Below, one piece after another: positions 1 to 64,000 of a DNA stretch of 64,000 nt. The notes beneath the pieces were generated by a model. It saw nothing but the letters and a program-made list of their open reading frames with translations, was not told the origin of the DNA and did not search any database. Numbering within the stretch: position 1 is the stretch's first letter; every line of letters begins with the position of its first letter. The stretch comes from Vicinamibacterales bacterium (GTDB lineage: Bacteria > Acidobacteriota > Vicinamibacteria > Vicinamibacterales > UBA2999), in NCBI GenBank assembly GCA_050250955.1, contig JBFWNR010000006.1, positions 54,716-118,715 on the forward strand. The letters are read 5' to 3'. The translations under genes were made by a program, and so were the position numbers.

Positions 1-1
1 C

Positions 2-943
2 GCCGACCCGGTCCGCCCGCGGGTGTTCGTCCTGCGCAGCGAGGGCATCCGGACGGTGGCGCTCCCCGATGGCAGCAGCCGGCTGGTCGTGGCGGCCGGG
101 GCCACCCAGCCGTCCCTGTGCAGCTATGCGTTCTCCGCCGACGTGCTGTTCTGCGTCTGGACCCGCGGTGACGACCGGCTCGACCTGGTGGCGGTGTCCC
201 CGTCCACCGGTGCGACACACCTGCTGCTCGCCGCCGCGACGTCGGCGCTATGGCTCCCGTCGCTGTCGGCGACCCCCGACGGCGGCACGGTGTACTACGT
301 CGACCTCGCTCCTGGCGTCTTCGGGCCGGCATACCTGAAAGCGTTCGACGTGGCCTCGGGTACCAGCACGCCGATTCCCGGCTACACCGGCAGAATCCTG
401 TGGGACGACGCGCACGAGCGGGTCATCACCACCTCCGCACAGTACGCGCAGGTTACGACCCGCGAGGGTCGGTTCCTCGGCGCGGCGTTCATCGGCGGTC
501 GCTGCCACGACCTGGCGGTCAGCGCCCACACGGGCCGGCTCTATCTCGCGCGCGTCGACTACTACTACGGACCGGCGTGGGAGACGGTGTCGGTGTACGA
601 CGGATCGACCTACCGGGCACTGGCACCCGAGGTGGTGACGCCGTCATCCTCGACGTGTCCCGAACTGGCGGTGCTCACCGCGCCCGGCGCCCCCCGCGCG
701 CTGACCGCGCAGGTGTCGCCCTCGCTCCTGTCCCTGCACTGGACCAACGTCGGCGCGGCGTCGGGCTTCGTGCTGGAGGTGGGCTTCGCGCCGGGGCGGA
801 CCGACGTCTCGGTGTTCGTCGGCAGCTCGCCGAACGTCGCCTTCGCCGCTGTACCGCCGGGGATCTACTACGTCCGCGTGCGCGGCGGAAACGAGTTCGG
901 CGGCGGCCGGCCGTCGGACGAGATCCGGGTGGTCGTCCCGTAG
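2..943 (+). CDS. exported beta-propeller-like repeat protein with C-terminal FN3-like domain (5' end outside window)
   Basis: The frame is open from nt 2 to the TAG at 941-943. Third-position GC bias is strong. The C-terminal ~90 aa (LHWTNVGAASGFVLEVGFAPGRTD...GIYYVRVRGGNEFGGGRPSDEIRVVVP) matches the C-terminal module of the 18785-20095 product. Confidence 0.6.
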   Translation, partial: ADPVRPRVFVLRSEGIRTVALPDGSSRLVVAAGATQPSLCSYAFSADVLFCVWTRGDDRLDLVAVSPSTGATHLLLAAATSALWLPSLSATPDGGTVYYVDLAPGVFGPAYLKAFDVASGTSTPIPGYTGRILWDDAHERVITTSAQYAQVTTREGRFLGAAFIGGRCHDLAVSAHTGRLYLARVDYYYGPAWETVSVYDGSTYRALAPEVVTPSSSTCPELAVLTAPGAPRALTAQVSPSLLSLHWTNVGAASGFVLEVGFAPGRTDVSVFVGSSPNVAFAAVPPGIYYVRVRGGNEFGGGRPSDEIRVVVP

Positions 944-981
944 CTCGTCCCAGCACCGTCGCGGCCGCGTAGACTGCCGCG

Positions 982-1890
982 ATGTCGATCCATGTGCGGC
1001 TCGTGGCGGCGCTCGTTGCCGGTCTGTTCGTCGTCCCTGCCGGCGCCCAGAATCGATCGCGCGAGGACTGGATCTCGCTGGCCAAGAGCGGCTTTGCCGT
1101 GCCGCCCGGGCAGACCGCCGCCGGGCTGCTGGTCGAGATGAACCCGCTGTTGGCCTCGCCGGACCCGGTGCTGCGCGACGAGGTGGCCTACAGCGCCGCC
1201 GAGCGCTGGATCCTGCGCGACCAGCTCGTGCCGCCCGACGATCTGCGCCGCCTGCTGGCGCTGTGGTCGGCGAACCTGGACGTCGGGCTGGGCAACGCCG
1301 GCGACGACCGGGTGTTCGGCCGCTCGTTCTCGGCGCTGTGCCTGTCGCTCCTCGCCGCGCGCGACGTGTCGGCGCCGTTTCTCGGCCCCGACGAGTTCCG
1401 CCGCGTCCTCGATCGCCTGCTCGACTACTTCGTCCGCGAGCGCGACCTGCGCGGCTTCGACCCGACGCGTGGCTGGATGCACGCCCCCGCGCACACCGCC
1501 GACGCGTTGAAGTTCCTGGCCCGCTCGACCCATTTCACCGCCGCCGACCTGCCGCGATTGCTCGAGGCGGTACGGAGCCGGCTGGTGACCACCGACGCCG
1601 TCTTCGCCTGGGGCGAGAACGACCGCATCGCCTGGGCGCTTCATGCCGCGGTGCGCCGGCCCGACGCCGACGCGACCGCCATCGAGTCGTGGGCGGCGCG
1701 GTGGACCGAGGACCACCAGGCCTTGTGGGCGAATGGCCCCCTCGTCGATCCAGTCCGCTTCGCCCGCGTCGAGAACGCGAAGCAGGTGCTGCGCAGTCTG
1801 GTGGCGATCCTGTCGATGGAACAGACCCCGACGCCGACGGGCGAGTCCGCTCGCCGCGCGGCGGTGGCCGCGCTGGCGCGGATGCGGTAG
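982..1890 (+). CDS. DUF2785-like exported protein
   Basis: ATG at 982. The N-terminus is signal-like (LVAALVAGLFVVPAGAQ). The patterns LASPDPVLRDEVAY and RGWMHAPAHTADAL recall the DUF2785 family from memory. Confidence 0.7.
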   Translation: MSIHVRLVAALVAGLFVVPAGAQNRSREDWISLAKSGFAVPPGQTAAGLLVEMNPLLASPDPVLRDEVAYSAAERWILRDQLVPPDDLRRLLALWSANLDVGLGNAGDDRVFGRSFSALCLSLLAARDVSAPFLGPDEFRRVLDRLLDYFVRERDLRGFDPTRGWMHAPAHTADALKFLARSTHFTAADLPRLLEAVRSRLVTTDAVFAWGENDRIAWALHAAVRRPDADATAIESWAARWTEDHQALWANGPLVDPVRFARVENAKQVLRSLVAILSMEQTPTPTGESARRAAVAALARMR

Positions 1891-1898
1891 CGTGGGCC

Positions 1899-1926
1899 CG
1901 CGAGCCGCGAGCCGCGAGCCGCCAGG
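1899..1926. repeat. heptanucleotide tandem repeat (CGCGAGC)x3 + CGCCAGG
   Basis: Read directly from the sequence. It starts 9 nt after the TAG at 1888-1890. It is the reverse-complement relative of the GCGGCTR heptads at 50584 and 52462. Confidence 0.8.
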
Positions 1927-1932
1927 TATAAT
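1927..1932 (+). promoter_or_regulatory. candidate -10 box TATAAT for the RidA-like gene
   Basis: A perfect TATAAT lies 27 nt upstream of ATG 1959, with GGAGGG at 1946-1951 as RBS. No recognisable -35 is present, because that position falls inside the heptad repeat. Confidence 0.35.
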
Positions 1933-1958
1933 CCGCAGGTTTTCCTGGAGGGCACGTG

Positions 1959-2423
1959 ATGGGCCAACGACTCGGATTCCTCGTACTCGGTGCCGTGCTC
2001 GGCGCCGCCGCGGTGTATGGCACGGCGGCCACGGCGCAGATGCCGGCCAAGCGCGGCTTCAACGGCGTCGTCAAGCCGATCGGGCCCTACACCCCGGGCG
2101 TCGGCGTCGGCAGCGCCGTCTACCTGTCGGGCCAGATCGGGCTCGACCCGGCCAGCGGCCAGATGGTCGAGGGCGGCACGGAGGCGCAGGCGAAGCGGGT
2201 GATGGAGAACCTCGGCGCGGTCCTGAAGGAGGCCGGGCTCGGGTTCGGCGACGTCGTCAAGACCACCATCTACATGACCGACCTGGCCGAGTTCGCCAAG
2301 GTGAACGAGATCTACGGCACCTACTTCCCGGCCGGGGGCGTTCCGCCGGCCCGCTCGACGGTGCAGGTGGCGGCGCTGCCGCGCGGCGCGCGCATCGAGA
2401 TCGACTTCGTCGCTGCTCGCTGA
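1959..2423 (+). CDS. RidA/YjgF family reactive-intermediate deaminase with signal peptide
   Basis: GPYTPGV..AVYLSGQIGLDP..G......EAQAKRVMENLGAVLKEAG..FGDVVKTTIYMTDL..F..VNEIY..YF...PARSTVQVAALPRGARIEID is the classic RidA pattern. An RBS lies 8 nt upstream. Confidence 0.9.
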   Translation: MGQRLGFLVLGAVLGAAAVYGTAATAQMPAKRGFNGVVKPIGPYTPGVGVGSAVYLSGQIGLDPASGQMVEGGTEAQAKRVMENLGAVLKEAGLGFGDVVKTTIYMTDLAEFAKVNEIYGTYFPAGGVPPARSTVQVAALPRGARIEIDFVAAR

Positions 2424-2435
2424 GCGGAGAACGCC

Positions 2436-3158
2436 ATGGAGATGCCCAAGCCAGGCGAGGCCCACGCCCGCCTGCACAAGCTGGCCGGTCGCTGGACCGG
2501 CGAGGAGACCATGCATCCCGCGCCGTGGGACCCGGTTGGCGGCGTGGCCAGCGGCGATGTCGAGAACCGGATCGTCCTCGACGGATTCGTGGTGGTCCAG
2601 GAGTATCAGCAGACCCGGGGAGGCGTGGCCAACTTCGCCGGCCACGGGCTGTTCTGGTGGGACAGCGGCGCCGCCGAGTACGTGATGACCTGGATCGACT
2701 CGATGCTCGGCATGCCGGCCGAGTATCGCGGCGACTTCGACGGCGAGGTCCTGCGGCTGCTGAACGCGCTGCCCGATGGCGGCTACGCCCGCGCCTCGTT
2801 CGACCTGAGCGCGCCGGACGGTTACGTGTTCCTGATGGAGATGTCGCCCGACGGCCGCGCGTGGGCGCCGGCCATCGAAGGTCGCTATACCCGTCGAGCC
2901 GAGGCCGCACCGGCCCGGCCGGCCACAGCCGCCAAGGCCGCCAAGTCGGCCAAGGCTGTCAGGGCCACGAAGGCCACGAAGGCCGCGAAGGCCGCCAAGG
3001 CGGCCAAGGCGGCGCGGGCGGGCAAGCGCACCAAGACGGCAGGCGTCGCGGCCAAGGGGCGCACTCGCGCCAAGGCTGCCGGGCCTCGTCGTCCGGCCCG
3101 GGTGCCGGCGTCGCGGCGTTCGGCCGAACGCGGCCGTCGCGGTGGCCGCCGGCGGTAG
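2436..3158 (+). CDS. DUF1579-like domain protein with Lys/Ala-rich histone-H1-like C-terminal tail
   Basis: ATG at 2436. The N-terminal ~150 aa (HARLHKLAGRWTGEETM...FVVVQEY...) resemble DUF1579. The C-terminal ~85 aa are AKAAKSAKAVRATKATKAAKAAKAAKAARAGKRTK...RGRRGGRRR. Confidence 0.75.
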   Translation: MEMPKPGEAHARLHKLAGRWTGEETMHPAPWDPVGGVASGDVENRIVLDGFVVVQEYQQTRGGVANFAGHGLFWWDSGAAEYVMTWIDSMLGMPAEYRGDFDGEVLRLLNALPDGGYARASFDLSAPDGYVFLMEMSPDGRAWAPAIEGRYTRRAEAAPARPATAAKAAKSAKAVRATKATKAAKAAKAAKAARAGKRTKTAGVAAKGRTRAKAAGPRRPARVPASRRSAERGRRGGRRR

Positions 3159-3198
3159 CAGAGACGAGTCCGGCCGACCCGGCCGGCAAGGAGGAGCG

Positions 3199-3576
3199 AT
3201 GACGGTGGTGAAGACGATCGGCGTGTTCGTCGTGGGGATCGGGCTCGGTGTCGGGGCGACGCTCGGCGCCCAGACGGCGCAGAGCGCCACCCGCCGCGAG
3301 CCGCAGTTCGAGAACGCGCACGTGCGGGTCTGGAAGAGCATCATCCAGCCGAAGCAGCCGCTGACGATGCACCGCCACGAGCACGGCCGGGCGCTCATCG
3401 CCCTCAAGGGCGGCACCATCGACATCGTCCAGAAGAGCGGCGAGTCGAAGGCCCACCTGTGGGAGACCGGCAAGGCCTACTGGCTCGACAAGGACATCCC
3501 GAACACCGAACACGCCGACGTCAACAACGGCCGCGAGCCGATCGAGGTGATCGTCGTCGAGCTGAAGAACGACTGA
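3199..3576 (+). CDS. small exported cupin-fold protein
   Basis: ATG at 3199 is preceded by AAGGAGGAG. A signal/TM segment is followed by the beta-rich motif HRHEHGRALIALKGGTIDIV...WLD typical of cupins. Confidence 0.75.
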   Translation: MTVVKTIGVFVVGIGLGVGATLGAQTAQSATRREPQFENAHVRVWKSIIQPKQPLTMHRHEHGRALIALKGGTIDIVQKSGESKAHLWETGKAYWLDKDIPNTEHADVNNGREPIEVIVVELKND

Positions 3577-3581
3577 CGGCC

Positions 3582-3628
3582 GGCCGCGGGCGTGGGACGA
3601 GACGATGCCAGCCGTCCGCCCCGCGGCC
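3582..3628. terminator. candidate bidirectional hairpin between convergent genes
   Basis: GGCCGCGGGCG (3582-3592) pairs with CGCCCCGCGGCC (3617-3628), with one extra C. It sits between the stops at 3576 (+) and 3644 (-). There is no U-tract. Confidence 0.25.
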
Positions 3629-3643
3629 CGCGCCGTGCCCGCC

Positions 3644-4135
3644 CTAGTTCGGCATCAACACCGTGTCGATCACGTGGATGACGCCGTTGGACGCGGCGAC
3701 GTCCGCCGTGGCGACGTGGGCGTCGTCGATCATCACCGTGCCGCCCATCGCCGACACCTTCACGGCGCCGCCCTGCACGGTCGTGGCCGCGGTCAGCTTG
3801 GTCACGTCGGCGGCCATCACCTTGCCGCGGACGACGTGGTAGGTGAGGATGGCGGTGAGCTTGGCCTTGTTCTCAGGCTTCAGCAGGTCCTCGACGGTGC
3901 CCTTGGGCAGCTTGGCGAACGCGGCGTCGGTCGGGGCGAACACCGTGAACGGCCCGGCGCCCTTCAACGTCTCGACCAGGCCGGCGGCCTTGAGCGCGGC
4001 CGCCAAGGTGTTGAACTGACCCGCGGCCACCGCGGTGTCGACGATGTCCTGGCCCTGCGCCGCGGCCGGCGACGGGCTGACGAACGAAATGGCGGCGATC
4101 GCGGCGCCGAGCATCAGAGTCTTGAAAGCGGTCAT
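3644..4135 (-). CDS. fasciclin (FAS1) domain protein, exported
   Basis: The internal ATG at 4135 gives a 163-aa protein. It has a signal peptide and the pattern [36 protein letters not shown]...LTYHVV...[11 protein letters not shown], the canonical FAS1 motifs. The upstream part of the 394-aa ORF is Arg/Gly-rich junk. Confidence 0.9.
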
Positions 4136-4257
4136 GGTTGTCGGTCTCCTCGACGCCTCGGCGCCCCTGCGCCGGCCCGCGTGGTCGCGGGGTGGATGGG
4201 CGTCATCGGGTAGGACGGCGCGATCGCGCGGCGCGGTGCGGCCGACGGCGAGGTCGT

Positions 4258-4286
4258 TTGACTGCCACGTCCTGAGACGATAATTT
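4258..4286 (+). promoter_or_regulatory. candidate sigma70-type promoter TTGACT-17-TAATTT
   Basis: TTGACT at 4258-4263, a 17-nt spacer, then TAATTT at 4281-4286. The predicted start site falls at or beside the TTG (4289) or GTG (4295) start of the regulator. Confidence 0.35.
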
Positions 4287-4288
4287 CT

Positions 4289-4885
4289 TTGCCTGTGAAG
4301 AAAACCCTGTCGCCGACCATCGCCGACGGGCTGGCCGGCTACGCCATCGGCGACCGTCTGCGGGCGTTGCGGCTGCGTCGCAAGCTCGGCCTGGTCGAGC
4401 TCGGCCGTCATACCGGGTTGTCGCCGGCGCTGCTCTCGAAGCTCGAACGCGGCCGGATGTTTCCCACGTTGCCGACGCTGCTGCGCATCGCGCTGGTGTT
4501 CGGCGTCGGCCTCGACCACTTCTTCGCTGCCGCGGCGCCACGCCGCGCCGTCGGGGTGGTGCGCGCCGCCGAGCGGCGGCGATTCGTCGAGCGGCTCGGC
4601 GGCAGCCGGCCGGTGTGGGAGTTCGAGTGCCTCGACTTCACGGCCACCGAGCGCCGGCTCAACGCCTACCGGGTGCGGTTCGTCGCCGCCGGACGCCCCC
4701 GGCTGCACGATCACGCCGGGGCCGAGTTCCTCCATCTGCTGACCGGCGGGTTGGCCGTCGTGGTGGCCGGCGACGAGCATCGCCTCGCCGCCGGTGATTC
4801 GATCTACTTCGATGCCAGCCAGGCGCACGGCTACCAGCGGCTCAGCCGCGGACCGGCGACCGCGCTGGTCGTCACCGTGCCGTAG
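4289..4885 (+). CDS. XRE-family HTH transcriptional regulator with C-terminal cupin domain
   Basis: [35 protein letters not shown]...[14 protein letters not shown] is an HTH_3 motif. The C-terminal [11 protein letters not shown]......GD..Y is cupin-like. The gene is divergent from the fasciclin gene. Confidence 0.85.
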
Positions 4886-4888
4886 GGA

Positions 4889-6562
4889 TCACGGCGTGGC
4901 GGGCTGCAGGCGCTCCCCGCCGCGGGCCGTGCACGCCCAGATCCCGTCCCGGACCTCGCAGCCGACGCCGTCACCGAGCAGCCCGGCCAGATGCTCGGCC
5001 GTGGCCGCCGTCACCAGGTAGACGCGGCCGCTCTCGAGCCGTCCAGCCTGGATGTCGGCGTCGAGGGCCGCGCAGTAGCGGCGGCGGGCGCCGTCGTCGC
5101 CGCGGGCGATGACGCCGACGTTCACGGTCATCCCCAGGTCGGCAGCCAGGCGCAGCACCGGCTCGTAGGGCAGGAAGGCATCGCCGCATTGCGGCGGCGG
5201 CACCAGCACGAGGTGGCGATGGACACCCGCCGACGCCCACTCCGCCGACGCGAAGCGGCGAGGCCACTCCTGGAACGCCGGATCACGGGCCGTGGCCCGC
5301 CGTGCGGCGTGCGCCGGGGCGAGGTCGTAGAACTGGACGGCCACGGCGGCGGTCAGCAGCAGCCCGGCCGCGACCGGGCGCGTGCGCCGGATCACGGTCG
5401 TCACCGCCCACAGCACCAGGAGATAGGTGAGCGGCCAGAAGAACCGGCCCGACGACCGGAACGCCGCCAGCGGCGCGAACCACGGGCCGTTGACGTCGAC
5501 GAGCACCCTGGCGCCCAGCGTGACGACCGGACTCACCGCGAACACGGTCATGAGCAGCGCCGTCACCGTCACCGCCGGCCCGACCAGCCGTGGCGCGGCC
5601 GGCTGACGGCGCCGCGCGAGCACCGCCGCGATCACGACCAGCGCGAGCAGGCCGAGGCCGAGGTAGTGAAAGCCCTCATAGACCTGGCCGTCGCCGGCGA
5701 CCGGCACCGCGGGCAGCAGCCGCGACCAGCCGCCGGGCGTCACCGGCGCCAGCAGGTTCATCGAGTAGTAGCCGAGCCCACCCGCGCCGAGCGACCCGTC
5801 GCCGTCGAGGACGAACAACCCCGACAGCCACCAGCCGGCCACCGTGGCGGCCAGGGCCGCTGCCGGGGCGGCGATGCGGCGGCGTGGCGGCGCGCCGCGG
5901 CTGTCGACGGCGATCGCCAGCAGCAGCGGCAGCGCCATCGCCGCCAGGTACGGCTGGATGAGACCGGCGCACAGGCCCAGCCCGGCCCACTCCGCCGGCT
6001 GCAGCCGCTGGTCGGCGCGCCGCGTGGCGACGAGGAGCGCCCACAGGATCAGCCAGTGCGAGCAGAGCGCGGCGTGGCCGACCCGCGCCAGCAGCGTCGG
6101 TACCAGCACGAACAGCAGGCCGCCGAGCACCTGCAGCCCCACCGTCGTGGTGGCCCGTCCGACCAGCCGGGCGCCGAGCGCGCCCTGGAGCGTGAAGCAC
6201 AGCAGCCACCACGCGCCGATGTACTGTACGTACGCCGGCAGCAGCGCCGACCACGGCTTGAGCAGGTAGGCGGCGAGCGGGATGGCGTCGGTGAGCCCGA
6301 TCGACGATCCGAGCGGGGCGTAGTAGCCGGTGATCGTGCCGGGCGGCCAGTGCCACGGCTCGTGACGAAAGTAGTGCCAGCCGAAATAGTGCGGCACCCA
6401 GTCGAGCTTCATCAGCCACTCGACGTTGCGGGGATCGACGAGCGCCCACCCGGCCATCCAGCTGAGGAACGCCGCACCGCAGGCGCCGCCGCCGAGCGTG
6501 CCGGCCCAGGCGGCCGGCGTCGAAGCTCGCATCACGATGACGGGACCGCCAGGATACCGCAC
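4889..6562 (-). CDS. polytopic membrane protein (DUF6311-like, GT-C-like topology)
   Basis: It has more than 10 hydrophobic segments. The N-terminal motif is WVPHYFGWHYFRHEPWHWPPG...GLTDAIPL. The start may instead be ATG 6532 (MRASTP). Confidence 0.75.
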   Translation of the reverse strand: MRYPGGPVIVMRASTPAAWAGTLGGGACGAAFLSWMAGWALVDPRNVEWLMKLDWVPHYFGWHYFRHEPWHWPPGTITGYYAPLGSSIGLTDAIPLAAYLLKPWSALLPAYVQYIGAWWLLCFTLQGALGARLVGRATTTVGLQVLGGLLFVLVPTLLARVGHAALCSHWLILWALLVATRRADQRLQPAEWAGLGLCAGLIQPYLAAMALPLLLAIAVDSRGAPPRRRIAAPAAALAATVAGWWLSGLFVLDGDGSLGAGGLGYYSMNLLAPVTPGGWSRLLPAVPVAGDGQVYEGFHYLGLGLLALVVIAAVLARRRQPAAPRLVGPAVTVTALLMTVFAVSPVVTLGARVLVDVNGPWFAPLAAFRSSGRFFWPLTYLLVLWAVTTVIRRTRPVAAGLLLTAAVAVQFYDLAPAHAARRATARDPAFQEWPRRFASAEWASAGVHRHLVLVPPPQCGDAFLPYEPVLRLAADLGMTVNVGVIARGDDGARRRYCAALDADIQAGRLESGRVYLVTAATAEHLAGLLGDGVGCEVRDGIWACTARGGERLQPATP

Positions 6563-6609
6563 CGACCGTGATAGTCTCAGACCGCCGCGCCTCCCCAGCC
6601 CGGTACAAC

Positions 6610-7647
6610 ATGGTGGCTGACGCCTTTCAGCACGACTGGGATCCGCGCCTCACCGATCTGATGGCCGCCGACGACGCGCGTGCGGCCGAGCGCATCGCCT
6701 CGTTCGCGGTCCGCAACATCGAGCCCGCGGTGCGGACGGCGACGATGGCGCACCTGGGGAACCTGCCTGCGGCCGATCGCGCCGACGTCGCCTCGGCGAT
6801 CCGCGACAAGCTGCTCGGCCTGCTGCGGGCCGTCCACCGCGGCGACCGCACCGTCCCGGTGCCCGACCTCGACGGCTTCGCCGCCGCCTGTGCCGACGAC
6901 GCCTGCCGCGACTACCTGCGGCGCACCCGCCCGATGCGCGCCCGGCTGATCAACCGGCTGCGCCTGCTCTGCACCCGCGGCACCGGCGTGGTGATGTGGC
7001 GCACGCCCGAGGGCGAGCTGGTCGCCGGGCTGCCGTCGTGGACCCATCGCGATCCGCTGCCGCAGCCGTTTCCCTGGCGCGATCAGCCCAAGGCGTGGTG
7101 GGGCAACGCCCACGCCGCCGCCGATGGCTCGGCGCTGCTGCCGACGGTGCTCCGGGTGCTCGACAAGGCCTCGGCGCCGGTGCCGATGGATGCGCTGGCC
7201 GACCTGCTGGTGGCGCTCACGGGCCTGCTCGACGCCGAAAGCCGCCTCGACGCCAGCCCGGAGGGCGACGAGCCCGAGCTGGCGATCCTCGCCCCCGGTG
7301 CCGACAGCGATCATCTGCACATCGCCCGCCGCTACCTGGACCAGGCGTGGCGGCTGTGCCTGGAGATGCCCCGCTACATGCGCACGGCGGTGCTGCTCAG
7401 CCTGCGCGACCAGTTCGGCGCCGGCCTGCTGCCGGTGTTCCACGCCGCCGGGGTGACGCCGCTGCGCCAGGTCAGCGACGCGCTCGGCATGAAGCCCGAC
7501 GAACTGGCCGCCATCTGGGCCCACCTGCCCTGGGACGATCGCGCCATCGGCCGCCGGCTGGGCATCAGCGGCGTCCAGGTGCTCAACCTGCGCACCGCGG
7601 CGCGCTCGCGCCTGCTGCGCGGCCTGGCCCTGAAGGACGAGCGGTGA
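6610..7647 (+). CDS. atypically long ECF-like sigma factor candidate
   Basis: A region-2-like segment (ADRADVASAIRDKLLGLL...FAAACADDACRDYLRRTRP) and a region-4 HTH-like segment (DDRAIGRRLGISGVQVLNLRTAARSRLLRGL) are separated by ~170 aa. Its stop overlaps the start of an anti-sigma gene. Confidence 0.5.
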   Translation: MVADAFQHDWDPRLTDLMAADDARAAERIASFAVRNIEPAVRTATMAHLGNLPAADRADVASAIRDKLLGLLRAVHRGDRTVPVPDLDGFAAACADDACRDYLRRTRPMRARLINRLRLLCTRGTGVVMWRTPEGELVAGLPSWTHRDPLPQPFPWRDQPKAWWGNAHAAADGSALLPTVLRVLDKASAPVPMDALADLLVALTGLLDAESRLDASPEGDEPELAILAPGADSDHLHIARRYLDQAWRLCLEMPRYMRTAVLLSLRDQFGAGLLPVFHAAGVTPLRQVSDALGMKPDELAAIWAHLPWDDRAIGRRLGISGVQVLNLRTAARSRLLRGLALKDER

Positions 7648-8219
7648 TGACCACCACCGAGCATCTCTCGCTCGTCCAGGTGCGCGCCTACGTCCGCGGC
7701 GCCCTGCACCCGTCCACCCTGGTCACCATCGACGACCACCTCGAGAGCTGCGCGGCCTGCCGGGCGGCGCTGGCCCGCGAGTCCGACGCGTCGTTCGGTG
7801 CCGAGGCGTTCGGCCGGGCGCTGGCCACCCCCGACGCCCGCCCCGAGAGCCCCCATCTGACCTTCGAACACCTGCGCGGGGCCGTGGACGGCACCCTGGG
7901 CGCGGTCGACGCCGAGTGGGTGGACGCCCACACCGCGCTGTGCATGATGTGCGCCGAGGAGCTGCGCGACCTGCAGCGCTACGCGCCGTTCGTGCCGATC
8001 AAGGTCACCGGCCTGGGGCCGGCCGACGCCGCGTCGCCGACCGTCGAGTTCCAGCCGCCCCCGCCGCCGCCGGTGCGCCGTCGCCTCGAGGAGATCGTCG
8101 ACGCCAGCCCCGATCCGCCGCCGGCCTACGGCGCCAGGCCGCCGGAGCGCATTCCGCGCTGGATCCCGATCGCCATCGGCCTGTCGCTGCTGATGGTGGC
8201 CCAGATGTGGGCCTGCTGA
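7647..8219 (+). CDS. anti-sigma factor with two H-x3-C-x2-C (ZAS) motifs and a C-terminal membrane anchor
   Basis: ATG 7647 overlaps the TGA at 7645-7647. The two motifs are HLESCAAC and HTALCMMC. A Pro-rich linker follows. A single TM (WIPIAIGLSLLMVAQMWAC) ends the protein. Confidence 0.8.
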   Translation: MTTTEHLSLVQVRAYVRGALHPSTLVTIDDHLESCAACRAALARESDASFGAEAFGRALATPDARPESPHLTFEHLRGAVDGTLGAVDAEWVDAHTALCMMCAEELRDLQRYAPFVPIKVTGLGPADAASPTVEFQPPPPPPVRRRLEEIVDASPDPPPAYGARPPERIPRWIPIAIGLSLLMVAQMWAC

Positions 8220-8252
8220 CCGGCCGGCCGGTCACCCCGGGGCCGCTCGCGG

Positions 8253-9374
8253 CTAGGCCGCGCGGGCTTCGATCACGCTGACCATCGACGCGGTCGGCGT
8301 CACCGAGTGCAGCCTCAGCCCCGCCGCCGCGAAGAGCGCCGCGTACTCGTCCACGGTGCGCTCCTTGCCGCCCGGGATCATCATCATGATCATGTCGAAG
8401 AGGACGGCCGGCGACGGCTCGGCTGTCGCCGGCACGACGGCTTCGACGACCAGCACCCGCCCGTCCGCCGGCAGCACCGCGCGGACGTTCGACAGGATGC
8501 GGACCGCATCCTCGTCGTACCAGTCGTGGATGATGTGGCGCAGCGTGTAGGCGTCGGCGCCGGCCGGCACCGCCGCGAAGAAGTCGATCGGCACCACCTG
8601 GCAGCGGTCAGCGACCCCGGCGGCCTCGAGACTGGCGCGGGCCCGCGCGCCGACGTGGGGCAGGTCGCAGTGCAACCCGCGCAGGTGCGGGTGACGCGTC
8701 AGCGTGTCGATGAGCACCGAGCCGTTGCCGGCGCCGATGTCGGCCAGCACGCGGATGCCGCCGTAGTCGTAGGCGTCGAGGACGGCGGCGGTCTCCGGGC
8801 CGTGGATGCCGGTCATGGCGGCGTCGAAGATGGCGGCGGCCTCGGGCCGCTCGCCGAGGTCGGCGAAGATCGGCTTGCCGTAGGCGCGGGCGTAACCGCT
8901 CTCGCGCGTGCGCAGGCTGTGCGGCACCTCGGTCCAGGCCTTGGCGAACAGGCCGAACATCTGCGCCACCGGCCGCATCGACCGGTCGGGGCTGCCGCTG
9001 CGCAGCAGCTCGCCGGCCGGGGTCAACGACAGGCCGCCGTCGCCGTGCTCGACCAGGCCGAGCATGGCCGTGTAGCGCAGGAAGCGGGCCAGCTGGTCGG
9101 GGCGGGTGCCGGTGGCCGCCGCCAGCGGCTCGACGGCCCGCACGCCGCCGGCGATGTGGTCGGCCACGCCGAGATCGGCGAACGCGGAGACGGCGTTGGT
9201 GGCGGCGGCGCCGAAGAGCAGTTGCTGGAGCTGCAGGCGGGGTCCATGGCGCGCGAGTCTACCGCACCCGGACCGCCGGCGCCGCGCGTCAGGCGTGGAC
9301 GGTGAGCACCGGGCACGTCGCCGCGCGCACCACGTGGTTGGTGGTCGACCCGAAGAAGCCGAGGTCGAAGGCAC
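8253..9374 (-). CDS. class I SAM-dependent O-methyltransferase (COMT/Methyltransf_2 type)
   Basis: It shows dimerisation-domain-like LGVADHI...LA..TG, the SAM motif VLADIGAGNGS, and the pattern RHIIHDW.DE....IL. The 5' limit is uncertain; see findings. Confidence 0.8.
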   Translation of the reverse strand: MPSTSASSGRPPTTWCARRRARCSPSTPDARRRRSGCGRLARHGPRLQLQQLLFGAAATNAVSAFADLGVADHIAGGVRAVEPLAAATGTRPDQLARFLRYTAMLGLVEHGDGGLSLTPAGELLRSGSPDRSMRPVAQMFGLFAKAWTEVPHSLRTRESGYARAYGKPIFADLGERPEAAAIFDAAMTGIHGPETAAVLDAYDYGGIRVLADIGAGNGSVLIDTLTRHPHLRGLHCDLPHVGARARASLEAAGVADRCQVVPIDFFAAVPAGADAYTLRHIIHDWYDEDAVRILSNVRAVLPADGRVLVVEAVVPATAEPSPAVLFDMIMMMIPGGKERTVDEYAALFAAAGLRLHSVTPTASMVSVIEARAA

Positions 9375-10203
9375 TGCGGCCGCGCACGCCGAGCGCCACC
9401 AGGTCGGCGCCGTCGGCGGCCGCGCCGAGGATCTCGACGTAAGGGCGCCCGAAGCGCACGGCCGTGGCGACCTCGACGCCTTCGGGCAGCCCGGCGACGA
9501 GCTGCTGCAGCCGTTCGGCGGCGCCGTGTTCGAGGTAGCGGCGATACTGCTGCAGCGCGTCGGCCTGCGGCGGCGGAATCCCGGCCAGGGCGACGGTCGG
9601 GTCGTCGTGCCACGGCCACTCGACGACGTGGAGCACCGTGAGCCGGCCGGCGCCGTCGCGGGCCAGGGCCGCCGCTGCGGCCACGGCCGCCGCCGAGCAC
9701 GGCGAGAAGTCCACCGCGGCGAGCACGCGCTCGAACCTCGCCGCCGCGGTGCCCTCGGCGCGGGGAGGGACGACGAGCACCGGGACGGTGGCGCGGCGCA
9801 CGACCTGCTCGGTGACCGAGCCGAGCAGGAAGCGTCGCACCCCCGAGGCGCCGTGGGTGCCCATGACGATCGCCGTCGCGTCGAGTGCGGCGGCGCGGTC
9901 GAGAATGGCTTCCACCGGGTGGCCCTCGCGCACGTCCAGCGTCAGATCGACGCCGGCCGCCGCCACCGCTCGGCACTGGGCTTCGGCGCGCGCACGCCAG
10001 CGCCGCAGGTCGTCGGCGCCACCCGAGGCGACGGTGGCGGCCACCGCGGCCGGCGGCTCCTCCAGCGGGGCCAGCGACGGCAGGACGGCGAGCGCCCAGA
10101 CCCGGTCGCCGCGGCGCCGGGCGAGCGCCGCCGCCTGTTCGAGCGCGTGGGTCGAGACCTCGGAGAAGTCGATGGGGCAGAGCAGCCGGGCGGTCATCGG
10201 CAC
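9289..10203 (-). CDS. tandem universal stress protein (two UspA domains)
   Basis: The pattern G.HG.SG..R...GS......R...CPVL.V occurs twice (IVMGTHGASGVRRFLLGSVTEQVVRRATVPVLVV and LVALGVRGRSAF..GFFGSTTNHVVRAATCPVLTV). Confidence 0.9.
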   Translation of the reverse strand: MPMTARLLCPIDFSEVSTHALEQAAALARRRGDRVWALAVLPSLAPLEEPPAAVAATVASGGADDLRRWRARAEAQCRAVAAAGVDLTLDVREGHPVEAILDRAAALDATAIVMGTHGASGVRRFLLGSVTEQVVRRATVPVLVVPPRAEGTAAARFERVLAAVDFSPCSAAAVAAAAALARDGAGRLTVLHVVEWPWHDDPTVALAGIPPPQADALQQYRRYLEHGAAERLQQLVAGLPEGVEVATAVRFGRPYVEILGAAADGADLVALGVRGRSAFDLGFFGSTTNHVVRAATCPVLTVHA

Positions 10204-10223
10204 ATGCTAGCTGAGCCCGGGGC

Positions 10224-11003
10224 TCACGGTTTCGGCGGCCACGGCACGAACGCCGAGGTGCGGCGGACGTACTCGGCGTAGCCGGGCTTGCTGGCCGAGA
10301 GGCCGGCTTCGAGCAGCGTCACGCCGGAGACCCGCAGCAGCAGCCAGGTCATCAGCAGCGGGCTGACGACCGTCCACCAGGCGCCGGCGCCGGCGGCGAC
10401 CAGGAACACGCCCCACCACACGACCGACTCCCCGAAGTAGTTCGGATGGCGCGAGTAGCGCCACAGGCCCACGTCGCAGACCGCGCCGCGCGGCGCGGTG
10501 CGCTTGAAGCGGCGGAGCTGGGCGTCGGCCACGGTCTCGACGACCAGTCCAACCACCGCCACCACGAGTCCGAGCGCGTCCCAGGCCGTCGGGAAGGGGG
10601 CCCGGTCGCCGGCGACGGCGGCGCCGATCGGCCAGGACACCACCCACGCCACCGTGGCCTGCAGCAGGAACACCTGGACGAGGCTGCGCCACCACCAGCG
10701 GTCGCCGTGCCGGGTGCGCCAGGCGGCGTAGCGGGGGTCTTCGCCGTGGCCGAGGTTGCGGCGGCCGATGTGCCAGGCGAGCCGCAGCGCCCAGGCCAGG
10801 ACCAGAGCGAGGATCGCCAGTCCGCGGGGGCCGACCTGGGGAGCGGCGCCGGCGTAGGCGGCGCCGGCGACGACGAAGGCCGGGCCCCACCACATGTCGA
10901 CGATGCTGGCGTTCTTCAGCGGCAGCGACGCCAGCCACAGGGCGGCGAAGAGGACCGCCAGGACCGCCCAGACGCCGAACCACGGTGCCGCCGCGTCGCC
11001 CAC
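10224..11003 (-). CDS. DUF1295 membrane protein (steroid 5-alpha-reductase / ICMT-like fold)
   Basis: It has multiple TM segments. The diagnostic motif is GLWRYSRHPNYFGE...WWG. Confidence 0.85.
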   Translation of the reverse strand: MGDAAAPWFGVWAVLAVLFAALWLASLPLKNASIVDMWWGPAFVVAGAAYAGAAPQVGPRGLAILALVLAWALRLAWHIGRRNLGHGEDPRYAAWRTRHGDRWWWRSLVQVFLLQATVAWVVSWPIGAAVAGDRAPFPTAWDALGLVVAVVGLVVETVADAQLRRFKRTAPRGAVCDVGLWRYSRHPNYFGESVVWWGVFLVAAGAGAWWTVVSPLLMTWLLLRVSGVTLLEAGLSASKPGYAEYVRRTSAFVPWPPKP

Positions 11004-11027
11004 AGCCGTTGGACGCGCGCGACGACG

Positions 11028-11603
11028 CTAGCGGTGCCCCCAGCGCGACGTCAGGTAGGCCACGAGCGCCGGCTTGTCCTCGGCCGATACCGTGGCGCCC
11101 CAGCGCACCATCTTGTCCACGGTGCGGCCCCATCCGGCGGCGGTCAGCCGCTGCTGCGCCGAGAGATCGTCCGCGTGGCAGGTGCGGCACGCCGCCGTGA
11201 ATACCGCCTCGCCGGCCTTCACCGCGGCGGCGTCGTGCGAGGCCAGCGGCCGGACGCCGAAATGGCGCGCCAGGTAGCCGACCAGCGCCGGCCGCTCCGC
11301 GGCCGACAACGCGGCACCCCAGCGCTCCATCTTGGCGACTTCGCGGTCCCACCCGGTCGGCGACAGCCGCTGCGAGACGATGATGTCGGCCTCGTGGCAG
11401 CCGAGGCAGCGCGCCCGCGCCACCTCCGCTCCGGGGCTCTCGGGCAGCCCGCGGCCGGCGGCGTCCTGGGCTGAGGTGGCCGGCCTGTTGGCAGAGCTGA
11501 CGCTCTGTCGTGCGTCGCTCGGGGCGCAGGGCCGCTCTTCGGAGCTGCCGGGGGCGGCGACCGCGACGAGGGCCGCAACGACCGCGATCGCGCCCGCCGT
11601 CAC
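11028..11603 (-). CDS. dihaem c-type cytochrome
   Basis: GTG 11603 overlaps the upstream TGA (a GTGA junction). There are two CxxCH motifs (CLGCH and CRTCH), each in a repeated ...S.QRL...GW...V.KM.RWGA.....E.PALV.YL module. A signal peptide is present. Confidence 0.85.
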   Translation of the reverse strand: MTAGAIAVVAALVAVAAPGSSEERPCAPSDARQSVSSANRPATSAQDAAGRGLPESPGAEVARARCLGCHEADIIVSQRLSPTGWDREVAKMERWGAALSAAERPALVGYLARHFGVRPLASHDAAAVKAGEAVFTAACRTCHADDLSAQQRLTAAGWGRTVDKMVRWGATVSAEDKPALVAYLTSRWGHR

Positions 11604-12781
11604 GCCTTCACCTCGATGCGCACCTGATCGGGGGCGTTCCACAGGTAGCCCGACGGGTTCCACTGCGGCACGATCGGCTGCGTCGTGCCTTTGGCGTCAG
11701 TGGCCCGCGACAGGATCGTGTGGGTGTCCTGGCGGGACGGGGTGAAGGTGTACTCGAACCGCCGCCAGGCGAACCGCTCCGGCCTGCCGGTGAGCTGCGC
11801 CGGCTGCCAGGTGGCGCCGGCGTCGGTGGAGACCTCGACGCGGGCGATGTCGATCTCACCGGCCCAGGCGAACCCGGCGACCAGCACCTTCCCCGGCGGG
11901 ACGGTCGCGCCGTCGAGTGGCCGGGTGATGAGCGACTTCACCGCCAGCCCGGTCAGCGGGGCCATGTCCCTGGCATCCACCGCCGCGCCCGGCGCCACGC
12001 GGCGCGTCGGATAGCGATAGCCGGTGGCCACCCAGAACCCGTCGTGTTCGGCGGTGGCCAGCGTGATCGTGTTCAGCCACTTGATGGCGTAGGCGCCTTC
12101 CCAGCCGGGCACCACCAGCCGCAGCGGAAAACCGTGCGGCGCCGGAATCGGCTGGCCGTTCATCGCGTAGGCGACCAGCGTGCCCGGATCCATCGCCTTG
12201 GCCATCGGCACCTGGCGCACGAAGGGCGGCTGGGTGCCCATCGGGCGATCGGCGCCGCTCGCCCACAGATGCGTGGCGGCGGCACGCGCCCCGGCCCGCT
12301 TCAGCAGATCGGCGACGCGGACGCCGGTCCACGTGCAGGTGCCGACGGCGCCCTTCTGCCACTGGATGCCGGCCACCGGCGGGTCGAAGAAGGCGCGGCC
12401 GTTGCCAGCGCACTCGAGCGTCACCGTCGCCGTCGTCGCCGGCATCTGGCGCAGGTCGGCGACCGACAGGGACAACGGCGTCGCCGCTTCGCCGTTCACC
12501 GCCAGCCGCCACGCCGCCTCGTCGAGCGCGGTCGGCGCCGGCATGTGCGAGCGGACGTAGAAAGCGTCGAGCGGCGTCAGATAGCTGTCGAGCAGCCTGA
12601 CAGGAGTCTCGAAATCGGGCGGCCGCACCGAGCGGGCGATGAGCTCGGGGTGCTTGCCGGCCGGGACCTGGGCCAGGACGTCGAACGGCCAGGCCGCCGC
12701 GGCGCTCGCACCAAGGCCGAGCTTGGCGGCCAGCACGAGCAGGTCGCGTCGCGACGGATCGCGATCGTCGAAGGGCGTCAT
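11600..12781 (-). CDS. sulfite-oxidase-family molybdopterin oxidoreductase (SorA/SoxC-like), Tat-exported
   Basis: ATG 12781 gives 393 aa. A Tat motif (SRRDLLV) is present. The Mo-domain patterns are FYVRSH...LECAGNGR...YAMNG.P.P..HGFPLRLVVPGWEG...KWL. A C-terminal Ig-like dimerisation domain follows. Confidence 0.9.
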   Translation of the reverse strand: MTPFDDRDPSRRDLLVLAAKLGLGASAAAAWPFDVLAQVPAGKHPELIARSVRPPDFETPVRLLDSYLTPLDAFYVRSHMPAPTALDEAAWRLAVNGEAATPLSLSVADLRQMPATTATVTLECAGNGRAFFDPPVAGIQWQKGAVGTCTWTGVRVADLLKRAGARAAATHLWASGADRPMGTQPPFVRQVPMAKAMDPGTLVAYAMNGQPIPAPHGFPLRLVVPGWEGAYAIKWLNTITLATAEHDGFWVATGYRYPTRRVAPGAAVDARDMAPLTGLAVKSLITRPLDGATVPPGKVLVAGFAWAGEIDIARVEVSTDAGATWQPAQLTGRPERFAWRRFEYTFTPSRQDTHTILSRATDAKGTTQPIVPQWNPSGYLWNAPDQVRIEVKA

Positions 12782-12801
12782 GGCGGCGATTATACGTGCC
12801 G

Positions 12802-14823
12802 TCACTCGCGGGGCGGCGCGTAGCTGCCGGCGGCGGCGCGCAGCAGCTTCAGGAACACGTCGCTGTTCTCGTAGACGCCGGTGAACTGCCACGCCCCCGG
12901 CCCTTCGGCCGAGAGCGGGACGTCGCTGGCGGTGTGGCCGGCGATGGCGAGCGGACTGGCGCGGGTGTCGTCGGGACAGCCCAGCGGATCGGGACACCCG
13001 GTGGCGCCGTTCTCGATCACCCCCGGCACGAGGAAGCCCGGATAGCGACGACCGTCCACGGCGGCGTTGTCGCTGTCCTCGCCGGGCCCGTCGCGGCGGG
13101 GATTGGCGATCGCCTGGCGGGTCTGCGGATCGACGACGGTGCCGACCTGCGCCAGCCGGTTGGAAAGCCAGTTCTCGTAGCGGTCGGGGCCGGCGGCAAA
13201 GCCGATGAGCAGCTTGCGCGACGGATCCGGGTCGACGGGGAAGCCGTGCGCGTCGGGCGCGTAGTTGGTGAAGAGCTCGAGGGTCTGCGCCGGCAGGAAG
13301 CGGAACGTCGCCGCGTAGTCGCGCACCGAGCGACCGATCGCCGCTGGCGCATAGCGTTCGTTGCCGACGCCGATGATGCCGAAGCCGCCGCTCTCGTGGT
13401 CGGCGGTGACGACCACCAGCGTGTCGTTGTCGGGGTCGCGGTCGGTGTTGGTGCGCCGCGCGAAGTCGAGCGCCACCCGCACGGCGTTGTCGAACTCGAT
13501 GGTGTCCCAGATGGTGCGGTCGGCCTCCGACTCGTGGGCCTGCTTGTCGATCGAGGCGCCTTCGACCATCAGATAGAAGCCGCGCGGCGAGTGCGCGGCG
13601 AGCGAGCGGAGGGCCAGCGCGGTCATGTCGGCGAGCATCGGCTGGTCGCGCCCGTCGCGGTTCTTGTCGAGCGCCAGCTCGTCGCTGTAGCGGCCGGCGC
13701 CCACCTTGTCGAACGCGACACTCATGTGCCGGGGATGGAACAGGCCGAGCAGCGCCGCGGGCGGCGGACCGGCGAGCCGGGCGTTGACGTCGGTGGCGGT
13801 GCGCAGGACGTCGTAGCCGGCGCCGCGGAACGCGGCGACCAGGTCGCGGCCGTCCTTGCGGGTGCCGCCGCCGGCCGGCGGCAGGAAATAGGTGGCCCCG
13901 CCGCCGAGCAGCACCGACAGCCCGGACGCCTCGCGCTCCTCCCACAGCCGCTCGGCGATGCCGTACCACTCGTCACGAAACGAGGTGTGCACGGCGTTGC
14001 CGGCCGGCGTAGCGTCGATCACCGAGGCGGTCGTCACCAGCCCGACGTGGAAGCCGGGGCCGCGGGTGCGGCGGAGGATCTCGCCGAGGTACTCGACTCT
14101 GGGATTGTCGAACACGTCGCCGGTGTTGTCGGGATAGACGCCGACCTGGTTGTTGTTGGCCTTGTGGCCGGTGACGTAGGCCGACATGCCCGGCGCCGAG
14201 TCGGTGATGGCCGCATTCAGCGCCGAGGTCATCACCAGCCCGGTGACACCCAGGGTGTCCATCGCCAGCGGTGCGTTGGCCTTGCCGTGGGTCTGGCCGC
14301 GCGAGACGATGCGCGCCGCCGTGCGGTGCGCGATGCCCATGCCGTCGCCGACCAGCAGGATGATGTTGCGGGCCGCCGGCGTGCGACGGCGGCGGGTCGC
14401 CCACGCCTGCACCTCGTAGACGGCGTCGATTCGGGCGCCGTCGGCGGTCCGTGCGGTGACGACGTGGCGGCCGGGGTCGGCGAAGGCGAGGTCGCGGGCC
14501 AGGAAGTTGGTGGTCGCCGCCGCCGCCGGTCCGGCGGCGCGGCGCGTGCCGTCCGCCGACCCGGTGCCGCCGGCGCCGCGCTCGCCGCCGGGTCCCGGGG
14601 CCAGGACGCTGGTCGCCGTCACGTCGCGGCCGTCGAGGGTGACGACCAGGCCGGCGGGCGCGGCGTCGCCGGTCGCGGTGGCTTCCACGCGCAGGTCGAA
14701 GCGCTGGCCGACCGCGAAGGTCGCGCCCGACGGCGGCATCACCCGCAGGCGGGTCTGGGCCGTGGCCGGGGCGGCGATGACGGCAGTGAGGACGAGGGCG
14801 ATCGGGAACGGCCGGCAACACAT
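12802..14823 (-). CDS. PhoA-family alkaline phosphatase with N-terminal beta-sandwich extension
   Basis: The alkaline phosphatase motifs are LLVGDGMG, TDSAPGMSAY, EGASIDKQAH and VTADHESGG. An extra ~150 aa lies between the signal peptide and the catalytic core. Confidence 0.9.
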   Translation of the reverse strand: MCCRPFPIALVLTAVIAAPATAQTRLRVMPPSGATFAVGQRFDLRVEATATGDAAPAGLVVTLDGRDVTATSVLAPGPGGERGAGGTGSADGTRRAAGPAAAATTNFLARDLAFADPGRHVVTARTADGARIDAVYEVQAWATRRRRTPAARNIILLVGDGMGIAHRTAARIVSRGQTHGKANAPLAMDTLGVTGLVMTSALNAAITDSAPGMSAYVTGHKANNNQVGVYPDNTGDVFDNPRVEYLGEILRRTRGPGFHVGLVTTASVIDATPAGNAVHTSFRDEWYGIAERLWEEREASGLSVLLGGGATYFLPPAGGGTRKDGRDLVAAFRGAGYDVLRTATDVNARLAGPPPAALLGLFHPRHMSVAFDKVGAGRYSDELALDKNRDGRDQPMLADMTALALRSLAAHSPRGFYLMVEGASIDKQAHESEADRTIWDTIEFDNAVRVALDFARRTNTDRDPDNDTLVVVTADHESGGFGIIGVGNERYAPAAIGRSVRDYAATFRFLPAQTLELFTNYAPDAHGFPVDPDPSRKLLIGFAAGPDRYENWLSNRLAQVGTVVDPQTRQAIANPRRDGPGEDSDNAAVDGRRYPGFLVPGVIENGATGCPDPLGCPDDTRASPLAIAGHTASDVPLSAEGPGAWQFTGVYENSDVFLKLLRAAAGSYAPPRE

Positions 14824-14845
14824 GGCCGCGATGTTACCGCCGTGG

Positions 14846-14863
14846 CGTCACCAGGCGGTGACG
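14846..14863 (-). terminator. candidate hairpin after the LytTR gene
   Basis: CGTCACC-AGGC-GGTGACG forms a 7-bp stem. It sits between the stop at 14873 and the phoA-like start at 14823. There is no U-tract. Confidence 0.25.
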
Positions 14864-14872
14864 ACCCGGGCC

Positions 14873-15616
14873 CTAGCGTTCGAGCTGGTCGAGCAGCGGC
14901 CGCCAGCGCCGCCGCGACACGTCGACGGCGGTGCCGTTGGAGAGCACGATCTGCCCGGTGCCGTCGCTGTTCGGCTTGGCCTCGCGGATGGCGTCGAGGC
15001 GGACGACCACGGCCCGCGACACCTGGAAGAACTGCTGCGGGTCGAGCCGGCGGACCAGCTGCGCCAGTGTCGGCTGCATCCACAGGTGATCGGTGGCGGT
15101 GTGCAGCCGGGTCTGGCCGTCGTCGAAGCTGAAGGCGACGACGTCGGCGGCCGGCACGACGTGGAAGCGGGCGCCGCGGCGGGCCAGGAAGCGCGACGGC
15201 GCGCCGGCGGCGGACGAGGGCGGCGGACCGGGGTCGGCGCCGGCACCAGGCTCAGGCGCGGCCGGCCGCAGCACGCGGCCCAGGGCGGCGTCGAGGCGGG
15301 CGCGGGTCACCGGCTTCAACAGGTAGTCCACCGCCTGCAGTTCGAACGCGTCCACGGCGTGCTGGTCGAAGGCGGTGCAGAAGATCACCGCCGGCGGCGG
15401 CGCGCCGATCGACGCCGCGACGTCGAGGCCGCTGCACCCCGGCATCTGGATATCGAGGAACACGACGTCGGGCGCCAGCGCCTGGATCCGCTCCAGGGCG
15501 TCGACGCCGTCTTCGGCTTCACCGACGACCTCGATGTCGCCGCGCTCGACGAGCAACTGGGTGAGCCGCGCCCGGGCCGGCGCCTCGTCGTCCACGACCA
15601 GCGCCCGCAGGCTCAT
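14873..15616 (-). CDS. LytTR-family response regulator (REC + LytTR DNA-binding domain)
   Basis: ATG 15616 overlaps the upstream stop (ATGA). The REC motifs are VVDDE...VVFLDIQMPG..G...LLKP. The C-terminal part matches the LytTR pattern (F.V.....V...DI.......D). Confidence 0.9.
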   Translation of the reverse strand: MSLRALVVDDEAPARARLTQLLVERGDIEVVGEAEDGVDALERIQALAPDVVFLDIQMPGCSGLDVAASIGAPPPAVIFCTAFDQHAVDAFELQAVDYLLKPVTRARLDAALGRVLRPAAPEPGAGADPGPPPSSAAGAPSRFLARRGARFHVVPAADVVAFSFDDGQTRLHTATDHLWMQPTLAQLVRRLDPQQFFQVSRAVVVRLDAIREAKPNSDGTGQIVLSNGTAVDVSRRRWRPLLDQLER

Positions 15617-16710
15617 GGCGTGGTCCTCCGCAGCGCCAGCACGGTGACGTCGTCCTGGGCCTGGTCGCGGCCGCGATGGGCACGCACGGCGTCGATGACG
15701 GCCGCCGCCAGGCCAGTCACGTCGTCGCCGTGGCGGGCGGCCAGGCCGGCCAGGTCCGCGACGTCGAACTCGCGCCCGGCGGCGTCGAGCGCTTCGGTGA
15801 CGCCGTCGCTCATGACCAGCAGAGTATCGCCCACGGCGAGCGTGCACTCGTCGGCGGGGAAGGCCGCTCCGTCGAACAGCCCCAGGGCCGGCGCCGTGGC
15901 CGCCAGCGCCGCGCGCCACTCGCCGCGGCCGTTCACGACCAGCGATGCCGGATGTCCGGCGTTGACGTAGCGCACGACGCCGCTCGCCGGGTCGAGCACG
16001 CCGTGGACGAGCGTCGCGTAGCGCGACCCCTCGGTGGAGCGATAGACGTCGCGGTTGAGCGCCGCCATCATCCCGGTGAGCGTCAGGTCGCGCTGCTGGA
16101 TCGCGCCCTGCCAGCGGGCCTGCACGCTGGAGGCAATGAGGCCGGCGGCCATCCCCTTGCCGGCGACGTCGCCGAGCACGAACGCCAGGGCGCCGGCGGC
16201 GCGCACGGCGTCGTAGAAGTCGCCGCCGACGGCGCGGGCCGCCAGCGTGCGGGCCGCCAGCCGGTAGCCCGGCGCGCCCGGCAGGACCTGGGGCAGCAGG
16301 TGGGCCTGGGCGCGCACTGCGGCGGCGAGCTCGCGCTCGCTGGCCCGCCGGTCGGCCAGCTTGTCGCGCATCCGGGCGAGGGTGGTCTGCAGGCGCTGGC
16401 GGTTGACCGGCTTGAGCAGGTAGTCGGCGGCGTCGTATTGGAAGGCATCGACCGCGAAGCGCTCGTAGGCGGTGGCGAAGACGATGAACGGCCGCGGCTC
16501 GGGCAGGCTGGCCGCCAGGTCGGTGCCGCGCTCGGCCGGCATCTCGATGTCGAGGAAGACCACGTCGGGGGTGAGGGCGGCCACGGCGGCCCGGGCGGCG
16601 TCGGCGTCGGCGGCCTCTCCCACGACGGCGACGCCGCCGATCTCGTCGAGCAGCGCGCGCAGCCGGGCCCGGGCCGGCGCCTCGTCGTCGACCAGCAGGG
16701 CGCGGATCAC
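15613..16710 (-). CDS. response regulator with PP2C/SpoIIE-type phosphatase output (RsbU-like)
   Basis: GTG 16710 overlaps the kinase stop (GTGA). The REC domain (LVDDE...FLDIEMP...LLKP) is followed by GGDFYD...VLGDVAGKG...YVNAGHP...SDGVTE, the PP2C/SpoIIE motifs. Confidence 0.9.
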   Translation of the reverse strand: MIRALLVDDEAPARARLRALLDEIGGVAVVGEAADADAARAAVAALTPDVVFLDIEMPAERGTDLAASLPEPRPFIVFATAYERFAVDAFQYDAADYLLKPVNRQRLQTTLARMRDKLADRRASERELAAAVRAQAHLLPQVLPGAPGYRLAARTLAARAVGGDFYDAVRAAGALAFVLGDVAGKGMAAGLIASSVQARWQGAIQQRDLTLTGMMAALNRDVYRSTEGSRYATLVHGVLDPASGVVRYVNAGHPASLVVNGRGEWRAALAATAPALGLFDGAAFPADECTLAVGDTLLVMSDGVTEALDAAGREFDVADLAGLAARHGDDVTGLAAAVIDAVRAHRGRDQAQDDVTVLALRRTTP

Positions 16711-18665
16711 GCCGGGACCTCGCGTCCGGCGAGCCGCCGCGGATCGGGCACGACCAGCGGCAGCTCCATCCGCGCCACGGTGACGCCGCGCGCCTGGTCA
16801 CGGGTCAGCGCGAACGTGGCGTCGTCGCCGAAGTGGCCGCGCAGGCGGTCGCGGACGCTGCGCAGGCCGAACTGCTCGCCGGCCGGCCGCGGTGCAGCCG
16901 GGCGAGCGGCCGCCTGATCCGGGCCGGGGCCGTTGTCGACGACCTCGACCAGCAGCCGGCCGCCGGCGGCGCGGGCGACGATGTCGAGCGTGCCGTGGCC
17001 GCGCAGTTGCGCGATGCCGTGCTTGACGGCGTTCTCGACCAGCGTGTGCACGAGCATCGTCGGCACCAGCGCCCGCCCGGCCTCGGTCTCGACGTCGAGG
17101 CGATAGCGCAGCCGCGACCCGAACCGCGCCTCCTCGACGTCGAGATAGGCGGCGGCGAACGCCAGTTCCTGGTCGAGCGGCGCCCACTCGCTTTCGGAGC
17201 GGCGCAGGGTGTGGCGAAACACCTCGGAGAGCTGTTCGACGGCCCGGTCGGCCCGGGCCGGATCCGAGTGGATGAGCGATGCGACGGTGTTCAGGGCGTT
17301 GAAGAGGAAGTGCGGGTTGATCTGCGCCCGCAGGGCCTTCAGCTCCGACTGGCTCGACTGGACGCGCAGTTCGCGGGCCAGCCGGTCCTGTTCCTGGCGG
17401 CGCGCCTGCAGCCGGACGTTCTCGACCAGGTAGGTGACCACCGAGCCGAGCGACCGCAGCAGCCGCAAATCCTCGCTGAGCAGGATGCGCTCGCCCTGCA
17501 CCGACGGCACGCTGACCCAGATGCTCGGGTCGGCGGCCGTGCCTTCGACCTCGAAGGCGACCCGCGTGTCGGCCGACGACGGCGGCGGCGTGGTGGAGAG
17601 CCTGACGGTCACGCCGAGCACGTCGGAGAGACTCGCTTCGGCGGCGGCGAAGAGCGCCGGCTCGTCGGTGGCGCCCTGGATCGCCGCCAGCACCGCGGTG
17701 ACCGCCGTCACCGGCGTGTAGTGGCGGCCGAACCAGGCGCGATCGAGCCGCTCGCCGAGCCGCGCCGCCAGCCACGGCGTGACCAGCAGCAGCGGCACCA
17801 GGGTGAGCGCGTACAGCCACGGGCGCGACGGCCCGGCCGGCAGCGCGTCGAGCCACGGCAGCAGCAGCGCGAACGCGCCGCCGAGCACCAGCACCGCGGC
17901 CACCAGCAGCGCGCCCCGCTTCACCACCAGGTCGTAGAACTCGAAGCGGTTCTCGTAGAAGGTCGTCGCCGAGAGGAACAGCAGCGGCGTCACACCCATC
18001 AGCCGGTTGATCTGCGCCACCGACGGCGTGGTGCCCGAGAAGACCAGCACCAGGTTGAGGCCGATGAGTGCCGCGAACAGGCCGTTCAGCACCCGGCGCA
18101 TCCGGCGATGCTCGGGGGCGAGCGAGGCGCGCGGATTGCGATTCATCACCACCGCGGAATAGATCCCGGCGGCGGTGAACAGCGCGGCGATCGTGCCGCC
18201 GATCCAGGCACCGGCGGCCGGGACGTCGACGAGGTCGAACACCACCGCCAGCGACGCCGCCATCGCCGCCGGCGCGACGACATACATGGCCCCCAGCACG
18301 CCGCTGCCCCAGGCGCGGGCCCGGCCGGTCCACTCCGGCACGTGGGCCTCGAGGTACATGGTGTGGACGATGAGCGGCGGGAAGCCGAAGACCAGCACCA
18401 GCTGCAGGACGTCGAGCAGGTTGCGGCGCGGTCCGCTCAGGAACTCGTCGAACAGGTCGATCGCCAGGACCACGAACCAGATCGCCGACCACAGGAACAT
18501 CGCCACGCTGGCGCGGTCGAGCCGCGGCCGCACCGGCGAGCCGTGGTGGCGGTGCGGCGCCCACACCGGAGTGGCCTGGCGCAGCGACAGCACCAGCGCC
18601 GAGCCGTAGGCGAAGGCGCCGAGGACGTAGACGAGCAGGAACGCGATGCCGGCGGCGGAAGCCAT
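16707..18665 (-). CDS. LytS-type sensor histidine kinase (polytopic N-terminus, His_kinase + HATPase_c)
   Basis: ATG 18665 gives 652 aa. About 10 TM segments precede the H-box LRAQINPHFLFNALN and the ATPase motifs (LVENAVKHG, VVDNGPG). The 1510-aa ORF in the track is an artefact upstream of this ATG. Confidence 0.9.
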   Translation of the reverse strand: MASAAGIAFLLVYVLGAFAYGSALVLSLRQATPVWAPHRHHGSPVRPRLDRASVAMFLWSAIWFVVLAIDLFDEFLSGPRRNLLDVLQLVLVFGFPPLIVHTMYLEAHVPEWTGRARAWGSGVLGAMYVVAPAAMAASLAVVFDLVDVPAAGAWIGGTIAALFTAAGIYSAVVMNRNPRASLAPEHRRMRRVLNGLFAALIGLNLVLVFSGTTPSVAQINRLMGVTPLLFLSATTFYENRFEFYDLVVKRGALLVAAVLVLGGAFALLLPWLDALPAGPSRPWLYALTLVPLLLVTPWLAARLGERLDRAWFGRHYTPVTAVTAVLAAIQGATDEPALFAAAEASLSDVLGVTVRLSTTPPPSSADTRVAFEVEGTAADPSIWVSVPSVQGERILLSEDLRLLRSLGSVVTYLVENVRLQARRQEQDRLARELRVQSSQSELKALRAQINPHFLFNALNTVASLIHSDPARADRAVEQLSEVFRHTLRRSESEWAPLDQELAFAAAYLDVEEARFGSRLRYRLDVETEAGRALVPTMLVHTLVENAVKHGIAQLRGHGTLDIVARAAGGRLLVEVVDNGPGPDQAAARPAAPRPAGEQFGLRSVRDRLRGHFGDDATFALTRDQARGVTVARMELPLVVPDPRRLAGREVPA

Positions 18666-18784
18666 GCGCTGACACCGGAGGATACGCCGGCCGGCGGCCG
18701 GCGGCCCGGCGGGCGGCGTCGGGTGGCCCGCTGGCGGGATCGAGCGGCAGCCCGGTGGCGACGGCCGGCCGCGCCGAAGCCGAT

Positions 18785-20095
18785 TCAGGGCACGTCGACG
18801 ACCAGCTCGGCCGAGGCGGCCCCGGTGCCGGTGGCGTTCACCCCGCGCACCCGCACGTAGTAGCGGCCCGCCGGGGCGCCGGGCACGCTCACGGCCGGCG
18901 TCGGTCCGAGCGCGAAGGTCGCAAGATCGGTGAGGCCGGGAGCGGAGCCGACCTCGAGCGTGAACGTCGTCGCGAGCGGCGAGTGCGATGGCACCGTCCA
19001 CGACAGGTCGACCGCGCTGCCGGTGACGGCGGCCGTGAGGGTGGGGGCGAGCGGCGGGAATGCCACGCCGAAGAAGCCCGGGAAGAGCGTGCCGGACGAC
19101 TGCAGAATCGAGCCGCTCGTGGCGTCGTAGCGAGTCAGCTGGCCGAAGCCGAGGCGGTGGCGCGAGGTCATGAACACCTCGCGGCCGTCGGCGCTGAAGA
19201 CCGCTTCGCCCGGGAGGTTCACCGGCAGCGCGGGGCCGAAGCCGAGCGAGCCGACGTCGATGATCGTCGCCCATCCGATGATGCTGAAGGGGATCGTCGT
19301 CGCATGGGTGCAGGTGACCAGGGCGGTGGACCGGTCGGGCGTCATGGCCGCGAGTCTGCAGAAGGCGCCGGCGGGCACGGCAGGCATGGTGCTGGCGTCG
19401 GTCCCTCCCGTCGACGCATCGACCAGCGCCACGTGGGCCATGGCGGCTGCGTCGGTGCGCACCACCAGCAACTGCGAGGTGCCGCGGGCGAAGCGCACGC
19501 TTCGTACGGTGTTGGTGGGGTCTGGTGGCAGCGTCCGCACCGACTGGCCCGTCGCCGCGTCGAGCACGTGCACCTCGCCGGACTGGCACAGCGTGACCAG
19601 CGCCGTGCCATCGGCCGACAGGTCCAGGGACATGGTGTTGCGTGGTGGGCACCCGCCGCCGACGTGCAGTCCGCCGCCGTCCAGCCGCGCCACCGACCCC
19701 GTGGTCCGCATGCCGTCGGACTGGATGGCGACCAGACCGAAGACGGCGGCGTCGGTTGGATGCGCGATCCAGGGGACGAAGTCGGTCGCCACCAGGAGTT
19801 CGGCGCCGCTGCGAACGTGCCGCACGACCAGGGGCGGAGTCGCCGGCCCGGTGAACGATCTCCGGAACACCGCGTACTCGCCGTCGGCCGTGAACACCGG
19901 CGTGACGATCATCCGGTCGAACTCGGTCCACTCGACGACGCCCGCTCCCAGATCGATCGATTGCGTCACGGAGACGTTCGCGTCCGCAGCCGGTGCATAG
20001 GTGAACAGCAGGCGCTGCGCGGCGGCCGGCGACACCACCATGACGAGCAGGCCGAGCACGATGAGCCGCGCGGCGAGGACACGTGTCGTCGGCAT
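18785..20095 (-). CDS. exported beta-propeller-like repeat protein with C-terminal FN3-like domain
   Basis: ATG 20095 is followed by a signal peptide (LIVLGLLVMVVSPAAAQ). The C-terminus LSWTVPSHSPLATTFTLEVGSAPGLTD...GRYYVRVRGVNATGTGAASAELVVDVP is paralogous to the product of 2-943. Confidence 0.75.
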   Translation of the reverse strand: MPTTRVLAARLIVLGLLVMVVSPAAAQRLLFTYAPAADANVSVTQSIDLGAGVVEWTEFDRMIVTPVFTADGEYAVFRRSFTGPATPPLVVRHVRSGAELLVATDFVPWIAHPTDAAVFGLVAIQSDGMRTTGSVARLDGGGLHVGGGCPPRNTMSLDLSADGTALVTLCQSGEVHVLDAATGQSVRTLPPDPTNTVRSVRFARGTSQLLVVRTDAAAMAHVALVDASTGGTDASTMPAVPAGAFCRLAAMTPDRSTALVTCTHATTIPFSIIGWATIIDVGSLGFGPALPVNLPGEAVFSADGREVFMTSRHRLGFGQLTRYDATSGSILQSSGTLFPGFFGVAFPPLAPTLTAAVTGSAVDLSWTVPSHSPLATTFTLEVGSAPGLTDLATFALGPTPAVSVPGAPAGRYYVRVRGVNATGTGAASAELVVDVP

Positions 20096-20180
20096 GTGAA
20101 CTCTCTGGGGGGGTGTTCGGAGTGTACTGCGGTGCGCTTCGGGGGTGTCGTCCAACCGCGCGATCAAGAATGGCTGCGAC

Positions 20181-21125
20181 ATGGCCCCCACGAGCGCGCC
20201 GCTGCGCCTCGACCGCGTGCCCGCCGCCCCGCTGACCCGCTTCGCGCCGGCGCCGACCGGCCACCTGCACCTCGGCCACGTCGTCAACGCGATCGTCGTG
20301 TGGGGCGTGGCCCGGGCCCGCGGCGGGCGCGTGCTGCTGCGCATCGAAGACCACGACCGCCAGCGCTGCCGACCCGAGTACGAGACGTCGATCCTCGATG
20401 ATCTCGACTGGCTCGGCTTGGCGCCCGATGTCCACCCGACGGCCGGGTTCCGGGCCGGCCGCTCGGCCGGCCGCCAGTCGGATCGCGAGGCCGTCTATCG
20501 CGGCGCGCTCGCCGACCTGGCGTCGCGTGGCCTCGTCTACGCCTGCCGGTGCACCCGGCGCGAGATCGAGGCGGCCGGTGGCGACGGCGACCAGCGGCGC
20601 TATCCGGGCACCTGCCGGACCCTCGGGCTGCCGCTCGAGGACGGCGTCGGCTGGCGGCTGGTGGTCGAGCCGGGCGAGGAGCGTTTCGACGACGTCGTCC
20701 ACGGTCCCTTGCGCCAGGACCCGTCGGCACAGTGCGGCGATCTGCTGCTCCGCGACCGGCTCGGCAACTGGACCTACCAGTTCGCCGTCACCGTGGACGA
20801 CACGCTGCAGCGCGTCGACCTGGTGGTGCGTGGCGACGACCTGGTCGCCTCCACCGGCCGCCAGATCCGGCTGGCGCGGCTGCTCGGTCGGGTCACGCCG
20901 CCGGTCTTCCTGCACCATCCGCTGGTGATGAAGTCGGCGACGCAGAAGCTCAGCAAGAGCGACGGCGACACCGCGGTGCGCGACCTGCGGGCAGCCGGCT
21001 GGACGCCGCCGCAGGTGCTGGCCGCCGCGGCGCACGCCGTGGGGCTGGTCCCGACGCTCCGTGAGATCACGCTCGACGAGGTCCCGGCGATCGTCGTTTC
21101 TGCCACAAGGCTGGCCCCGCCCTGA
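20181..21125 (+). CDS. gluQ: glutamyl-Q tRNA(Asp) synthetase
   Basis: This is a truncated GluRS catalytic core of ~315 aa with no anticodon-binding domain. It has RFAPAPTGHLHLGH (HIGH), RIEDHD and KLSKSDG (KMSKS). Confidence 0.9.
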   Translation: MAPTSAPLRLDRVPAAPLTRFAPAPTGHLHLGHVVNAIVVWGVARARGGRVLLRIEDHDRQRCRPEYETSILDDLDWLGLAPDVHPTAGFRAGRSAGRQSDREAVYRGALADLASRGLVYACRCTRREIEAAGGDGDQRRYPGTCRTLGLPLEDGVGWRLVVEPGEERFDDVVHGPLRQDPSAQCGDLLLRDRLGNWTYQFAVTVDDTLQRVDLVVRGDDLVASTGRQIRLARLLGRVTPPVFLHHPLVMKSATQKLSKSDGDTAVRDLRAAGWTPPQVLAAAAHAVGLVPTLREITLDEVPAIVVSATRLAPP

Positions 21126-21128
21126 CAG

Positions 21129-21175
21129 GTGTCTGACCCCAATTCTGGGCCTGGGCAGAAAGGGGTCTGACCCCT
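21129..21175. repeat. ~50-nt dispersed element ending in the palindrome GGGGTCTGACCCC (copy A, intergenic)
   Basis: GTGTCTGACCCCAATTCTGGGCCTGGGCAGAAAGGGGTCTGACCCCT aligns with 30948-30999. Confidence 0.7.
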
Positions 21176-21210
21176 GCGACACGTGAGGTGTGAGACGATC
21201 GGCGGGTCTC

Positions 21211-21534
21211 GTGACGGCCCTCCTCACGGTGCGCCGCACCGCCCCCGACGACGTCCAGGACCGCCAGGTCTACCTGTCCCTCGACGGCGAGGACTGGGTG
21301 ACCTTGCTCTACGGGCAGGAGGTGTCGCGCGAACTGACCCCCGGCCGGCACGTCCTCAAGGCCAACAACACGCTGGTGCGCAAGTCGGTCGCCTTCGAGG
21401 TCCAGCCGGGCGCGCAGGTGCGGTTCCAGTGCGTCAACAAGGCGCACTGGAGCGGCATGCTCTTCATGGCGTTCCTGGGCGCCGCGGTGCTCACGGTGCG
21501 GCTCGAGCGTGAGACCACCGAGCCGCCGCGGTGA
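21211..21534 (+). CDS. small hypothetical protein with C-terminal TM segment
   Basis: Third-position bias looks coding and a GTG lies at 21211 (or 21190). I recognise no family. The TM segment is WSGMLFMAFLGAAVLTV. Confidence 0.45.
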   Translation: MTALLTVRRTAPDDVQDRQVYLSLDGEDWVTLLYGQEVSRELTPGRHVLKANNTLVRKSVAFEVQPGAQVRFQCVNKAHWSGMLFMAFLGAAVLTVRLERETTEPPR

Positions 21535-21547
21535 GGTCGCCCACGCC

Positions 21548-22927
21548 ATGCAGGACCTGACCACCGGCCCGATTCTCCGCCACCTGGTGAGCACCGGCGG
21601 GTTCATGTTGTTCACCATGGCCTTCCAGACCCTGTACTTCCTGGCCGACCTGTACTGGATGGGGCGCCTGGGCAAGGAGGCCGTCGCCGCCGTCGGCGTG
21701 TCGGGCAACCTGATGTTCGTCGTGCTGGCCCTGACCCAGATGCTGGGCGTCGGCACGACCACGCTGGTGGCGCACGCGGCCGGGCGGAAGGACACCGACG
21801 CGGCGCGGCGGGTGTTCAACCAGGCGCAGGGGCTGTCGATGCTCGCCGGCGTGCTCTTCCTGGTCGCCGGTCTGGCCCTCACGCCGTCCTACGCCGCGGC
21901 GTTCGCCGCCGACAGGGCCACGGCGGCGCTCGTGCGCCAGTTCCTGTGGTGGTTCGTGCCGGCGATGGCGCTCCAGTTCGCGATGGTGGCGCTCGCGGCG
22001 GCGCTGCGCGGTATCGGCGACTTCAAACCCGGGATGGTCGTGCAGTCGGCCACCGTGGCCCTGAACATCGCGCTGGCCCCGGTGCTGATCTTCGGCTGGG
22101 GGACCGGGATCCCGCTGGGCGTCGGGGGCGCCGGGGCGGCGTCGCTGGTGGCCGTCGTGGTGGGCGTGGTCTGGCTGTCCCGCTACGTCGAGCGGCCGGG
22201 CTCGTTCCTGCACTTCCGCCGCGCCGAGATGCCGCCTGACGCCGCCGTCTGGAAGCGGCTGCTCGGCATCGGCCTGCCGGCCGGCGTCGAGTTCGCGCTG
22301 ATCGCGGTCTACATGGGCATCGTCTACGCGGTGAGCCGGCCGTTCGGCGCCGCCGCGCAGGCCGGTTTCGGGATCGGCCAGCGGGTCGTGCAGGCCGGCT
22401 TCATGCCGATCGTGGCCCTCGCGTTCGCCGTGGCCCCGGTGGCCGGCCAGAACTTCGGCGCCCGCCTGGCGCCGCGCGTCCGCGAGACCTTCCGCGTCGC
22501 GGCCGTCATCACGGTGAGCGGAACCCTGGTGCTCGTGCTGCTGTGTCACCTGGCGCCGGCGGCGATGATCCGCGTTTTCAGCACCGACCCGGCGGTGGTC
22601 GCCGTCGGCGAAGAGTACCTGCGCATCGTGTCGTGGAATTTCGTGGCCAGCGGGCTGGTGTTCGTCATCTCCAGCATGTTCCAGGCGATGGGCAACACGA
22701 TGCCGTCGCTGCTGACCTCGACGGTCCGCGTGGCGGTCGTCGCCGTACCCGCGTTCGTGCTGGCCCGGAGGCCCGACTTCCGCCTGACCTGGATCTGGTA
22801 CCTGACGGTGCTGGCGGTCACGCTGCAGCTGGCGGTCAGCCTGTGGCTGCTCAACCGCGAGTTCGCCCGCCGGCTCGTCTTCGTGGTGCCGCCCGCCGCG
22901 GCGCCGGGCGCGCAGCCGGTGGTCTGA
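21548..22927 (+). CDS. MATE family efflux transporter
   Basis: ATG at 21548. The topology is 12 TM. The N-terminus is typical of MATE (GPILRHL.....P.M.......LY.L.D..W.G.LG..A.AAV). Confidence 0.9.
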   Translation: MQDLTTGPILRHLVSTGGFMLFTMAFQTLYFLADLYWMGRLGKEAVAAVGVSGNLMFVVLALTQMLGVGTTTLVAHAAGRKDTDAARRVFNQAQGLSMLAGVLFLVAGLALTPSYAAAFAADRATAALVRQFLWWFVPAMALQFAMVALAAALRGIGDFKPGMVVQSATVALNIALAPVLIFGWGTGIPLGVGGAGAASLVAVVVGVVWLSRYVERPGSFLHFRRAEMPPDAAVWKRLLGIGLPAGVEFALIAVYMGIVYAVSRPFGAAAQAGFGIGQRVVQAGFMPIVALAFAVAPVAGQNFGARLAPRVRETFRVAAVITVSGTLVLVLLCHLAPAAMIRVFSTDPAVVAVGEEYLRIVSWNFVASGLVFVISSMFQAMGNTMPSLLTSTVRVAVVAVPAFVLARRPDFRLTWIWYLTVLAVTLQLAVSLWLLNREFARRLVFVVPPAAAPGAQPVV

Positions 22928-23086
22928 ACCCGGCATCCGTCGGACGAAATTCGTGATCGAGTGTGCCGGAGTAGGACACCCTCGGCGACGTCTCCGGGCG
23001 GCCTGAAACCGGCGCGAGATCCTCGTTTCGGCCTGTAGATCCGGGCTCGAACTGGCCCTGGCCCTGCCTTTGCTATGAGGCCGGGC

Positions 23087-23683
23087 ATGGCAGAAACCGC
23101 CACTCGCTTCACGGCCTCCGGCGTCTCGGCGCGCCGGCCCGACGAGGCCGGCTTCACGCTGGCCGAGATGCTCGTCGTCGTGGCGCTCATCGCCATCGGC
23201 TCGGCGGTGACCATTCCCCTGACCATGGAGATGGTCAACCGCGCCAAGAACGACAGCTCGGTGGTCGTCGCCCAGACCTTCATCGACGCCGCCCGCGACC
23301 GTGCCGTCGCCGAGCGCCGCAACGTCGAACTGGAATTCACCGCACCCAACTGGCTGCGGATGTACCGCATCGAAGTGCCGACCAACGCCCGCACCCTGGT
23401 CGGCGAGATGCGCCTCGAGGGCGGCCAGGAATTCCGCAAGTTCCCGACCGTGAGCGACACCCCCGACGCCTTCGGCGCCTCCGGCGCCATTTCGTTCACC
23501 GGCACCATGCCGGTGATGTTCACCAGCGACGGCTCGCTCATCGACGCGCAGGGCGACGTCGTCAACGGCAGCGTGTTCTTCGGCGTGCCCGACCGGCCGG
23601 AGTCGGCGCGCGCGGTCACCGTCTTCGGCATCACCGGGATGATCCGCACCTGGAAATGGAGAGGCGCGCAATGGTTCGACTGA
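23087..23683 (+). CDS. prepilin-type minor pilin, GspH/FimT-like
   Basis: The prepilin N-methylation motif is G/FTLAEMLVVVALIAIGS, with Glu at +5. A GAGG RBS lies 6 nt upstream of ATG 23087. Confidence 0.8.
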   Translation: MAETATRFTASGVSARRPDEAGFTLAEMLVVVALIAIGSAVTIPLTMEMVNRAKNDSSVVVAQTFIDAARDRAVAERRNVELEFTAPNWLRMYRIEVPTNARTLVGEMRLEGGQEFRKFPTVSDTPDAFGASGAISFTGTMPVMFTSDGSLIDAQGDVVNGSVFFGVPDRPESARAVTVFGITGMIRTWKWRGAQWFD

Positions 23684-24192
23684 CCCCTCCCGTCGCCCCG
23701 CCCGCCGCGGCCCGCGGCGAGGACGGCTTCTCGTTCGTCGAGGTCATCGTCGCGATGGGCCTGCTCACCGCCGGCCTGCTGCCGCTGGTCGCGCTCTTCA
23801 CCGTCGGCGTGCAGCGGATGACGGCGTCGACGCCGATGCTCTTCGCCCGCGAGAAGGCCCGCGAGGCCATCGAGAGCGTGCACGCCGCCCGCGACACCGG
23901 CACGGCCTCGTGGGCGAGCATCCAGAACGTCACCGCCGGCGGTGTGTTCCTCAACAACGCCCAGCCGATCCGCCACCCCGGCAACGACGGCCTGGTGAAC
24001 ACCGGCGACGACGGCGCGATCGAGATCCCGGCCGCGGAGTTCACCCGCGAAATCCGCATCTCGCCGCTGACCAGCGAGATCACCGGCGCCATCGACCCCA
24101 ACCTGCGCGAAGTGCGCGTCACCGTGCGCTACAAGGTCTACGGCGCCTGGCGCGACTACGTGATGATCACCTACGTGTCGTCGTACTCCTAG
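23671..24192 (+). CDS. prepilin-type minor pilin, PilV/GspI-position
   Basis: The motif is G/FSFVEVIVAMGLL, with Glu at +5. GGAGAGG lies 6 nt upstream of ATG 23671. The gene overlaps the upstream gene end. Confidence 0.8.
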   Translation: MVRLTPPVAPPAAARGEDGFSFVEVIVAMGLLTAGLLPLVALFTVGVQRMTASTPMLFAREKAREAIESVHAARDTGTASWASIQNVTAGGVFLNNAQPIRHPGNDGLVNTGDDGAIEIPAAEFTREIRISPLTSEITGAIDPNLREVRVTVRYKVYGAWRDYVMITYVSSYS

Positions 24193-24211
24193 GCCCTCAG
24201 AGCGAACCGCC

Positions 24212-25309
24212 ATGCGATCCACGACCGCCACTCCGCTGCGCGACCAGGCCGGCTACTCGCTCGTCGAGCTGCTGGTCACCATGGGCATCTTCACGGTGAT
24301 CATGGGCGCCACCATGACCGGGCTGTCCGACATCATCAAGGGCAACGACACGGTCCTGCAGATGGCGAACATGAACAACACCGTGCGCGCCGGCATGGAC
24401 CTGATGGTGCGCGACCTGCTGCAGGTCGGCTCGGGCCTGCCCGGCTCGCACACCGTCACCATCCCGAGCGGCCTCGGCGCCACTCCCGTGCGCATCCCCG
24501 GCCCGCCGGGATCGAACTTCCAGACCGCGGTCGGCGACGAGACCCTGCCGGCGGTGATGCCGTTCCCGCGCCAGGGGCCGACCATCGGCGGCGTGCAGAC
24601 CGACGCGCTGTCGATGCTGATGGCCGACAACGCCTTCCTCGACGTCGCCTTGAGCAGCCTGAACAACGTCAGCGTCGTGGTGGTGCCGGGCACCAACCTG
24701 TCGACCGGCCCCGACCGGGTGACGCCCGGCCAGCTGATGCTCATCTCGAAGGGCTCGTTCAACACCCTGGTCCAGGTCACCGCCGTGGACCCCGGGTCGC
24801 GGCGCATCACCTTCGCCGACGGCGACTCGCTGAACCTCAACCAGTCGGGTGCCGGCCAGGGCAACCTGACGTTCCTGAACGCCCAGGCGCCGGTCAACAG
24901 CGCCGCCGCCACCCGGATCAGCCGCATCCGGATGATCAGCTACTACCTGGAAGACAGCACCGACGCCAACCACCCGCGCCTGGTGCGCCGGGTCAACAAC
25001 GGCGACCCGATGACCTTCGACAACACCCTCGGCACCGCCGTGGCCCTCGACGCCATCGACCTGCAGTTCGCCTTCGACGTCGTCAACGGCACCAACAACC
25101 CCGGCGACGTCGAGATGCTGCCGGCCGACCTCATCGGCACCGGCGCCTGCGCGCCCGATCCGTGCGGCCGCACCCAGGTGCGCAAGGTGAACGTGACGGT
25201 CACCGGCCGGTCGCAGAACCGGGTGATGCCGCGCAACGACTTCCTCGAGAACACGCTGGAGTCGCAGGTCAGCTTCCGCGGCATGGCGTTCGTGGACCAG
25301 TACCGCTAG
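24212..25309 (+). CDS. prepilin-type minor pilin, PilW/GspJ-position
   Basis: The motif is G/YSLVELLVTMGIF, with Glu at +5. The size (365 aa) and the C-terminal pattern (RISRIRMISYYL...LVRR) are PilW-like. Confidence 0.8.
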   Translation: MRSTTATPLRDQAGYSLVELLVTMGIFTVIMGATMTGLSDIIKGNDTVLQMANMNNTVRAGMDLMVRDLLQVGSGLPGSHTVTIPSGLGATPVRIPGPPGSNFQTAVGDETLPAVMPFPRQGPTIGGVQTDALSMLMADNAFLDVALSSLNNVSVVVVPGTNLSTGPDRVTPGQLMLISKGSFNTLVQVTAVDPGSRRITFADGDSLNLNQSGAGQGNLTFLNAQAPVNSAAATRISRIRMISYYLEDSTDANHPRLVRRVNNGDPMTFDNTLGTAVALDAIDLQFAFDVVNGTNNPGDVEMLPADLIGTGACAPDPCGRTQVRKVNVTVTGRSQNRVMPRNDFLENTLESQVSFRGMAFVDQYR

Positions 25310-25344
25310 GGCTCCCCGTGAGATCCCCTGAGACGAGGCACGCG

Positions 25345-28300
25345 ATGAGAACGCGGTTGAGAACCGACGAATCGGGCATGGCCATCATCACCTCGCTGCT
25401 GGTGTTGATGCTGGCCAGCGGGTTGATGGCCGGGATGTACGCGGCGCTGCTGGCCGACCAGAAGTCGCACGCCACCGACCGCGATCAGAGCATGGCCTAC
25501 GCGGCGGCCCACGCCGGGCTGGAGAAGCTGACCTCGAACCTCGGCGCGCTGTTCGACACCGACTTCAGCCCGTCGGCGGCCGACATCGGCCTGATCGACA
25601 ACTTCCCGCCGACCATCCCGAACTTCCAGTTCGTGTCGCCGGGCGGCGGCACCGGCTCGGGCTACCAGATCACGTTCCCGGTCGATCCCGGACCAGGCCC
25701 GAACACCGGCAACCCGCAGGCCACCGTCGGCACCATCACCACCGGCAACTGGGAGGGGCTGCAGGGCCTGATCACGCCCTACGTCATCACGGTGACGGCA
25801 CGCTCGACGACCGGCAACTCGGAGGTGCGGCTGCGCCGCGAACTGCAGACCGTGGCGGTGCCGGTGTTCCAGTTCGGCATCTTCGGCCAGACCGACCTCG
25901 GCTTCCACGCCGGCCCGAGCTTCAACTTCGGCGGCCGCGTCCACACCAACGGCAGCCTGTTCCTGGCCCAGGGCAACGGCAACACCCTGACCCTGGCCGA
26001 CAAGGTCACCGCCTGGGTGCAGGTGGTGCGCAACCGGATCATGAACGGCGCCGACATCACCACCACCAACCACACCGGCACGGTGCGGGTGCCGACGGTG
26101 ATCGGCTCGACCTACCGCAACCTCGGCTCGGGCGAGAGCAGCGGCACGGTCAACACGCCGTGCGTCGGCTCGGCGACCACCGACAGCAACTGCTGGACCG
26201 GCTGGAAGAACCTGTCGGAGGTGACCTACGCCACCAACATCCGCACCCGCGCCACCGGCGCGCGCCAGCTGCAGCTGCCGATCGCCCAGGCCGGCGCCCA
26301 GCCGATCGACCTCATCCGCCGTCCGGCGGTGCTCTCGGCCGAAGACACCACCAACCCGGTGGTCTACGGCCAGCGCTACTTCTCGCAGGCCAGCCTGCGC
26401 ATCCTGCTCTCGGACCGCGCCACCGACATCACCGGGTTGCCGACCGTGTCGGCGACCCCGCCGGTGGATCTGGCGACCTTCCGCAACATGGCGCTCGGCT
26501 ACGTGCCGTCGGCGGGCAACTTCCCGACCGCGCTGTCGCAAGGCGAGCTGACGACCAACGGCGGCTTCGCCGGGCTGCCGACGCGCTACACGCGGGTGTC
26601 GGCGATCGGCGGCTCGACGCTGACCATGCAGTGGTCCACGACCGGCACCGGCGGCTGGACCAACGGCGTCCCCGACTGGTTGAAGTGGACCGAGATCCGC
26701 ATCGGCGCCGGCGCCTGGGCCGGCGGCGGCACGGTGGTCACCTGCCTGGGCATGAACGGCACGCAGCTGCTCGGCTGCGGCGCCCATCCGTCGTTCGCCA
26801 TCAACACCGAGATCCGCATCTCGCGGCCCGACGAGTGGCCGCTGAACGTCCGGGTCAGCACCGCGGCAGCCGCCAACAGCACCACCATCGGCATGAACGG
26901 CATGCCGAACAACAGCCTGGTCAACCAGTTCAACGCCACCAAGACCTTCTTCGTGGCCGAGAACCCGGTGACCTGCACGGCGTTCGACGCCGCCGGCAAC
27001 AACCTGCTCAACTGCGGCTGGGGCGGCGGCAGCATCTCGGCCAACGACCCGGCCTATCTCGGCCCGACCGTCAACCACGACACGCCCTACCTGCACGGCT
27101 TCCTCAAGATCGAGATGCAGAACAACGCCGGGGCGTGGAGCGACGTGACGACCGAACTCCTCAACCTCGGCTTCACCGGGCCGAACCAGGACGGCCAGCC
27201 CTGCGCCGACCCGGCCCCCAACGCGGTCATCCGGCTGCAGCGGCTGCGCGACAACGGCCTGCTCACCGCCTGCACGCTGGCCGCCAACGACTACAGCGGC
27301 CTGTTCAGCAACCCGCACGACCTGTGGCCGAACACCATCTTCGACGCCCGCGAAGGCAGCACGCGGCTGCTCGGCACCGGTGACGGCCCGCACACCGGCG
27401 GCATCTTCAGCTACGTGGCGCTCGACGTGAACAACTACCGGCGCTGGCTGAACGGCGAGATCGGGGCCACCGGCACCCAGTCGCTGAACAACAACGGCTT
27501 CATCGTCTACTTCTCCGACCGGCGCGGCAACCACGACACCACCCTGGTCAACAACCCCGAGACCGGCGAGTACGGCTTCGAGGACTCGCTGAACCCGACC
27601 GCGGCGGCGTGGAACCGCGACCTCATCCTGAACGACGGCGAGGACGTCAACCAGAACGGCACCCTCGAGCGCTACGGCGAGCTGCCGACGAGCAACGGCG
27701 TGATTCCCAACTACATCGGCGCCGGCGCCGTGGCCCCGTTCGACAGCTCGGCGTTGTCGAGCCCGTGGTCGCAGCTCGCCTTGAACCAGGCCGGACGCGG
27801 CCGCCTCGCCCGGGTCACCTTGTTCCGCCGCGCCCTCAAGATCATCAACGGCGGCATGGTCGGCGCCACCAACAACATTCCGGCCGCCGGCTTCACGGTG
27901 GCCTCGGAGAACCCGGTGTTCGTCCACGGCAACTTCAACGCCACGACCACCAGCGTCACTGCCGAGCCCAACGTCGCGACCTCGATCGTCGCCGACGCCA
28001 TCACGCTGCTGTCGAACAGCTTCGTGGACGGCTCGACGTTCCGCTGGCCCAACAACCAGACCAACCGCAACGCGACGCAGACCAGCTACCGCTTCGCGAT
28101 GATCACCGGCAAGGCGTTGCCGTTCCAGCACCCGGGCTGGGGCGTCACCGAATGGGGCTCGGACGGCGGGGTCCACAACTTCATGCGGATGATCGAGGAC
28201 TGGGGCGGGCAGTCGCTCGGCTACCGCGGCTCGATGGTCAGCCTGTTCTTCAGCCGCCAGGCGACCGGGCCCTATCGCGCCGACGCCAACGTCTATTCGC

Positions 28301-28425
28301 CGCCGTCGCGTGGCTACAACTTCGACACCGACTTCCTCACCCCGGCGCTGCTGCCGCCCGGCACGCCGGCGTTCCGCGACATCAACACGCTGAAGTTCCG
28401 GCAGATCCTGCGGCCGAACCAATAG
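25345..28425 (+). CDS. giant PilX/GspK-position pilus-tip protein (1026 aa)
   Basis: ATG at 25345. The N-terminal hydrophobic helix ESGMAIITSLLVLMLASGLMAGMY lacks Glu5 (PilX_N-like). The rest is Thr/Asn/Gly-rich. It is fourth in the H-I-J-K gene order. Confidence 0.75.
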   Translation: MRTRLRTDESGMAIITSLLVLMLASGLMAGMYAALLADQKSHATDRDQSMAYAAAHAGLEKLTSNLGALFDTDFSPSAADIGLIDNFPPTIPNFQFVSPGGGTGSGYQITFPVDPGPGPNTGNPQATVGTITTGNWEGLQGLITPYVITVTARSTTGNSEVRLRRELQTVAVPVFQFGIFGQTDLGFHAGPSFNFGGRVHTNGSLFLAQGNGNTLTLADKVTAWVQVVRNRIMNGADITTTNHTGTVRVPTVIGSTYRNLGSGESSGTVNTPCVGSATTDSNCWTGWKNLSEVTYATNIRTRATGARQLQLPIAQAGAQPIDLIRRPAVLSAEDTTNPVVYGQRYFSQASLRILLSDRATDITGLPTVSATPPVDLATFRNMALGYVPSAGNFPTALSQGELTTNGGFAGLPTRYTRVSAIGGSTLTMQWSTTGTGGWTNGVPDWLKWTEIRIGAGAWAGGGTVVTCLGMNGTQLLGCGAHPSFAINTEIRISRPDEWPLNVRVSTAAAANSTTIGMNGMPNNSLVNQFNATKTFFVAENPVTCTAFDAAGNNLLNCGWGGGSISANDPAYLGPTVNHDTPYLHGFLKIEMQNNAGAWSDVTTELLNLGFTGPNQDGQPCADPAPNAVIRLQRLRDNGLLTACTLAANDYSGLFSNPHDLWPNTIFDAREGSTRLLGTGDGPHTGGIFSYVALDVNNYRRWLNGEIGATGTQSLNNNGFIVYFSDRRGNHDTTLVNNPETGEYGFEDSLNPTAAAWNRDLILNDGEDVNQNGTLERYGELPTSNGVIPNYIGAGAVAPFDSSALSSPWSQLALNQAGRGRLARVTLFRRALKIINGGMVGATNNIPAAGFTVASENPVFVHGNFNATTTSVTAEPNVATSIVADAITLLSNSFVDGSTFRWPNNQTNRNATQTSYRFAMITGKALPFQHPGWGVTEWGSDGGVHNFMRMIEDWGGQSLGYRGSMVSLFFSRQATGPYRADANVYSPPSRGYNFDTDFLTPALLPPGTPAFRDINTLKFRQILRPNQ

Positions 28426-28622
28426 GCGGCGCCGGGCTGACCTGACGGTCTGCCCTGCGGGCTGAGTCGACGGGCCGGACGCCGCCACGCGGCGCCCGGC
28501 CCGCACCTCGTACCGCGTCTCGTCACCGGAACTTTCCGTCTGGTTTCGTTGACTTTCGCCTTTCGTTCGGTTTAGCCTGACCGGCGCGCTCTCCTGAATT
28601 CACTTGCCGCCTGGAGGCACCC

Positions 28623-29138
28623 ATGACACCCGAGCAAGCCACCTTCCTCGTGCAGCAGTACACCCAGTTGATGCAGGGCGAGTTCCCGGCCACCTGCAAA
28701 GTGCTGGCGGCGGTCAAGGACGACAGCCGCGACTACAAGCCGGATGCGAAGTCGCGGTCGGCCTGGGAACTGGCCACCCACCTGGCCACCGCCGACGTGT
28801 GGTTCCTCGACAGCGTGCTGAACGGCAAGTTCGAGTGGGACCCGGAGAAGGTCAAGCAGGTCGAAGGGCAGTTCAAGACCGTCGCCGAGGTGGTGGCCTT
28901 CTACGAGAAGACCTTCCCGGAGAAGCTGAAGGCGCTGCAGGCCAAGTCGCCGGCCGAGATGGCCACGCCGATTTCGTTCTTCGGGATGATGGAGATGCCC
29001 GCCGCCGCGTTCCTGGGCATGGCCAACAACCACGGCATCCACCACCGCGGCCAGCTCGCCGCCTACCTGCGCGCCATGGGCTCCAAGGTGCCGGCGATCT
29101 ACGGCGGCAGCGCCGACGAGCCGATGCAGGGGATGTGA
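28623..29138 (+). CDS. DinB-family (four-helix-bundle metal-binding) protein
   Basis: A GGAGG RBS is present. The patterns are W...HL.....W and NHGIHHRGQL..YLR, typical of DinB/YfiT-like proteins. Confidence 0.8.
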   Translation: MTPEQATFLVQQYTQLMQGEFPATCKVLAAVKDDSRDYKPDAKSRSAWELATHLATADVWFLDSVLNGKFEWDPEKVKQVEGQFKTVAEVVAFYEKTFPEKLKALQAKSPAEMATPISFFGMMEMPAAAFLGMANNHGIHHRGQLAAYLRAMGSKVPAIYGGSADEPMQGM

Positions 29139-29177
29139 ACGGCGCCGGTCCGCAGGCGTCGTGATACCGTCGCGCGC

Positions 29178-29996
29178 ATGTCGCTCACCACGGCATGCGC
29201 GCGCGCCGTTCACGACGCGCCGCTCCGCCCGCTGCCCGGCGGGCATGGCGGCGGCTACCGGCTGATCGGTCGCGGACCGCGCCTGCTCGTCGTTCTGCCC
29301 GGCATCGTCGGCCCGGCCGACGCCCTCGCTGCGCTCGGCGAGGCGCTGGCCGACGACTATCAGACCTGTCTGGTGCACTATCCGGCCGCGCCGTCGCTCG
29401 ACGCGTTGCTGGCGGCCCTGGACGCCGTACGCCGCGAGCACGGGGTCGGCCCGGCGGCAGTGTGCGGCGGCTCGTTCGGGGCGCTGGTGGCGCAAGCCTG
29501 GCTGGCCCGCGATCCGGCCGCCCTCTCGGACCTGGTGATCTCGGGCGCCGGACCACCCGACCCGGCGCGAGCCGCCCGCAACGCGCGCCTGCTGCCGTGG
29601 ATGGCCCGGCTGCCCATACCCCTATGGCGCCTGCTGCTGCGCGGCGCCGTCCGCGGCGCCACCACCCGGACGCCGGAGCGGGCCTCCTGGCGCCGCTTCT
29701 ACGGCGAGGCGATCGCCGGGCTCACCTGGGCCGACCTCGAGTCGCGCTATCACATCGCCATCGGCGTCGATCGCGGCGGCCCGCCGTCGGCGGCGGCGCT
29801 GGCGGCCTGGCGCGGGCGGCTGCTGGTCATCGAGGGCGGCCGCGACGGCGTGGCCGGCGATCGCGTCCGCGCCGCGCTGGCCGAGGTCTATCCGGCGGCG
29901 CGCTTCCACCGCATCGACGACGCCGGACACGGACTGGCGCTCGATCAGCCCGAGGCGTGGCTGCGGGTCACCACCGCGTTTCTCCGCAGCCGGTGA
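29178..29996 (+). CDS. alpha/beta-fold hydrolase
   Basis: The nucleophile elbow is GGSFGA. The C-terminal His motif is DDAGHGL.LDQPE. Confidence 0.8.
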   Translation: MSLTTACARAVHDAPLRPLPGGHGGGYRLIGRGPRLLVVLPGIVGPADALAALGEALADDYQTCLVHYPAAPSLDALLAALDAVRREHGVGPAAVCGGSFGALVAQAWLARDPAALSDLVISGAGPPDPARAARNARLLPWMARLPIPLWRLLLRGAVRGATTRTPERASWRRFYGEAIAGLTWADLESRYHIAIGVDRGGPPSAAALAAWRGRLLVIEGGRDGVAGDRVRAALAEVYPAARFHRIDDAGHGLALDQPEAWLRVTTAFLRSR

Positions 29997-30021
29997 CGGT
30001 CCGCAGGGCAGCGCTTCGCAG

Positions 30022-30143
30022 GGCAGCGCTTCAGCCCTGCCGGTGAGGCAACCTTCGAGAGCTGCGCGACGGCTGTCGATGGACGGCAGCTCTGAAGAGC
30101 TGCCCTAGGTACCTGCCAACGGACCGCAGCTCCAGAGAGCTGC
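30022..30143. repeat. cluster of REP-like hairpins
   Basis: The hairpins are GGCAGCGCTTCAGCCCTGCC (30022-30041), GGCAGCTCTGAAGAGCTGCC (30085-30104) and GCAGCTCCAGAGAGCTGC (30126-30143). GGGCAGCGCTTC is duplicated at 30006 and 30021. Confidence 0.8.
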
Positions 30144-30199
30144 CCGACGCACCGCGCGCTGCCCTTACGCTACCGATGCGGCGCTTCTACGGGGCCGCC

Positions 30200-31048
30200 C
30201 TACGGTGTGCGGACGCAGCGGAAGCCGACGGTCGGCTGCGCGGTGTCCGGCGCGGTGAAGTTGCGGTAGTACACCGTCAGCAGGCGCGTCTCGCTGTCGG
30301 CCCAGCTGCCGCCGCGGATGACGCGGTAGCGTCCGTCGGCCGGTCCGGCCGGTGCGGCCACCGGGCTGCGGCTGTAATAGTGCAAGTCGTACCAGTCGGC
30401 GGTCCACTCCCACACGTTACCCGACACGTCGTGCAGGCCGTACTGATTGGGCGGGAAACTGCCCACGGCGATCGGCCCGGTGCTCGAGCCGCTGTGGGCG
30501 CGCCGGCCGCTGCCGGGTCCGCCGCTGCCGGGTTGGCCGTTGCCGGTGGTGAAGAACTCGTTGCCCCACGGGTAGTCGAGGTCGGCGACACCGCCGCGGG
30601 CGGCGCGTTCCCATTCGGCTTCGGTCGGCAGCCGCCCGCCCGCCGCGGCGCAGTACTTCGCCGCGTCGAACCACGTGACGTTGTAGACGGGATGTCGCGC
30701 CTTGCCCTGGGGCGGCGTCGGTCCGCCCCAGTGGTACGGCGGCTCGACGCCGGCGCCCGGGCTGGCCACGAAGGCCGCGTAGTCGGCGTTGGTGACCTCA
30801 TGGACGCCGATCGCGAACGCTGGCAGCGTCACCCGGTGCACCGGCCGGTCGTCGGCGCGCTCGCGCAGCTGCCAGCCGATCTCGTCCATCAGGTACAGAC
30901 GGGTCCGCCCCATCCAGAACTCGCCGGCCGGGATCGTCACCCACGGCGTGTCAGAACTTGCATCAGTTCTGGCCAGGCCTTGAAAGGGGTCTGACCCCTC
31001 GAGGGTCGCGCCCAGCAGGAGCGCCAGCAGGGCCACGCGACGGGTCAT
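30200..31048 (-). CDS. formylglycine-generating-enzyme-like (FGE-sulfatase/SUMF1 fold) protein, exported
   Basis: The patterns are IPAGEFWMG...HRVTLPAFAIGVHEVTNADYAAF...PVYNVTWFDAAKYCAAAGGRLPTEAEWERAARGG...GNVWEWTADWY...VIRGGSW. Confidence 0.85.
   Translation of the reverse strand: MTRRVALLALLLGATLEGSDPFQGLARTDASSDTPWVTIPAGEFWMGRTRLYLMDEIGWQLRERADDRPVHRVTLPAFAIGVHEVTNADYAAFVASPGAGVEPPYHWGGPTPPQGKARHPVYNVTWFDAAKYCAAAGGRLPTEAEWERAARGGVADLDYPWGNEFFTTGNGQPGSGGPGSGRRAHSGSSTGPIAVGSFPPNQYGLHDVSGNVWEWTADWYDLHYYSRSPVAAPAGPADGRYRVIRGGSWADSETRLLTVYYRNFTAPDTAQPTVGFRCVRTP
30948..30999. repeat. ~50-nt GGGGTCTGACCCC element (copy B, inside the FGE-like CDS)
   Basis: GTGTCAGAACTTGCATCAGTTCTGGCCAGGCCTTGAAAGGGGTCTGACCCCT. 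On the minus strand it is translated as ...LEGSDPFQGLARTDASSDTP..., between the signal peptide and the catalytic domain. Confidence 0.7.
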
Positions 31049-31061
31049 CGGTCGCGTGGCG

Positions 31062-32465
31062 TCAGGCGAAGAGCCCGGCGATCTCGTCGCTCTCCATCAT
31101 CGCGGCGCCGCCCAGACTCACCGTGTCGACGTAGTGATAGCCGCGGCCCGACGGCGTGTTGGCGATCACCTTGGTCCAGTCGATGCCGAGCGCCGAGTAG
31201 ATGGTGGCGACGGTATTGTCCATGAACGGCTGCGACTTGTGCCGCCAGCCCGGGTCGGTGCAGACGCTGCCGTCGGCGTCGGTGGCGCCCAGCACCCGGC
31301 CGCCGACCACGCCGCCGCCGACGTAGAGGCCGGCGTAGGCGCCCTTGTAGTGATCGCGCCCGGCGACCGGGTTCATCCCCGGCGTGCGCCCGAACTCGCT
31401 CTGCGCGACGATGATCGTCTCGTCGAGCAGGGTCTTGCCCGGGGCCTGCCCGGGCAACGCCGCCAGATCGTCGATGAGGCTGACCAGTCCCTTGTCGAGC
31501 CGCGTGCAGGTCCGGTAATGGTTCCACTCGGCCGCGCGGTCGAAGATGCCGGCGTGGTGATCCCAGCGGTCGCCGTCGTAGACGTAGACCATGCGCGTGC
31601 CGGCGTTCTGCTGCAGCAGGTTCCTGGCCAGGATGCAGCCGAGGCCGAACTCGTCGTCGCCGTAGCGCTGCGTGTCGGCGTCGCTGGCGGTGAACACCTG
31701 CGGCCAGCGCGGGTCCTGCAGCAGCTTGTAGGCGTCGTCGTAGAAGGTCTGGTAGTCGGCGGCCCGCTGGCCCATCGCCTGGCGCTGGCCCTCGTTGATC
31801 TTCGCCAGCTCGGTCAGCAGCCGCCAGCGCTCGCTCAGCACCTGGTTGGCGCCGCTCATGTCGCCGCCGAACGCCGCGAACACCGTGCTCGGATCGAGAT
31901 CGAGCCCGGTGGCCCACGTCGGCAGGAAGCCCGAGCCGATCGACCCGGCGCGCGCCTTGGTGAGGTTGGTGCTGACGTAGGTGGGGAAGGCGTCGCTCTC
32001 GCGGCGCTTCGGCCCCAGTTCGTAGCTGATGACCGACCCGAAGGCCGGGATCTCGCGGGCGACGGCCGGGTTCAGCGACCGTCCGGTCTGGGTGTGGTAC
32101 TGGCCGTTGAAGTGGATGAGCTCGGGGGCCTGCAGCGAGCGCACCAGCGCCACCCGATCCATGCGCTCGATGAGCTGGGGAAACAGCGTCCGCGACAGGT
32201 AGAGACCCTTCTTCACCTCGGTGACGTCGAGGTCCTTGGGCGTCCAGCGCGTCTCCTTGAAGTCCCAGCAGTCCATCGGGCTGATGGCGCCGCCCAGCTC
32301 GATGAAGATGCAGTTGCGGGCGGTGCCGCGCGGCGTCGCCGAGCCCTGGGCGCGGACGTCGAGCGGCCACACCAGGCCGTCGACCCAGGCGCTGGCCAGC
32401 GCCACGCCGCCCCACTTCAGCGCCTCGCGGCGCGTCGGCAGCACGTCGGTCAGTCGTCGTTCCAT
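31062..32465 (-). CDS. DUF1501 (sulfatase-fold) protein, Tat-exported
   Basis: A Tat-like N-terminus (TRREALKWGGVALAS) is present. The overall pattern is DUF1501 (...WD.H....F...). Confidence 0.85.
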   Translation of the reverse strand: MERRLTDVLPTRREALKWGGVALASAWVDGLVWPLDVRAQGSATPRGTARNCIFIELGGAISPMDCWDFKETRWTPKDLDVTEVKKGLYLSRTLFPQLIERMDRVALVRSLQAPELIHFNGQYHTQTGRSLNPAVAREIPAFGSVISYELGPKRRESDAFPTYVSTNLTKARAGSIGSGFLPTWATGLDLDPSTVFAAFGGDMSGANQVLSERWRLLTELAKINEGQRQAMGQRAADYQTFYDDAYKLLQDPRWPQVFTASDADTQRYGDDEFGLGCILARNLLQQNAGTRMVYVYDGDRWDHHAGIFDRAAEWNHYRTCTRLDKGLVSLIDDLAALPGQAPGKTLLDETIIVAQSEFGRTPGMNPVAGRDHYKGAYAGLYVGGGVVGGRVLGATDADGSVCTDPGWRHKSQPFMDNTVATIYSALGIDWTKVIANTPSGRGYHYVDTVSLGGAAMMESDEIAGLFA

Positions 32466-32481
32466 CGTCGTCTCCCGCGGC

Positions 32482-34356
32482 TCAGCGACTGACCAGGAAC
32501 TCGGGGCTGTTCAAGAGCGCCCACAGCAGGTCTTCGGTGCCGCGGCCGCGGTCGGCGGCCAGCGCCGCCAGCGCCACCGCGCGTTCCTCGCTCGACGGCG
32601 TCCGGGCCATCGCGCTCACATACAGCTCGTCGACGATCTCGGCATCGGTCCGCGGCGACGCCACCAGGTCGGCGACCCGGCCCTGCGCCGAGGCCAGCAC
32701 GCGGTCGTTGACGACGGTGGACTTCATCATCAGCAGCGCCTGCAGCGTCGACGGCCGGTTGCCGGCCTGCGGCGGCGTGCGCCGGTTGCTCTGGAAGAAG
32801 CTCTGCATCAGGGCGTCGACCGCCATCGCCTCGCCGCCGCGGCCGATGTCCTGCGGCGTGGCCAGCTGCTTGACCCGCGTCATCCGCTCGCCGCCGAGCG
32901 TGAACTGCATCGGCACGCCGGTGACGACCGAGACGGCGTCGATCACCTCGGGACCGGTGAGGACGCGCGCGTAGTGGCGCGGATAGTAGGGCAGGTAGTC
33001 GTCCTTCCACTCGCCGGGGAAGCGCGACGACAACTGGTAGGCGCTCGATTGGAGAATGGTCCGGATCGTCCGCTTGAGGCGGAAGCCGTTGGCGGCGAAG
33101 TCCCCGGCCAGCGCCTCGAGCAGCTCCGGGTGCGACGGCTGGGCGTTCCGGCCGGTGAGCTTGTTCAGGTCGAAGGCGTCGTAGGGCTCGACGAAGCCCA
33201 CCGTCATCAGCCGGCCCCACACCAGGTTCACGGTGGCGCGGGCGAACTGCGGGTGCGCGGTGATCATCCGCGCCAGCTCGGCGCGCGGCTCGGCGCCCGG
33301 CCGCGGGGTCTCGCCGGTGAGGATGAAGGCCGGCTGGTGCACGCCCTTGGGCCGCGGGAACTGGCTCTCGGCCAGGGTCAGGAACGGCGCGTCGTCGCCG
33401 GCGTCGTAGCCCTTGCCCAGGTCGTCCACGTGCAGGTCGCGGTCGACGTTGCGGCTCTTGTCGTTCCAGTGGCCGATCAGACGGGTCCTGCCGAAGAACG
33501 CCGCCATGGCGAAGAACTCGTCGCGGGTCCGGTCGGTGAGGTAGCTGTTGATGTCCTCGAGGTGCAGCGCGCCGTCGTGGCACGAGATGCACGAGGTGTT
33601 GAGGCCGAGGAACACCCGGCTGACGTCGATGGCCAGCGCGTCGACGTGATCGAGCCGGTTGGAGATCCGGTAGTCGTCCACGCTCTCGACGAAGCGGCTC
33701 TTCAGCTGGTTGCTGCGGCCGATCATCGCCAGCGACGGGATCGTGGCGTGGACCTTCGCCGACGGCGTCAGCACGTCGTGGACGAAGCGGTCGTAGGGCC
33801 GGTCGACCTTGAGCTGCTCCTTGAACCAGTAGTGAAAGGCGTTGGCGCCCGGACCGGCCTCGCTCGACATGCGCAGCAGGTCGCCCCAGTGCCAGGCCCA
33901 CTGCTCGGCGAACTCGTCGCTGGCCAGCAGCGTGTCGATCAGCCGGTCGCGCTTGTCGGGCGCGGTGTCGGCGACGAACGCGCGCACCGCGGCGGCGCCC
34001 GGCGGCAGGCCGGTGACGTCGAGGTAGACGCGGCGCACGAACTCGTCGTCGCGGCTGAGGCCGGCGTGCGGGATGCCGGCGGCCGCCAGCCGATCGAAGA
34101 TCAGCGTGTCGATGAAGTTGCGGCGCGCGACCGGCGTCGTCGGCTCCCGATCGGCGGGCGCGGCCACGGCGTTGGTCAGCCGCGCGGCGTCGCGGGCGCG
34201 ATCGGCGCCGCTCCGGCCGAGGTCCTCGTGGGCGGCTTCCAGGCGGTCGTGCTGACTCGGTGCCGGCGCTGCCGGCTGGGTCTGCGACCACAGCGTCGCG
34301 CCGTAGAGCACGACCGAGGCGGCGACGACGAGCGACGGGCGGCGGAGCCGGGGCAT
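32482..34356 (-). CDS. DUF1549/DUF1553 (PSCyt2/PSD1) domain protein
   Basis: ATG 34356 has a GGGAGG RBS. The DUF1549 pattern is FID..IF.RL...GI.....S.D.EF.RRVYLD..GLPP...V..F......DKR..LID.LL....F...WA..WGDLLR. CISCHDG and a DUF1553-like C-terminus follow. Confidence 0.85.
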   Translation of the reverse strand: MPRLRRPSLVVAASVVLYGATLWSQTQPAAPAPSQHDRLEAAHEDLGRSGADRARDAARLTNAVAAPADREPTTPVARRNFIDTLIFDRLAAAGIPHAGLSRDDEFVRRVYLDVTGLPPGAAAVRAFVADTAPDKRDRLIDTLLASDEFAEQWAWHWGDLLRMSSEAGPGANAFHYWFKEQLKVDRPYDRFVHDVLTPSAKVHATIPSLAMIGRSNQLKSRFVESVDDYRISNRLDHVDALAIDVSRVFLGLNTSCISCHDGALHLEDINSYLTDRTRDEFFAMAAFFGRTRLIGHWNDKSRNVDRDLHVDDLGKGYDAGDDAPFLTLAESQFPRPKGVHQPAFILTGETPRPGAEPRAELARMITAHPQFARATVNLVWGRLMTVGFVEPYDAFDLNKLTGRNAQPSHPELLEALAGDFAANGFRLKRTIRTILQSSAYQLSSRFPGEWKDDYLPYYPRHYARVLTGPEVIDAVSVVTGVPMQFTLGGERMTRVKQLATPQDIGRGGEAMAVDALMQSFFQSNRRTPPQAGNRPSTLQALLMMKSTVVNDRVLASAQGRVADLVASPRTDAEIVDELYVSAMARTPSSEERAVALAALAADRGRGTEDLLWALLNSPEFLVSR

Positions 34357-34444
34357 GCGCAGGCCTCCCAAGGCGCCGCAGGACTCCGCGCGGCGCATTC
34401 GGCGGCTAGTGTAACGCCGTTCGTGCACGGTTGGCGGCCCGTGA

Positions 34445-34489
34445 GGCAGAGCTTCAGCTCTGCCTGTGCGGCGGCTCTGAAGAGCCGCC
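34445..34489. repeat. pair of REP-like hairpins
   Basis: The pair is GGCAGAGCTTCAGCTCTGCC (34445-34464) and GGCGGCTCTGAAGAGCCGCC (34470-34489). Both have perfect 8-bp stems, with loops TTCA and TGAA. Confidence 0.85.
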
Positions 34490-34497
34490 CTCCAGCC

Positions 34498-37107
34498 CTA
34501 CGGGGCTGCCTTCGTCGCCAGCCACGAAGCGAACGGCCCGGACTGCGACGCGTCGAGTGCCACGCAGCCGTCGATCCGCTCGAGCGCCTGGGCGAGGCTG
34601 CGCGCCGCCGCGGGCACCGGGTGCGCCTTGAAGAACGCGCGGATCTCCGCGGCCCGCGTCGCGGTGCAGAAGCCGCCCAGCGAGCTGACGATGTAGGGCA
34701 TCGCCTGGAAGTCGCCCAGCCGGGTGCTGACCGTGGCCCACTGCGACGACAAGGCGGCCCACGCCTTCTCCTGGGCGGACGAGCCGAGCAGCTGCCCGAT
34801 GAGGATCGGGGCGTCCTGCGTGCGCACGTCCGCCGACAGCGCGAAGGCGATCGTGCGGTCGGCCAGCGCCGGATCGGCGAAGCTGGCCAGCGCGTTGAAG
34901 ACCCGGTAGTACTGTTCCGGCGTGGCGATGGCGGCCTTGGCCGCGGCGAGGTAGCGCTCGTAGAGTGCGGCGTCGCCGCCGGCCGCCGCCACCTGCAGTA
35001 CCGCGGCGGCAAACGACGGCGGCAGCGCCCGCGGATCGTCGAGATAGGCCTCGGCCATCGCCCGGGCCTTGGCCTGCAGCGCCGTGTCGCCGGCGGTCAG
35101 GCCGAGCAGCTGCCACAGCGCGCCGCGGCGGGTCAGGACGTCGTCGGTGTCGCCCTCGCGCGGCGACTCGCCGATGGCGTCGAGCACCGGACGGAACGTC
35201 GCCCGCAGCCACGCTGCGTAGGCCTCGCGCTCACCGGCGTCGGCGATGGCGCCGTGGACGTAGCCGAGGCGGGCGATCACCTCGGCGGCGACGTCGGGGT
35301 TCGGGTCGGAGGCGAAGGCCGCCGCCAGATCGAGATAGGTGCCGATGTCGTGGCGGCCGGCGCGCACCGTGCGCCACTCGTCGCCGAGCAGGCTGATGCG
35401 CTCGGCGGCGGACAGCGGCGGGGTGCGACGGGCGAGCGCGGCGATCGCCTCGGGCTCGTACTCGGTGAGGTAGTAGCCGCGCGCGTCGGCGTTGACGAAG
35501 GCGGCGCCGCAGCCGCTGGCCGTGAAGGTCTCGGTGGCCTTGGTGACCAGCTGGCACGACGGCTGCCCGCTGCCCGTCGTCACGCACACCGGCAGCGTCC
35601 ACGGCTGCCACGCCGCCGCCCTGGCCGGGCTCGCGGCTGCCGTCGGCGCGCTCTCGAACCGGCGCTGCCGGACCGTGACCTGCGTGTTGCCGCCGACGCA
35701 GCGGGTCTGCACCGACAGCGCCGGCGCGCCGGCCTGGTCGACGAAGCTGCGCATGATGCGGTTGACCGGTTTCTCGGTGGCCCGCGTCATCTCCATCCAG
35801 AAGTCCTCGCCGGCGGCGTTGCCCGAGCTGTAGCGCGTCAGGTAGTCCGCGACGCCCTGGCGGAAGGCCTCGGGGCCGACATAGGCCTCGATCATGTTGA
35901 GGACGCCGCTGGTCTTCTCGTAGGCGATCGGGTCGAACACCTCGTTGATCTCGGCCGGCGTCTCGACCCTGGTGCGGATGGCGCGGGTCGAGCGCAGGGC
36001 ATCGAGCCCCATGGCGAACTGGGTCTCCTCGGCGGCCTTGACGTCGAGACGCCATTCCGGCTTCCACGCCGCCAGCGGCTTGTTGGTGGCCCAGGTGGCG
36101 AAGCCCTCGTTCAGCCAGATGTCGTCCCACCATTTCATGGTGACGAGGTTGCCGAACCACTGGTGGGCGATCTCGTGGGCGACCACGCCGGCCACCTGCT
36201 TCAACGTGCCGACCGACGCGGTGGCCTCGTCGGCGAGCAGCAGGCGCTCGCGGAAGGTGATGGCGCCGGCGTTCTCCATGGCGCCGGCGGCGAAGTCGGG
36301 GATGCCGACGATGTCCAGCTTGCCGAACGGATACGGAATCCCGAAGTAGTCGTTGAAGAACTGCACCTGGTGTTCGGCGGCCTTCAGCGCGAAGGCGGTG
36401 AGCGGGTGCTTGTCGGGCGTGGCGCAGACGCGAATCGGCGTCGTCGCGGCGAGCCCGTCGCGGCACACGAAGTCGCCGACGAGCAGCGCCACCAGGTAGG
36501 TGGACATCGTCGGCGTGCGCGCGAAGGTCAGGGTGTGCTTGCCGGGTTCGGGGCCCGGCGTGTCGGTGAGGACGCGGCCGTTGGAGATGGCGGTGTCGGC
36601 GGCGTCGATCATCAGGCTGATGTCGAAGGTGGCCTTCTTCGCCGGTTCGTCGAACGACGGAAAGGCGCGGCGGGCGTCGGTGGCCTCCATCTGGCTCACC
36701 GCGTAGCGGCGGCCGTTGGCCTCGCTCAGGTAGAAGCCGCGCAGCTTGTCGTTGAGGATGCCGGTGTAGGTGACGCGGATCGTCGCCGGTCCGGCGGCGA
36801 GGCGCTGCGGCACGGTGAGGATCGCCGTCTCGGTGGGGGCGTCGAAACGGACCGCCGCGGTCTGCGAGCGTCCGTCGGCGGCAATCTCCACGGCGTCGAA
36901 GGCCAGCTCGGCGGCGTGCAGCGTGATCGAGGTCGTCGGGGCGTCGACGCGGACATCGATGGCGGCGCGGCCCCGGAACGTCGCCTGCGCCAGGTCCGGC
37001 GCGAACCACAGCGTGTAGTGCAGGGGCGTGACCCCGCCGGGCAGGCGCTGCGCGCCGGCGGGCGCGGCCACGGCCGCGACGAGGAGGAGGGGCAGGGTGA
37101 CGCGCAT
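34498..37107 (-). CDS. M1-family zinc aminopeptidase (aminopeptidase N-like), exported
   Basis: GAMEN is present (GAMENAGAITF), together with the HEXXH-18-E site (VVAHEIAHQWFGNLVTMKWWDDIWLNEGFATW). ATG 37107 is followed by a signal peptide. Confidence 0.9.
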   Translation of the reverse strand: MRVTLPLLLVAAVAAPAGAQRLPGGVTPLHYTLWFAPDLAQATFRGRAAIDVRVDAPTTSITLHAAELAFDAVEIAADGRSQTAAVRFDAPTETAILTVPQRLAAGPATIRVTYTGILNDKLRGFYLSEANGRRYAVSQMEATDARRAFPSFDEPAKKATFDISLMIDAADTAISNGRVLTDTPGPEPGKHTLTFARTPTMSTYLVALLVGDFVCRDGLAATTPIRVCATPDKHPLTAFALKAAEHQVQFFNDYFGIPYPFGKLDIVGIPDFAAGAMENAGAITFRERLLLADEATASVGTLKQVAGVVAHEIAHQWFGNLVTMKWWDDIWLNEGFATWATNKPLAAWKPEWRLDVKAAEETQFAMGLDALRSTRAIRTRVETPAEINEVFDPIAYEKTSGVLNMIEAYVGPEAFRQGVADYLTRYSSGNAAGEDFWMEMTRATEKPVNRIMRSFVDQAGAPALSVQTRCVGGNTQVTVRQRRFESAPTAAASPARAAAWQPWTLPVCVTTGSGQPSCQLVTKATETFTASGCGAAFVNADARGYYLTEYEPEAIAALARRTPPLSAAERISLLGDEWRTVRAGRHDIGTYLDLAAAFASDPNPDVAAEVIARLGYVHGAIADAGEREAYAAWLRATFRPVLDAIGESPREGDTDDVLTRRGALWQLLGLTAGDTALQAKARAMAEAYLDDPRALPPSFAAAVLQVAAAGGDAALYERYLAAAKAAIATPEQYYRVFNALASFADPALADRTIAFALSADVRTQDAPILIGQLLGSSAQEKAWAALSSQWATVSTRLGDFQAMPYIVSSLGGFCTATRAAEIRAFFKAHPVPAAARSLAQALERIDGCVALDASQSGPFASWLATKAAP

Positions 37108-37200
37108 GCACCACACGGTAGCAGACGGTCCGCCGGCGACGGTCGCGGGTCGCCGACCAGCCGGGGGCCAGCCGTGGGACGGGATGCGCCGACGCCGTGG

Positions 37201-37746
37201 CTACGGACGGCGCCGCGTCGGCTCCGGTTCGACCTCGGCGCGCTCGCCCTCACCGAGATAGATGCGGACGCGGCGGAATCTGCCATCGTCGATCTGGAAG
37301 AACGCCGCGCCCGGAGTCGCGTGGCGGGTGCCGGTGGCGCGATCGGTGGCGACGGCGACGAGTTGCACCGCCACCGCCGCGCCGCCCCACGGTCCGGCGG
37401 TGACGTGGATCAGCCGCGCCGTCGACTCCCGCGCCGTTTCGGTCTCGATGCGCCAGGTCCGTGCCGTCTCGGTCGCGGCGATGCGGGCGGCGAGGGCCTT
37501 CACCCCGTCGGGGCCGCGGAAGGTCGCCGTGCCGCGCTGGTCGGGCGACGGGCCGGTGAGGTGCAGGCCGTCGGCGGCGTAGAGCGCCGCCAGCGCCTCC
37601 TGGGTGTCGGGTGACTCGGAGAGGGCATTCCACCGCTCGAACCACTGCAGCACCAGCGCCTCGGCCGCTGCCTCCGGCGCCGGCTGCGCCGTCGCACCGA
37701 AACTGCCGAGTCCGCACACCACCACCGCCGCCAGCAGGCTTCGCAT
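37201..37746 (-). CDS. exported SnoaL/NTF2-like fold protein
   Basis: A signal peptide is followed by the pattern A..LV..WFERWNAL........ALAALYA.DG, typical of NTF2-like domains. Confidence 0.65.
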   Translation of the reverse strand: MRSLLAAVVVCGLGSFGATAQPAPEAAAEALVLQWFERWNALSESPDTQEALAALYAADGLHLTGPSPDQRGTATFRGPDGVKALAARIAATETARTWRIETETARESTARLIHVTAGPWGGAAVAVQLVAVATDRATGTRHATPGAAFFQIDDGRFRRVRIYLGEGERAEVEPEPTRRRP

Positions 37747-37840
37747 GCCGAGAATCTACCGGACTCGTGGTCCGGAGGGAGCGGCCTTTTTCGCGCCGTC
37801 CGGCCGGCGCGCCGGCGACCGTCCCCGCTACAATCGGCGC

Positions 37841-38848
37841 GTGCGTATTTCCTGCCTCGTCGCCGTGGTCGCCGCCCTGGGTGTCGTCACCGCCGCTCAG
37901 ACGCCGCGGGTTCGCCACAACCGGGTCATCGGCCTCATCGAACAGCGGCAGCCGGTGTTCGGCCTGTACGCGCCGAGCAACCGCCGGCCGGGCGGCCCAC
38001 CCGGCGCGGCGCGTCCGGCGCCGACGCCCGAGACGCCGGCGAAGTCCCCGGCCGAACTGGCCCGCGAGGCGGCCGCCTATCCGCTGAGCGACTTCGTCTT
38101 CGACGGCTCGATGGAGCGCAACTTCGCGCGCACCTTCCCTGTCTTCGCCGAGTTCGCCAAGGGACTGGCGGCGGCCGGCATCCTCGCCCGGACGCCTGCG
38201 GTGCACCTGACGCACCCGATGATCGTCAAGGCTCCGGAGATTGCCCCCGATCCCGCGGCCGCGGCTGCCCAGATCGCCCAGCAGCTGAACCAGGGCGTGA
38301 GCGGCGTGATGCTGGTCACGGTGGAGACCGCCGAGCAGGCCCGGCAGGGGATTGCGGCGATGCGCTTTGCGAGCAAGGGCGGCACGCGGCCGGACGGCGA
38401 CCTCGGCAGCGCGCCGGCGGTGTGGGGGCTGAGCGACGCCGACTACCGCCGCACGGCCGACGTCTGGCCGCTCGATCCCGACGGCGAGCTCATCAACTGG
38501 ACGATCGTCGAGAGCCGCAAGGGCCTGGAGAACCTGCGCGAGATCGCCGCCGTGCCGGGCATCGGCGTGCTGTGGCCGGGGGCGGGCACGCTGCGGGGCG
38601 TCTTTTCCACCACCGGACCCGACGGCGCACGCGTGGTCGACGAGGCGGCGTGGGAGCAGGCCATCCAGCAGGTGCTCGCCGCCTGCAAGGCCAACCGCAT
38701 CGCCTGCGGCTTCCCGGCCAACGCCAGCGACATCGAGACGCGGATGGCCCAGGGCTTCAGCGTGTTCGTCATGAACTGGGGCGAGGCCGGCTTCACGACC
38801 GTCGAAGCCGGCCGCCGGCTGGCCGGACGCACTGCCAGCCAGCGCTGA
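37841..38848 (+). CDS. HpcH/HpaI aldolase-family-like protein with signal peptide
   Basis: GTG at 37841. The segments QGVSGVMLVTVETAEQARQGIAAMRF...GGTRP and INWTIVESRKGLENLREIAAVPGIGVLWPGAGTL match the aldolase-family core motifs. Confidence 0.65.
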   Translation: MRISCLVAVVAALGVVTAAQTPRVRHNRVIGLIEQRQPVFGLYAPSNRRPGGPPGAARPAPTPETPAKSPAELAREAAAYPLSDFVFDGSMERNFARTFPVFAEFAKGLAAAGILARTPAVHLTHPMIVKAPEIAPDPAAAAAQIAQQLNQGVSGVMLVTVETAEQARQGIAAMRFASKGGTRPDGDLGSAPAVWGLSDADYRRTADVWPLDPDGELINWTIVESRKGLENLREIAAVPGIGVLWPGAGTLRGVFSTTGPDGARVVDEAAWEQAIQQVLAACKANRIACGFPANASDIETRMAQGFSVFVMNWGEAGFTTVEAGRRLAGRTASQR

Positions 38849-38892
38849 GCCGGCGCCGGCCCCGGCCGGGCAGTGACGGCCATGGCGATCTT

Positions 38893-38906
38893 GGTACATA
38901 TGTACC
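38893..38906. promoter_or_regulatory. perfect 14-bp palindrome GGTACATATGTACC (candidate operator)
   Basis: It is AT-rich in a GC-rich background. It lies 17 nt upstream of ATG 38923 of an RHH-like gene. Confidence 0.5.
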
Positions 38907-38922
38907 GTGATATGCTCGGCGC

Positions 38923-39207
38923 ATGCCGTCCCCGTCCGTGTCCCGCGAGGTCGAGCGGGTCCAGACCGGTGTCCGCCTGGAGAAGCGCCTGCTCAAGGTG
39001 ACCAAGGCGCTCGCCGACTCCCTCGACCTCACCCTGGGCGACCTGGTCGAAGGGGTGCTGCTGCACGCGCTCGACGGCAAGGCGCCGTTTGGCGCCGCCA
39101 CGCTGGCCCGCGCCGCCCAGCTCAAGGAGGTCTTCGGGCTCGACCTCACCGCCGCCGACGCCCACCGCCTGCGCGAGCGCCCGGCGACCAGGAAGGCCAC
39201 GCCGTGA
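38923..39207 (+). CDS. small ribbon-helix-helix-like DNA-binding protein
   Basis: A predicted N-terminal strand TGVRLEKRLL is followed by two helices (KVTKALADSLDLTLGDLVEGVLLHAL), the CopG/Arc/MetJ layout. Confidence 0.6.
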   Translation: MPSPSVSREVERVQTGVRLEKRLLKVTKALADSLDLTLGDLVEGVLLHALDGKAPFGAATLARAAQLKEVFGLDLTAADAHRLRERPATRKATP

Positions 39208-39620
39208 CCGCCGACGACCAGGCGCGGGTCGACGCGTTCCGGGCCGGCACGCTCGGCACCGACGCCTTCCACCACCGCGACCACGTGCGCATGGCGTGGC
39301 TCTACGTGCACGCTCACGGGTTGGAGCCGGCGGTGGCCCGCTTCACCGCCGACCTGCGGGCGTTCGCCGCCGCCAAGGGCGTGCCGGGGCTCTACCACGC
39401 CACCATCACGGTGGCCTACCTGGCCCTCATCGCCGAGCGCATCGCCGCCACACCGGACCGGTCCTGGGAGGCCTTTGCCGCCGCGCACGGCGACCTGCTG
39501 CGCTGGAAGCCGTCGATCCTCGACGACTACTACTCGGCCGAGCGGCTGTGGTCCGAGGCGGCGCGGGCCCGCTTCCTGCTGCCCGATCGCATTCCGGGCG
39601 GCGTGGCTACCGCGGTCTGA
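39204..39620 (+). CDS. conserved-looking hypothetical protein (138 aa, helical)
   Basis: GTG 39204 overlaps the upstream TGA (GTGA). Codon bias looks coding. I recognise no family. Confidence 0.6.
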   Translation: MTADDQARVDAFRAGTLGTDAFHHRDHVRMAWLYVHAHGLEPAVARFTADLRAFAAAKGVPGLYHATITVAYLALIAERIAATPDRSWEAFAAAHGDLLRWKPSILDDYYSAERLWSEAARARFLLPDRIPGGVATAV

Positions 39621-39720
39621 CCCCGCCGGCCGGTCCCTGCCGGCTGCGGCTGGCGGCGCGCCGCGGGCCGCTGGTCACCCCGCCGTTGACCGCGGGGCCG
39701 CGCCGCGGCAAAGTGCGGCG

Positions 39721-40332
39721 ATGACCGGAATGCGACCGCTGGCGGCCGCCCTTGCCGTCGCGCTGCTGGCCGCCACCGCCGGCGCCTCGGCGGCCGGCCC
39801 GATGAGCGACGGTGAACGCCAGCGGCTGCTGGCGCACCTGGAGCTCACCGAGTCGTGGCTGGCGTCGGAGCTGGCCGGGCTCTCGGCCGCGCAGCTGGCC
39901 TTCCGCATGGCGCCCGACACGTGGAGCATCCGCGACGTCGTCGAGCACCTCGCCATCGCCGAGCCGCAGTACTGGAAGCAGCTCGAGGACTCGCTGGCGC
40001 GGCCGCTGCCGGCCACGCCCTACACGCCGCAGGTCACCGACGCCGGCATCCTCTGGTACGGCATCGACCGCGGCAACCGCCAGCGCACCGGCGAGGCCAG
40101 GGTCCCCGACGGGCGCTTTGCGAGCGCCGCCGATGCCCATGCCTCGTTCGTGAAGCTGAGGGCGACGATGAAGGCGCGGGCCGCGGCGAGCCAGGACGAC
40201 TGGCGCGGCCGTCAGCTCATCGACGGCACGATGGACGTCTACCAGTGGTTCCTGATGATCTCGACGCACGCCCAGCGGCACATCCTGCAGATCCGCGAGG
40301 TCAAGGCTCACCCGGGCTACCCGCCGCGCTGA
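39721..40332 (+). CDS. exported DinB-family protein
   Basis: A signal peptide is present. The patterns are W.IRDVVEHLA..E..Y and STHAQRHILQI (DinB_2-like His triad). Confidence 0.8.
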   Translation: MTGMRPLAAALAVALLAATAGASAAGPMSDGERQRLLAHLELTESWLASELAGLSAAQLAFRMAPDTWSIRDVVEHLAIAEPQYWKQLEDSLARPLPATPYTPQVTDAGILWYGIDRGNRQRTGEARVPDGRFASAADAHASFVKLRATMKARAAASQDDWRGRQLIDGTMDVYQWFLMISTHAQRHILQIREVKAHPGYPPR

Positions 40333-40359
40333 CCGCCGTGCCGCCGCCGTGCGGCCCGC

Positions 40360-40743
40360 TCAGCGCACGCTGAGCTTCCCCGACCCACGCGAGGCGATGT
40401 AGAGGAAGAGGAAGCAGTAGAGCACCGCCAGCTCGCCGCCGTTCTGGATCGGCCAGACGCCGCGCGGGAGGTGCGCCTGGAAGTAGGCCACCGCCATCTG
40501 CCCGCTGGCCAGGAACGCCACCGGCGAGGTGAACGCGCCCAGCGCGATCGCCAGGCCGCCGAAGGTCTCGATGACGCCGGCCAGGCCGCGCTGCGACCAC
40601 AGGGCCACCGGCGGCGAGTCGGTCAGCCAGCCGAACAGCTTCTGCACGCCGTGCTGGGCGAAGAGCAGCCCGGCGACGATGCGCAACGCGGCGTAGAGGT
40701 ACGGGGTCAGCGGAGCGAGCCACGACTGCATGGCGTCGATCAT
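40360..40743 (-). CDS. DoxX-family membrane protein
   Basis: The pattern is LRIVAGLLFAQHG.QKLFG, with four TM segments. Confidence 0.85.
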   Translation of the reverse strand: MIDAMQSWLAPLTPYLYAALRIVAGLLFAQHGVQKLFGWLTDSPPVALWSQRGLAGVIETFGGLAIALGAFTSPVAFLASGQMAVAYFQAHLPRGVWPIQNGGELAVLYCFLFLYIASRGSGKLSVR

Positions 40744-40776
40744 CGGCCGCCCGGCCGGGTCGAGTGTCAGCGACTG

Positions 40777-41967
40777 TCAGCGCACGGCGCCGCTGGCCCG
40801 CAGCCCGGCGATGGCGGCCGCGTCGTAGCCGCAGTCGGCGAGCACCGCATCGGTGTCCTCGCCGAGCCGCGGCGCCCGGCGTCGCGGCTCGATCGGCGTC
40901 GCCGAGAACTTGAGCGGCGTGCCGACACTGCGGATGCGGCCCAGGGCCGGATGATCGACTTCCACGGCCATCGCCCGCGCCGTCGCCTGTTCGGTGGCGA
41001 ACGCCTCGGCGTAGTCGAGAATCGGCCCGCACGGGATGCCCGCCCGGTCGAGACGGTCGAGCCAGTCGGCACGGGTGGCCGTCGAGGTGACCGCGTCGAT
41101 GGCGGCGGCCAGCCCCTCACGATGCGCGACCCGGGCGCCGTCGGTGGCGAAGCGCGGGTCGGCCGGCCATTCGGGATGGCCGAGCACCTCGGCCAGCTTC
41201 TCGAACGTGCGCTGGTTGGCGGCGCCGATGGTGATGAAGCCGTCGGCGCAGCGGAACGCCTGATAGGGCGCGCTCATCCGGTGCGCCGAGCCGAGCGGTC
41301 CGGGGATGCCGCGGCCGCCGAAGTACTCGGCCGACTCCCACACCGACAGCGCCAGCCCGGCTTCCATCAACGAGGTGTCGAGATGCTGCCCCTGGCCGGT
41401 GCGATCGCGATAGTGCAGCGCGGCCAGGATGCCGGCGAGGGCGAACAGCCCGGCGCCGAGGTCAGTGATCGGCAGCCCGGCCTTGACCGGCGGCCGGCCC
41501 GGCTCGCCGGTGACCGACATGATTCCGGTGACGCCCTGCGCCACCAGGTCGAACCCGCCGCGCCCTGCCCACGGCCCGCTCTGGCCGTAGCCGGAGATCG
41601 AGGCGTAGATGAGCCCGGGGTGGTCGGCGGCGAGGGCCGGGTAGTCGAGCCCGAACTTCGCCATCACCCCGGGGCGGAAGTTCTCGACGACGACGTCGGC
41701 GCCGGCAGCGAGGCGGCGGAACACCGCCCGTGCCGCGTCCTGGCGCAAGTCGAGGACGACGCCGCGCTTGCCGCGGTTGACGGCGTTGAAGGCGTGGCTT
41801 TCTCCAGCCGTGCTGCCGGCCATGGCGCGGGTCGAGTCGCCGCCCGGCGGCTCCACTTTGATCACGCGGGCGCCCATGTCCGCCAGTAACATCGCGCAGT
41901 ACGGCCCGGCCATCACCTGGGTCGCATCGACGACGACTATGCCTTCGAGCAACGTGGCCTGGGACAT
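40777..41967 (-). CDS. family III CoA-transferase (CaiB/BaiF)
   Basis: The pattern is LEGIVVVDATQVMAGPYCAMLLADMGARVIKVE.PGGD..R. The start is ATG 41967 (or 41991). Confidence 0.9.
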   Translation of the reverse strand: MSQATLLEGIVVVDATQVMAGPYCAMLLADMGARVIKVEPPGGDSTRAMAGSTAGESHAFNAVNRGKRGVVLDLRQDAARAVFRRLAAGADVVVENFRPGVMAKFGLDYPALAADHPGLIYASISGYGQSGPWAGRGGFDLVAQGVTGIMSVTGEPGRPPVKAGLPITDLGAGLFALAGILAALHYRDRTGQGQHLDTSLMEAGLALSVWESAEYFGGRGIPGPLGSAHRMSAPYQAFRCADGFITIGAANQRTFEKLAEVLGHPEWPADPRFATDGARVAHREGLAAAIDAVTSTATRADWLDRLDRAGIPCGPILDYAEAFATEQATARAMAVEVDHPALGRIRSVGTPLKFSATPIEPRRRAPRLGEDTDAVLADCGYDAAAIAGLRASGAVR

Positions 41968-42712
41968 CGACGGACCTGTGGGGACGCTCACGCTGGCTCG
42001 CCCTCACGCACGCAATGCCCTCACCTGGGACATGTACGACGCGGTGGTCGAGGCCTGCGACCTCGTCGACCGCTCGCCGGTGCGCGTGCTGATTGTACGA
42101 GGATCGGGCGGGGCGTTCTCCTCGGGCACCGACATCACGCAGTTCGACCAGGTGCGCACCGGCGACGACGGCCTCGCCTACGAACGGCGCATCGGCGCCG
42201 TCGTCGACCGCGTCGAGCGGCTGCGGGTGCCGACGATCGCGTCGATCGAGGGCGTGGCGGTCGGTGGCGGCTGTGCGCTGGCCGTGGCGTGCGACCTGCG
42301 GATCTGCGCCGACACGGCGGTCTTCGGCGTCCCGGTGGCCCGCACGCTCGGCAACTGCCTGTCGATCGAGAACCTCGCCCGGCTGGTCGAACTGGTCGGC
42401 GCCGGCCGCGTCGCCGATCTGCTGATGACCGGCCGGCTGGTGCGGGCCGACGAGGCACTGGCCTGGGGCCTGGCCTCGCGGGTCGTACCGGCGGCCGACC
42501 TCGAGGCGACGACCCGGAACATCGCCGACGAGCTGGCCGGCCGCGCCGCCAGCACGCTGGTCGCCACCAAGCAGATGCTGCGCCGGCTGCGCGAGCACCG
42601 GCGCCCGCCGCCCGGCGCCGCCGACGACCTGGTGGCGGCGTGCTACGCCAGCGCCGAGTTCCGCGAGGGCGTCCGCGCCTTCGCCGAGAAGCGCCCGCCG
42701 CGTTTCGCCTGA
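41939..42712 (+). CDS. enoyl-CoA hydratase/isomerase (crotonase) family protein
   Basis: The patterns are GTLTLARPHARNALT..M........D........VLIVRGSGGAFSSGTDI and IEGVAVGGGCALAVACDLRI. Confidence 0.85.
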   Translation: MPSSNVAWDIDGPVGTLTLARPHARNALTWDMYDAVVEACDLVDRSPVRVLIVRGSGGAFSSGTDITQFDQVRTGDDGLAYERRIGAVVDRVERLRVPTIASIEGVAVGGGCALAVACDLRICADTAVFGVPVARTLGNCLSIENLARLVELVGAGRVADLLMTGRLVRADEALAWGLASRVVPAADLEATTRNIADELAGRAASTLVATKQMLRRLREHRRPPPGAADDLVAACYASAEFREGVRAFAEKRPPRFA

Positions 42713-42722
42713 CCCGGCCGCC

Positions 42723-44009
42723 TCAGCCCTGGCGGCCGCCGGCGACGACCGCGCCGCCGCCGCGCCGCTTGCCCTCGTAGAGCCGCTCGTCGGCGCGGGC
42801 GATGAGCGCGGTGACGTCGGCGCCGTCGTGGGGGAAGACGGCGATGCCGACCGAGATGGTCGCCGGCGCCCACGGCGGCGGCGGTGACACTTCACGCGAC
42901 CGCGCCGTGATGTTGTCGAGCAGCCGCTCGGCGAAGATGCGTGCGGCGGGGCGGTCGGCGTTGGTGAGCACGACCACGAACTCGTCGCCGCCGTAGCGGC
43001 AGGCGGCATCGGAGGCGCGGACCATCGCCGCGATCTGCCGGCCGACGAAGCGCAGCAGCTCGTCGCCGGCCTGGTGCCCGTGGCGGTCGTTGGTGGCCTT
43101 GAGCCGGTCGACGTCGATGAGCACCAGGCTCATCGCGTGCCCGGCCCGCTCGGCGTGCGCGACCTGGCGCGGCGCGTGCTCGTCGAAGTAGCCGCGGTTG
43201 TAGAGCCCGGTCAGGGCGTCGCGGGTGAGCTGGATTCGCGCCGCCTCGTAGCGCTGCCGGTAGGTGAGCCAGGTGAAGACGTCGCGGCTCGACGGCCCGT
43301 CGGCCCCCGGGGCGTCGGGATCGACGTAGCGCACGTAGAGGGCGACGAACGCGGCGTAGAAGCTGGCGCCGGCGAACTTGGCCAGGAAGCCGTAGACCAG
43401 CGCGCCGGCGAACCCCGGCCGGCCCAGGAACACGCCGACCGAGAACAGCACGCTGTCGAGGGCCATGATGAGCGTGACGGTCAGCCACAGGCGGAGGAAC
43501 AGCGGGCGCAGCCGCCGGCTGATCGCCTCGAACACCACCAGCGCCGCCACCACGTCCACGAAGAGCGCCAGGGTGCTGGCGAGGGCCAGGCGGAGGCTCT
43601 GCGTGAACAGCGTCACCGGCAGACCCAGCGGATTGCCGGCGCCGTCGACCACCAGGTGCCAGCCGGCCACCGCCGCCACCGCGTAGGCGGCGAGATTCGA
43701 GATGACGACGCCGTAGGCGACCTTGCGCGTCTCCTCGGCGTCCAGCTCGATGTAGGTGAGCAGCACCACCACGGTGACGATCGGGAACAGGACCACCGAG
43801 GCCGGGTCGACGACCACGCCGGGGGCGAACTCGATCCGCACCGACGTGGCCAGGACGATCTGCAGGTACTGGAATGCGCCGACCACCAGGTAGACCGGGC
43901 CCAGCCCGAGCCGGCGGCGCAGCCCGAACAGCGACAGCACGATGCTGCCGACCAGGGCCGCCTCGGCGACGAGCAGCAGGACATGCGGGTTCACGACGAC
44001 CTCGTCCAT
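42723..44009 (-). CDS. membrane-anchored diguanylate cyclase (GGDEF)
   Basis: About 7 N-terminal TM segments precede D.LTGLYNRGYF...LIDVDRLKATNDRHGHQAGDELL...RYGGDEFVVV. Confidence 0.9.
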   Translation of the reverse strand: MDEVVVNPHVLLLVAEAALVGSIVLSLFGLRRRLGLGPVYLVVGAFQYLQIVLATSVRIEFAPGVVVDPASVVLFPIVTVVVLLTYIELDAEETRKVAYGVVISNLAAYAVAAVAGWHLVVDGAGNPLGLPVTLFTQSLRLALASTLALFVDVVAALVVFEAISRRLRPLFLRLWLTVTLIMALDSVLFSVGVFLGRPGFAGALVYGFLAKFAGASFYAAFVALYVRYVDPDAPGADGPSSRDVFTWLTYRQRYEAARIQLTRDALTGLYNRGYFDEHAPRQVAHAERAGHAMSLVLIDVDRLKATNDRHGHQAGDELLRFVGRQIAAMVRASDAACRYGGDEFVVVLTNADRPAARIFAERLLDNITARSREVSPPPPWAPATISVGIAVFPHDGADVTALIARADERLYEGKRRGGGAVVAGGRQG

Positions 44010-44020
44010 CCGACCTTCCC

Positions 44021-44076
44021 GGGCGTAGATCGGCTACGCCCCGTTCACCTGGAGGTCGGGGGAGGGCCCCCTCCAG
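44021..44076 (-). terminator. two candidate hairpins after the permease gene
   Basis: The hairpins are GGGCGTAG-ATCGG-CTACGCCC (44021-44041) and CTGGAGG-N14-CCTCCAG (44049-44076). There is no U-tract. Confidence 0.3.
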
Positions 44077-44111
44077 CGCTGGAACGCCCCGGCCGATTCA
44101 GGCCGCGCGGC

Positions 44112-45350
44112 TCAGAAGAGCACCCAGCACACCGCCGTGCCCACCACCACCATCGACATGCCCCAGGCGAGCAGCTGGTTGAAGAGCAGGCGCGCGTCGG
44201 CGGTGGCCGGCAGGGCGGCGATGCACAGCGCGCCGATGGTGGACAGCGGCGACAGGTCCACCAGGTGGCCGCCGACGACCATCGCCGAGGCGATGTCCAT
44301 CGGGTTGCCGCCACCCAGGCGCTCGACCAGGCCGGGCACCGTGGGCAGGAACGCCGGCAGCACCACCCCGGAGGTGCTGCTGTAGACCGAGACCAGCCCG
44401 GTGGCGAAGGCCACCACTGCGCTCACCGACCCCGGCGACGAGACGCTGGCCAGCAGGTCGGTGAAGAGCGACATGCCCTGGGTCTGCTCGAGCACGCCGA
44501 TGAGCACGGTGACGCCGCACACCATCAGCACGACGCCCCACGGCATGCGCTTGATGGCTTCCTTCTCGTCGCCGGCCTTGGCCAGCGACAGCAGCGTGGC
44601 CCCGGTCAGCGCCGCCATGCCGACCTGCACGTTGAAGAGCACGACCCCGAGCACCACCGTCGCCAGCACGGCGATGGTGAGCCAATGGCGGGCTTCGAAC
44701 GGCTCGTGTTCGGTCGCCTGCGCGCCGTCGGCGGAGCGGTGCGACGTGAACAGCTTCCAGCCGCCGAAGAGCACGTAGGCCAGGAAGGTGATGACCACGT
44801 GGGCCATCAGGTTGTTGCCGTAGGTGACCCAGTGCTGGCCGGCCAGGCCGATGCGGTCCATCACCCCGTTGACGATGACGCCGGTGGGCGCAAACGGCGA
44901 CAGCGCGCCGGCCTGGGCGCCGTTGCCGAGCATCAGCGCGGTGAGAAACGGCGGCACGCCGGCCTGGGCGCCCACCGCCATGCCCATCGGGGCGAGCAGC
45001 GCCGCCGTGGCGATGTTGCCCGGGCCGATCGACGACAGGACCAGGGCGACGACGAAGAACATCACCGGGATGACGCCGGCGTTGCCGCGGCACAGTCCGA
45101 CCGCCCGCGCCGCCAGCCGCTGCAGCGTGCCGTTGACGTTGGCCATCCCGAAGAGCAGCGTCACCCCGGCCAGGGTGATGAACAGCGGCACCGGAAAGGT
45201 GCCGATGACCGCGCCGTAGCTCAAGCCGCCGATGTAGACGCCGACGATCCAGGCCAGCGCCAGTGACACCACGCCGACGTTGACCTTGGTCACGATCGAC
45301 AGCGTCACCGCCGTGGCCAGGGCGGCCAGCGAGATCCACGCCAGATTCAT
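44112..45350 (-). CDS. ion-transporter-superfamily anion permease (CitMHS/ArsB/DASS-like)
   Basis: It is a 412-aa polytopic protein. ATG 45350 overlaps the upstream stop (ATGA). The family call is tentative. Confidence 0.8.
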   Translation of the reverse strand: MNLAWISLAALATAVTLSIVTKVNVGVVSLALAWIVGVYIGGLSYGAVIGTFPVPLFITLAGVTLLFGMANVNGTLQRLAARAVGLCRGNAGVIPVMFFVVALVLSSIGPGNIATAALLAPMGMAVGAQAGVPPFLTALMLGNGAQAGALSPFAPTGVIVNGVMDRIGLAGQHWVTYGNNLMAHVVITFLAYVLFGGWKLFTSHRSADGAQATEHEPFEARHWLTIAVLATVVLGVVLFNVQVGMAALTGATLLSLAKAGDEKEAIKRMPWGVVLMVCGVTVLIGVLEQTQGMSLFTDLLASVSSPGSVSAVVAFATGLVSVYSSTSGVVLPAFLPTVPGLVERLGGGNPMDIASAMVVGGHLVDLSPLSTIGALCIAALPATADARLLFNQLLAWGMSMVVVGTAVCWVLF

Positions 45351-48229
45351 TCAGTGTCCCTCGCGGCCGCCAGCGACCGCAGCAAGACGGCCGGATGCCG
45401 GGCCTCGGCCGCCGCCAAATCCGCCACCTGGTGCCGGCACGACGTGCCCGCCGCCACCAGCACCGCATCGGCAGCCAGGCTCCGCGCCGCCGGCAACAGC
45501 TTACGCTCTCCGATCGTCCGCGAGACGTCGTAGTGGCGGCGGCTGTAGCCGAACGAGCCGGCCATGCCGCAGCAGCCGGCCTCCAGGTCGGTCACCGTCG
45601 CGCCGGGAATGCGGGCCAGCAGCCGCGCCGCCGGCGCCGCCAGGCCCATCGATCGCTGGTGGCAGTGCGGGTGGAGCAGCACCTGCCGCGGGCCGGCGCG
45701 CAGGGCCAGCGTCGCCCGCCCGGCGGCCAGCTCGTCCTCGAGATAGGCCTCGAAGAGCACGCTGGCGCGGGCCACCGTCTCGGCGCGTCGTCGCGCCTCG
45801 CCGGCGAGGAGCGCCGGAAGGTCCTCGCGCACCGCCGACAGGCAGCTCGGCTCGACGAACACGATCGCCTGGCCGGCCGCCGCGGCCGCGTGCAGCGCGT
45901 CCACCGTGGCGCCGCCGACCCGCCGGGCATCAGAGAGCAGCCCCTGCGAGATGAGCGGCCGGCCGCAGCAGCCATGCGGCACCACGCGGGCGCCGAGCCC
46001 GGCCAGGTCGAGCACGTCGAGGGCGGCTTCGCCGATCTGGGGATCGACGTGCTCGGTGAAGGTGTCGGCGAAGAGCACGGCCCGCGGGGCGGCCGGCGCG
46101 GTCCGCGCGGCGACGCGCGCCGACAGCGTCCGGCGGACCCACACCGGCGGCGGGCGGCGGCGATCGACGCCGGCCGTCCACTCGCCGAGCCGGCGGCCGA
46201 GCGTGCTGCCGGCCACCAGGTTCGACAGCGGCGCCAGGCGGCTGCCCCACCGCGCCAGCGTCCGCACGTGGCCGAAGGCCTTCACTGCCGTCGGCGCGCC
46301 GTCGCGCCGCCACTCGGCGGCCAGCACCTCGCTCTTGAGGCGGGCCATGTCCACGCTCACCGGGCATTCGCTCTTGCAGGCCCGGCACTCCAGGCACAGG
46401 TCGAGCGCGTCGTGCAGTCCGGGGTCGTCCAGGCCGTCGGGCCCGAGCCCGCCGGTCATCGCCAGGCGGAGCAGGTTGGCGCGGCCGCGCGTCGAGTGCG
46501 CTTCGTCGCGGGTGGCCATGAACGACGGGCACATGGTGCCGTCGCGGGTCTTCCTGCAGGCGCCGACGCCGCTGCACGCCTCGACGGCGCGGCCGAATCC
46601 GTCCGCGCCGAAGTCGAAGTAGCTGGGCGGCGCCGGGGTGCGATACGCCGGGCCGTAGCGCAGGTGCGCGGTGATCGGCGGGGTGTCGACGATCCGCCCG
46701 GGGTTGAAGAGGCCCTGCGGATCGAAGGTGCGCTTCACGGTCCGGAACGCCTGGTAGAGCGTCGAGCCGAACATCTGTTCGTTGAAGGCGCCGCGAACCA
46801 GGCCGTCGCCGTGCTCACCGGAGAGCGCGCCGCCGAATTCGAGCACGAGGTCGGCGACGCCGCGGGCGATCGCCTCGAACTGGGCGACGCCGGCGGCGGT
46901 CTTGAGGTTGACGACCGGGCGGACGTGGAGGCACCCGACCGAGGCGTGCGCGTAGACGCCGGCGACGGTGCCGTGGCGGGCCACCAGCTGCTGGAACCGG
47001 GCGATGTAGTCGCGCAGCCGCTCGGGGGCGACCGCGCTGTCCTCGACGAACGAGATCGCCTTGCCGTCGCCCTTGGTGGCGGTGGACAGCCCGAGCGACG
47101 CCTCGCGCACGTGCCACACCCGGGCCTGCGCCGCCCCGTCCAGCAGGCGGCGGACCCGCGCGGCCGGGAACGACGCCGCCATGTCGCGCTCGAAGGCGTC
47201 GAGCCGCGGCAGGAGCGTGTCGAGGTGGTCGTCGTAGAACTCGACGCAGAGCAGCGCCGGATGCTCGCCGTCGACGATCGCCCGCAGCATGGCGTCGAGC
47301 GTGGCGTGGCCGCGGGCGTGCGACAGGATGAAGTCGTCCATCACCTCCACGGCCGACGGCCGGTGGGTGAGGACCTGCGGCGTCGCGCCCAGGGCGTCGA
47401 GCAGGGCGGTGAACTCCAGCGTCACCAGTGCCTTGACCGCCGGCAGCGGCACCAGGCCGACGGTGGCCGCGGTGACGAAGCCGAGCGTGCCCTCCGAGCC
47501 GACCATCAGCCGCGACAGGTCCACCGGCGCCGCGGCGTCGACCAGCGCGTCGAGGTTGTAGCCGCCGACGCGGCGCAGCACCTTGGGGAAACGGCGGTCG
47601 ATCTCGGCGGCATGGGTGCGGGCCAGCGCCGGCAGCTCACGCGTGGCGCGGGCCAGGATCGAGTCGCCTCGCGATGTCTCGGCCAGCGCCGACGCGGTCA
47701 GCGGTTCCAGCACCGCGGTGGTGCCGTCGGCCAGCACGACCTGCTGGGTGCGCACGTGGTCGATGGTCTTGCCGTAGACGACCGAGCGGGCGCCGCTGGA
47801 GTTGTTGGCCATCATGCCGCCGACCGTGGCGCGGCTCGACGAGCTGACGTCGGGCGCAAAGCGCAGGCCGTGCGGCTTGAGGTGGTGGTTGAGCTCGTCG
47901 AGCACCACGCCCGGCTCGACGCGGGCGGAGCGCGCCGCCGGATCGACGGCGAGGATGCGGTTGAGGTACTTGGAGGTGTCCAGGACCAGGCCGGCGCCGA
48001 TGGCCTGGCCGGCCTGCGAGGTGCCGCCGCCGCGCGGCGTGATCGGCACGCCGTGGCGGGCGGCGACCGCGACCGCCGCCTCGACGTCGTCGCGCGAGCG
48101 CGGCAGCACGACGCCCCGCGGTTCGATCTGGTAGACGCTGGCGTCGGTCGAGTACAGGGCCCGCGACGCCCGGTCGAACCGCACCTCGCCGGCGACCGCC
48201 CGGCGCAGGTCCCGTTCGAGCCCGTCCAC
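45347..48229 (-). CDS. FAD-linked oxidase fused to 4Fe-4S dicluster and CCG domains (GlcD-GlcF/D-2-hydroxyacid dehydrogenase-like)
   Basis: GTG 48229 overlaps the upstream TAG by 1 nt, giving 960 aa. The motifs are PRGGGTSQAGQ (FAD_binding_4), CxxCxxCxxxCP (CLECRACKSECP) and C-terminal CCG motifs (HCHQ..., CCGMAGSFG). Confidence 0.9.
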   Translation of the reverse strand: MDGLERDLRRAVAGEVRFDRASRALYSTDASVYQIEPRGVVLPRSRDDVEAAVAVAARHGVPITPRGGGTSQAGQAIGAGLVLDTSKYLNRILAVDPAARSARVEPGVVLDELNHHLKPHGLRFAPDVSSSSRATVGGMMANNSSGARSVVYGKTIDHVRTQQVVLADGTTAVLEPLTASALAETSRGDSILARATRELPALARTHAAEIDRRFPKVLRRVGGYNLDALVDAAAPVDLSRLMVGSEGTLGFVTAATVGLVPLPAVKALVTLEFTALLDALGATPQVLTHRPSAVEVMDDFILSHARGHATLDAMLRAIVDGEHPALLCVEFYDDHLDTLLPRLDAFERDMAASFPAARVRRLLDGAAQARVWHVREASLGLSTATKGDGKAISFVEDSAVAPERLRDYIARFQQLVARHGTVAGVYAHASVGCLHVRPVVNLKTAAGVAQFEAIARGVADLVLEFGGALSGEHGDGLVRGAFNEQMFGSTLYQAFRTVKRTFDPQGLFNPGRIVDTPPITAHLRYGPAYRTPAPPSYFDFGADGFGRAVEACSGVGACRKTRDGTMCPSFMATRDEAHSTRGRANLLRLAMTGGLGPDGLDDPGLHDALDLCLECRACKSECPVSVDMARLKSEVLAAEWRRDGAPTAVKAFGHVRTLARWGSRLAPLSNLVAGSTLGRRLGEWTAGVDRRRPPPVWVRRTLSARVAARTAPAAPRAVLFADTFTEHVDPQIGEAALDVLDLAGLGARVVPHGCCGRPLISQGLLSDARRVGGATVDALHAAAAAGQAIVFVEPSCLSAVREDLPALLAGEARRRAETVARASVLFEAYLEDELAAGRATLALRAGPRQVLLHPHCHQRSMGLAAPAARLLARIPGATVTDLEAGCCGMAGSFGYSRRHYDVSRTIGERKLLPAARSLAADAVLVAAGTSCRHQVADLAAAEARHPAVLLRSLAAARDTE

Positions 48230-49323
48230 TACTGGCTCTTCCCGCGCGCCGCGATCGGCCACACCGCTTCGACCGTGTCGCCGCGGACGGCGTGGATCTC
48301 GTCGTAGAGGTTGACGGTGGGATCGCAGTGCGGCGGCTGGAAGGTGACCCGGTCGCCGACGCGCAGCCGCGCCGCGGCGTGGCGCATGTCGATCCGGCCG
48401 TGCTCGTCGCCAGCCCAGGAGTAGACCAGCCCGCCGTGGCCGGTGGCGAGCGGCGTGAAGCCGCGGTCGGTGGCGAACGACTTGTAGCCGCCGTCGACGA
48501 TGGCGTCGTCGGCGCGCACGCTGACCACCGTGGTGACCACCGACAGCGCCGGCAGGAAGTCGTCGTAGGCGGCGCCGCCGTCGGCGCCGCCGATCCGCGC
48601 GTAGTCGGCGTCCATGAACACGAAGCTGCCAGGCTGGAGCTCGGTGACGCCGTCGAGCTCGGCGTCGATGCGGTAGGTGCCGGTCGAACCGCCGGTGACC
48701 AGCGGGCAGGGAATGCCGTCGGCGGCGATGAGCCGCGCCGTGTCCACCGCCGCCCGCATGCTGGCGACGCTGCGGGCGCGGCGGGCGTCGAAGGGCGTGG
48801 TGTGCGAGGCGGCGCCGTCGTAGGCCTGCAGGCCGGCGAAGCTCAGGCTGGGCGAGCCGTCGATGGCACGGGCGACGTCGCGGGCGGGAGAGCCCGGGTC
48901 GACCCCGGTGCGCCCGAAGTACAGGTCCACCGCGACGCGCATCGTCACACCCGCCCGCCACGCCGCGTCGCCCAGCACGCGCACCGCCTCGGCGTCGTCG
49001 GCGACGAAAATGGTGTCGGGGGCCAGCTTGACCAGCGTCGCCGCCCGTGCCGCCTTGGCCGCGCCGACGACGGCGGTGGTCACCAGCAGGCCGCGCAGTC
49101 CGTGGGCGGCGAACACCTCGGCTTCGCCGAGCTTGGCGGCACAGGTGCCGACCGCGCCGGCCGCCACCAGCCGCCGGGCGATCTCCGGACACTTGTGGGT
49201 CTTGCCGTGCGGGCGAAGCGCCTTGCCGTGGCTGGCGGCGAAGGCGGTCATGCGGGCGATGTTGGCCTCGAATGCGGGCAGGTCGAGCACGAGGGCGGGG
49301 GTGGGAATTTCGTCGCGATGCAT
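48229..49323 (-). CDS. PLP-dependent D-threonine aldolase / D-serine dehydratase-like (alanine racemase N-domain) enzyme
   Basis: The patterns are TPALVLDL.AFE.NI..M.......G..LRPHGKTHKCPEIA (PLP lysine) and the C-terminal motif H.DPTVNLY. Confidence 0.85.
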   Translation of the reverse strand: MHRDEIPTPALVLDLPAFEANIARMTAFAASHGKALRPHGKTHKCPEIARRLVAAGAVGTCAAKLGEAEVFAAHGLRGLLVTTAVVGAAKAARAATLVKLAPDTIFVADDAEAVRVLGDAAWRAGVTMRVAVDLYFGRTGVDPGSPARDVARAIDGSPSLSFAGLQAYDGAASHTTPFDARRARSVASMRAAVDTARLIAADGIPCPLVTGGSTGTYRIDAELDGVTELQPGSFVFMDADYARIGGADGGAAYDDFLPALSVVTTVVSVRADDAIVDGGYKSFATDRGFTPLATGHGGLVYSWAGDEHGRIDMRHAAARLRVGDRVTFQPPHCDPTVNLYDEIHAVRGDTVEAVWPIAARGKSQ

Positions 49324-49403
49324 CGGGGTCGCGAAATGCTAGCAGATAGGTCACAACGGCGTCGCACCGGCGGGCGTATACTGCGCCTTTCCAGGAGGCG
49401 CCC

Positions 49404-50537
49404 ATGACGATCTGGCCCCGCGCGATGGCCGTGGCGGCGGTGGTGGCCGGGCTGGCGGCGACGCCGGCGGGCGCGCAGCCGCCGGTGCCGCCCGTGCCGG
49501 ACGGCTGCACGCTCGGCGTGCTGCCCTCGAACGCCGGCGCGCTGTTCTGCGTCCCCGAGGCCTGGAACGGGCAGCTCGTCGTCTATGCGCCGGGCTACAC
49601 CCCGCCGCAGCTGCCGCTCGGGTTCTACCAGCTCACCGCCGCCGACGGCACCTCGCTGCCGGCGCTGGTGCAGAGCCTCGGCTTCGCCTTTGCGACCACG
49701 ACCTACCGCAAGAACGGGCTGGCCATCGTGCAGGGCAGCGACGACATCCGCGAGCTGGTGGCGGCGTTTCCGGTGGCGACCGGGAGGACTCCCGCCAAGA
49801 CCCACCTCACGGGTGTCTCCTACGGCGCGCTCATCGCCACGCTGCTCGCCGAGCGCTCGCCGGCGCTGTTCTCGAGCACCCTCGCCGCGTGTGGCCCGAT
49901 CGGGTCGTTCCGCCAGCAGGTGAACTACCTGGGCGACTTCCGCGCCCTGTTCGACTACTACTTCCCGGGCGTGCTGCCGGGCTCGCCGGTCGCGATGCCG
50001 GCGGCGGCCGCCGCGGCGTGGACGTCCACCCACGTGCCGGCGATCGGCGCCGCGTTCATGGCCAACCCCGGCAGAGCGCTCGAGCTGATGCGGGTGTCGC
50101 GCGTGGCCTACGACCCGACGAACCTGATGACGGTCATCGACTCGGCCGTCGGCGTGCTGAGCTACAACGTCCTGGGCCTGAACGACGCCATCGCCACCCT
50201 GGGCGGCAATCCCTATGGCAACCGGGGCCGGCTCTACTTCGGGTCGTCCAACGACTTCCGCCTCAACCTGTTCATCAAGCGCTACGACGCCTCGCCGACG
50301 GCGCTGGCGGCGATGCGGCAGTACGAGACTTCCGGCGACCTGTCGATCCCGCTGGTCACGATCCACACCACCGCGGATCCGATCGCGCCCTTCGCCCATG
50401 AGCTGCTCTACCTGCCCAAGGTCGATCTGACCGGGCGCGGGCGGTTCCTGCCGTTCCCGGTGGCCCGCTATGGCCACTGCAGCTTCACCGGCACCGAGGT
50501 CGGCCTGGCGTTCCTGTTCACGGCCAATCTGCCGTAG
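49404..50537 (+). CDS. exported alpha/beta-hydrolase-like protein
   Basis: An AGGAGG RBS and a signal peptide are present. The nucleophile elbow is GVSYG. The stop TAG at 50535-50537 lies inside the CGTAGGG flank of a REP element. Confidence 0.7.
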   Translation: MTIWPRAMAVAAVVAGLAATPAGAQPPVPPVPDGCTLGVLPSNAGALFCVPEAWNGQLVVYAPGYTPPQLPLGFYQLTAADGTSLPALVQSLGFAFATTTYRKNGLAIVQGSDDIRELVAAFPVATGRTPAKTHLTGVSYGALIATLLAERSPALFSSTLAACGPIGSFRQQVNYLGDFRALFDYYFPGVLPGSPVAMPAAAAAAWTSTHVPAIGAAFMANPGRALELMRVSRVAYDPTNLMTVIDSAVGVLSYNVLGLNDAIATLGGNPYGNRGRLYFGSSNDFRLNLFIKRYDASPTALAAMRQYETSGDLSIPLVTIHTTADPIAPFAHELLYLPKVDLTGRGRFLPFPVARYGHCSFTGTEVGLAFLFTANLP

Positions 50538-50581
50538 GGTGGAGCTTCAGCTCCGCCGGCTGGCAGCTCTGAAGAGCTGCC
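50538..50581. repeat. pair of REP-like hairpins
   Basis: The pair is GGTGGAGCTTCAGCTCCGCC (50538-50557) and GGCAGCTCTGAAGAGCTGCC (50562-50581). They are flanked by CCGTAGGG ... CCCTACGG. Confidence 0.85.
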
Positions 50582-50583
50582 CT

Positions 50584-50631
50584 ACGGCTGGCGGCTAGCG
50601 GCCAGGGACGAGGGTTGGCGGCTGGCGGCCG
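50584..50631. repeat. degenerate GCGGCYR heptad repeats
   Basis: The units are ACGGCTG GCGGCTA GCGGCCA, a 13-nt spacer, then GCGGCTG GCGGCCG. This lies upstream of the SoxC-like gene. Confidence 0.7.
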
Positions 50632-50658
50632 GCCGGGAACGGGAGTATCCTCCCGCGC

Positions 50659-51876
50659 ATGGCGAAGACATCTTCTCGGCATGGGATCTCGCGCCGCCGC
50701 CTGCTGGCCGCCGGCTCGGCCGGAGTGGTCGGCGCCGCGGCGTCACTGGCTGCCCAGGACACCACCAAGGTCCAGGGCCCCGGCACGACCGACGTCGGAG
50801 CCCGCTCGCCGCACGCCAAGCTGCAGCGCATGTCGTTCGGCGGCCGCCGCACCGCGTCGCAGTCGCCGCTGCAGGGCCTGGACGGCATCATCACGCCGGC
50901 CGACCTGCACTTCGAGCGGCATCACGGCGGCGTGCCGGCCATCGATCCGGCCAGCTGGTCGCTGCTCGTGCACGGCATGGTCGAGCGGCCGCTGGTCTTC
51001 ACCCTCGACGACCTGAAGCGCTTCCCCGGCCGCTCGGTGATCCGTTTCCTGGAGTGTTCCGGCAACGGCAGCCGGGCCTACCGGCCGGATCCGAAGGCGG
51101 CCGAGACCACGCCGCAGATGCTCGACGGGCTGACCAGCACCAGCGAGTGGACCGGCGTGCCGCTGGCGACGGTGCTGCGCGAGGTCGGCGCGTCGGCCAA
51201 GGCGACCTGGTTCCTGGCCGAGTCACAGGATGCCGCCGTGCTCGCCCGCAGCATCCCGATCGAGAAAGCGATGGACGACGCGATGCTCGTCTACGCGCAG
51301 AACGGCGAGGCGCTGCGTCCGGAGCAGGGCTACCCGGTGCGGCTCTTCAACCCCGGGTGGGAGGGCTCGTCGAGCGTGAAGTGGCTGCGCCGCATCGAGC
51401 TGTCCGATCAGCCGTTCATGATGCGCGAGGAGACCTCGAAGTACACCGACCCGCTGCCCGACGGCACGGCCCGGCAGTTCAGCTTCGTGATGGACGCCAA
51501 GTCGATCATCACCCAGCCGGCCTTCCCCGAGAAGCTCACCGGCCCGGGGTGGCGCGAGATCCGCGGCATCGCCTGGAGCGGCCGCGGCCGGATTGCCCAC
51601 GTGGACATCAGCGTGGACAACGGCGCCACCTGGCAGCGCGCCACCCTCGACGACCCGGTGCTGCCCAAGTGCCACACCCGGTTCCGCTTCGCCTGGAACT
51701 GGACCGGCGCCGAGACGACGATCATGAGCCGCGCCACCGACGAAACCGGTTACTCGCAGCCGACGCTCAAGGCGCTGATGGCGGTGCGCGGTCCGGGCAC
51801 GCAGTACCACTTCAACAACATCCGGGCCTGGAAGGTCGCCGCCGACGGCACCGTCACGCTGGCGGTGGGCGCATGA
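50659..51876 (+). CDS. SoxC/SorA-like sulfite (sulfane) dehydrogenase molybdopterin subunit, Tat-exported
   Basis: A Tat motif (SRRRLLAAG) is present. The patterns are HFERHHGG.P...LECSGNG...EWTGV.L..VL...YAQNGEALRPEQGYPVRLF.PGWEG...VKWLRRIE. An Ig-like C-terminal domain follows. Confidence 0.9.
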   Translation: MAKTSSRHGISRRRLLAAGSAGVVGAAASLAAQDTTKVQGPGTTDVGARSPHAKLQRMSFGGRRTASQSPLQGLDGIITPADLHFERHHGGVPAIDPASWSLLVHGMVERPLVFTLDDLKRFPGRSVIRFLECSGNGSRAYRPDPKAAETTPQMLDGLTSTSEWTGVPLATVLREVGASAKATWFLAESQDAAVLARSIPIEKAMDDAMLVYAQNGEALRPEQGYPVRLFNPGWEGSSSVKWLRRIELSDQPFMMREETSKYTDPLPDGTARQFSFVMDAKSIITQPAFPEKLTGPGWREIRGIAWSGRGRIAHVDISVDNGATWQRATLDDPVLPKCHTRFRFAWNWTGAETTIMSRATDETGYSQPTLKALMAVRGPGTQYHFNNIRAWKVAADGTVTLAVGA

Positions 51877-52460
51877 GCCGCACGCCGGCGGTGTGGACGG
51901 CGGTGGCGGCCCTCGGCGTGGCTTGGTCGGCGGCGCTGGTCGCCCAGACCGCCAGGCCGGCAGCCGCCCCGGCGCGCTACGGCCTGGGCCGGGCCGCGTC
52001 GGCCGACGAGATCCGGACCCTCGACATCGACGTGCGCCCCGACGGCACCGGGCTGCCCGAGGGCCGCGGCACCGTCGCCGAAGGCGCGGCGATCTACGCC
52101 GCGAAGTGTGCGTCGTGCCACGGCAAGGCCGGCGAGGGCGCCTCGTTCGACCGCCTGGTGGCCACCGACGCCGGCGACAACTTCGCCTTCGGCCGCGATC
52201 CGCGCCTGGCCAGGGCGATCGGCAACTACTGGCCTTACGCCTCGACGCTCTACGACTACACGATGCGCTCGATGCCGTTCACCGCGCCGGGCACGTTGAC
52301 CGCCAACGAGGGCTACGCGCTGGTGGCCTATCTGCTCGCCCTCAACAAGGTCGTGTCGGACGATGCCGTGATGGACCGCACGACGCTGCCCAAGGTGGCG
52401 ATGCCGGCCCGCGACCGCTTCGTCCGCGACAACCGCACCGGCGGCAAGGTGGTCAAATAA
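51873..52460 (+). CDS. SoxD/SorB-like c-type cytochrome
   Basis: ATG 51873 overlaps the SoxC-like stop (ATGA). A signal peptide is present. The pattern is DIDVRPDGTGLPEGRG....G..IY..KCASCHG..GEG...YWPYASTLYDYTMRSMPF..PG.L...E.YAL.AYLL. Confidence 0.85.
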   Translation: MSRTPAVWTAVAALGVAWSAALVAQTARPAAAPARYGLGRAASADEIRTLDIDVRPDGTGLPEGRGTVAEGAAIYAAKCASCHGKAGEGASFDRLVATDAGDNFAFGRDPRLARAIGNYWPYASTLYDYTMRSMPFTAPGTLTANEGYALVAYLLALNKVVSDDAVMDRTTLPKVAMPARDRFVRDNRTGGKVVK

Positions 52461-52461
52461 C

Positions 52462-52524
52462 GCGGCTAGCGGCTAGCGGCTAGCGGCTAGCGGCTAGCGG
52501 CTGGCGGCTGGCGGCTGGCGGCGA
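52462..52524. repeat. heptanucleotide tandem repeat (GCGGCTA)x5 (GCGGCTG)x3 + GCGGCGA
   Basis: Read directly from the sequence. It starts 2 nt after the TAA at 52458-52460. The CTAG core puts TAG stops in all three frames on both strands. Confidence 0.9.
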
Positions 52525-52628
52525 CCCTCCAGGGACCGCCACTGTCGGTCTTTGGTGCTAGGATTGGGCGCTCGGTTCGCGCGTCCACGGTGGCGCCGGC
52601 AGCCCGGCGAACGCATCAGGAGCACGCC

Positions 52629-53963
52629 ATGCGAAACCTCGGTTTCGGGTGTCTCGGTGGATTGACCGTTCTCGCCGCGGTGCTGGCGGCCCCCCAGGCG
52701 GCGGCGGGCCAGGGGCCCGACGGGCCGACCTTCACGAAGGACATCGCGCCGATCTTCCAGGCCAAGTGCGAGGCCTGCCATCGCCCCGACTCGATCGGGC
52801 CGATGTCGCTGCGCACCTATGCCGAGGCGCGGCCGTGGGCGCGCTCGATCCGCGCCCGGGTCGAGGCGCGGCAGATGCCGCCGTGGCACATCGACAAGAC
52901 GGTCGGCATCCAGGCCTTCAAGAACGACCGCTCGCTGACCGACACGGAACTGGCCACGGTGCTGGCCTGGGTCGATCGCGGCGCGCCGCAGGGCGACCCG
53001 AAGGACATGCCGCCGGCGAAGACCTGGCCCACCGAGCAGACCTGGCAGGTGGCCAAGCAGTACGGGCAGAGCGAGCCGGATCTGGTCATCCGCTCGGTGC
53101 CGTGGACGCAGAAGGCCGGCGCCAACGACACCTGGTGGCGGCCGATCGTGGAGAGCGGCCTGACCGAGGCCCGCTGGGTGCGCGCCGTGGAGGTGCGGCC
53201 GAGCACCCTCAAGGGCCGCAAGATCACCCACCACGCCAACGCCGACCTGCTGCAGCTCGATCCCGACCTGCCGTCGGCCGAGATGACGCCCGGCCGGTTC
53301 AGTGAGTGGGCGGTGGGCAAGGACGCCGAGTTCGTCCGCCCCGACGCCGGGATGCTGATGCTGCCGGGCTCGAAGATCGCCTGGGACATCCACTACTCGA
53401 ACGGCGGCGAGGACATCACCAGCGCCGTCGAGCTCGGCATCTACTTCTACCCGAAGGGCGAGACCCCGCGGTACCGCCAGCATCTGGTGCGCATGGGCAA
53501 GACCGGCGTCGGCGCGGTGGACATTCCGCCCAACACCGTGCAGATGACCGAGGCCTACTTCCCGCTGCGCCAGGCGGCGCGCATCGAGAGCTTCCAGCCG
53601 CACATGCACCTGCGCGGCAAGGCGATGACGCTCGAGGCGATGCTGCCGACCGGCGCCAGCGTGGTGCTGAGCCACGTGGCCGAGTTCGACTTCAACTGGC
53701 ACACCTCCTACGTCTACGCCGACGACGCCGCGCCGCTGCTTCCCAAGGGCACCATCGTCAAGGTGAAGGCGTGGCACGACAACACCGCCGCCAGCCGCGG
53801 CAACCCCGATCCGAACGTGTGGGTCGGCTACGGCCAGCGCACGGTGGACGAGATGGCGCACGCGTGGGTGAACGTCACCTACTTCAGCGACGAGGAGTAC
53901 GCGGGTCAGGTGGCGGCCCGCCAGGAGCGCCTGCGCGCCGCGTCGGCCGACCGGCAGCGGTAG
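52629..53963 (+). CDS. exported haem c motif protein fused to a PHM/DBH-like copper monooxygenase-like domain
   Basis: ATG 52629 is followed by a signal peptide. The N-terminal pattern is IAPIFQAKCEACHRPDSIGPMSLRTY...MPPWH. KITHHAN and FQPHMHLRGKAM plus a later Met resemble the CuH/CuM ligand patterns. Confidence 0.7.
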   Translation: MRNLGFGCLGGLTVLAAVLAAPQAAAGQGPDGPTFTKDIAPIFQAKCEACHRPDSIGPMSLRTYAEARPWARSIRARVEARQMPPWHIDKTVGIQAFKNDRSLTDTELATVLAWVDRGAPQGDPKDMPPAKTWPTEQTWQVAKQYGQSEPDLVIRSVPWTQKAGANDTWWRPIVESGLTEARWVRAVEVRPSTLKGRKITHHANADLLQLDPDLPSAEMTPGRFSEWAVGKDAEFVRPDAGMLMLPGSKIAWDIHYSNGGEDITSAVELGIYFYPKGETPRYRQHLVRMGKTGVGAVDIPPNTVQMTEAYFPLRQAARIESFQPHMHLRGKAMTLEAMLPTGASVVLSHVAEFDFNWHTSYVYADDAAPLLPKGTIVKVKAWHDNTAASRGNPDPNVWVGYGQRTVDEMAHAWVNVTYFSDEEYAGQVAARQERLRAASADRQR

Positions 53964-53976
53964 TCGGGACCCCGTC

Positions 53977-54942
53977 GTGCAGACGCGCACTGGACCGGCG
54001 ACGGCGGCGGCGCTCGCCGTGGCGGCGGCGTGGCTGCTCACCGCGGCTCCGGCGGCGCAGAAGCCGCGCGAACCGCTGCCCGGCGAGCCGCTCGGCGCCG
54101 GCGGCGAGGCGATCTTCCCGGTGCTCGAGGGCTGGGGACCGCTCAAGGACGGCTCGACGGCGATCCTGCTCGGCTACTACAACCGCAACCGCGGCGCCGC
54201 CTTCGACATCCCGATCGGGCCCGACAACCGCATCGAACCCGGCGGGCCCGACTACGGCCAGCCGACGCACTTCGAGCCCAGCCAGCACCACGGCGTCTTC
54301 GCGATCAAGGTGCCGGCCGGCTTCGGCACCAGCCGCCTGACCTGGACGCTGAAGGCCAACGGCCAGGAGGCGAAGGTGAGCTTCTGGCTCAACCCGCCCT
54401 ACTGGGTCGACTTCTTCAAGCATGCGGCCACTGGGAACGAGCCGCCGGTGGTGCGCTTCGCGCCCGGGGCGGCGGCCCACACCGGCCCGCCGGTGGGGTT
54501 CGCCGCGACGCTCGCCGGCGCGGTCGGGCAGGCGCTCCCGCTCACCGTGTGGGTGAGCGACGTGCCCGGACCGCTCGAAGGGCCCGACAACGAGCTGGCG
54601 GCGCAGCGCCGCAAGACGGCGCCGGTGGTCGATCCGGTGGCCATCGTCGGCGACACCACGTTCGGCGGCACCGGCCGGCGCACCGTGCCCGACGACTCGT
54701 CGAACCTTCTCGTCCACTGGCACCACTACCGCGGCGCCGGGCCGGTCAGCTTCGCCCGCGCCCGGGTGCCGGTGGCGACCGGCGGCGATGCGACCAAGGT
54801 GGTCGAAGCGGCGACCACCGCCACCTTCGGCGCGCCGGGCGAGTACGTGCTGCGCGCCCAGGTCTCCGACGAGTCGGGCGAGAGCGGCGGCGGCGACCAG
54901 TGCTGCTGGACGACAGTGCACGTGAAGGTCACGGTGAAATGA
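53977..54942 (+). CDS. exported hypothetical protein (two beta-rich modules, C-terminal CC motif)
   Basis: GTG at 53977. A signal peptide and coding-type bias are present. I recognise no family. It ends ...GGGDQCCWTTVHVKVTVK. Confidence 0.65.
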   Translation: MQTRTGPATAAALAVAAAWLLTAAPAAQKPREPLPGEPLGAGGEAIFPVLEGWGPLKDGSTAILLGYYNRNRGAAFDIPIGPDNRIEPGGPDYGQPTHFEPSQHHGVFAIKVPAGFGTSRLTWTLKANGQEAKVSFWLNPPYWVDFFKHAATGNEPPVVRFAPGAAAHTGPPVGFAATLAGAVGQALPLTVWVSDVPGPLEGPDNELAAQRRKTAPVVDPVAIVGDTTFGGTGRRTVPDDSSNLLVHWHHYRGAGPVSFARARVPVATGGDATKVVEAATTATFGAPGEYVLRAQVSDESGESGGGDQCCWTTVHVKVTVK

Positions 54943-54943
54943 C

Positions 54944-56980
54944 GTGACGACGCCGCGGCTGCCGATCCCGCTGGCGCTGGCGCTGCTGCTGGTCCCGCCG
55001 GCACTCGGGGCCCGGCAGACGCCGGGCGTGCCCCCGGGCGAGTGGCACTACATCGGCGGCGACGTCCGCCACACCCGCTACTCGCCGCTCGACGAGATCA
55101 CCGCCGACAACTTCGGCAAGCTCGAGGTGGCGTGGGTGTGGCGCGGCGACAACTTCGGCCCGTCGGCCGACCCGATCTTCCGCGCCACCCCGCTCTACGT
55201 GGACGGGCTGCTCTACGTCGTCGCCGGCCAGCGCCGCACCGTGGCCGCGATCGATCCCGGCACCGGCGAGACAGTGTGGACCTACCGCGAGCCGCCGACG
55301 ACGCGCTGGGATCGCGGCATGCGCAACAACTACGGCAAGGGCGTGGCCTATGCCGAGGTGGCCGGCCGCAAGGTGATCTTCTACACCTCGCCGGGCTTCT
55401 TCCTGCACGCCCTCGACGCCAAGACCGGGCTGCACCTCGAGAACTGGGGCGCGCGGGTGCCGATCGCCGGCTTCCCGGCGAGCGGCGTCGTCGACATGCT
55501 GCCCGACCTGGTCAAGGACTGGCAGCCGTGGCTGCAGTCCGAATACAAGTACGACGCCGAGCACGGCATCCCCCGCGATCTCGGCAACCTGTCCACCTCG
55601 TCGCCGCCGATCGTCGTCAACGGCGTGGTCGTGGTCGGCAACGTCCACGAGCAGGGCTACTACCAGACCCGCATCGAGAACATCCCCGGCGACATCCTGG
55701 CCTACGACGCCCGGTCCGGGAAACCGCTGTGGAAGTTCCACGTCATTCCGCGGCCGGGCGAGTTCGGCCACGAGACGTGGGAGAACGACGCCTGGCGGAC
55801 CACCGGCGACGTGTCGTCGTGGGCGCCGATGTCGGCCGATCCCGAGCGCGGGCTGGTCTACATTCCGACCAACCCGCCGACGATCGACTTCTTCGGCGGC
55901 TTCCGTCCTGGCGCCAACCTGTTCGGCACCAGCCTGCTGGCCCTCGACGTCAAGACCGGCCAGCGCCGCTGGCACTTCCAGATGGTCCATCACGACATCT
56001 GGAACTTCGACAACCCGCAGGCGCCGGTGCTGCTCGACGTGCCGATCGACGGGCGGATGACGCCGATCGTCGTCGAGACCACCAAGCAGGGGTTCGCCTA
56101 CGTCTTCAACCGCGAGACCGGCCGGCCGATCTGGCCGATCGAAGAGCGGCCGGTGGCGGCGTCGGACCTGCCCGGCGAGATCCTGTCGCCGACGCAGCCG
56201 TTTCCGACCCGGCCGCCGCCGCTCGAGATCCAGGAGCTCAGCGACGACAACCTGATCGACTTCACGCCGGAGCTGAAGGCCGAGGCGCGCGAGATCGTCA
56301 CACGCTACAAGATCGGCCCGCTCTTCAACCCGCCGATCCAGGTGGGCCACCCGTCGGGGCTGCGGTCGTTCGTGAGCTGTCCGTCCGGCGCCAGCAACAT
56401 CAACGGCCCCACCGTGGCCGATCCCGAGGCCGGCGTGCTGTTCGTGCCGGTCGATCGGTCGTGCCGCGCCGAGAACCTGGTGCCCGGCGCACAGATGGAC
56501 AAGCCCGACAACCCCAAGACCACCGGGCGCACGCTGTCGCGCTGGGTGGTGGCCAACCGCGGCGATCTGCGCGGGCCGCAGGGGCTGCCGATCTGGAAGC
56601 CACCCTACGGCCGCGTGATCGCCATCGACATGCGCACCGGCGAGTTCAAGTGGGAAGTGCCCAACGGCGACGCGCCGGACTTCATCCGCAACCATCCGCT
56701 GCTCAAGGGCCGCGACATCCCCAACACCGGCCGGCCCGGCCACGCCGTGCTGCTGCCGACCAGGACGCTGCTCATCACCGCGCCGCCCGGCCAGGCGCTG
56801 CTCTACGCGCTCGACAAGGCCACCGGCCGCCGCGTCGGCACCGCCAAGCTGCCGGCGCCGGGGCAATACGGGATGATGGGCTACCAGCACCGTGGCCGCC
56901 AGCACGTGGTGGTGCAGATCGGCAGCGGCACGCATCCCGGGTCGCTGGTCGCGCTCCGGCTCCCAGGTGAACTCCCGTAG
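54944..56980 (+). CDS. PQQ-dependent dehydrogenase (quinoprotein beta-propeller), exported
   Basis: The patterns are W.YIGGD...TRYSPLD.I...NF..L.VAW, TPLYVDG.LYV, G...W.Y and HHDIWNFD. The stop TAG at 56978-56980 lies in the CGTAGGG flank of a REP hairpin. Confidence 0.9.
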   Translation: MTTPRLPIPLALALLLVPPALGARQTPGVPPGEWHYIGGDVRHTRYSPLDEITADNFGKLEVAWVWRGDNFGPSADPIFRATPLYVDGLLYVVAGQRRTVAAIDPGTGETVWTYREPPTTRWDRGMRNNYGKGVAYAEVAGRKVIFYTSPGFFLHALDAKTGLHLENWGARVPIAGFPASGVVDMLPDLVKDWQPWLQSEYKYDAEHGIPRDLGNLSTSSPPIVVNGVVVVGNVHEQGYYQTRIENIPGDILAYDARSGKPLWKFHVIPRPGEFGHETWENDAWRTTGDVSSWAPMSADPERGLVYIPTNPPTIDFFGGFRPGANLFGTSLLALDVKTGQRRWHFQMVHHDIWNFDNPQAPVLLDVPIDGRMTPIVVETTKQGFAYVFNRETGRPIWPIEERPVAASDLPGEILSPTQPFPTRPPPLEIQELSDDNLIDFTPELKAEAREIVTRYKIGPLFNPPIQVGHPSGLRSFVSCPSGASNINGPTVADPEAGVLFVPVDRSCRAENLVPGAQMDKPDNPKTTGRTLSRWVVANRGDLRGPQGLPIWKPPYGRVIAIDMRTGEFKWEVPNGDAPDFIRNHPLLKGRDIPNTGRPGHAVLLPTRTLLITAPPGQALLYALDKATGRRVGTAKLPAPGQYGMMGYQHRGRQHVVVQIGSGTHPGSLVALRLPGELP

Positions 56981-57000
56981 GGCAGAACTTCAGTTCTGCC
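56981..57000. repeat. REP-like hairpin GGCAGAACTTCAGTTCTGCC
   Basis: It has a perfect 8-bp stem and the loop TTCA. It directly abuts the stop codon of the PQQ dehydrogenase gene. Confidence 0.85.
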
Positions 57001-57191
57001 GCCAACGGACTTCGACGACCGCGCCGGCGAAGGGCTGACTCGTCTCCCGCGTCCGAACCCTCCCCGCCCCACGACGCGAAGTCCGCGTCGCGGGGACCCC
57101 GAGGCCGGCCGTCAAACGCCATCGGGGGCGAGCGTCGGCGGAACGCAGGGTCCCGGGCGGTGCTGCGCGACGCGACGAGTCTCGTGCGTAG

Positions 57192-57211
57192 GGCAGAGCC
57201 TCAGCTCTGCC
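57192..57211. repeat. REP-like hairpin GGCAGAGCCTCAGCTCTGCC
   Basis: It has a perfect 8-bp stem and the loop CTCA. It is preceded by CGTAGG. Confidence 0.85.
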
Positions 57212-57707
57212 AGCCCCTCGCGTCGCCCCGGTCCCTGAACACCCTACGTGGACTTCGGCGCCTGGCCACCCGTGATGGCAATGCCGCCGGCATTCGACCG
57301 GCGATGCATCGCCGGTCGCTGCGTTGCTCCTCCCTCACATGCTGCTCGGCATGCTCGGTCGTCGACGCCTTGCGCTCGGCGCGCCTCACCGGTCTCGGTG
57401 CGGCGCCGGCACTGCCATCACGGGCGGCATTGGCGTTTGACGACTGACGATTGCGCGGCCTGCTCCGGAACGGCCGCGGGATCCGAGCCGGCCCTCCGCC
57501 GGCGGAGTCCACGCCCGCAACCGCGTCCGCAGCGGAACGAACTGTAATCCTGACGGCCGCCGCAGGAACTCCCGTGAAGGACCGCGCCGCGGACTCGGTG
57601 TTAGCATCAGCGCTGCAGTGCTTTACGTGAGGGACTGCGGCGCACCTCTTCCGAATTAGGCTGACGACGCTTGCAGGATGTCGGCGCGGTTCGCAGGTCC
57701 AATAATA

Positions 57708-57714
57708 GTTAGGC
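57708..57714 (+). other. GTTAGGC core (GTTRRRY) site at the left edge of the first cassette
   Basis: It is an exact GTTRRRY match. It is preceded by the AT-rich AATAATA and by two same-orientation relatives, GTTAGCA (57600) and ATTAGGC (57655). Confidence 0.45.
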
Positions 57715-57745
57715 AGAGCGGCGAACGTCATCTCAAGGCTCACAA

Positions 57746-58228
57746 GTGCTCTGGCAGATTCCTGCACTCGCAGAGTCGTCGTGGCTCAGCCCACAAGTAT
57801 CGACCCGGGCGGTGCTGATCGTCGGCCTCGCTACGATGTTCTTCGGCCCAGCGTTGGTATGGTGCGAGCGGTGGTTGCGTGGCGGGTCAGGCACAGCCAG
57901 CGTTCCAGGCTTGATGTTCAGTCTCGTTGCCATGCTCGCCGCACTCGTGGTGTCCGCCGCGACCGAACCCGGTGTCAACGCCGTCGCCACGCCCATCGAG
58001 TTCGGGGTTGCGTTGTGCGGCCTCGGTCTGTCGTATTGGCACTCACTGCGGGTCGGTGCCGCCCTTCAGCAAGTCCGCTTCGCAGCTGGCAGCTCCCGGG
58101 GGTCGGCGAATTGGCTCCTTGGTCTTGCGGCGTTCTCGCCTCTCGGAGGCCTTCTTCCGGCGTTCGCAGTCTTGCTTGCTGTCGCAGCGCTAAGCCATCA
58201 ATCCGCCGGTCGGCAATCGCCTGCCTAA
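57746..58228 (+). CDS. cassette ORF: small membrane protein (about 4 TM), unknown family
   Basis: GTG at 57746. Hydrophobic segments are present. The stop TAA at 58226-58228 lies inside the R'' box GCCTAAC of attC1. Confidence 0.45.
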   Translation: MLWQIPALAESSWLSPQVSTRAVLIVGLATMFFGPALVWCERWLRGGSGTASVPGLMFSLVAMLAALVVSAATEPGVNAVATPIEFGVALCGLGLSYWHSLRVGAALQQVRFAAGSSRGSANWLLGLAAFSPLGGLLPAFAVLLAVAALSHQSAGRQSPA

Positions 58229-58297
58229 CCAGCGGTTGCAGCCGACGGCGCGCGGTGGCATTCTGAGCGCGCCGCGGCTGAACCGCGGTCGTTAGGG
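58223..58297 (+). repeat. attC-like site 1 (75 nt)
   Basis: GCCTAAC ... GTTAGGG. The arms 58232-58253 and 58267-58288 form a ~20-bp stem with single-base bulges at G58238 and A58245. It matches attC2 at 60/75 positions, and the differences cluster in the central loop. Confidence 0.65.
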
Positions 58298-58312
58298 CGG
58301 ACCGGCGAGCAG

Positions 58313-58525
58313 CTACAGGTCTTCGGGGCGCAGGCCAGTGCGCTTGCTGATCCTGGCGAGCATTCTCGGACCGAGTTCCTCGTCGTCGTGAAACGCAAAG
58401 ACGACGTCTGGCCAGTTGGGGCGGGCCAGCGTTCGGTGCGATCCGGATTGCCGCTTGACGACCCAGCCGATGCGGGCCAATGCCGCGATAACGCGGCGGG
58501 CCTTCGTGGCGGGCCAGTTGCTCAC
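58313..58525 (-). CDS. hicA: HicA-family mRNA interferase toxin
   Basis: The pattern K.RRVIAALARIGWVVKRQSGSHRTL......VVFAFH...ELGPRMLARISKRTGL is the HicA/YcfA pattern. GTG 58525 overlaps the hicB stop (GTGA). Confidence 0.85.
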   Translation of the reverse strand: MSNWPATKARRVIAALARIGWVVKRQSGSHRTLARPNWPDVVFAFHDDEELGPRMLARISKRTGLRPEDL

Positions 58526-58737
58526 GCCGCGTTGAAGGTGACGTTCAGCAGATCTGAGGGCGTTTCGCTGTGCTCAAGGCGCTCGGCGATCACTCGGAGC
58601 GCCAAGGCCTGGACCTTGGCGACGGCCTCACTGCGATCGGCACCATAGCAGATCACGCCCGGCAGCGCGGGCACCTCGGCGAGCCAGCGGCCATCGTCTT
58701 CCCGCTCGAGCTCGATCGTGAAGGTCATTGGGTCCAC
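58522..58737 (-). CDS. hicB: HicB-like antitoxin (short form, no DNA-binding domain)
   Basis: The pattern FTIELEREDDGRWLAEVPALPGVICYGADRSEAVAKV is the HicB N-domain pattern. The start is GTG 58737 or ATG 58728. Confidence 0.8.
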   Translation of the reverse strand: MDPMTFTIELEREDDGRWLAEVPALPGVICYGADRSEAVAKVQALALRVIAERLEHSETPSDLLNVTFNAA

Positions 58738-58756
58738 TCTACACCCCCAATCGGCT

Positions 58757-58831
58757 GCCCAACAAGCGGTTGCAGCCGACGGCGGCCAAGCGCATCATGA
58801 GGCCGCCGCGCCTGAACCGCGGTCGTTAGAA
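58757..58831 (+). repeat. attC-like site 2 (75 nt)
   Basis: GCCCAAC ... GTTAGAA. It has the same arm sequences and the same two bulges as attC1, with a different loop. Confidence 0.65.
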
Positions 58832-58879
58832 CGCCACGCAACGCCCTCCGGCGACGGAGGGCACCCAAAGGGGAAACCC

Positions 58880-59173
58880 ATGTATGTGATGCAGGCCACC
58901 TTCAAGGCGAAACCCGGCAAGGCGCAGGCTCTGGCAGACCGGATCTCTGCCGCCGCTGTCGCGGTCTCTTCCGATACGCGCGTGAAGGAGTGGCGCGTGC
59001 TCATCGACCATGTGGCTGACTTCTGGACTGTCGTGTTCGAAGCGTCGTTTGAGCACCTCGACGACTACTTCGCGGTGATCTCGCAACCTGAGGCGCGGGC
59101 GGCGATGGAGGGGTACCTCGACTTGGTCGAGAGCGGTGGGCGCCGGCTGTTCAGGCTTGCGGCGGAAGGCTAG
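58880..59173 (+). CDS. cassette ORF: 97-aa protein, possibly dimeric alpha/beta-barrel (ABM/Dabb-like)
   Basis: ATG 58880 has a GGAGG/GGGG-rich leader. The stop TAG at 59171-59173 lies inside the R''-like box GGCTAGC of attC3. Confidence 0.55.
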   Translation: MYVMQATFKAKPGKAQALADRISAAAVAVSSDTRVKEWRVLIDHVADFWTVVFEASFEHLDDYFAVISQPEARAAMEGYLDLVESGGRRLFRLAAEG

Positions 59174-59253
59174 CCTGTTCGAAGGCGTCGAGCGAAGTGG
59201 ACGGGGGCGGCAGCAGACTTCCGGGACGTTGGACGGGCTGAACGACGTTAGCC
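59168..59253 (+). repeat. attC-like site 3 (86 nt, more degenerate)
   Basis: GGCTAGC ... GTTAGCC, with boxes complementary at 6/7 positions. The arms (CTGTTCGAAGGCGTC / GACGGGCTGAACGAC) form an imperfect stem with unpaired bases. Confidence 0.5.
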
Positions 59254-59583
59254 AATCAGTTCGAAGAGGCCCTCGAGCACTGCCGCCAGTTCCTCGTCGG
59301 CCACCCTGCCCAACCGACGGCCGATGCGTTCAGTCGAGAGGGTGCGTATCTGGCCGGTCTTGACCCACGAGCGTTTGGGCAGCTTGGGTGTCCGCAACTC
59401 AAGCGTCAACGGGAATCCCGCGCGCGGCTCCTGGCTGGTCAGCGCGACGGCGATGACGGTTCCCGACCGCTCATTGAAGACATCGTGGCTGAGCACGAGC
59501 ACGGGCCGCTCGCCGGCCTGTTCGTGTCCTCGCGTCGGGTTCAGCTCGGCCCAGCGAATCTCGCCCCTCAGTATTCGGGCCAT
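59248..59583 (-). CDS. mazF: MazF/PemK-family endoribonuclease toxin
   Basis: The pattern is RGEIRWAELNPTRGHEQAGERPVLVLSHDVFNERSGTVIAVALTS......FPL.......LPK.SWVKTGQIRTLS.ERI. The stop overlaps the R' box of attC3. Confidence 0.9.
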   Translation of the reverse strand: MARILRGEIRWAELNPTRGHEQAGERPVLVLSHDVFNERSGTVIAVALTSQEPRAGFPLTLELRTPKLPKRSWVKTGQIRTLSTERIGRRLGRVADEELAAVLEGLFELIG

Positions 59584-59807
59584 GGGCTGTCCGCTCCCCA
59601 CGCCTCGTCGGCGAAGCGTCGCTCTTCGGCGGGGTCGAGCTTGGCGCATTCTTCGGCCAGGCGGGTGCGCGCGAGCCGCGCCAACTTCTCGGCCAGCGCG
59701 GTCTCAATCGCCTGGCTCCGGTTGCGAAACCGCGCGCGAGCCACGAGATCGTCAACCCGATCGAGCAGGGCCGAATCCAACGTCAAGGCGACCTTGGTCT
59801 TGGGCAT
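59568..59807 (-). CDS. ribbon-helix-helix antitoxin (MazE/CopG-type)
   Basis: ATG at 59807. The pattern MPKTKVALTLDSALLDRVDDLV....FRNRSQAIETAL is an RHH. It overlaps the mazF start by 16 nt. A TATAAA-like box lies upstream on the minus strand. Confidence 0.8.
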   Translation of the reverse strand: MPKTKVALTLDSALLDRVDDLVARARFRNRSQAIETALAEKLARLARTRLAEECAKLDPAEERRFADEAWGADSPWPEY

Positions 59808-59998
59808 GGCAGTATGACGATTTATACCACCACGTGAGCCACCCGGTCTATCGACCGCCGCTGTCCAGACCCGGAAGGCCGGGCGTCGGAAGCGCTCGCG
59901 GTGCTGGCGGGTCTGCCGGTGATCCCGGTGCGCAAAAGGCCTACCGGTGCCGCAACTGTAGTGATCGCAGCGAGTATCGGCAGGAGGCGCAGAATCCC

Positions 59999-60460
59999 GT
60001 GAACAAGGTGACACCGTTCCTGATGTTCAACGACCAGCTCGAGGCGGCGATCGCGTTCTACACCGCGACGTTCCCGAACTCCGAGGTGCGCCAGGTGGCC
60101 CGCACCGGCACCGACGGTCCGATCAGCTCCGCCGAGTTCGTCGTCGGGGGGCAGCCCTTCATGGGCTACAACGGCGGGTCGTACTTCAGCTTCTCCGAAG
60201 GAGTGTCGCTCTACGTGGACTGCGCGGATCAGGCCGAAGTGGACCGGTACTGGGACGCGCTCGTGAAGGCCGGCGCGACGCCCACGCAGTGCGGGTGGAT
60301 CAAGGACCCCTTCGGGCTCACCTGGCAGATCGTCCCGCGGCGGTTCACCGAGCTGATCCGCGACCGGGACCCGAAGAAGGTCAAGGCGGTGATGGGCGCC
60401 ATGATGACGATGGTGAAGCTCGACGTCGCGGAGCTCGAGCGGGCCTACAACGAGGCGTAG
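59999..60460 (+). CDS. VOC/glyoxalase-superfamily protein (PhnB / 3-demethylubiquinone-9 3-methyltransferase-domain type)
   Basis: An AGGAGG RBS lies 11 nt upstream of GTG 59999. The patterns are VTPFLMFN.Q.EAAI.FY...F.NSE and GW.KD.FG..WQIVP. Confidence 0.8.
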   Translation: MNKVTPFLMFNDQLEAAIAFYTATFPNSEVRQVARTGTDGPISSAEFVVGGQPFMGYNGGSYFSFSEGVSLYVDCADQAEVDRYWDALVKAGATPTQCGWIKDPFGLTWQIVPRRFTELIRDRDPKKVKAVMGAMMTMVKLDVAELERAYNEA

Positions 60461-60488
60461 TCGTGCCCGTCCAGGCGGACAGTCGTCG

Positions 60489-61415
60489 TCACCGCCGTCG
60501 ACCGGTCAGGATCGCTGCCACCGCCGCCAGGATCAGCGCCGCGGCCAGCGCCGTGCGCTCGGTGAGCGGCTCACCGCCGACGGCCGAGCCGAGCAGGACC
60601 GCGACCAGCGGGTTGACGAAGGCGTAGCTGCCGACCCGCGACGGGGTGGACACGCGCAGCAGCCACACGTAGGCGGTGAAGGCCACGATCGAGGCGGCCA
60701 CCACCATGTAGGTGAAGCCGCCCAGCGAGCGCCACGACACGGCGCGAACGTCGAAGGTCGCCACCTCGCCCAGCGCCAGCGCGACGACCATGAGCGAGGC
60801 GCCGCCGGCGATGAGCTGCATGCCGGTGGACAGCACGACCGACCTCGGCAGGTTCGAGCGCCGGGCGGTGATTGAGCCGAGCGCCCACGAGAACCCGCTC
60901 ACCTGGATGACGAGCAGCCCGATCGGGTCCACGGCGCCGCCCCAGCTGCCCGGGCCGACGAGCACGGTCAGCCCGACGAGGCCCAGGCCGAGGCCGAGCC
61001 AGACGGCGTTGCTGGGTCGCGACGCGCCGGCCCACAGCCAGTCGAGCAGCGTCATCCACAGCGGCAGCGTCGCCATGCCGAGGGCGGCCATGCCCGACGG
61101 CACCCGGCCCTGCGCCCATGCCAGCAGGCCATGGCAGCCGAGGAACAGGAACACGCCGACGCGGGCGGCAGCCCGCCAGTGGGTGAACGTGGGCGACGGC
61201 GCGGAGCGCGCCCGGGCCCAGGCATAGAGGCAGAGGCCGGCCAGCGTCGAGCGGATGCCCATCAGCAGGAACGGCGGAATGGTCTCGATGGCGTAGCGGA
61301 TGGCGAGGAAGTTCGAGCCCCACAGCAGGTAGATGAGCAGGAATGCCGCCGCCACCTGGGCGCGCGGCGGGGCCGTGGCCGGGGGCAGCGTCGCGACGGT
61401 CACGCCTTGTAGCAT
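60489..61415 (-). CDS. EamA/DMT-family transporter
   Basis: It has ten TM segments and two EamA-like halves (LLWGSNFLAIRYA...). Confidence 0.85.
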   Translation of the reverse strand: MLQGVTVATLPPATAPPRAQVAAAFLLIYLLWGSNFLAIRYAIETIPPFLLMGIRSTLAGLCLYAWARARSAPSPTFTHWRAAARVGVFLFLGCHGLLAWAQGRVPSGMAALGMATLPLWMTLLDWLWAGASRPSNAVWLGLGLGLVGLTVLVGPGSWGGAVDPIGLLVIQVSGFSWALGSITARRSNLPRSVVLSTGMQLIAGGASLMVVALALGEVATFDVRAVSWRSLGGFTYMVVAASIVAFTAYVWLLRVSTPSRVGSYAFVNPLVAVLLGSAVGGEPLTERTALAAALILAAVAAILTGRRR

Positions 61416-61448
61416 CCCGGCAGAGGCCGGGGCGACACAAGCGAATGA

Positions 61449-61466
61449 TCGCGACGTCGGTCGCGA
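61449..61466 (-). terminator. candidate hairpin after bshA
   Basis: TCGCGAC-GTCG-GTCGCGA lies 10 nt beyond the bshA stop on the minus strand. Confidence 0.3.
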
Positions 61467-61476
61467 CGACGAGCTG

Positions 61477-62604
61477 TCAGCCCCGAGCCGCGAGATAGAC
61501 GTCTTCGTAGAGCGGCACGATCCGCTCGGTGCAGTAGCGGGCGCGGACCACGTCGGCGGCGGCCCGGCCCATCGCGCGGCGTCGGGCCGGATCGGCGACG
61601 AGCGCCAGACCCCGGTCGGCCATCGCCGCCACGTCGCCCGGCGGGCAGATGAACCCGGTGGCGCCGTCGTCGATGATCTCGGGCAGGCCGCCGACCCGGA
61701 AGGCCACGACCGGCATCTCGCAGGCCATCGCCTCGAGCGCCGCGAGTCCGAAGCTCTCCTGCGCCGAGGGCAGCAGGAAGACGTCGCCCACCGACAGCCA
61801 CGGCACCAGGTCCTGCTGCTCGCCGGCGAACTCGACGTCGGGGCCGAGTCCGGCCTCGACCACCCGGCGCTCGACCTCCGGCCGCACCGGTCCGTCGCCG
61901 ATGAGCACCAGACGGGCGGGCACCTGCCGCCGGATCAGACCGAACGCCTCGACGGCCAGCTCCACCTGCTTGACCGGGCGGAAATTCGAGACGTGGACGA
62001 ACACCGTGCCGGCGCCCCGGGCCACCCGGGTCCGCAGCGCCGCGGCGTCCTGCCGGCGGTAGTGATCGCAGTCGAGAAAGTTCGGGATGACGGCGATCGG
62101 CGTCGTGATGCCGAGCGCGGCGACGGTGTCGGCGCGCAGGCTGGCCGAGACCGCCGTCACCGCGTGCGACTGCTCGATCGAGAAGGCCACCACCCGGGCG
62201 TACGACGGGTCGCTGCCGACCAGCGTGATGTCGGTGCCGTGCAGGGTCGTGACGGTACGCGGCGACAGCCCCGGCGTCGCGGCCAGCATCTGGTCGGCCA
62301 GGTAGGCGGCGGTGGCGTGCGGGACCGCGTAGTGCGCGTGGACGATGTCGAGGTGCTTCTGCTCGGCCACCCGCGTGATGGTGGTGGCGAGGGCGAGCAG
62401 GTATTGCGGTTCGCGGAAGAGCGGGTAGGACGGCACCACCACGGGTTCGAACGACAGGCCGGGCCCGCCGTCGCGGAAGCGGAACGGCGGCTCGCTGCTG
62501 ATCAGGTGGACGGTGTGGCCGCGCCCGGCCAGCGCGTGGGCCAGTTCGGTGGCGACCACGCCGCTGCCGCCGACCGAGGCGTAGCACACCATCCCGATCC
62601 TCAT
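61477..62604 (-). CDS. bshA: N-acetyl-alpha-D-glucosaminyl L-malate synthase (bacillithiol biosynthesis GT4 glycosyltransferase)
   Basis: The pattern MRIGMVCYASVGGSGVVATELAHALAGRGH.VH.I...PFR...HAHYAVPHA.AAYLA.QM...TTLHGTDIT.VG.DPS tracks Bacillus BshA closely, from memory. ATG 62604 overlaps the bshB stop. Confidence 0.85.
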   Translation of the reverse strand: MRIGMVCYASVGGSGVVATELAHALAGRGHTVHLISSEPPFRFRDGGPGLSFEPVVVPSYPLFREPQYLLALATTITRVAEQKHLDIVHAHYAVPHATAAYLADQMLAATPGLSPRTVTTLHGTDITLVGSDPSYARVVAFSIEQSHAVTAVSASLRADTVAALGITTPIAVIPNFLDCDHYRRQDAAALRTRVARGAGTVFVHVSNFRPVKQVELAVEAFGLIRRQVPARLVLIGDGPVRPEVERRVVEAGLGPDVEFAGEQQDLVPWLSVGDVFLLPSAQESFGLAALEAMACEMPVVAFRVGGLPEIIDDGATGFICPPGDVAAMADRGLALVADPARRRAMGRAAADVVRARYCTERIVPLYEDVYLAARG

Positions 62605-63317
62605 GGGGCGTCCTTGAGCAGGCTCGCGCGCTGGATCGGCTCGCGGACCACCAGGCCTTCGGCGAAGGCGACGCCGGCCAGCGCCCCGAACTGCGCGTCG
62701 CGGCTCTCGATGAGTTGTCCGAAGGTCGCCGCGGTCAGCCGCGTGGCGACCGCGCCGTCCTCGGCCGGCGCGAACTGGCTCCGGTAGCAGGCCAGGGCGT
62801 CCCGCTTCTTCTGGTAGTGGTCCGAGACGTCGACGACGAACGACGGCGGCGCGCCGTCGTTGATGAAGTAGTAGCAGACCCAGTCGGGGCGCCACGGCGC
62901 GTCGGCGGTCTCGTAGCGGCGCAACCCGCTGGTGAACGCCGCCCGCCGCAGCACCTGGCTGCTGGCGACGTGGTCGGGGTGGCGGTCGTCCCAGTAGGGG
63001 ATGGCGATGGTGCGCGGCCTGGCCCGGCGGATGAGTTCGACGGCCGAACGAATCAGCGCCGGCGTGGCCTCGATGCCGCCGTCCGGCCAGCCGAGGTTGA
63101 CCCGCCAGGCCGCCCCGAGCACGCTGGCCGCCGCGCCGGCCTCGGCCCGCCGCGTCTCCGGCGTGCCGTTGGACGACAGCTCGCCGGCGGTCAGGTCGCA
63201 CAGCCCGACCGGCTGGCCGGCGGCGACGTGCCGGGCGATGGTGCCGCCGAGCCCGATCTCAAGGTCGTCGGGGTGCGGCCCGAACACCAGGACGTCGACC
63301 GGCGACGGCGCGCTCAC
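62601..63317 (-). CDS. bshB: N-acetyl-alpha-D-glucosaminyl L-malate deacetylase (PIG-L/LmbE family)
   Basis: The pattern is VLVFGPHPDDLEIGLGGTIA.....G..VG.CDLT.GELSSNGT.E.R..EA..A..VLG...R..L..PDG...PYW.DRHPDH. GTG 63317 overlaps the upstream stop. Confidence 0.85.
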   Translation of the reverse strand: MSAPSPVDVLVFGPHPDDLEIGLGGTIARHVAAGQPVGLCDLTAGELSSNGTPETRRAEAGAAASVLGAAWRVNLGWPDGGIEATPALIRSAVELIRRARPRTIAIPYWDDRHPDHVASSQVLRRAAFTSGLRRYETADAPWRPDWVCYYFINDGAPPSFVVDVSDHYQKKRDALACYRSQFAPAEDGAVATRLTAATFGQLIESRDAQFGALAGVAFAEGLVVREPIQRASLLKDAP

Positions 63318-63934
63318 GGCCGCGGCTTGGCCAGGTAGGCCTTCGACGCCGCCTCGTCCTTGAGCGGCGTCACCTTGTCGGGGTCGATGCGCACCATCAT
63401 GTAGTCGATGTGGTCGTCGATCCTGGTGAACCAGTGGCCGGTGCCGGCGGGAATCACCACCACGTCGCCGGCCTTGAGGTTGTAGGACACGCCGTTGCGG
63501 ATCTCGGCGCCGTTGTTGCCCGGGCCGTTGAACTCCCGCACGGTCTGCAGCGTGGCCGGCCGGCGCTGGCGGTTGGTGATGTCGGGGCCCAGCATCAGGG
63601 TCGCCGTGCCGTCGATGATGTAGTAGACCTCGCTCACCAGGTCGTGTTCGGCCACCGAGTTGGGCAGCGGCGCGTCGAGCCTGCCGCGATGCACCATGCC
63701 GATGCCGATGTGCGCCTTGCCGATCTCGATGTCGCGCACCTGCTGGTCGGTGAGCTTCTCGGCCACCGCCTTCTGCGTGTAGGCGCGCAGCTCCTCGGCC
63801 GGGATGTAGTAGCCGGGACACATCGCGCAGGTCGGCTGCGGATCGGTGGGGTTGATCTTCGTCTGGGCGACGACGGCGGCGACGGCGACGATGGCGACGG
63901 CGACCGCGGCGGTTCCGGCAACGATGGCTCTCAC
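63314..63934 (-). CDS. exported cupin-domain protein
   Basis: A signal or anchor segment is present. The cupin motifs are H....EVYYIIDG.ATL and GDVVVIPAGTGHWF. Confidence 0.75.
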   Translation of the reverse strand: MRAIVAGTAAVAVAIVAVAAVVAQTKINPTDPQPTCAMCPGYYIPAEELRAYTQKAVAEKLTDQQVRDIEIGKAHIGIGMVHRGRLDAPLPNSVAEHDLVSEVYYIIDGTATLMLGPDITNRQRRPATLQTVREFNGPGNNGAEIRNGVSYNLKAGDVVVIPAGTGHWFTRIDDHIDYMMVRIDPDKVTPLKDEAASKAYLAKPRP

Positions 63935-64000
63935 GCGACACCTCCAGTGGGCGCATCTTCCCCGGCGGCCGCCCGCAACGCAAGCACTGGACGTATACTC

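Follow-up and report, generated by a model that had tools for sequence, protein, structure and literature searches.

A 3.5-kb island in the genome of a soil Vicinamibacterales bacterium (Acidobacteriota), at positions 56981–60488 of the 64,000-nt stretch of DNA analysed here (the window), carries a cassette array with two genuine integron attC sites and no integrase, and the array is by definition a CALIN, which we read as a degraded integron (Table 1). The island is very probably what remains of a soil/freshwater-type chromosomal integron after the loss of its integrase gene. A first-pass annotation of the same DNA had described an integron-type array without an integrase (CALIN), with hicBA and mazEF reversed, and this description is borne out by the attC scores, the absence of intI and the linkage of the attC family to IntI elsewhere. 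The island is wider than the coordinates given then, 57600–59830. We regard the locus as a well-supported case of a known kind of element, not as a new kind.

Table 1 Features of the island and its cassette array (window coordinates)
Feature	Coordinates	Strand	Description
Whole island	56981–60488	.	Between convergent PQQ-dehydrogenase (stop 56980) and EamA transporter (stop 60489) genes
Conserved motif	57532–57565	+	GCGGAACGAACTGTAATCCTGAC...; 97% identical over 34 nt to L020 2396–2363, E 2.6e-9
attI-like region	57597–57714	+	Three direct (G/A)TTAG(G/C)(C/A) repeats at 57600, 57656 and 57708
Cassette 1	57709–58291	+	160-aa hydrophobic ORF 57746–58228; TAA stop within R'' of attC1
attC site 1	58223–58297	+	R'' GCCTAAC, L'' GCGGTT-G-CAGCCG-A-CGGCG..., 13-nt loop, L' ...CGGCTGAACCGC, R' GTTAGGG
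Cassette 2	58292–58825	-	hicB 58522–58728, hicA 58313–58525; inverted relative to array
attC site 2	58757–58831	+	R'' GCCCAAC, L boxes and bulges as site 1, R' GTTAGAA
Cassette 3	58826–59247	+	97-aa Dabb/ABM-like ORF 58880–59173; own attC largely deleted
Residual L'-R' half of attC	59236–59253	+	GGCTGAAC-GAC-GTTAGCC; sole attC-like part of 'site 3'
Cassette 4	59248–59852	-	mazF 59248–59583, RHH mazE-like antitoxin 59568–59807; inverted; decayed attC at end
VOC/PhnB-like gene	59999–60460	+	PF06983, 130 bits; part of island

The first-pass annotation had proposed three attC sites, whose sequences and coordinates are as written there, and its description of sites 1 and 2 holds in detail. The two match at exactly 60 of 75 positions, and the 15 differences, which include compensatory changes in the distal stem, are concentrated in that stem and the loop, much as had been claimed. 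Folding agrees with the proposed stem of ~20 bp bearing two single unpaired bases on the R''/L'' arm; on the top strand, site 1 leaves G58238 and A58245 unpaired and site 2 leaves G58772 and A58779 unpaired, in each case 6 bp apart. Bottom-strand folding, a check suggested at the outset, gave −30.5 kcal/mol (z −5.9) for site 1 and −24.9 kcal/mol (z −3.9) for site 2, and no shuffled sequence (0/200) folded as well. Two family-specific attC covariance models were applied. R1, built from 78 independent sites in other genomes with the window's own sites left out, scored site 1 at 87.5 bits (E 2e-23) and site 2 at 72.3 bits (E 8e-19), with a marked strand asymmetry (87.5 bits forward versus 33.3 bits reverse) and no score above 17 bits in the rest of the 64 kb; R2 scored the sites at 78.3 and 63.7 bits. 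Rfam 15 gave no attC-family match at either site. The bulges on the bottom strand are C and T, whereas the extrahelical bases of studied attC sites are usually G and T (PMC5027507). The R–L spacer is partly paired, forming a short asymmetric internal loop (CA versus GGTC) that leaves only 2 and 4 nt unpaired because three extra pairs (GCG/CGC) lengthen the L stem. Both the C bulge in L'' and the partly paired spacer speak against the remnant reading.

No tyrosine recombinase had been seen in the window at first inspection, and none was found here: tblastn with two IntI queries returned nothing from the 64 kb at E≤1e-3, an IntI-profile hmmsearch of its six-frame translation reached a best E of 0.45, and the locus holds no recognizable intI pseudogene. 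Of the window, 57 kb lie left of the array and ~4.1 kb right of it. The term CALIN denotes attC sites that cluster without an integron integrase (Cury et al. 2016, PMC4889954; IntegronFinder 2.0, PMC9024848), and attC1 and attC2 lie on the same (plus) strand, 534 bp apart. A complete integron would have intI adjoining the array, which this one does not. Sedentary chromosomal integrons are those that exceed 19 attC sites or are conserved in every genome of a species; here there are two intact attC sites, and the island is absent from relatives that are ~85% identical.

A search pattern derived from sites 1 and 2, for which we estimate ~0.5 chance matches, found 77 genome loci (individual loci are cited by L numbers). 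Nearly all carry RYYYAAC 2 nt upstream and GTTRRRY 2–5 nt downstream of the matched segment, although the pattern required neither; the segment itself, from L'' to L' including the loop, measures 39–69 nt. Stem positions that the pattern left free covary: 164 cells changed on both sides versus 71 in shuffles, and 90% of the cells pair, versus ~32% when the partner is slid. In the fetched loci the model matches 365 times, in long arrays along one strand (L006, for example, has 11 sites in 8 kb), and IntI adjoins such arrays in at least 10 of the 77 (L065, L069, L020, L047, L071, L049, L039, L076, L053 and L052). TIGR02249 scores are 420 and 437 bits (cutoff 265), and in L020, L047 and L069 IntI is co-directional with the array. 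A blastn comparison found no similarity to plasmid-borne attC sites. NCBI annotation records integron integrases in Vicinamibacterales metagenome-assembled genomes (MAGs). The earlier remark that integrons are poorly documented in this lineage has thus to be withdrawn, since an Acidobacteria attC model has been published (PMC8352920) and our scan alone contains dozens of arrays.

The ~180 nt at 57532–57714 are homologous to the DNA just past the intI stop codon in related integrons. At their start stands a conserved motif that in those integrons lies ~30–40 nt after the stop, behind intI in L020, L047, L088 and L090, and that in the window is preceded by non-integrase DNA; in L089 it follows an intI that was independently truncated at this same motif. 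Further on, window 57648–57712 is 82% identical to L047 1015–1080 (E 6e-11) and 79% identical to L020 2277–2213, and CCAATAnTAGTTAGnC forms a conserved block downstream of intI in L020, L047, L069, L039, L053, L052, L089 and L090. The core GTTAGGC occupies 57708–57714, where cassette 1 starts. The attI-like region showed no covarying secondary structure, as would fit a double-stranded protein-binding site, and by its sequence 57597–57714 may act as attI. Because this region is retained and only intI itself is missing, the array is the integrase-proximal end of an integron, not its distal part as initially considered.

In three relatives of ~85% nucleotide identity (L081, L082 and L083), the alignment runs to window position 56970 and resumes at 60496, with only 24 bp at the spot of the 3.5-kb island, which is present in one genome 99.98% identical to the window. 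As had been noted, the island is less GC-rich than its flanks (0.668, or ~0.67, versus 0.72). It includes the VOC/PhnB-like gene, which is missing from L081–L083, has no attC after it and has no homolog among the fetched arrays. The place of intI is occupied by 550 bp of non-cassette DNA (56981–57531), which the remnant reading leaves without explanation. Window 57424–57555 is also found in L084, beside rarA and without cassettes, and in L087, so that the integron platform may have moved or been rearranged rather than decayed in place.

We infer the following history for the remnant. In the ancestral arrangement intI would have pointed towards the array ('inverted'), and cassettes would have been captured by IntI-mediated recombination of the attI core (G|TTAGGC, 57708) with folded single-stranded attC hairpins. 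The integrase gene would have been lost later, with a breakpoint just upstream of 57532, leaving four cassettes next to the attI-like region; a deletion at this locus is suggested by what was kept, the downstream motif and this region. Cassettes 1 and 2 should in principle still be excisable by IntI in trans because their attC sites are intact, and cassettes 3 and 4, with most of their attC gone, would be fixed. The inverted toxin–antitoxin (TA) cassettes presumably have their own promoters and may counteract loss of the array by acting as addiction modules. In an integrase-less array 'cassette-loss killing' would be moot, and the predicted TA activity could act only as classical addiction against deletion.

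Alternatively, a rearrangement may have parted attI and the cassettes from a functional intI, or the genome may hold another complete integron, with the array serviced in trans. Points in its favour are the intact state of the attI-like core and of two attC sites, the 313-kb length of the contig, of which the window covers 64 kb, and the listing of genome rearrangement among the origins of CALINs, half of which lie in IntI-encoding replicons (PMC4889954). Moreover, the left arm of the window (91% over 81 nt), the motif and the attI-like region recur in L087, which has a different first cassette. We consider this alternative rather unlikely, since two of the four cassettes lack an attC, suggesting a long time without recombination, and neither an intI within the 64-kb window nor an IntI protein linked to the assembly was found. 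The different first cassette of L087 and the recurrent loss of intI at the motif in L089 also hint at an integrase-less 'satellite' platform, with a working attI and two attC sites, whose cassettes would be exchanged through IntI elsewhere in the genome or community. This we find distinctly doubtful; if it were true, the ~180-nt motif and triple-TTAGGC region would be the attI of inverted-type Acidobacteriota integrons, uncharacterised so far. It is very unlikely that no platform ever stood here and that a trans-acting IntI inserted the cassettes singly at a secondary GTT site ('attG') between the two core genes. IntI-mediated insertion outside att sites is documented (bioRxiv 10.1101/2022.09.11.507474; PMC4889954), and the array here is a short one flanked by core genes, but such insertion would not bring along the ~180 nt whose homologs in L020 and L047 are the intI-downstream motif and the attI region. 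The island also contains a VOC gene without attC as well as the 550 bp of non-cassette DNA.

The 160-aa ORF of cassette 1 has no Pfam or NCBIfam match. HicA in cassette 2 matches PF07927 (52 bits, above threshold) and HicB gives weak, sub-threshold matches to PF15919 and PF21748; in cassette 4, MazF/PemK (PF02452, 106 bits) and the RHH antitoxin (PF01402) are both above threshold. The genes overlap by 4 and 16 nt within the two pairs, and by domains and gene arrangement hicBA and mazEF are predicted type II TA pairs. Pfam places hicA, mazF and the RHH antitoxin on the minus strand, in line with the original assignment of both pairs to the opposite strand. Inversion relative to the array is common among TA cassettes, and hicBA in L079 and mazEF in L043 are inverted there too. 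Window 58223–58827 is 75% identical to L079 4264–3652, the homology being bounded by two attC sites, and further homologs of the hicBA cassette occur in L052, L030 and L038. Homologs of the 97-aa ORF (61–93% identical) lie in cassette arrays L095–L101, and the homology of this cassette begins exactly at the GTT junction, G|TTAGAAC. For mazEF, window 59250–59818 is 76% identical to L043 1781–1210, a cassette flanked by attC at 1792–1871 and 1093–1186. The hicBA, mazEF and 97-aa cassettes thus recur as modular units in other Acidobacteriota arrays. At the end of the window's mazEF cassette, only the R''-like GTCTATC (59846–59852) is recognizable, where window GGTCTATC aligns with the L043 R'' GGTCTAAC; folding, the R1 and R2 models and the L043 alignment find no attC after mazE.

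The third proposed site, 59168–59253, does not hold up as an attC: its folding is no more stable than that of shuffled sequence (z +0.7 and +1.5), and it goes undetected by R1 and R2 even at E≤10 with filters off. What was taken for its R'' box, GGCTAGC, encodes the Glu-Gly-stop terminus conserved in the 97-aa ORF family; the claim that both plus-strand ORFs stop inside R'' boxes is therefore right for the TAA in GCCTAAC and wrong for GGCTAGC, which is no true R''. In L095 the 97-aa ORF is followed by a 75-nt UTR and then a 124-nt attC (R2, 43 bits), so that the real attC of the homologous cassette begins 75 nt further downstream of the ORF end, whereas the window has 75 nt in all. CTGAAC-GAC-GTTAG (59238–59251) does fit the L'-R' half-site of the family, and CTGAACN{2,8}GTTAG matches three times in the window (sites 1 and 2 and this half-site), versus 0.01 expected. 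The third site is at most a half-site, with no complete R''-L''...L'-R' hairpin, and of the three same-orientation sites proposed as attC two are intact. As site 3 is not an attC, mazEF is not delimited by two such sites. That all three sites are functional and all four cassettes mobile is highly improbable: GGCTAGC and GTTAGCC are near-complementary, the half-site is non-random and site 3 lies at a true cassette junction, but its 5' boxes correspond to the end of the ORF and the 3' UTR, both of which L095 conserves, and the failure of models and folding at site 3 and after mazE tells against it. The chance that the 75-nt repeat is a REP-like or terminator-like palindrome unrelated to integrons is practically nil. 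Its palindromic, intergenic nature and the presence of other REP-like hairpins in the window would suit such an element, but the 64 kb contain just two copies, the repeat combines AAC/GTT cores in its R boxes with strand-asymmetric bulges, and its family forms regular same-strand arrays, at 0.4–1.2-kb spacing, beside IntI genes.

The array resembles published CALINs in that two or more attC sites of one strand lie within 4 kb, no intI is nearby, the element is small and its cassettes are unrelated to resistance genes, and loss of intI is one proposed origin of CALINs (PMC4889954). It differs in that its attI-like region is still recognizable by homology, whereas most CALINs are without a trace of intI: 95% have no intI pseudogene nearby, and their attI sites are generally not identifiable. 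With the Vibrio cholerae superintegron, where TA cassettes are transcribed from promoters of their own and a stabilising effect on the array is attributed to them (Richard et al. 2024, PMC13108822), it shares type II TA pairs as cassettes; here, however, the pairs belong to other families (HicAB, and MazF combined with RHH), the phylum is another and the array is tiny. Like attCaadA7, with extrahelical bases (EHBs) at G16 and T23 and an EHB/UCS/VTS architecture (Nivina et al. 2016, PMC5027507), sites 1 and 2 combine RYYYAAC/GTTRRRY cores with an imperfect hairpin, two extrahelical L''-arm bases 6 bp apart and a variable terminal loop; unlike canonical attC sites, most family members have C instead of G as the bottom-strand L'' bulge, and the family's central spacer is partly paired by 3 extra bp. 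A further comparison is with the chromosomal integrons of Acidobacteria, for which a specific attC model and a soil/freshwater clade including an inverted-intI sub-clade have been described (Ghaly et al. 2021, PMC8352920). The window has no intI and two intact attC sites where many relatives have >10, but by our own family models its attC type, GCGGTTGCAGCCGAC...GGCTGAACCGC, is the one found in the long arrays of Vicinamibacterales and other Acidobacteriota MAGs.

The sequence text of the region is as described by the first-pass annotation, which proposed an integron-type cassette array with three attC sites. Two of these (attC1 and attC2) form an 82-nt direct repeat of 83% identity, with no further copies in the window. 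Alignment of their 75-nt cores bore out the reported identity at exactly 60 of 75 positions with a variable distal part: the mismatches fall in the loop and distal stem, some of them compensatory (CGC/GCG versus GCC/GGC). As single-stranded DNA, both sites folded into imperfect hairpins of approximately 20 bp, in each of which two single bases, six pairs apart, bulge from the R''/L'' arm. The bottom strands of attC1 and attC2 gave −30.5 kcal/mol (z −5.9) and −24.9 kcal/mol (z −3.9), respectively, with 0 of 200 shuffles folding as well. Site 3 showed no folding advantage over its shuffles (z +0.7 and +1.5). An Rfam scan of 55000–64000 at E ≤ 10 returned only noise, with no attC-family match at the sites, and we therefore used purpose-built attC models and a direct search for relatives. 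Comparison of attC1 with PLSDB plasmids by blastn gave no attC-like matches, only chance matches (E 0.2). Two Logan contigs (L002 and L003) start at 58266, inside the attC1 loop; their reading as cassette polymorphism was dropped because a de Bruijn contig would break there whenever the sample contains another attC of the family with the conserved 3′ arm.

One genome per GTDB species was scanned with a pattern taken from the inner arms only, GCGGTTNCAGCCGACN{15,45}CTGAACCGC, for which approximately 0.5 chance matches were estimated. The scan returned 77 loci, mostly from Acidobacteriota/Vicinamibacterales MAGs, with other bins labelled Anaerolineae/Chloroflexi, delta-proteobacteria, Planctomycetota, Gemmatimonadales, Burkholderiales and others. 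Almost every match had RYYYAAC two bases upstream and GTTRRRY 2–5 bases downstream, neither of which the pattern demanded. Alignment of 78 sites revealed covariation in the stem columns left free by the pattern: 164 cells were altered on both stem sides, compared with 71 ± 6 in shuffles, and 90% of cells paired, compared with approximately 32% when the 3′ partner was slid by 1–3 columns. A covariance model trained on those 78 sites, with the window's own sites left out (R1), scored attC1 at 87.5 bits (E 2e-23) and attC2 at 72.3 bits (E 8e-19) with filters off, and nothing above 17 bits in the rest of the 64-kb window. The opposite strands of the two sites scored only 33 and 22 bits, respectively, demonstrating their strand asymmetry.

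Across the 77 loci R1 gave 365 matches, some of which are weaker echoes, on the reverse strand, of palindromic sites already counted. The sites form long same-strand arrays with 0.4–1.2-kb spacing (11 sites in 8 kb in locus L006). With the integrases of L065 and L069 as tblastn queries, IntI homologues, full or truncated by the locus, were found beside the arrays of L065, L069, L020, L047, L071, L049, L039, L076, L053 and L052, and IntI fragments in L046, L005, L026 and L033. Both query proteins carry the IntI-specific insertion and scored 420 (L065) and 437 bits (L069) on TIGR02249 'integron integrase' (cutoff 265). The attC family to which attC1 and attC2 belong is integron-associated. The intI gene is divergent from the array in L065 and faces it in L069, L020 and L047, an 'inverted' arrangement known from a soil/freshwater sub-clade (PMC8352920). 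This very conserved attC type, GCGGTTGCAGCCGAC...GGCTGAACCGC, is common to arrays binned as Acidobacteriota, Chloroflexota, delta-proteobacteria, Planctomycetota and Gemmatimonadota. Near-identical inner arms occur across L004–L080 in MAGs labelled as at least six phyla, some labels being implausible (Bifidobacteriaceae, Enterobacteriaceae); either the phyla have a cassette pool in common or cassette-array contigs are frequently mis-binned. In one Acidobacteriota MAG (L030, ~5509–5668), two arrays of opposite orientation meet, with minus-strand sites up to 5509–5585 and plus-strand sites from 5591–5668 on, suggesting an inversion or head-to-head arrays.

Site 3 did not survive as a complete attC. 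With filters off and matches up to E = 10 allowed, it was still absent from the results of R1 and of a broader model, R2, trained on 120 sites from 24 loci. GGCTAGC, its supposed R'' box, is a Glu-Gly-stop conserved in the 97-aa ORF family. Homologues of this ORF (61–93% identical) sit in cassette arrays L095–L101, whose homology to the window starts exactly at the attC2 junction G|TTAGAAC and stops at the ORF stop codon. After GGCTAGC, CCTGTTCG corresponds to 3′ UTR in the L095 cassette, the true attC of which (124 nt, 43 bits) begins 75 nt past the stop. Only 75 nt separate the 97-aa ORF stop from mazF in the window, so most of the cassette-3 attC is gone; its remnant is GGCTGAAC-GAC-GTTAGCC. 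The window contains three copies of the L'-R' half-site CTGAACN{2,8}GTTAG (in attC1, in attC2 and at the end of site 3), compared with 0.01 expected. The mazEF unit shows 76% identity to an L043 cassette that is also inverted and has attC sites on both sides (1792–1871 and 1093–1186). At the position of its own attC, the window has only an R''-like GTCTATC, aligned with L043 GGTCTAAC and followed by unrelated sequence. Of the attC sites of the array, two are thus intact, one is reduced to a half-site and one has decayed. When the alignment was read by eye, the mazF homologue at L043 1781–1871 had no stop where the window has TAA and ran open into the adjoining attC; the window mazF stop comes from the TTA of GTTAGCC.

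Profile scans confirmed part of the gene content that had been annotated: HicA (PF07927), PemK/MazF (PF02452) and an RHH antitoxin (PF01402) are encoded on the minus strand, whereas HicB gave sub-threshold matches only. The 97-aa ORF is weakly Dabb/ABM-like, and the 160-aa ORF had no family match. The hicBA cassette recurs in arrays L079, L052, L030 and L038, mazEF in L043 and the 97-aa ORF in L095–L101. Homology establishes that the G|TT-bounded cassettes recurring in different arrays have behaved like units mobilised by IntI, and the same toxin–antitoxin (TA) cassettes are in circulation among the arrays of Acidobacteriota. Stabilisation of chromosomal arrays by TA cassettes that carry promoters of their own has been described (PMC13108822).

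At the left end, a stretch of 765 bp separates the PQQ-dehydrogenase stop from the 160-aa ORF; it holds two segments homologous to the DNA that follows the intI stop in L020 and L047, and alignments delineate a three-part shared module.

Coordinates of features in the window
Feature	Position	Observation
9-bp tandem repeat, GCCGCCAAG-type	2919–3044	At least 9 overlapping copies within a coding region; would encode an Ala/Lys-rich repeat
REP-like/terminator-like palindromes GGCAG(nnn)-loop-(nnn)CTGCC	30073–30152, 34458–34497, 50550–50589, 56981–57003, 57188–57212	Differ from the attC repeat
Island	about 56981–60488	
Segment at the place expected for intI	56981–57531	550 bp, non-coding, GC 0.72
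Long imperfect inverted repeats	57017–57055 with 57471–57509; 57265–57289 with 57404–57428	Second pair 88% complementary
Perfect palindrome	around 57297–57318	
Match to L087 (1–80)	57424–57504	91% identity
Match to L084	57430–57555	72% identity
Rejected attC candidates	57505–57610; 59820–59960	Fold no better than shuffles; no model match
Attachment (attI)-like segment	57532–57714	
First homologous segment	57532–57565	97% identity to L020 over 34 nt
21-nt motif	57534–57554	GGAACGA(A/T)CTGT(A/G)ATCCTGAC
Second homologous segment	57648–57712	82% identical to L047, 79% to L020
Module part 1		Motif GCGGAACGAACTGTAATCCTGAC
Module part 2		~175 nt with three direct (G/A)TTAG(G/C)(C/A) repeats
Module part 3	57708–57714 (GTTAGGC)	Block CCAATAnTAGTTAGnC; GTTAGGC is the start of cassette 1
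attC1	58223–58297	Intact
attC2	58757–58831	Intact
Site 3	59168–59253	Half-site at its end
Cassette 3/4 junction	59228–59234 (GTTGGAC, by L043 alignment) or 59247 (GTTAGCC)	Alternatives that could not be told apart
R''-like GTCTATC	59846–59852	Decayed mazEF attC
Second variable segment	61352–63316	Adjoins the island

A metagenome scan with the motif identified two loci with intI directly upstream (L088 and L090), one in which only ~30 nt of intI are left, fused to the motif (L089), and one that shares the left arm of the window at 91% identity over 81 nt, continues with the motif and attI-like region and then has a different first cassette (L087); matches in L085, L086, L091, L092 and L094 are unrelated coding sequence. 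No compensatory pairs or covarying structure were predicted for the motif and attI-like region, which fits a putative double-stranded binding site. As the first-pass annotation held, the window encodes no integrase: tblastn with the L065 and L069 integrases found no IntI homologues, and searches of the island for an intI pseudogene (tblastn at E ≤ 50 and profile HMM) gave only noise. From the homology of the left end we infer that intI was probably lost and the attI-like end kept.

The 21-nt motif also occurs in L020, L047, L088, L089, L090, L087, L084 and L093, nearly invariant and ~30 nt past the intI stop, and marks the point where intI is missing (window) or truncated (L089); it may serve IntI as an accessory site, act in regulation or be a hotspot of recombination. 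The L084 copy of the motif region is degenerate, and the L084 stretch adjoins a rarA-like gene and has no cassettes. Among the GGCAG/CTGCC palindromes, GGCAGAACTTCAGTTCTGCC lies right after the PQQ-dehydrogenase stop and GGCAGCTCTGAAGAGCTGCC at three other places.

The island has a GC content of 0.67, compared with 0.72 in the flanks, in line with the lower GC noted at first pass. In metagenomic relatives (L081–L083, ~85% nucleotide identity), an EamA gene lies within 8 bp of the PQQ-dehydrogenase stop and window 56971–60495 has a counterpart of 24 bp, which sets the extent of the island. It also contains a VOC/PhnB-like gene (PF06983, 130 bits) without an attC. The HicA protein is encoded as well on contig JBFXFV010000104.1 of GCA_050178665.1, which matches window 48313–59069 at 99.98% identity. 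The second variable segment carries a GT4 glycosyltransferase gene, overlapped by a minus-strand ORF for a putative LmbE-type deacetylase; at its place L081–L083 have NUP (PF06516) and PNP_UDP_1 genes, both arrangements sitting between conserved EamA and cupin genes.

These data are consistent with a history in which cassettes would have been captured at the attI core and intI lost afterwards, the distal attC sites decaying in the absence of integrase and the two inverted TA cassettes (hicBA and mazEF) persisting as addiction modules; cassettes 1 and 2 would formally still be excisable, given IntI in trans. IntegronFinder defines a CALIN as at least two attC sites with no intI nearby, and intI loss is one proposed origin of CALINs (PMC4889954, PMC9024848). 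With two attC sites and no intI nearby, the locus is a CALIN by this definition, and the standard software would be expected to flag it as such. The suggestion that integrons are poorly documented in this lineage is contradicted by a published Acidobacteria-specific attC model (PMC8352920, PMC9176274), an NCBI annotation 'integron integrase [Vicinamibacterales bacterium]' and >7,900 IntI homologues in the protein collection at E ≤ 1e-60; a sister-assembly accession (MGD99...) appeared in none of the ten NCBI IntI clusters checked out of these. Only two aspects are mildly unusual: an attI-like region has been retained, and intI breakpoints share a motif. The locus leaves current understanding of integrons unchanged and documents one concrete, probable route to a CALIN in a hard-to-culture soil phylum: the array would lose intI but not the attI-like region, its distal attC sites would decay stepwise and its TA cassettes would be kept.

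A canonical attC has R boxes, a central spacer, extrahelical bases close to L'' and a terminal structure that varies, the extrahelical bases of attCaadA7 being G16 and T23 (Nivina et al. 2016, PMC5027507). The attC1 and attC2 sites share with attCaadA7 the six-pair spacing between extrahelical bases. They depart from canonical attC in two small respects: most members of the family have C as the bottom-strand L'' bulge and a minority have G, and three extra pairs leave a spacer of only 2 and 4 unpaired nt.
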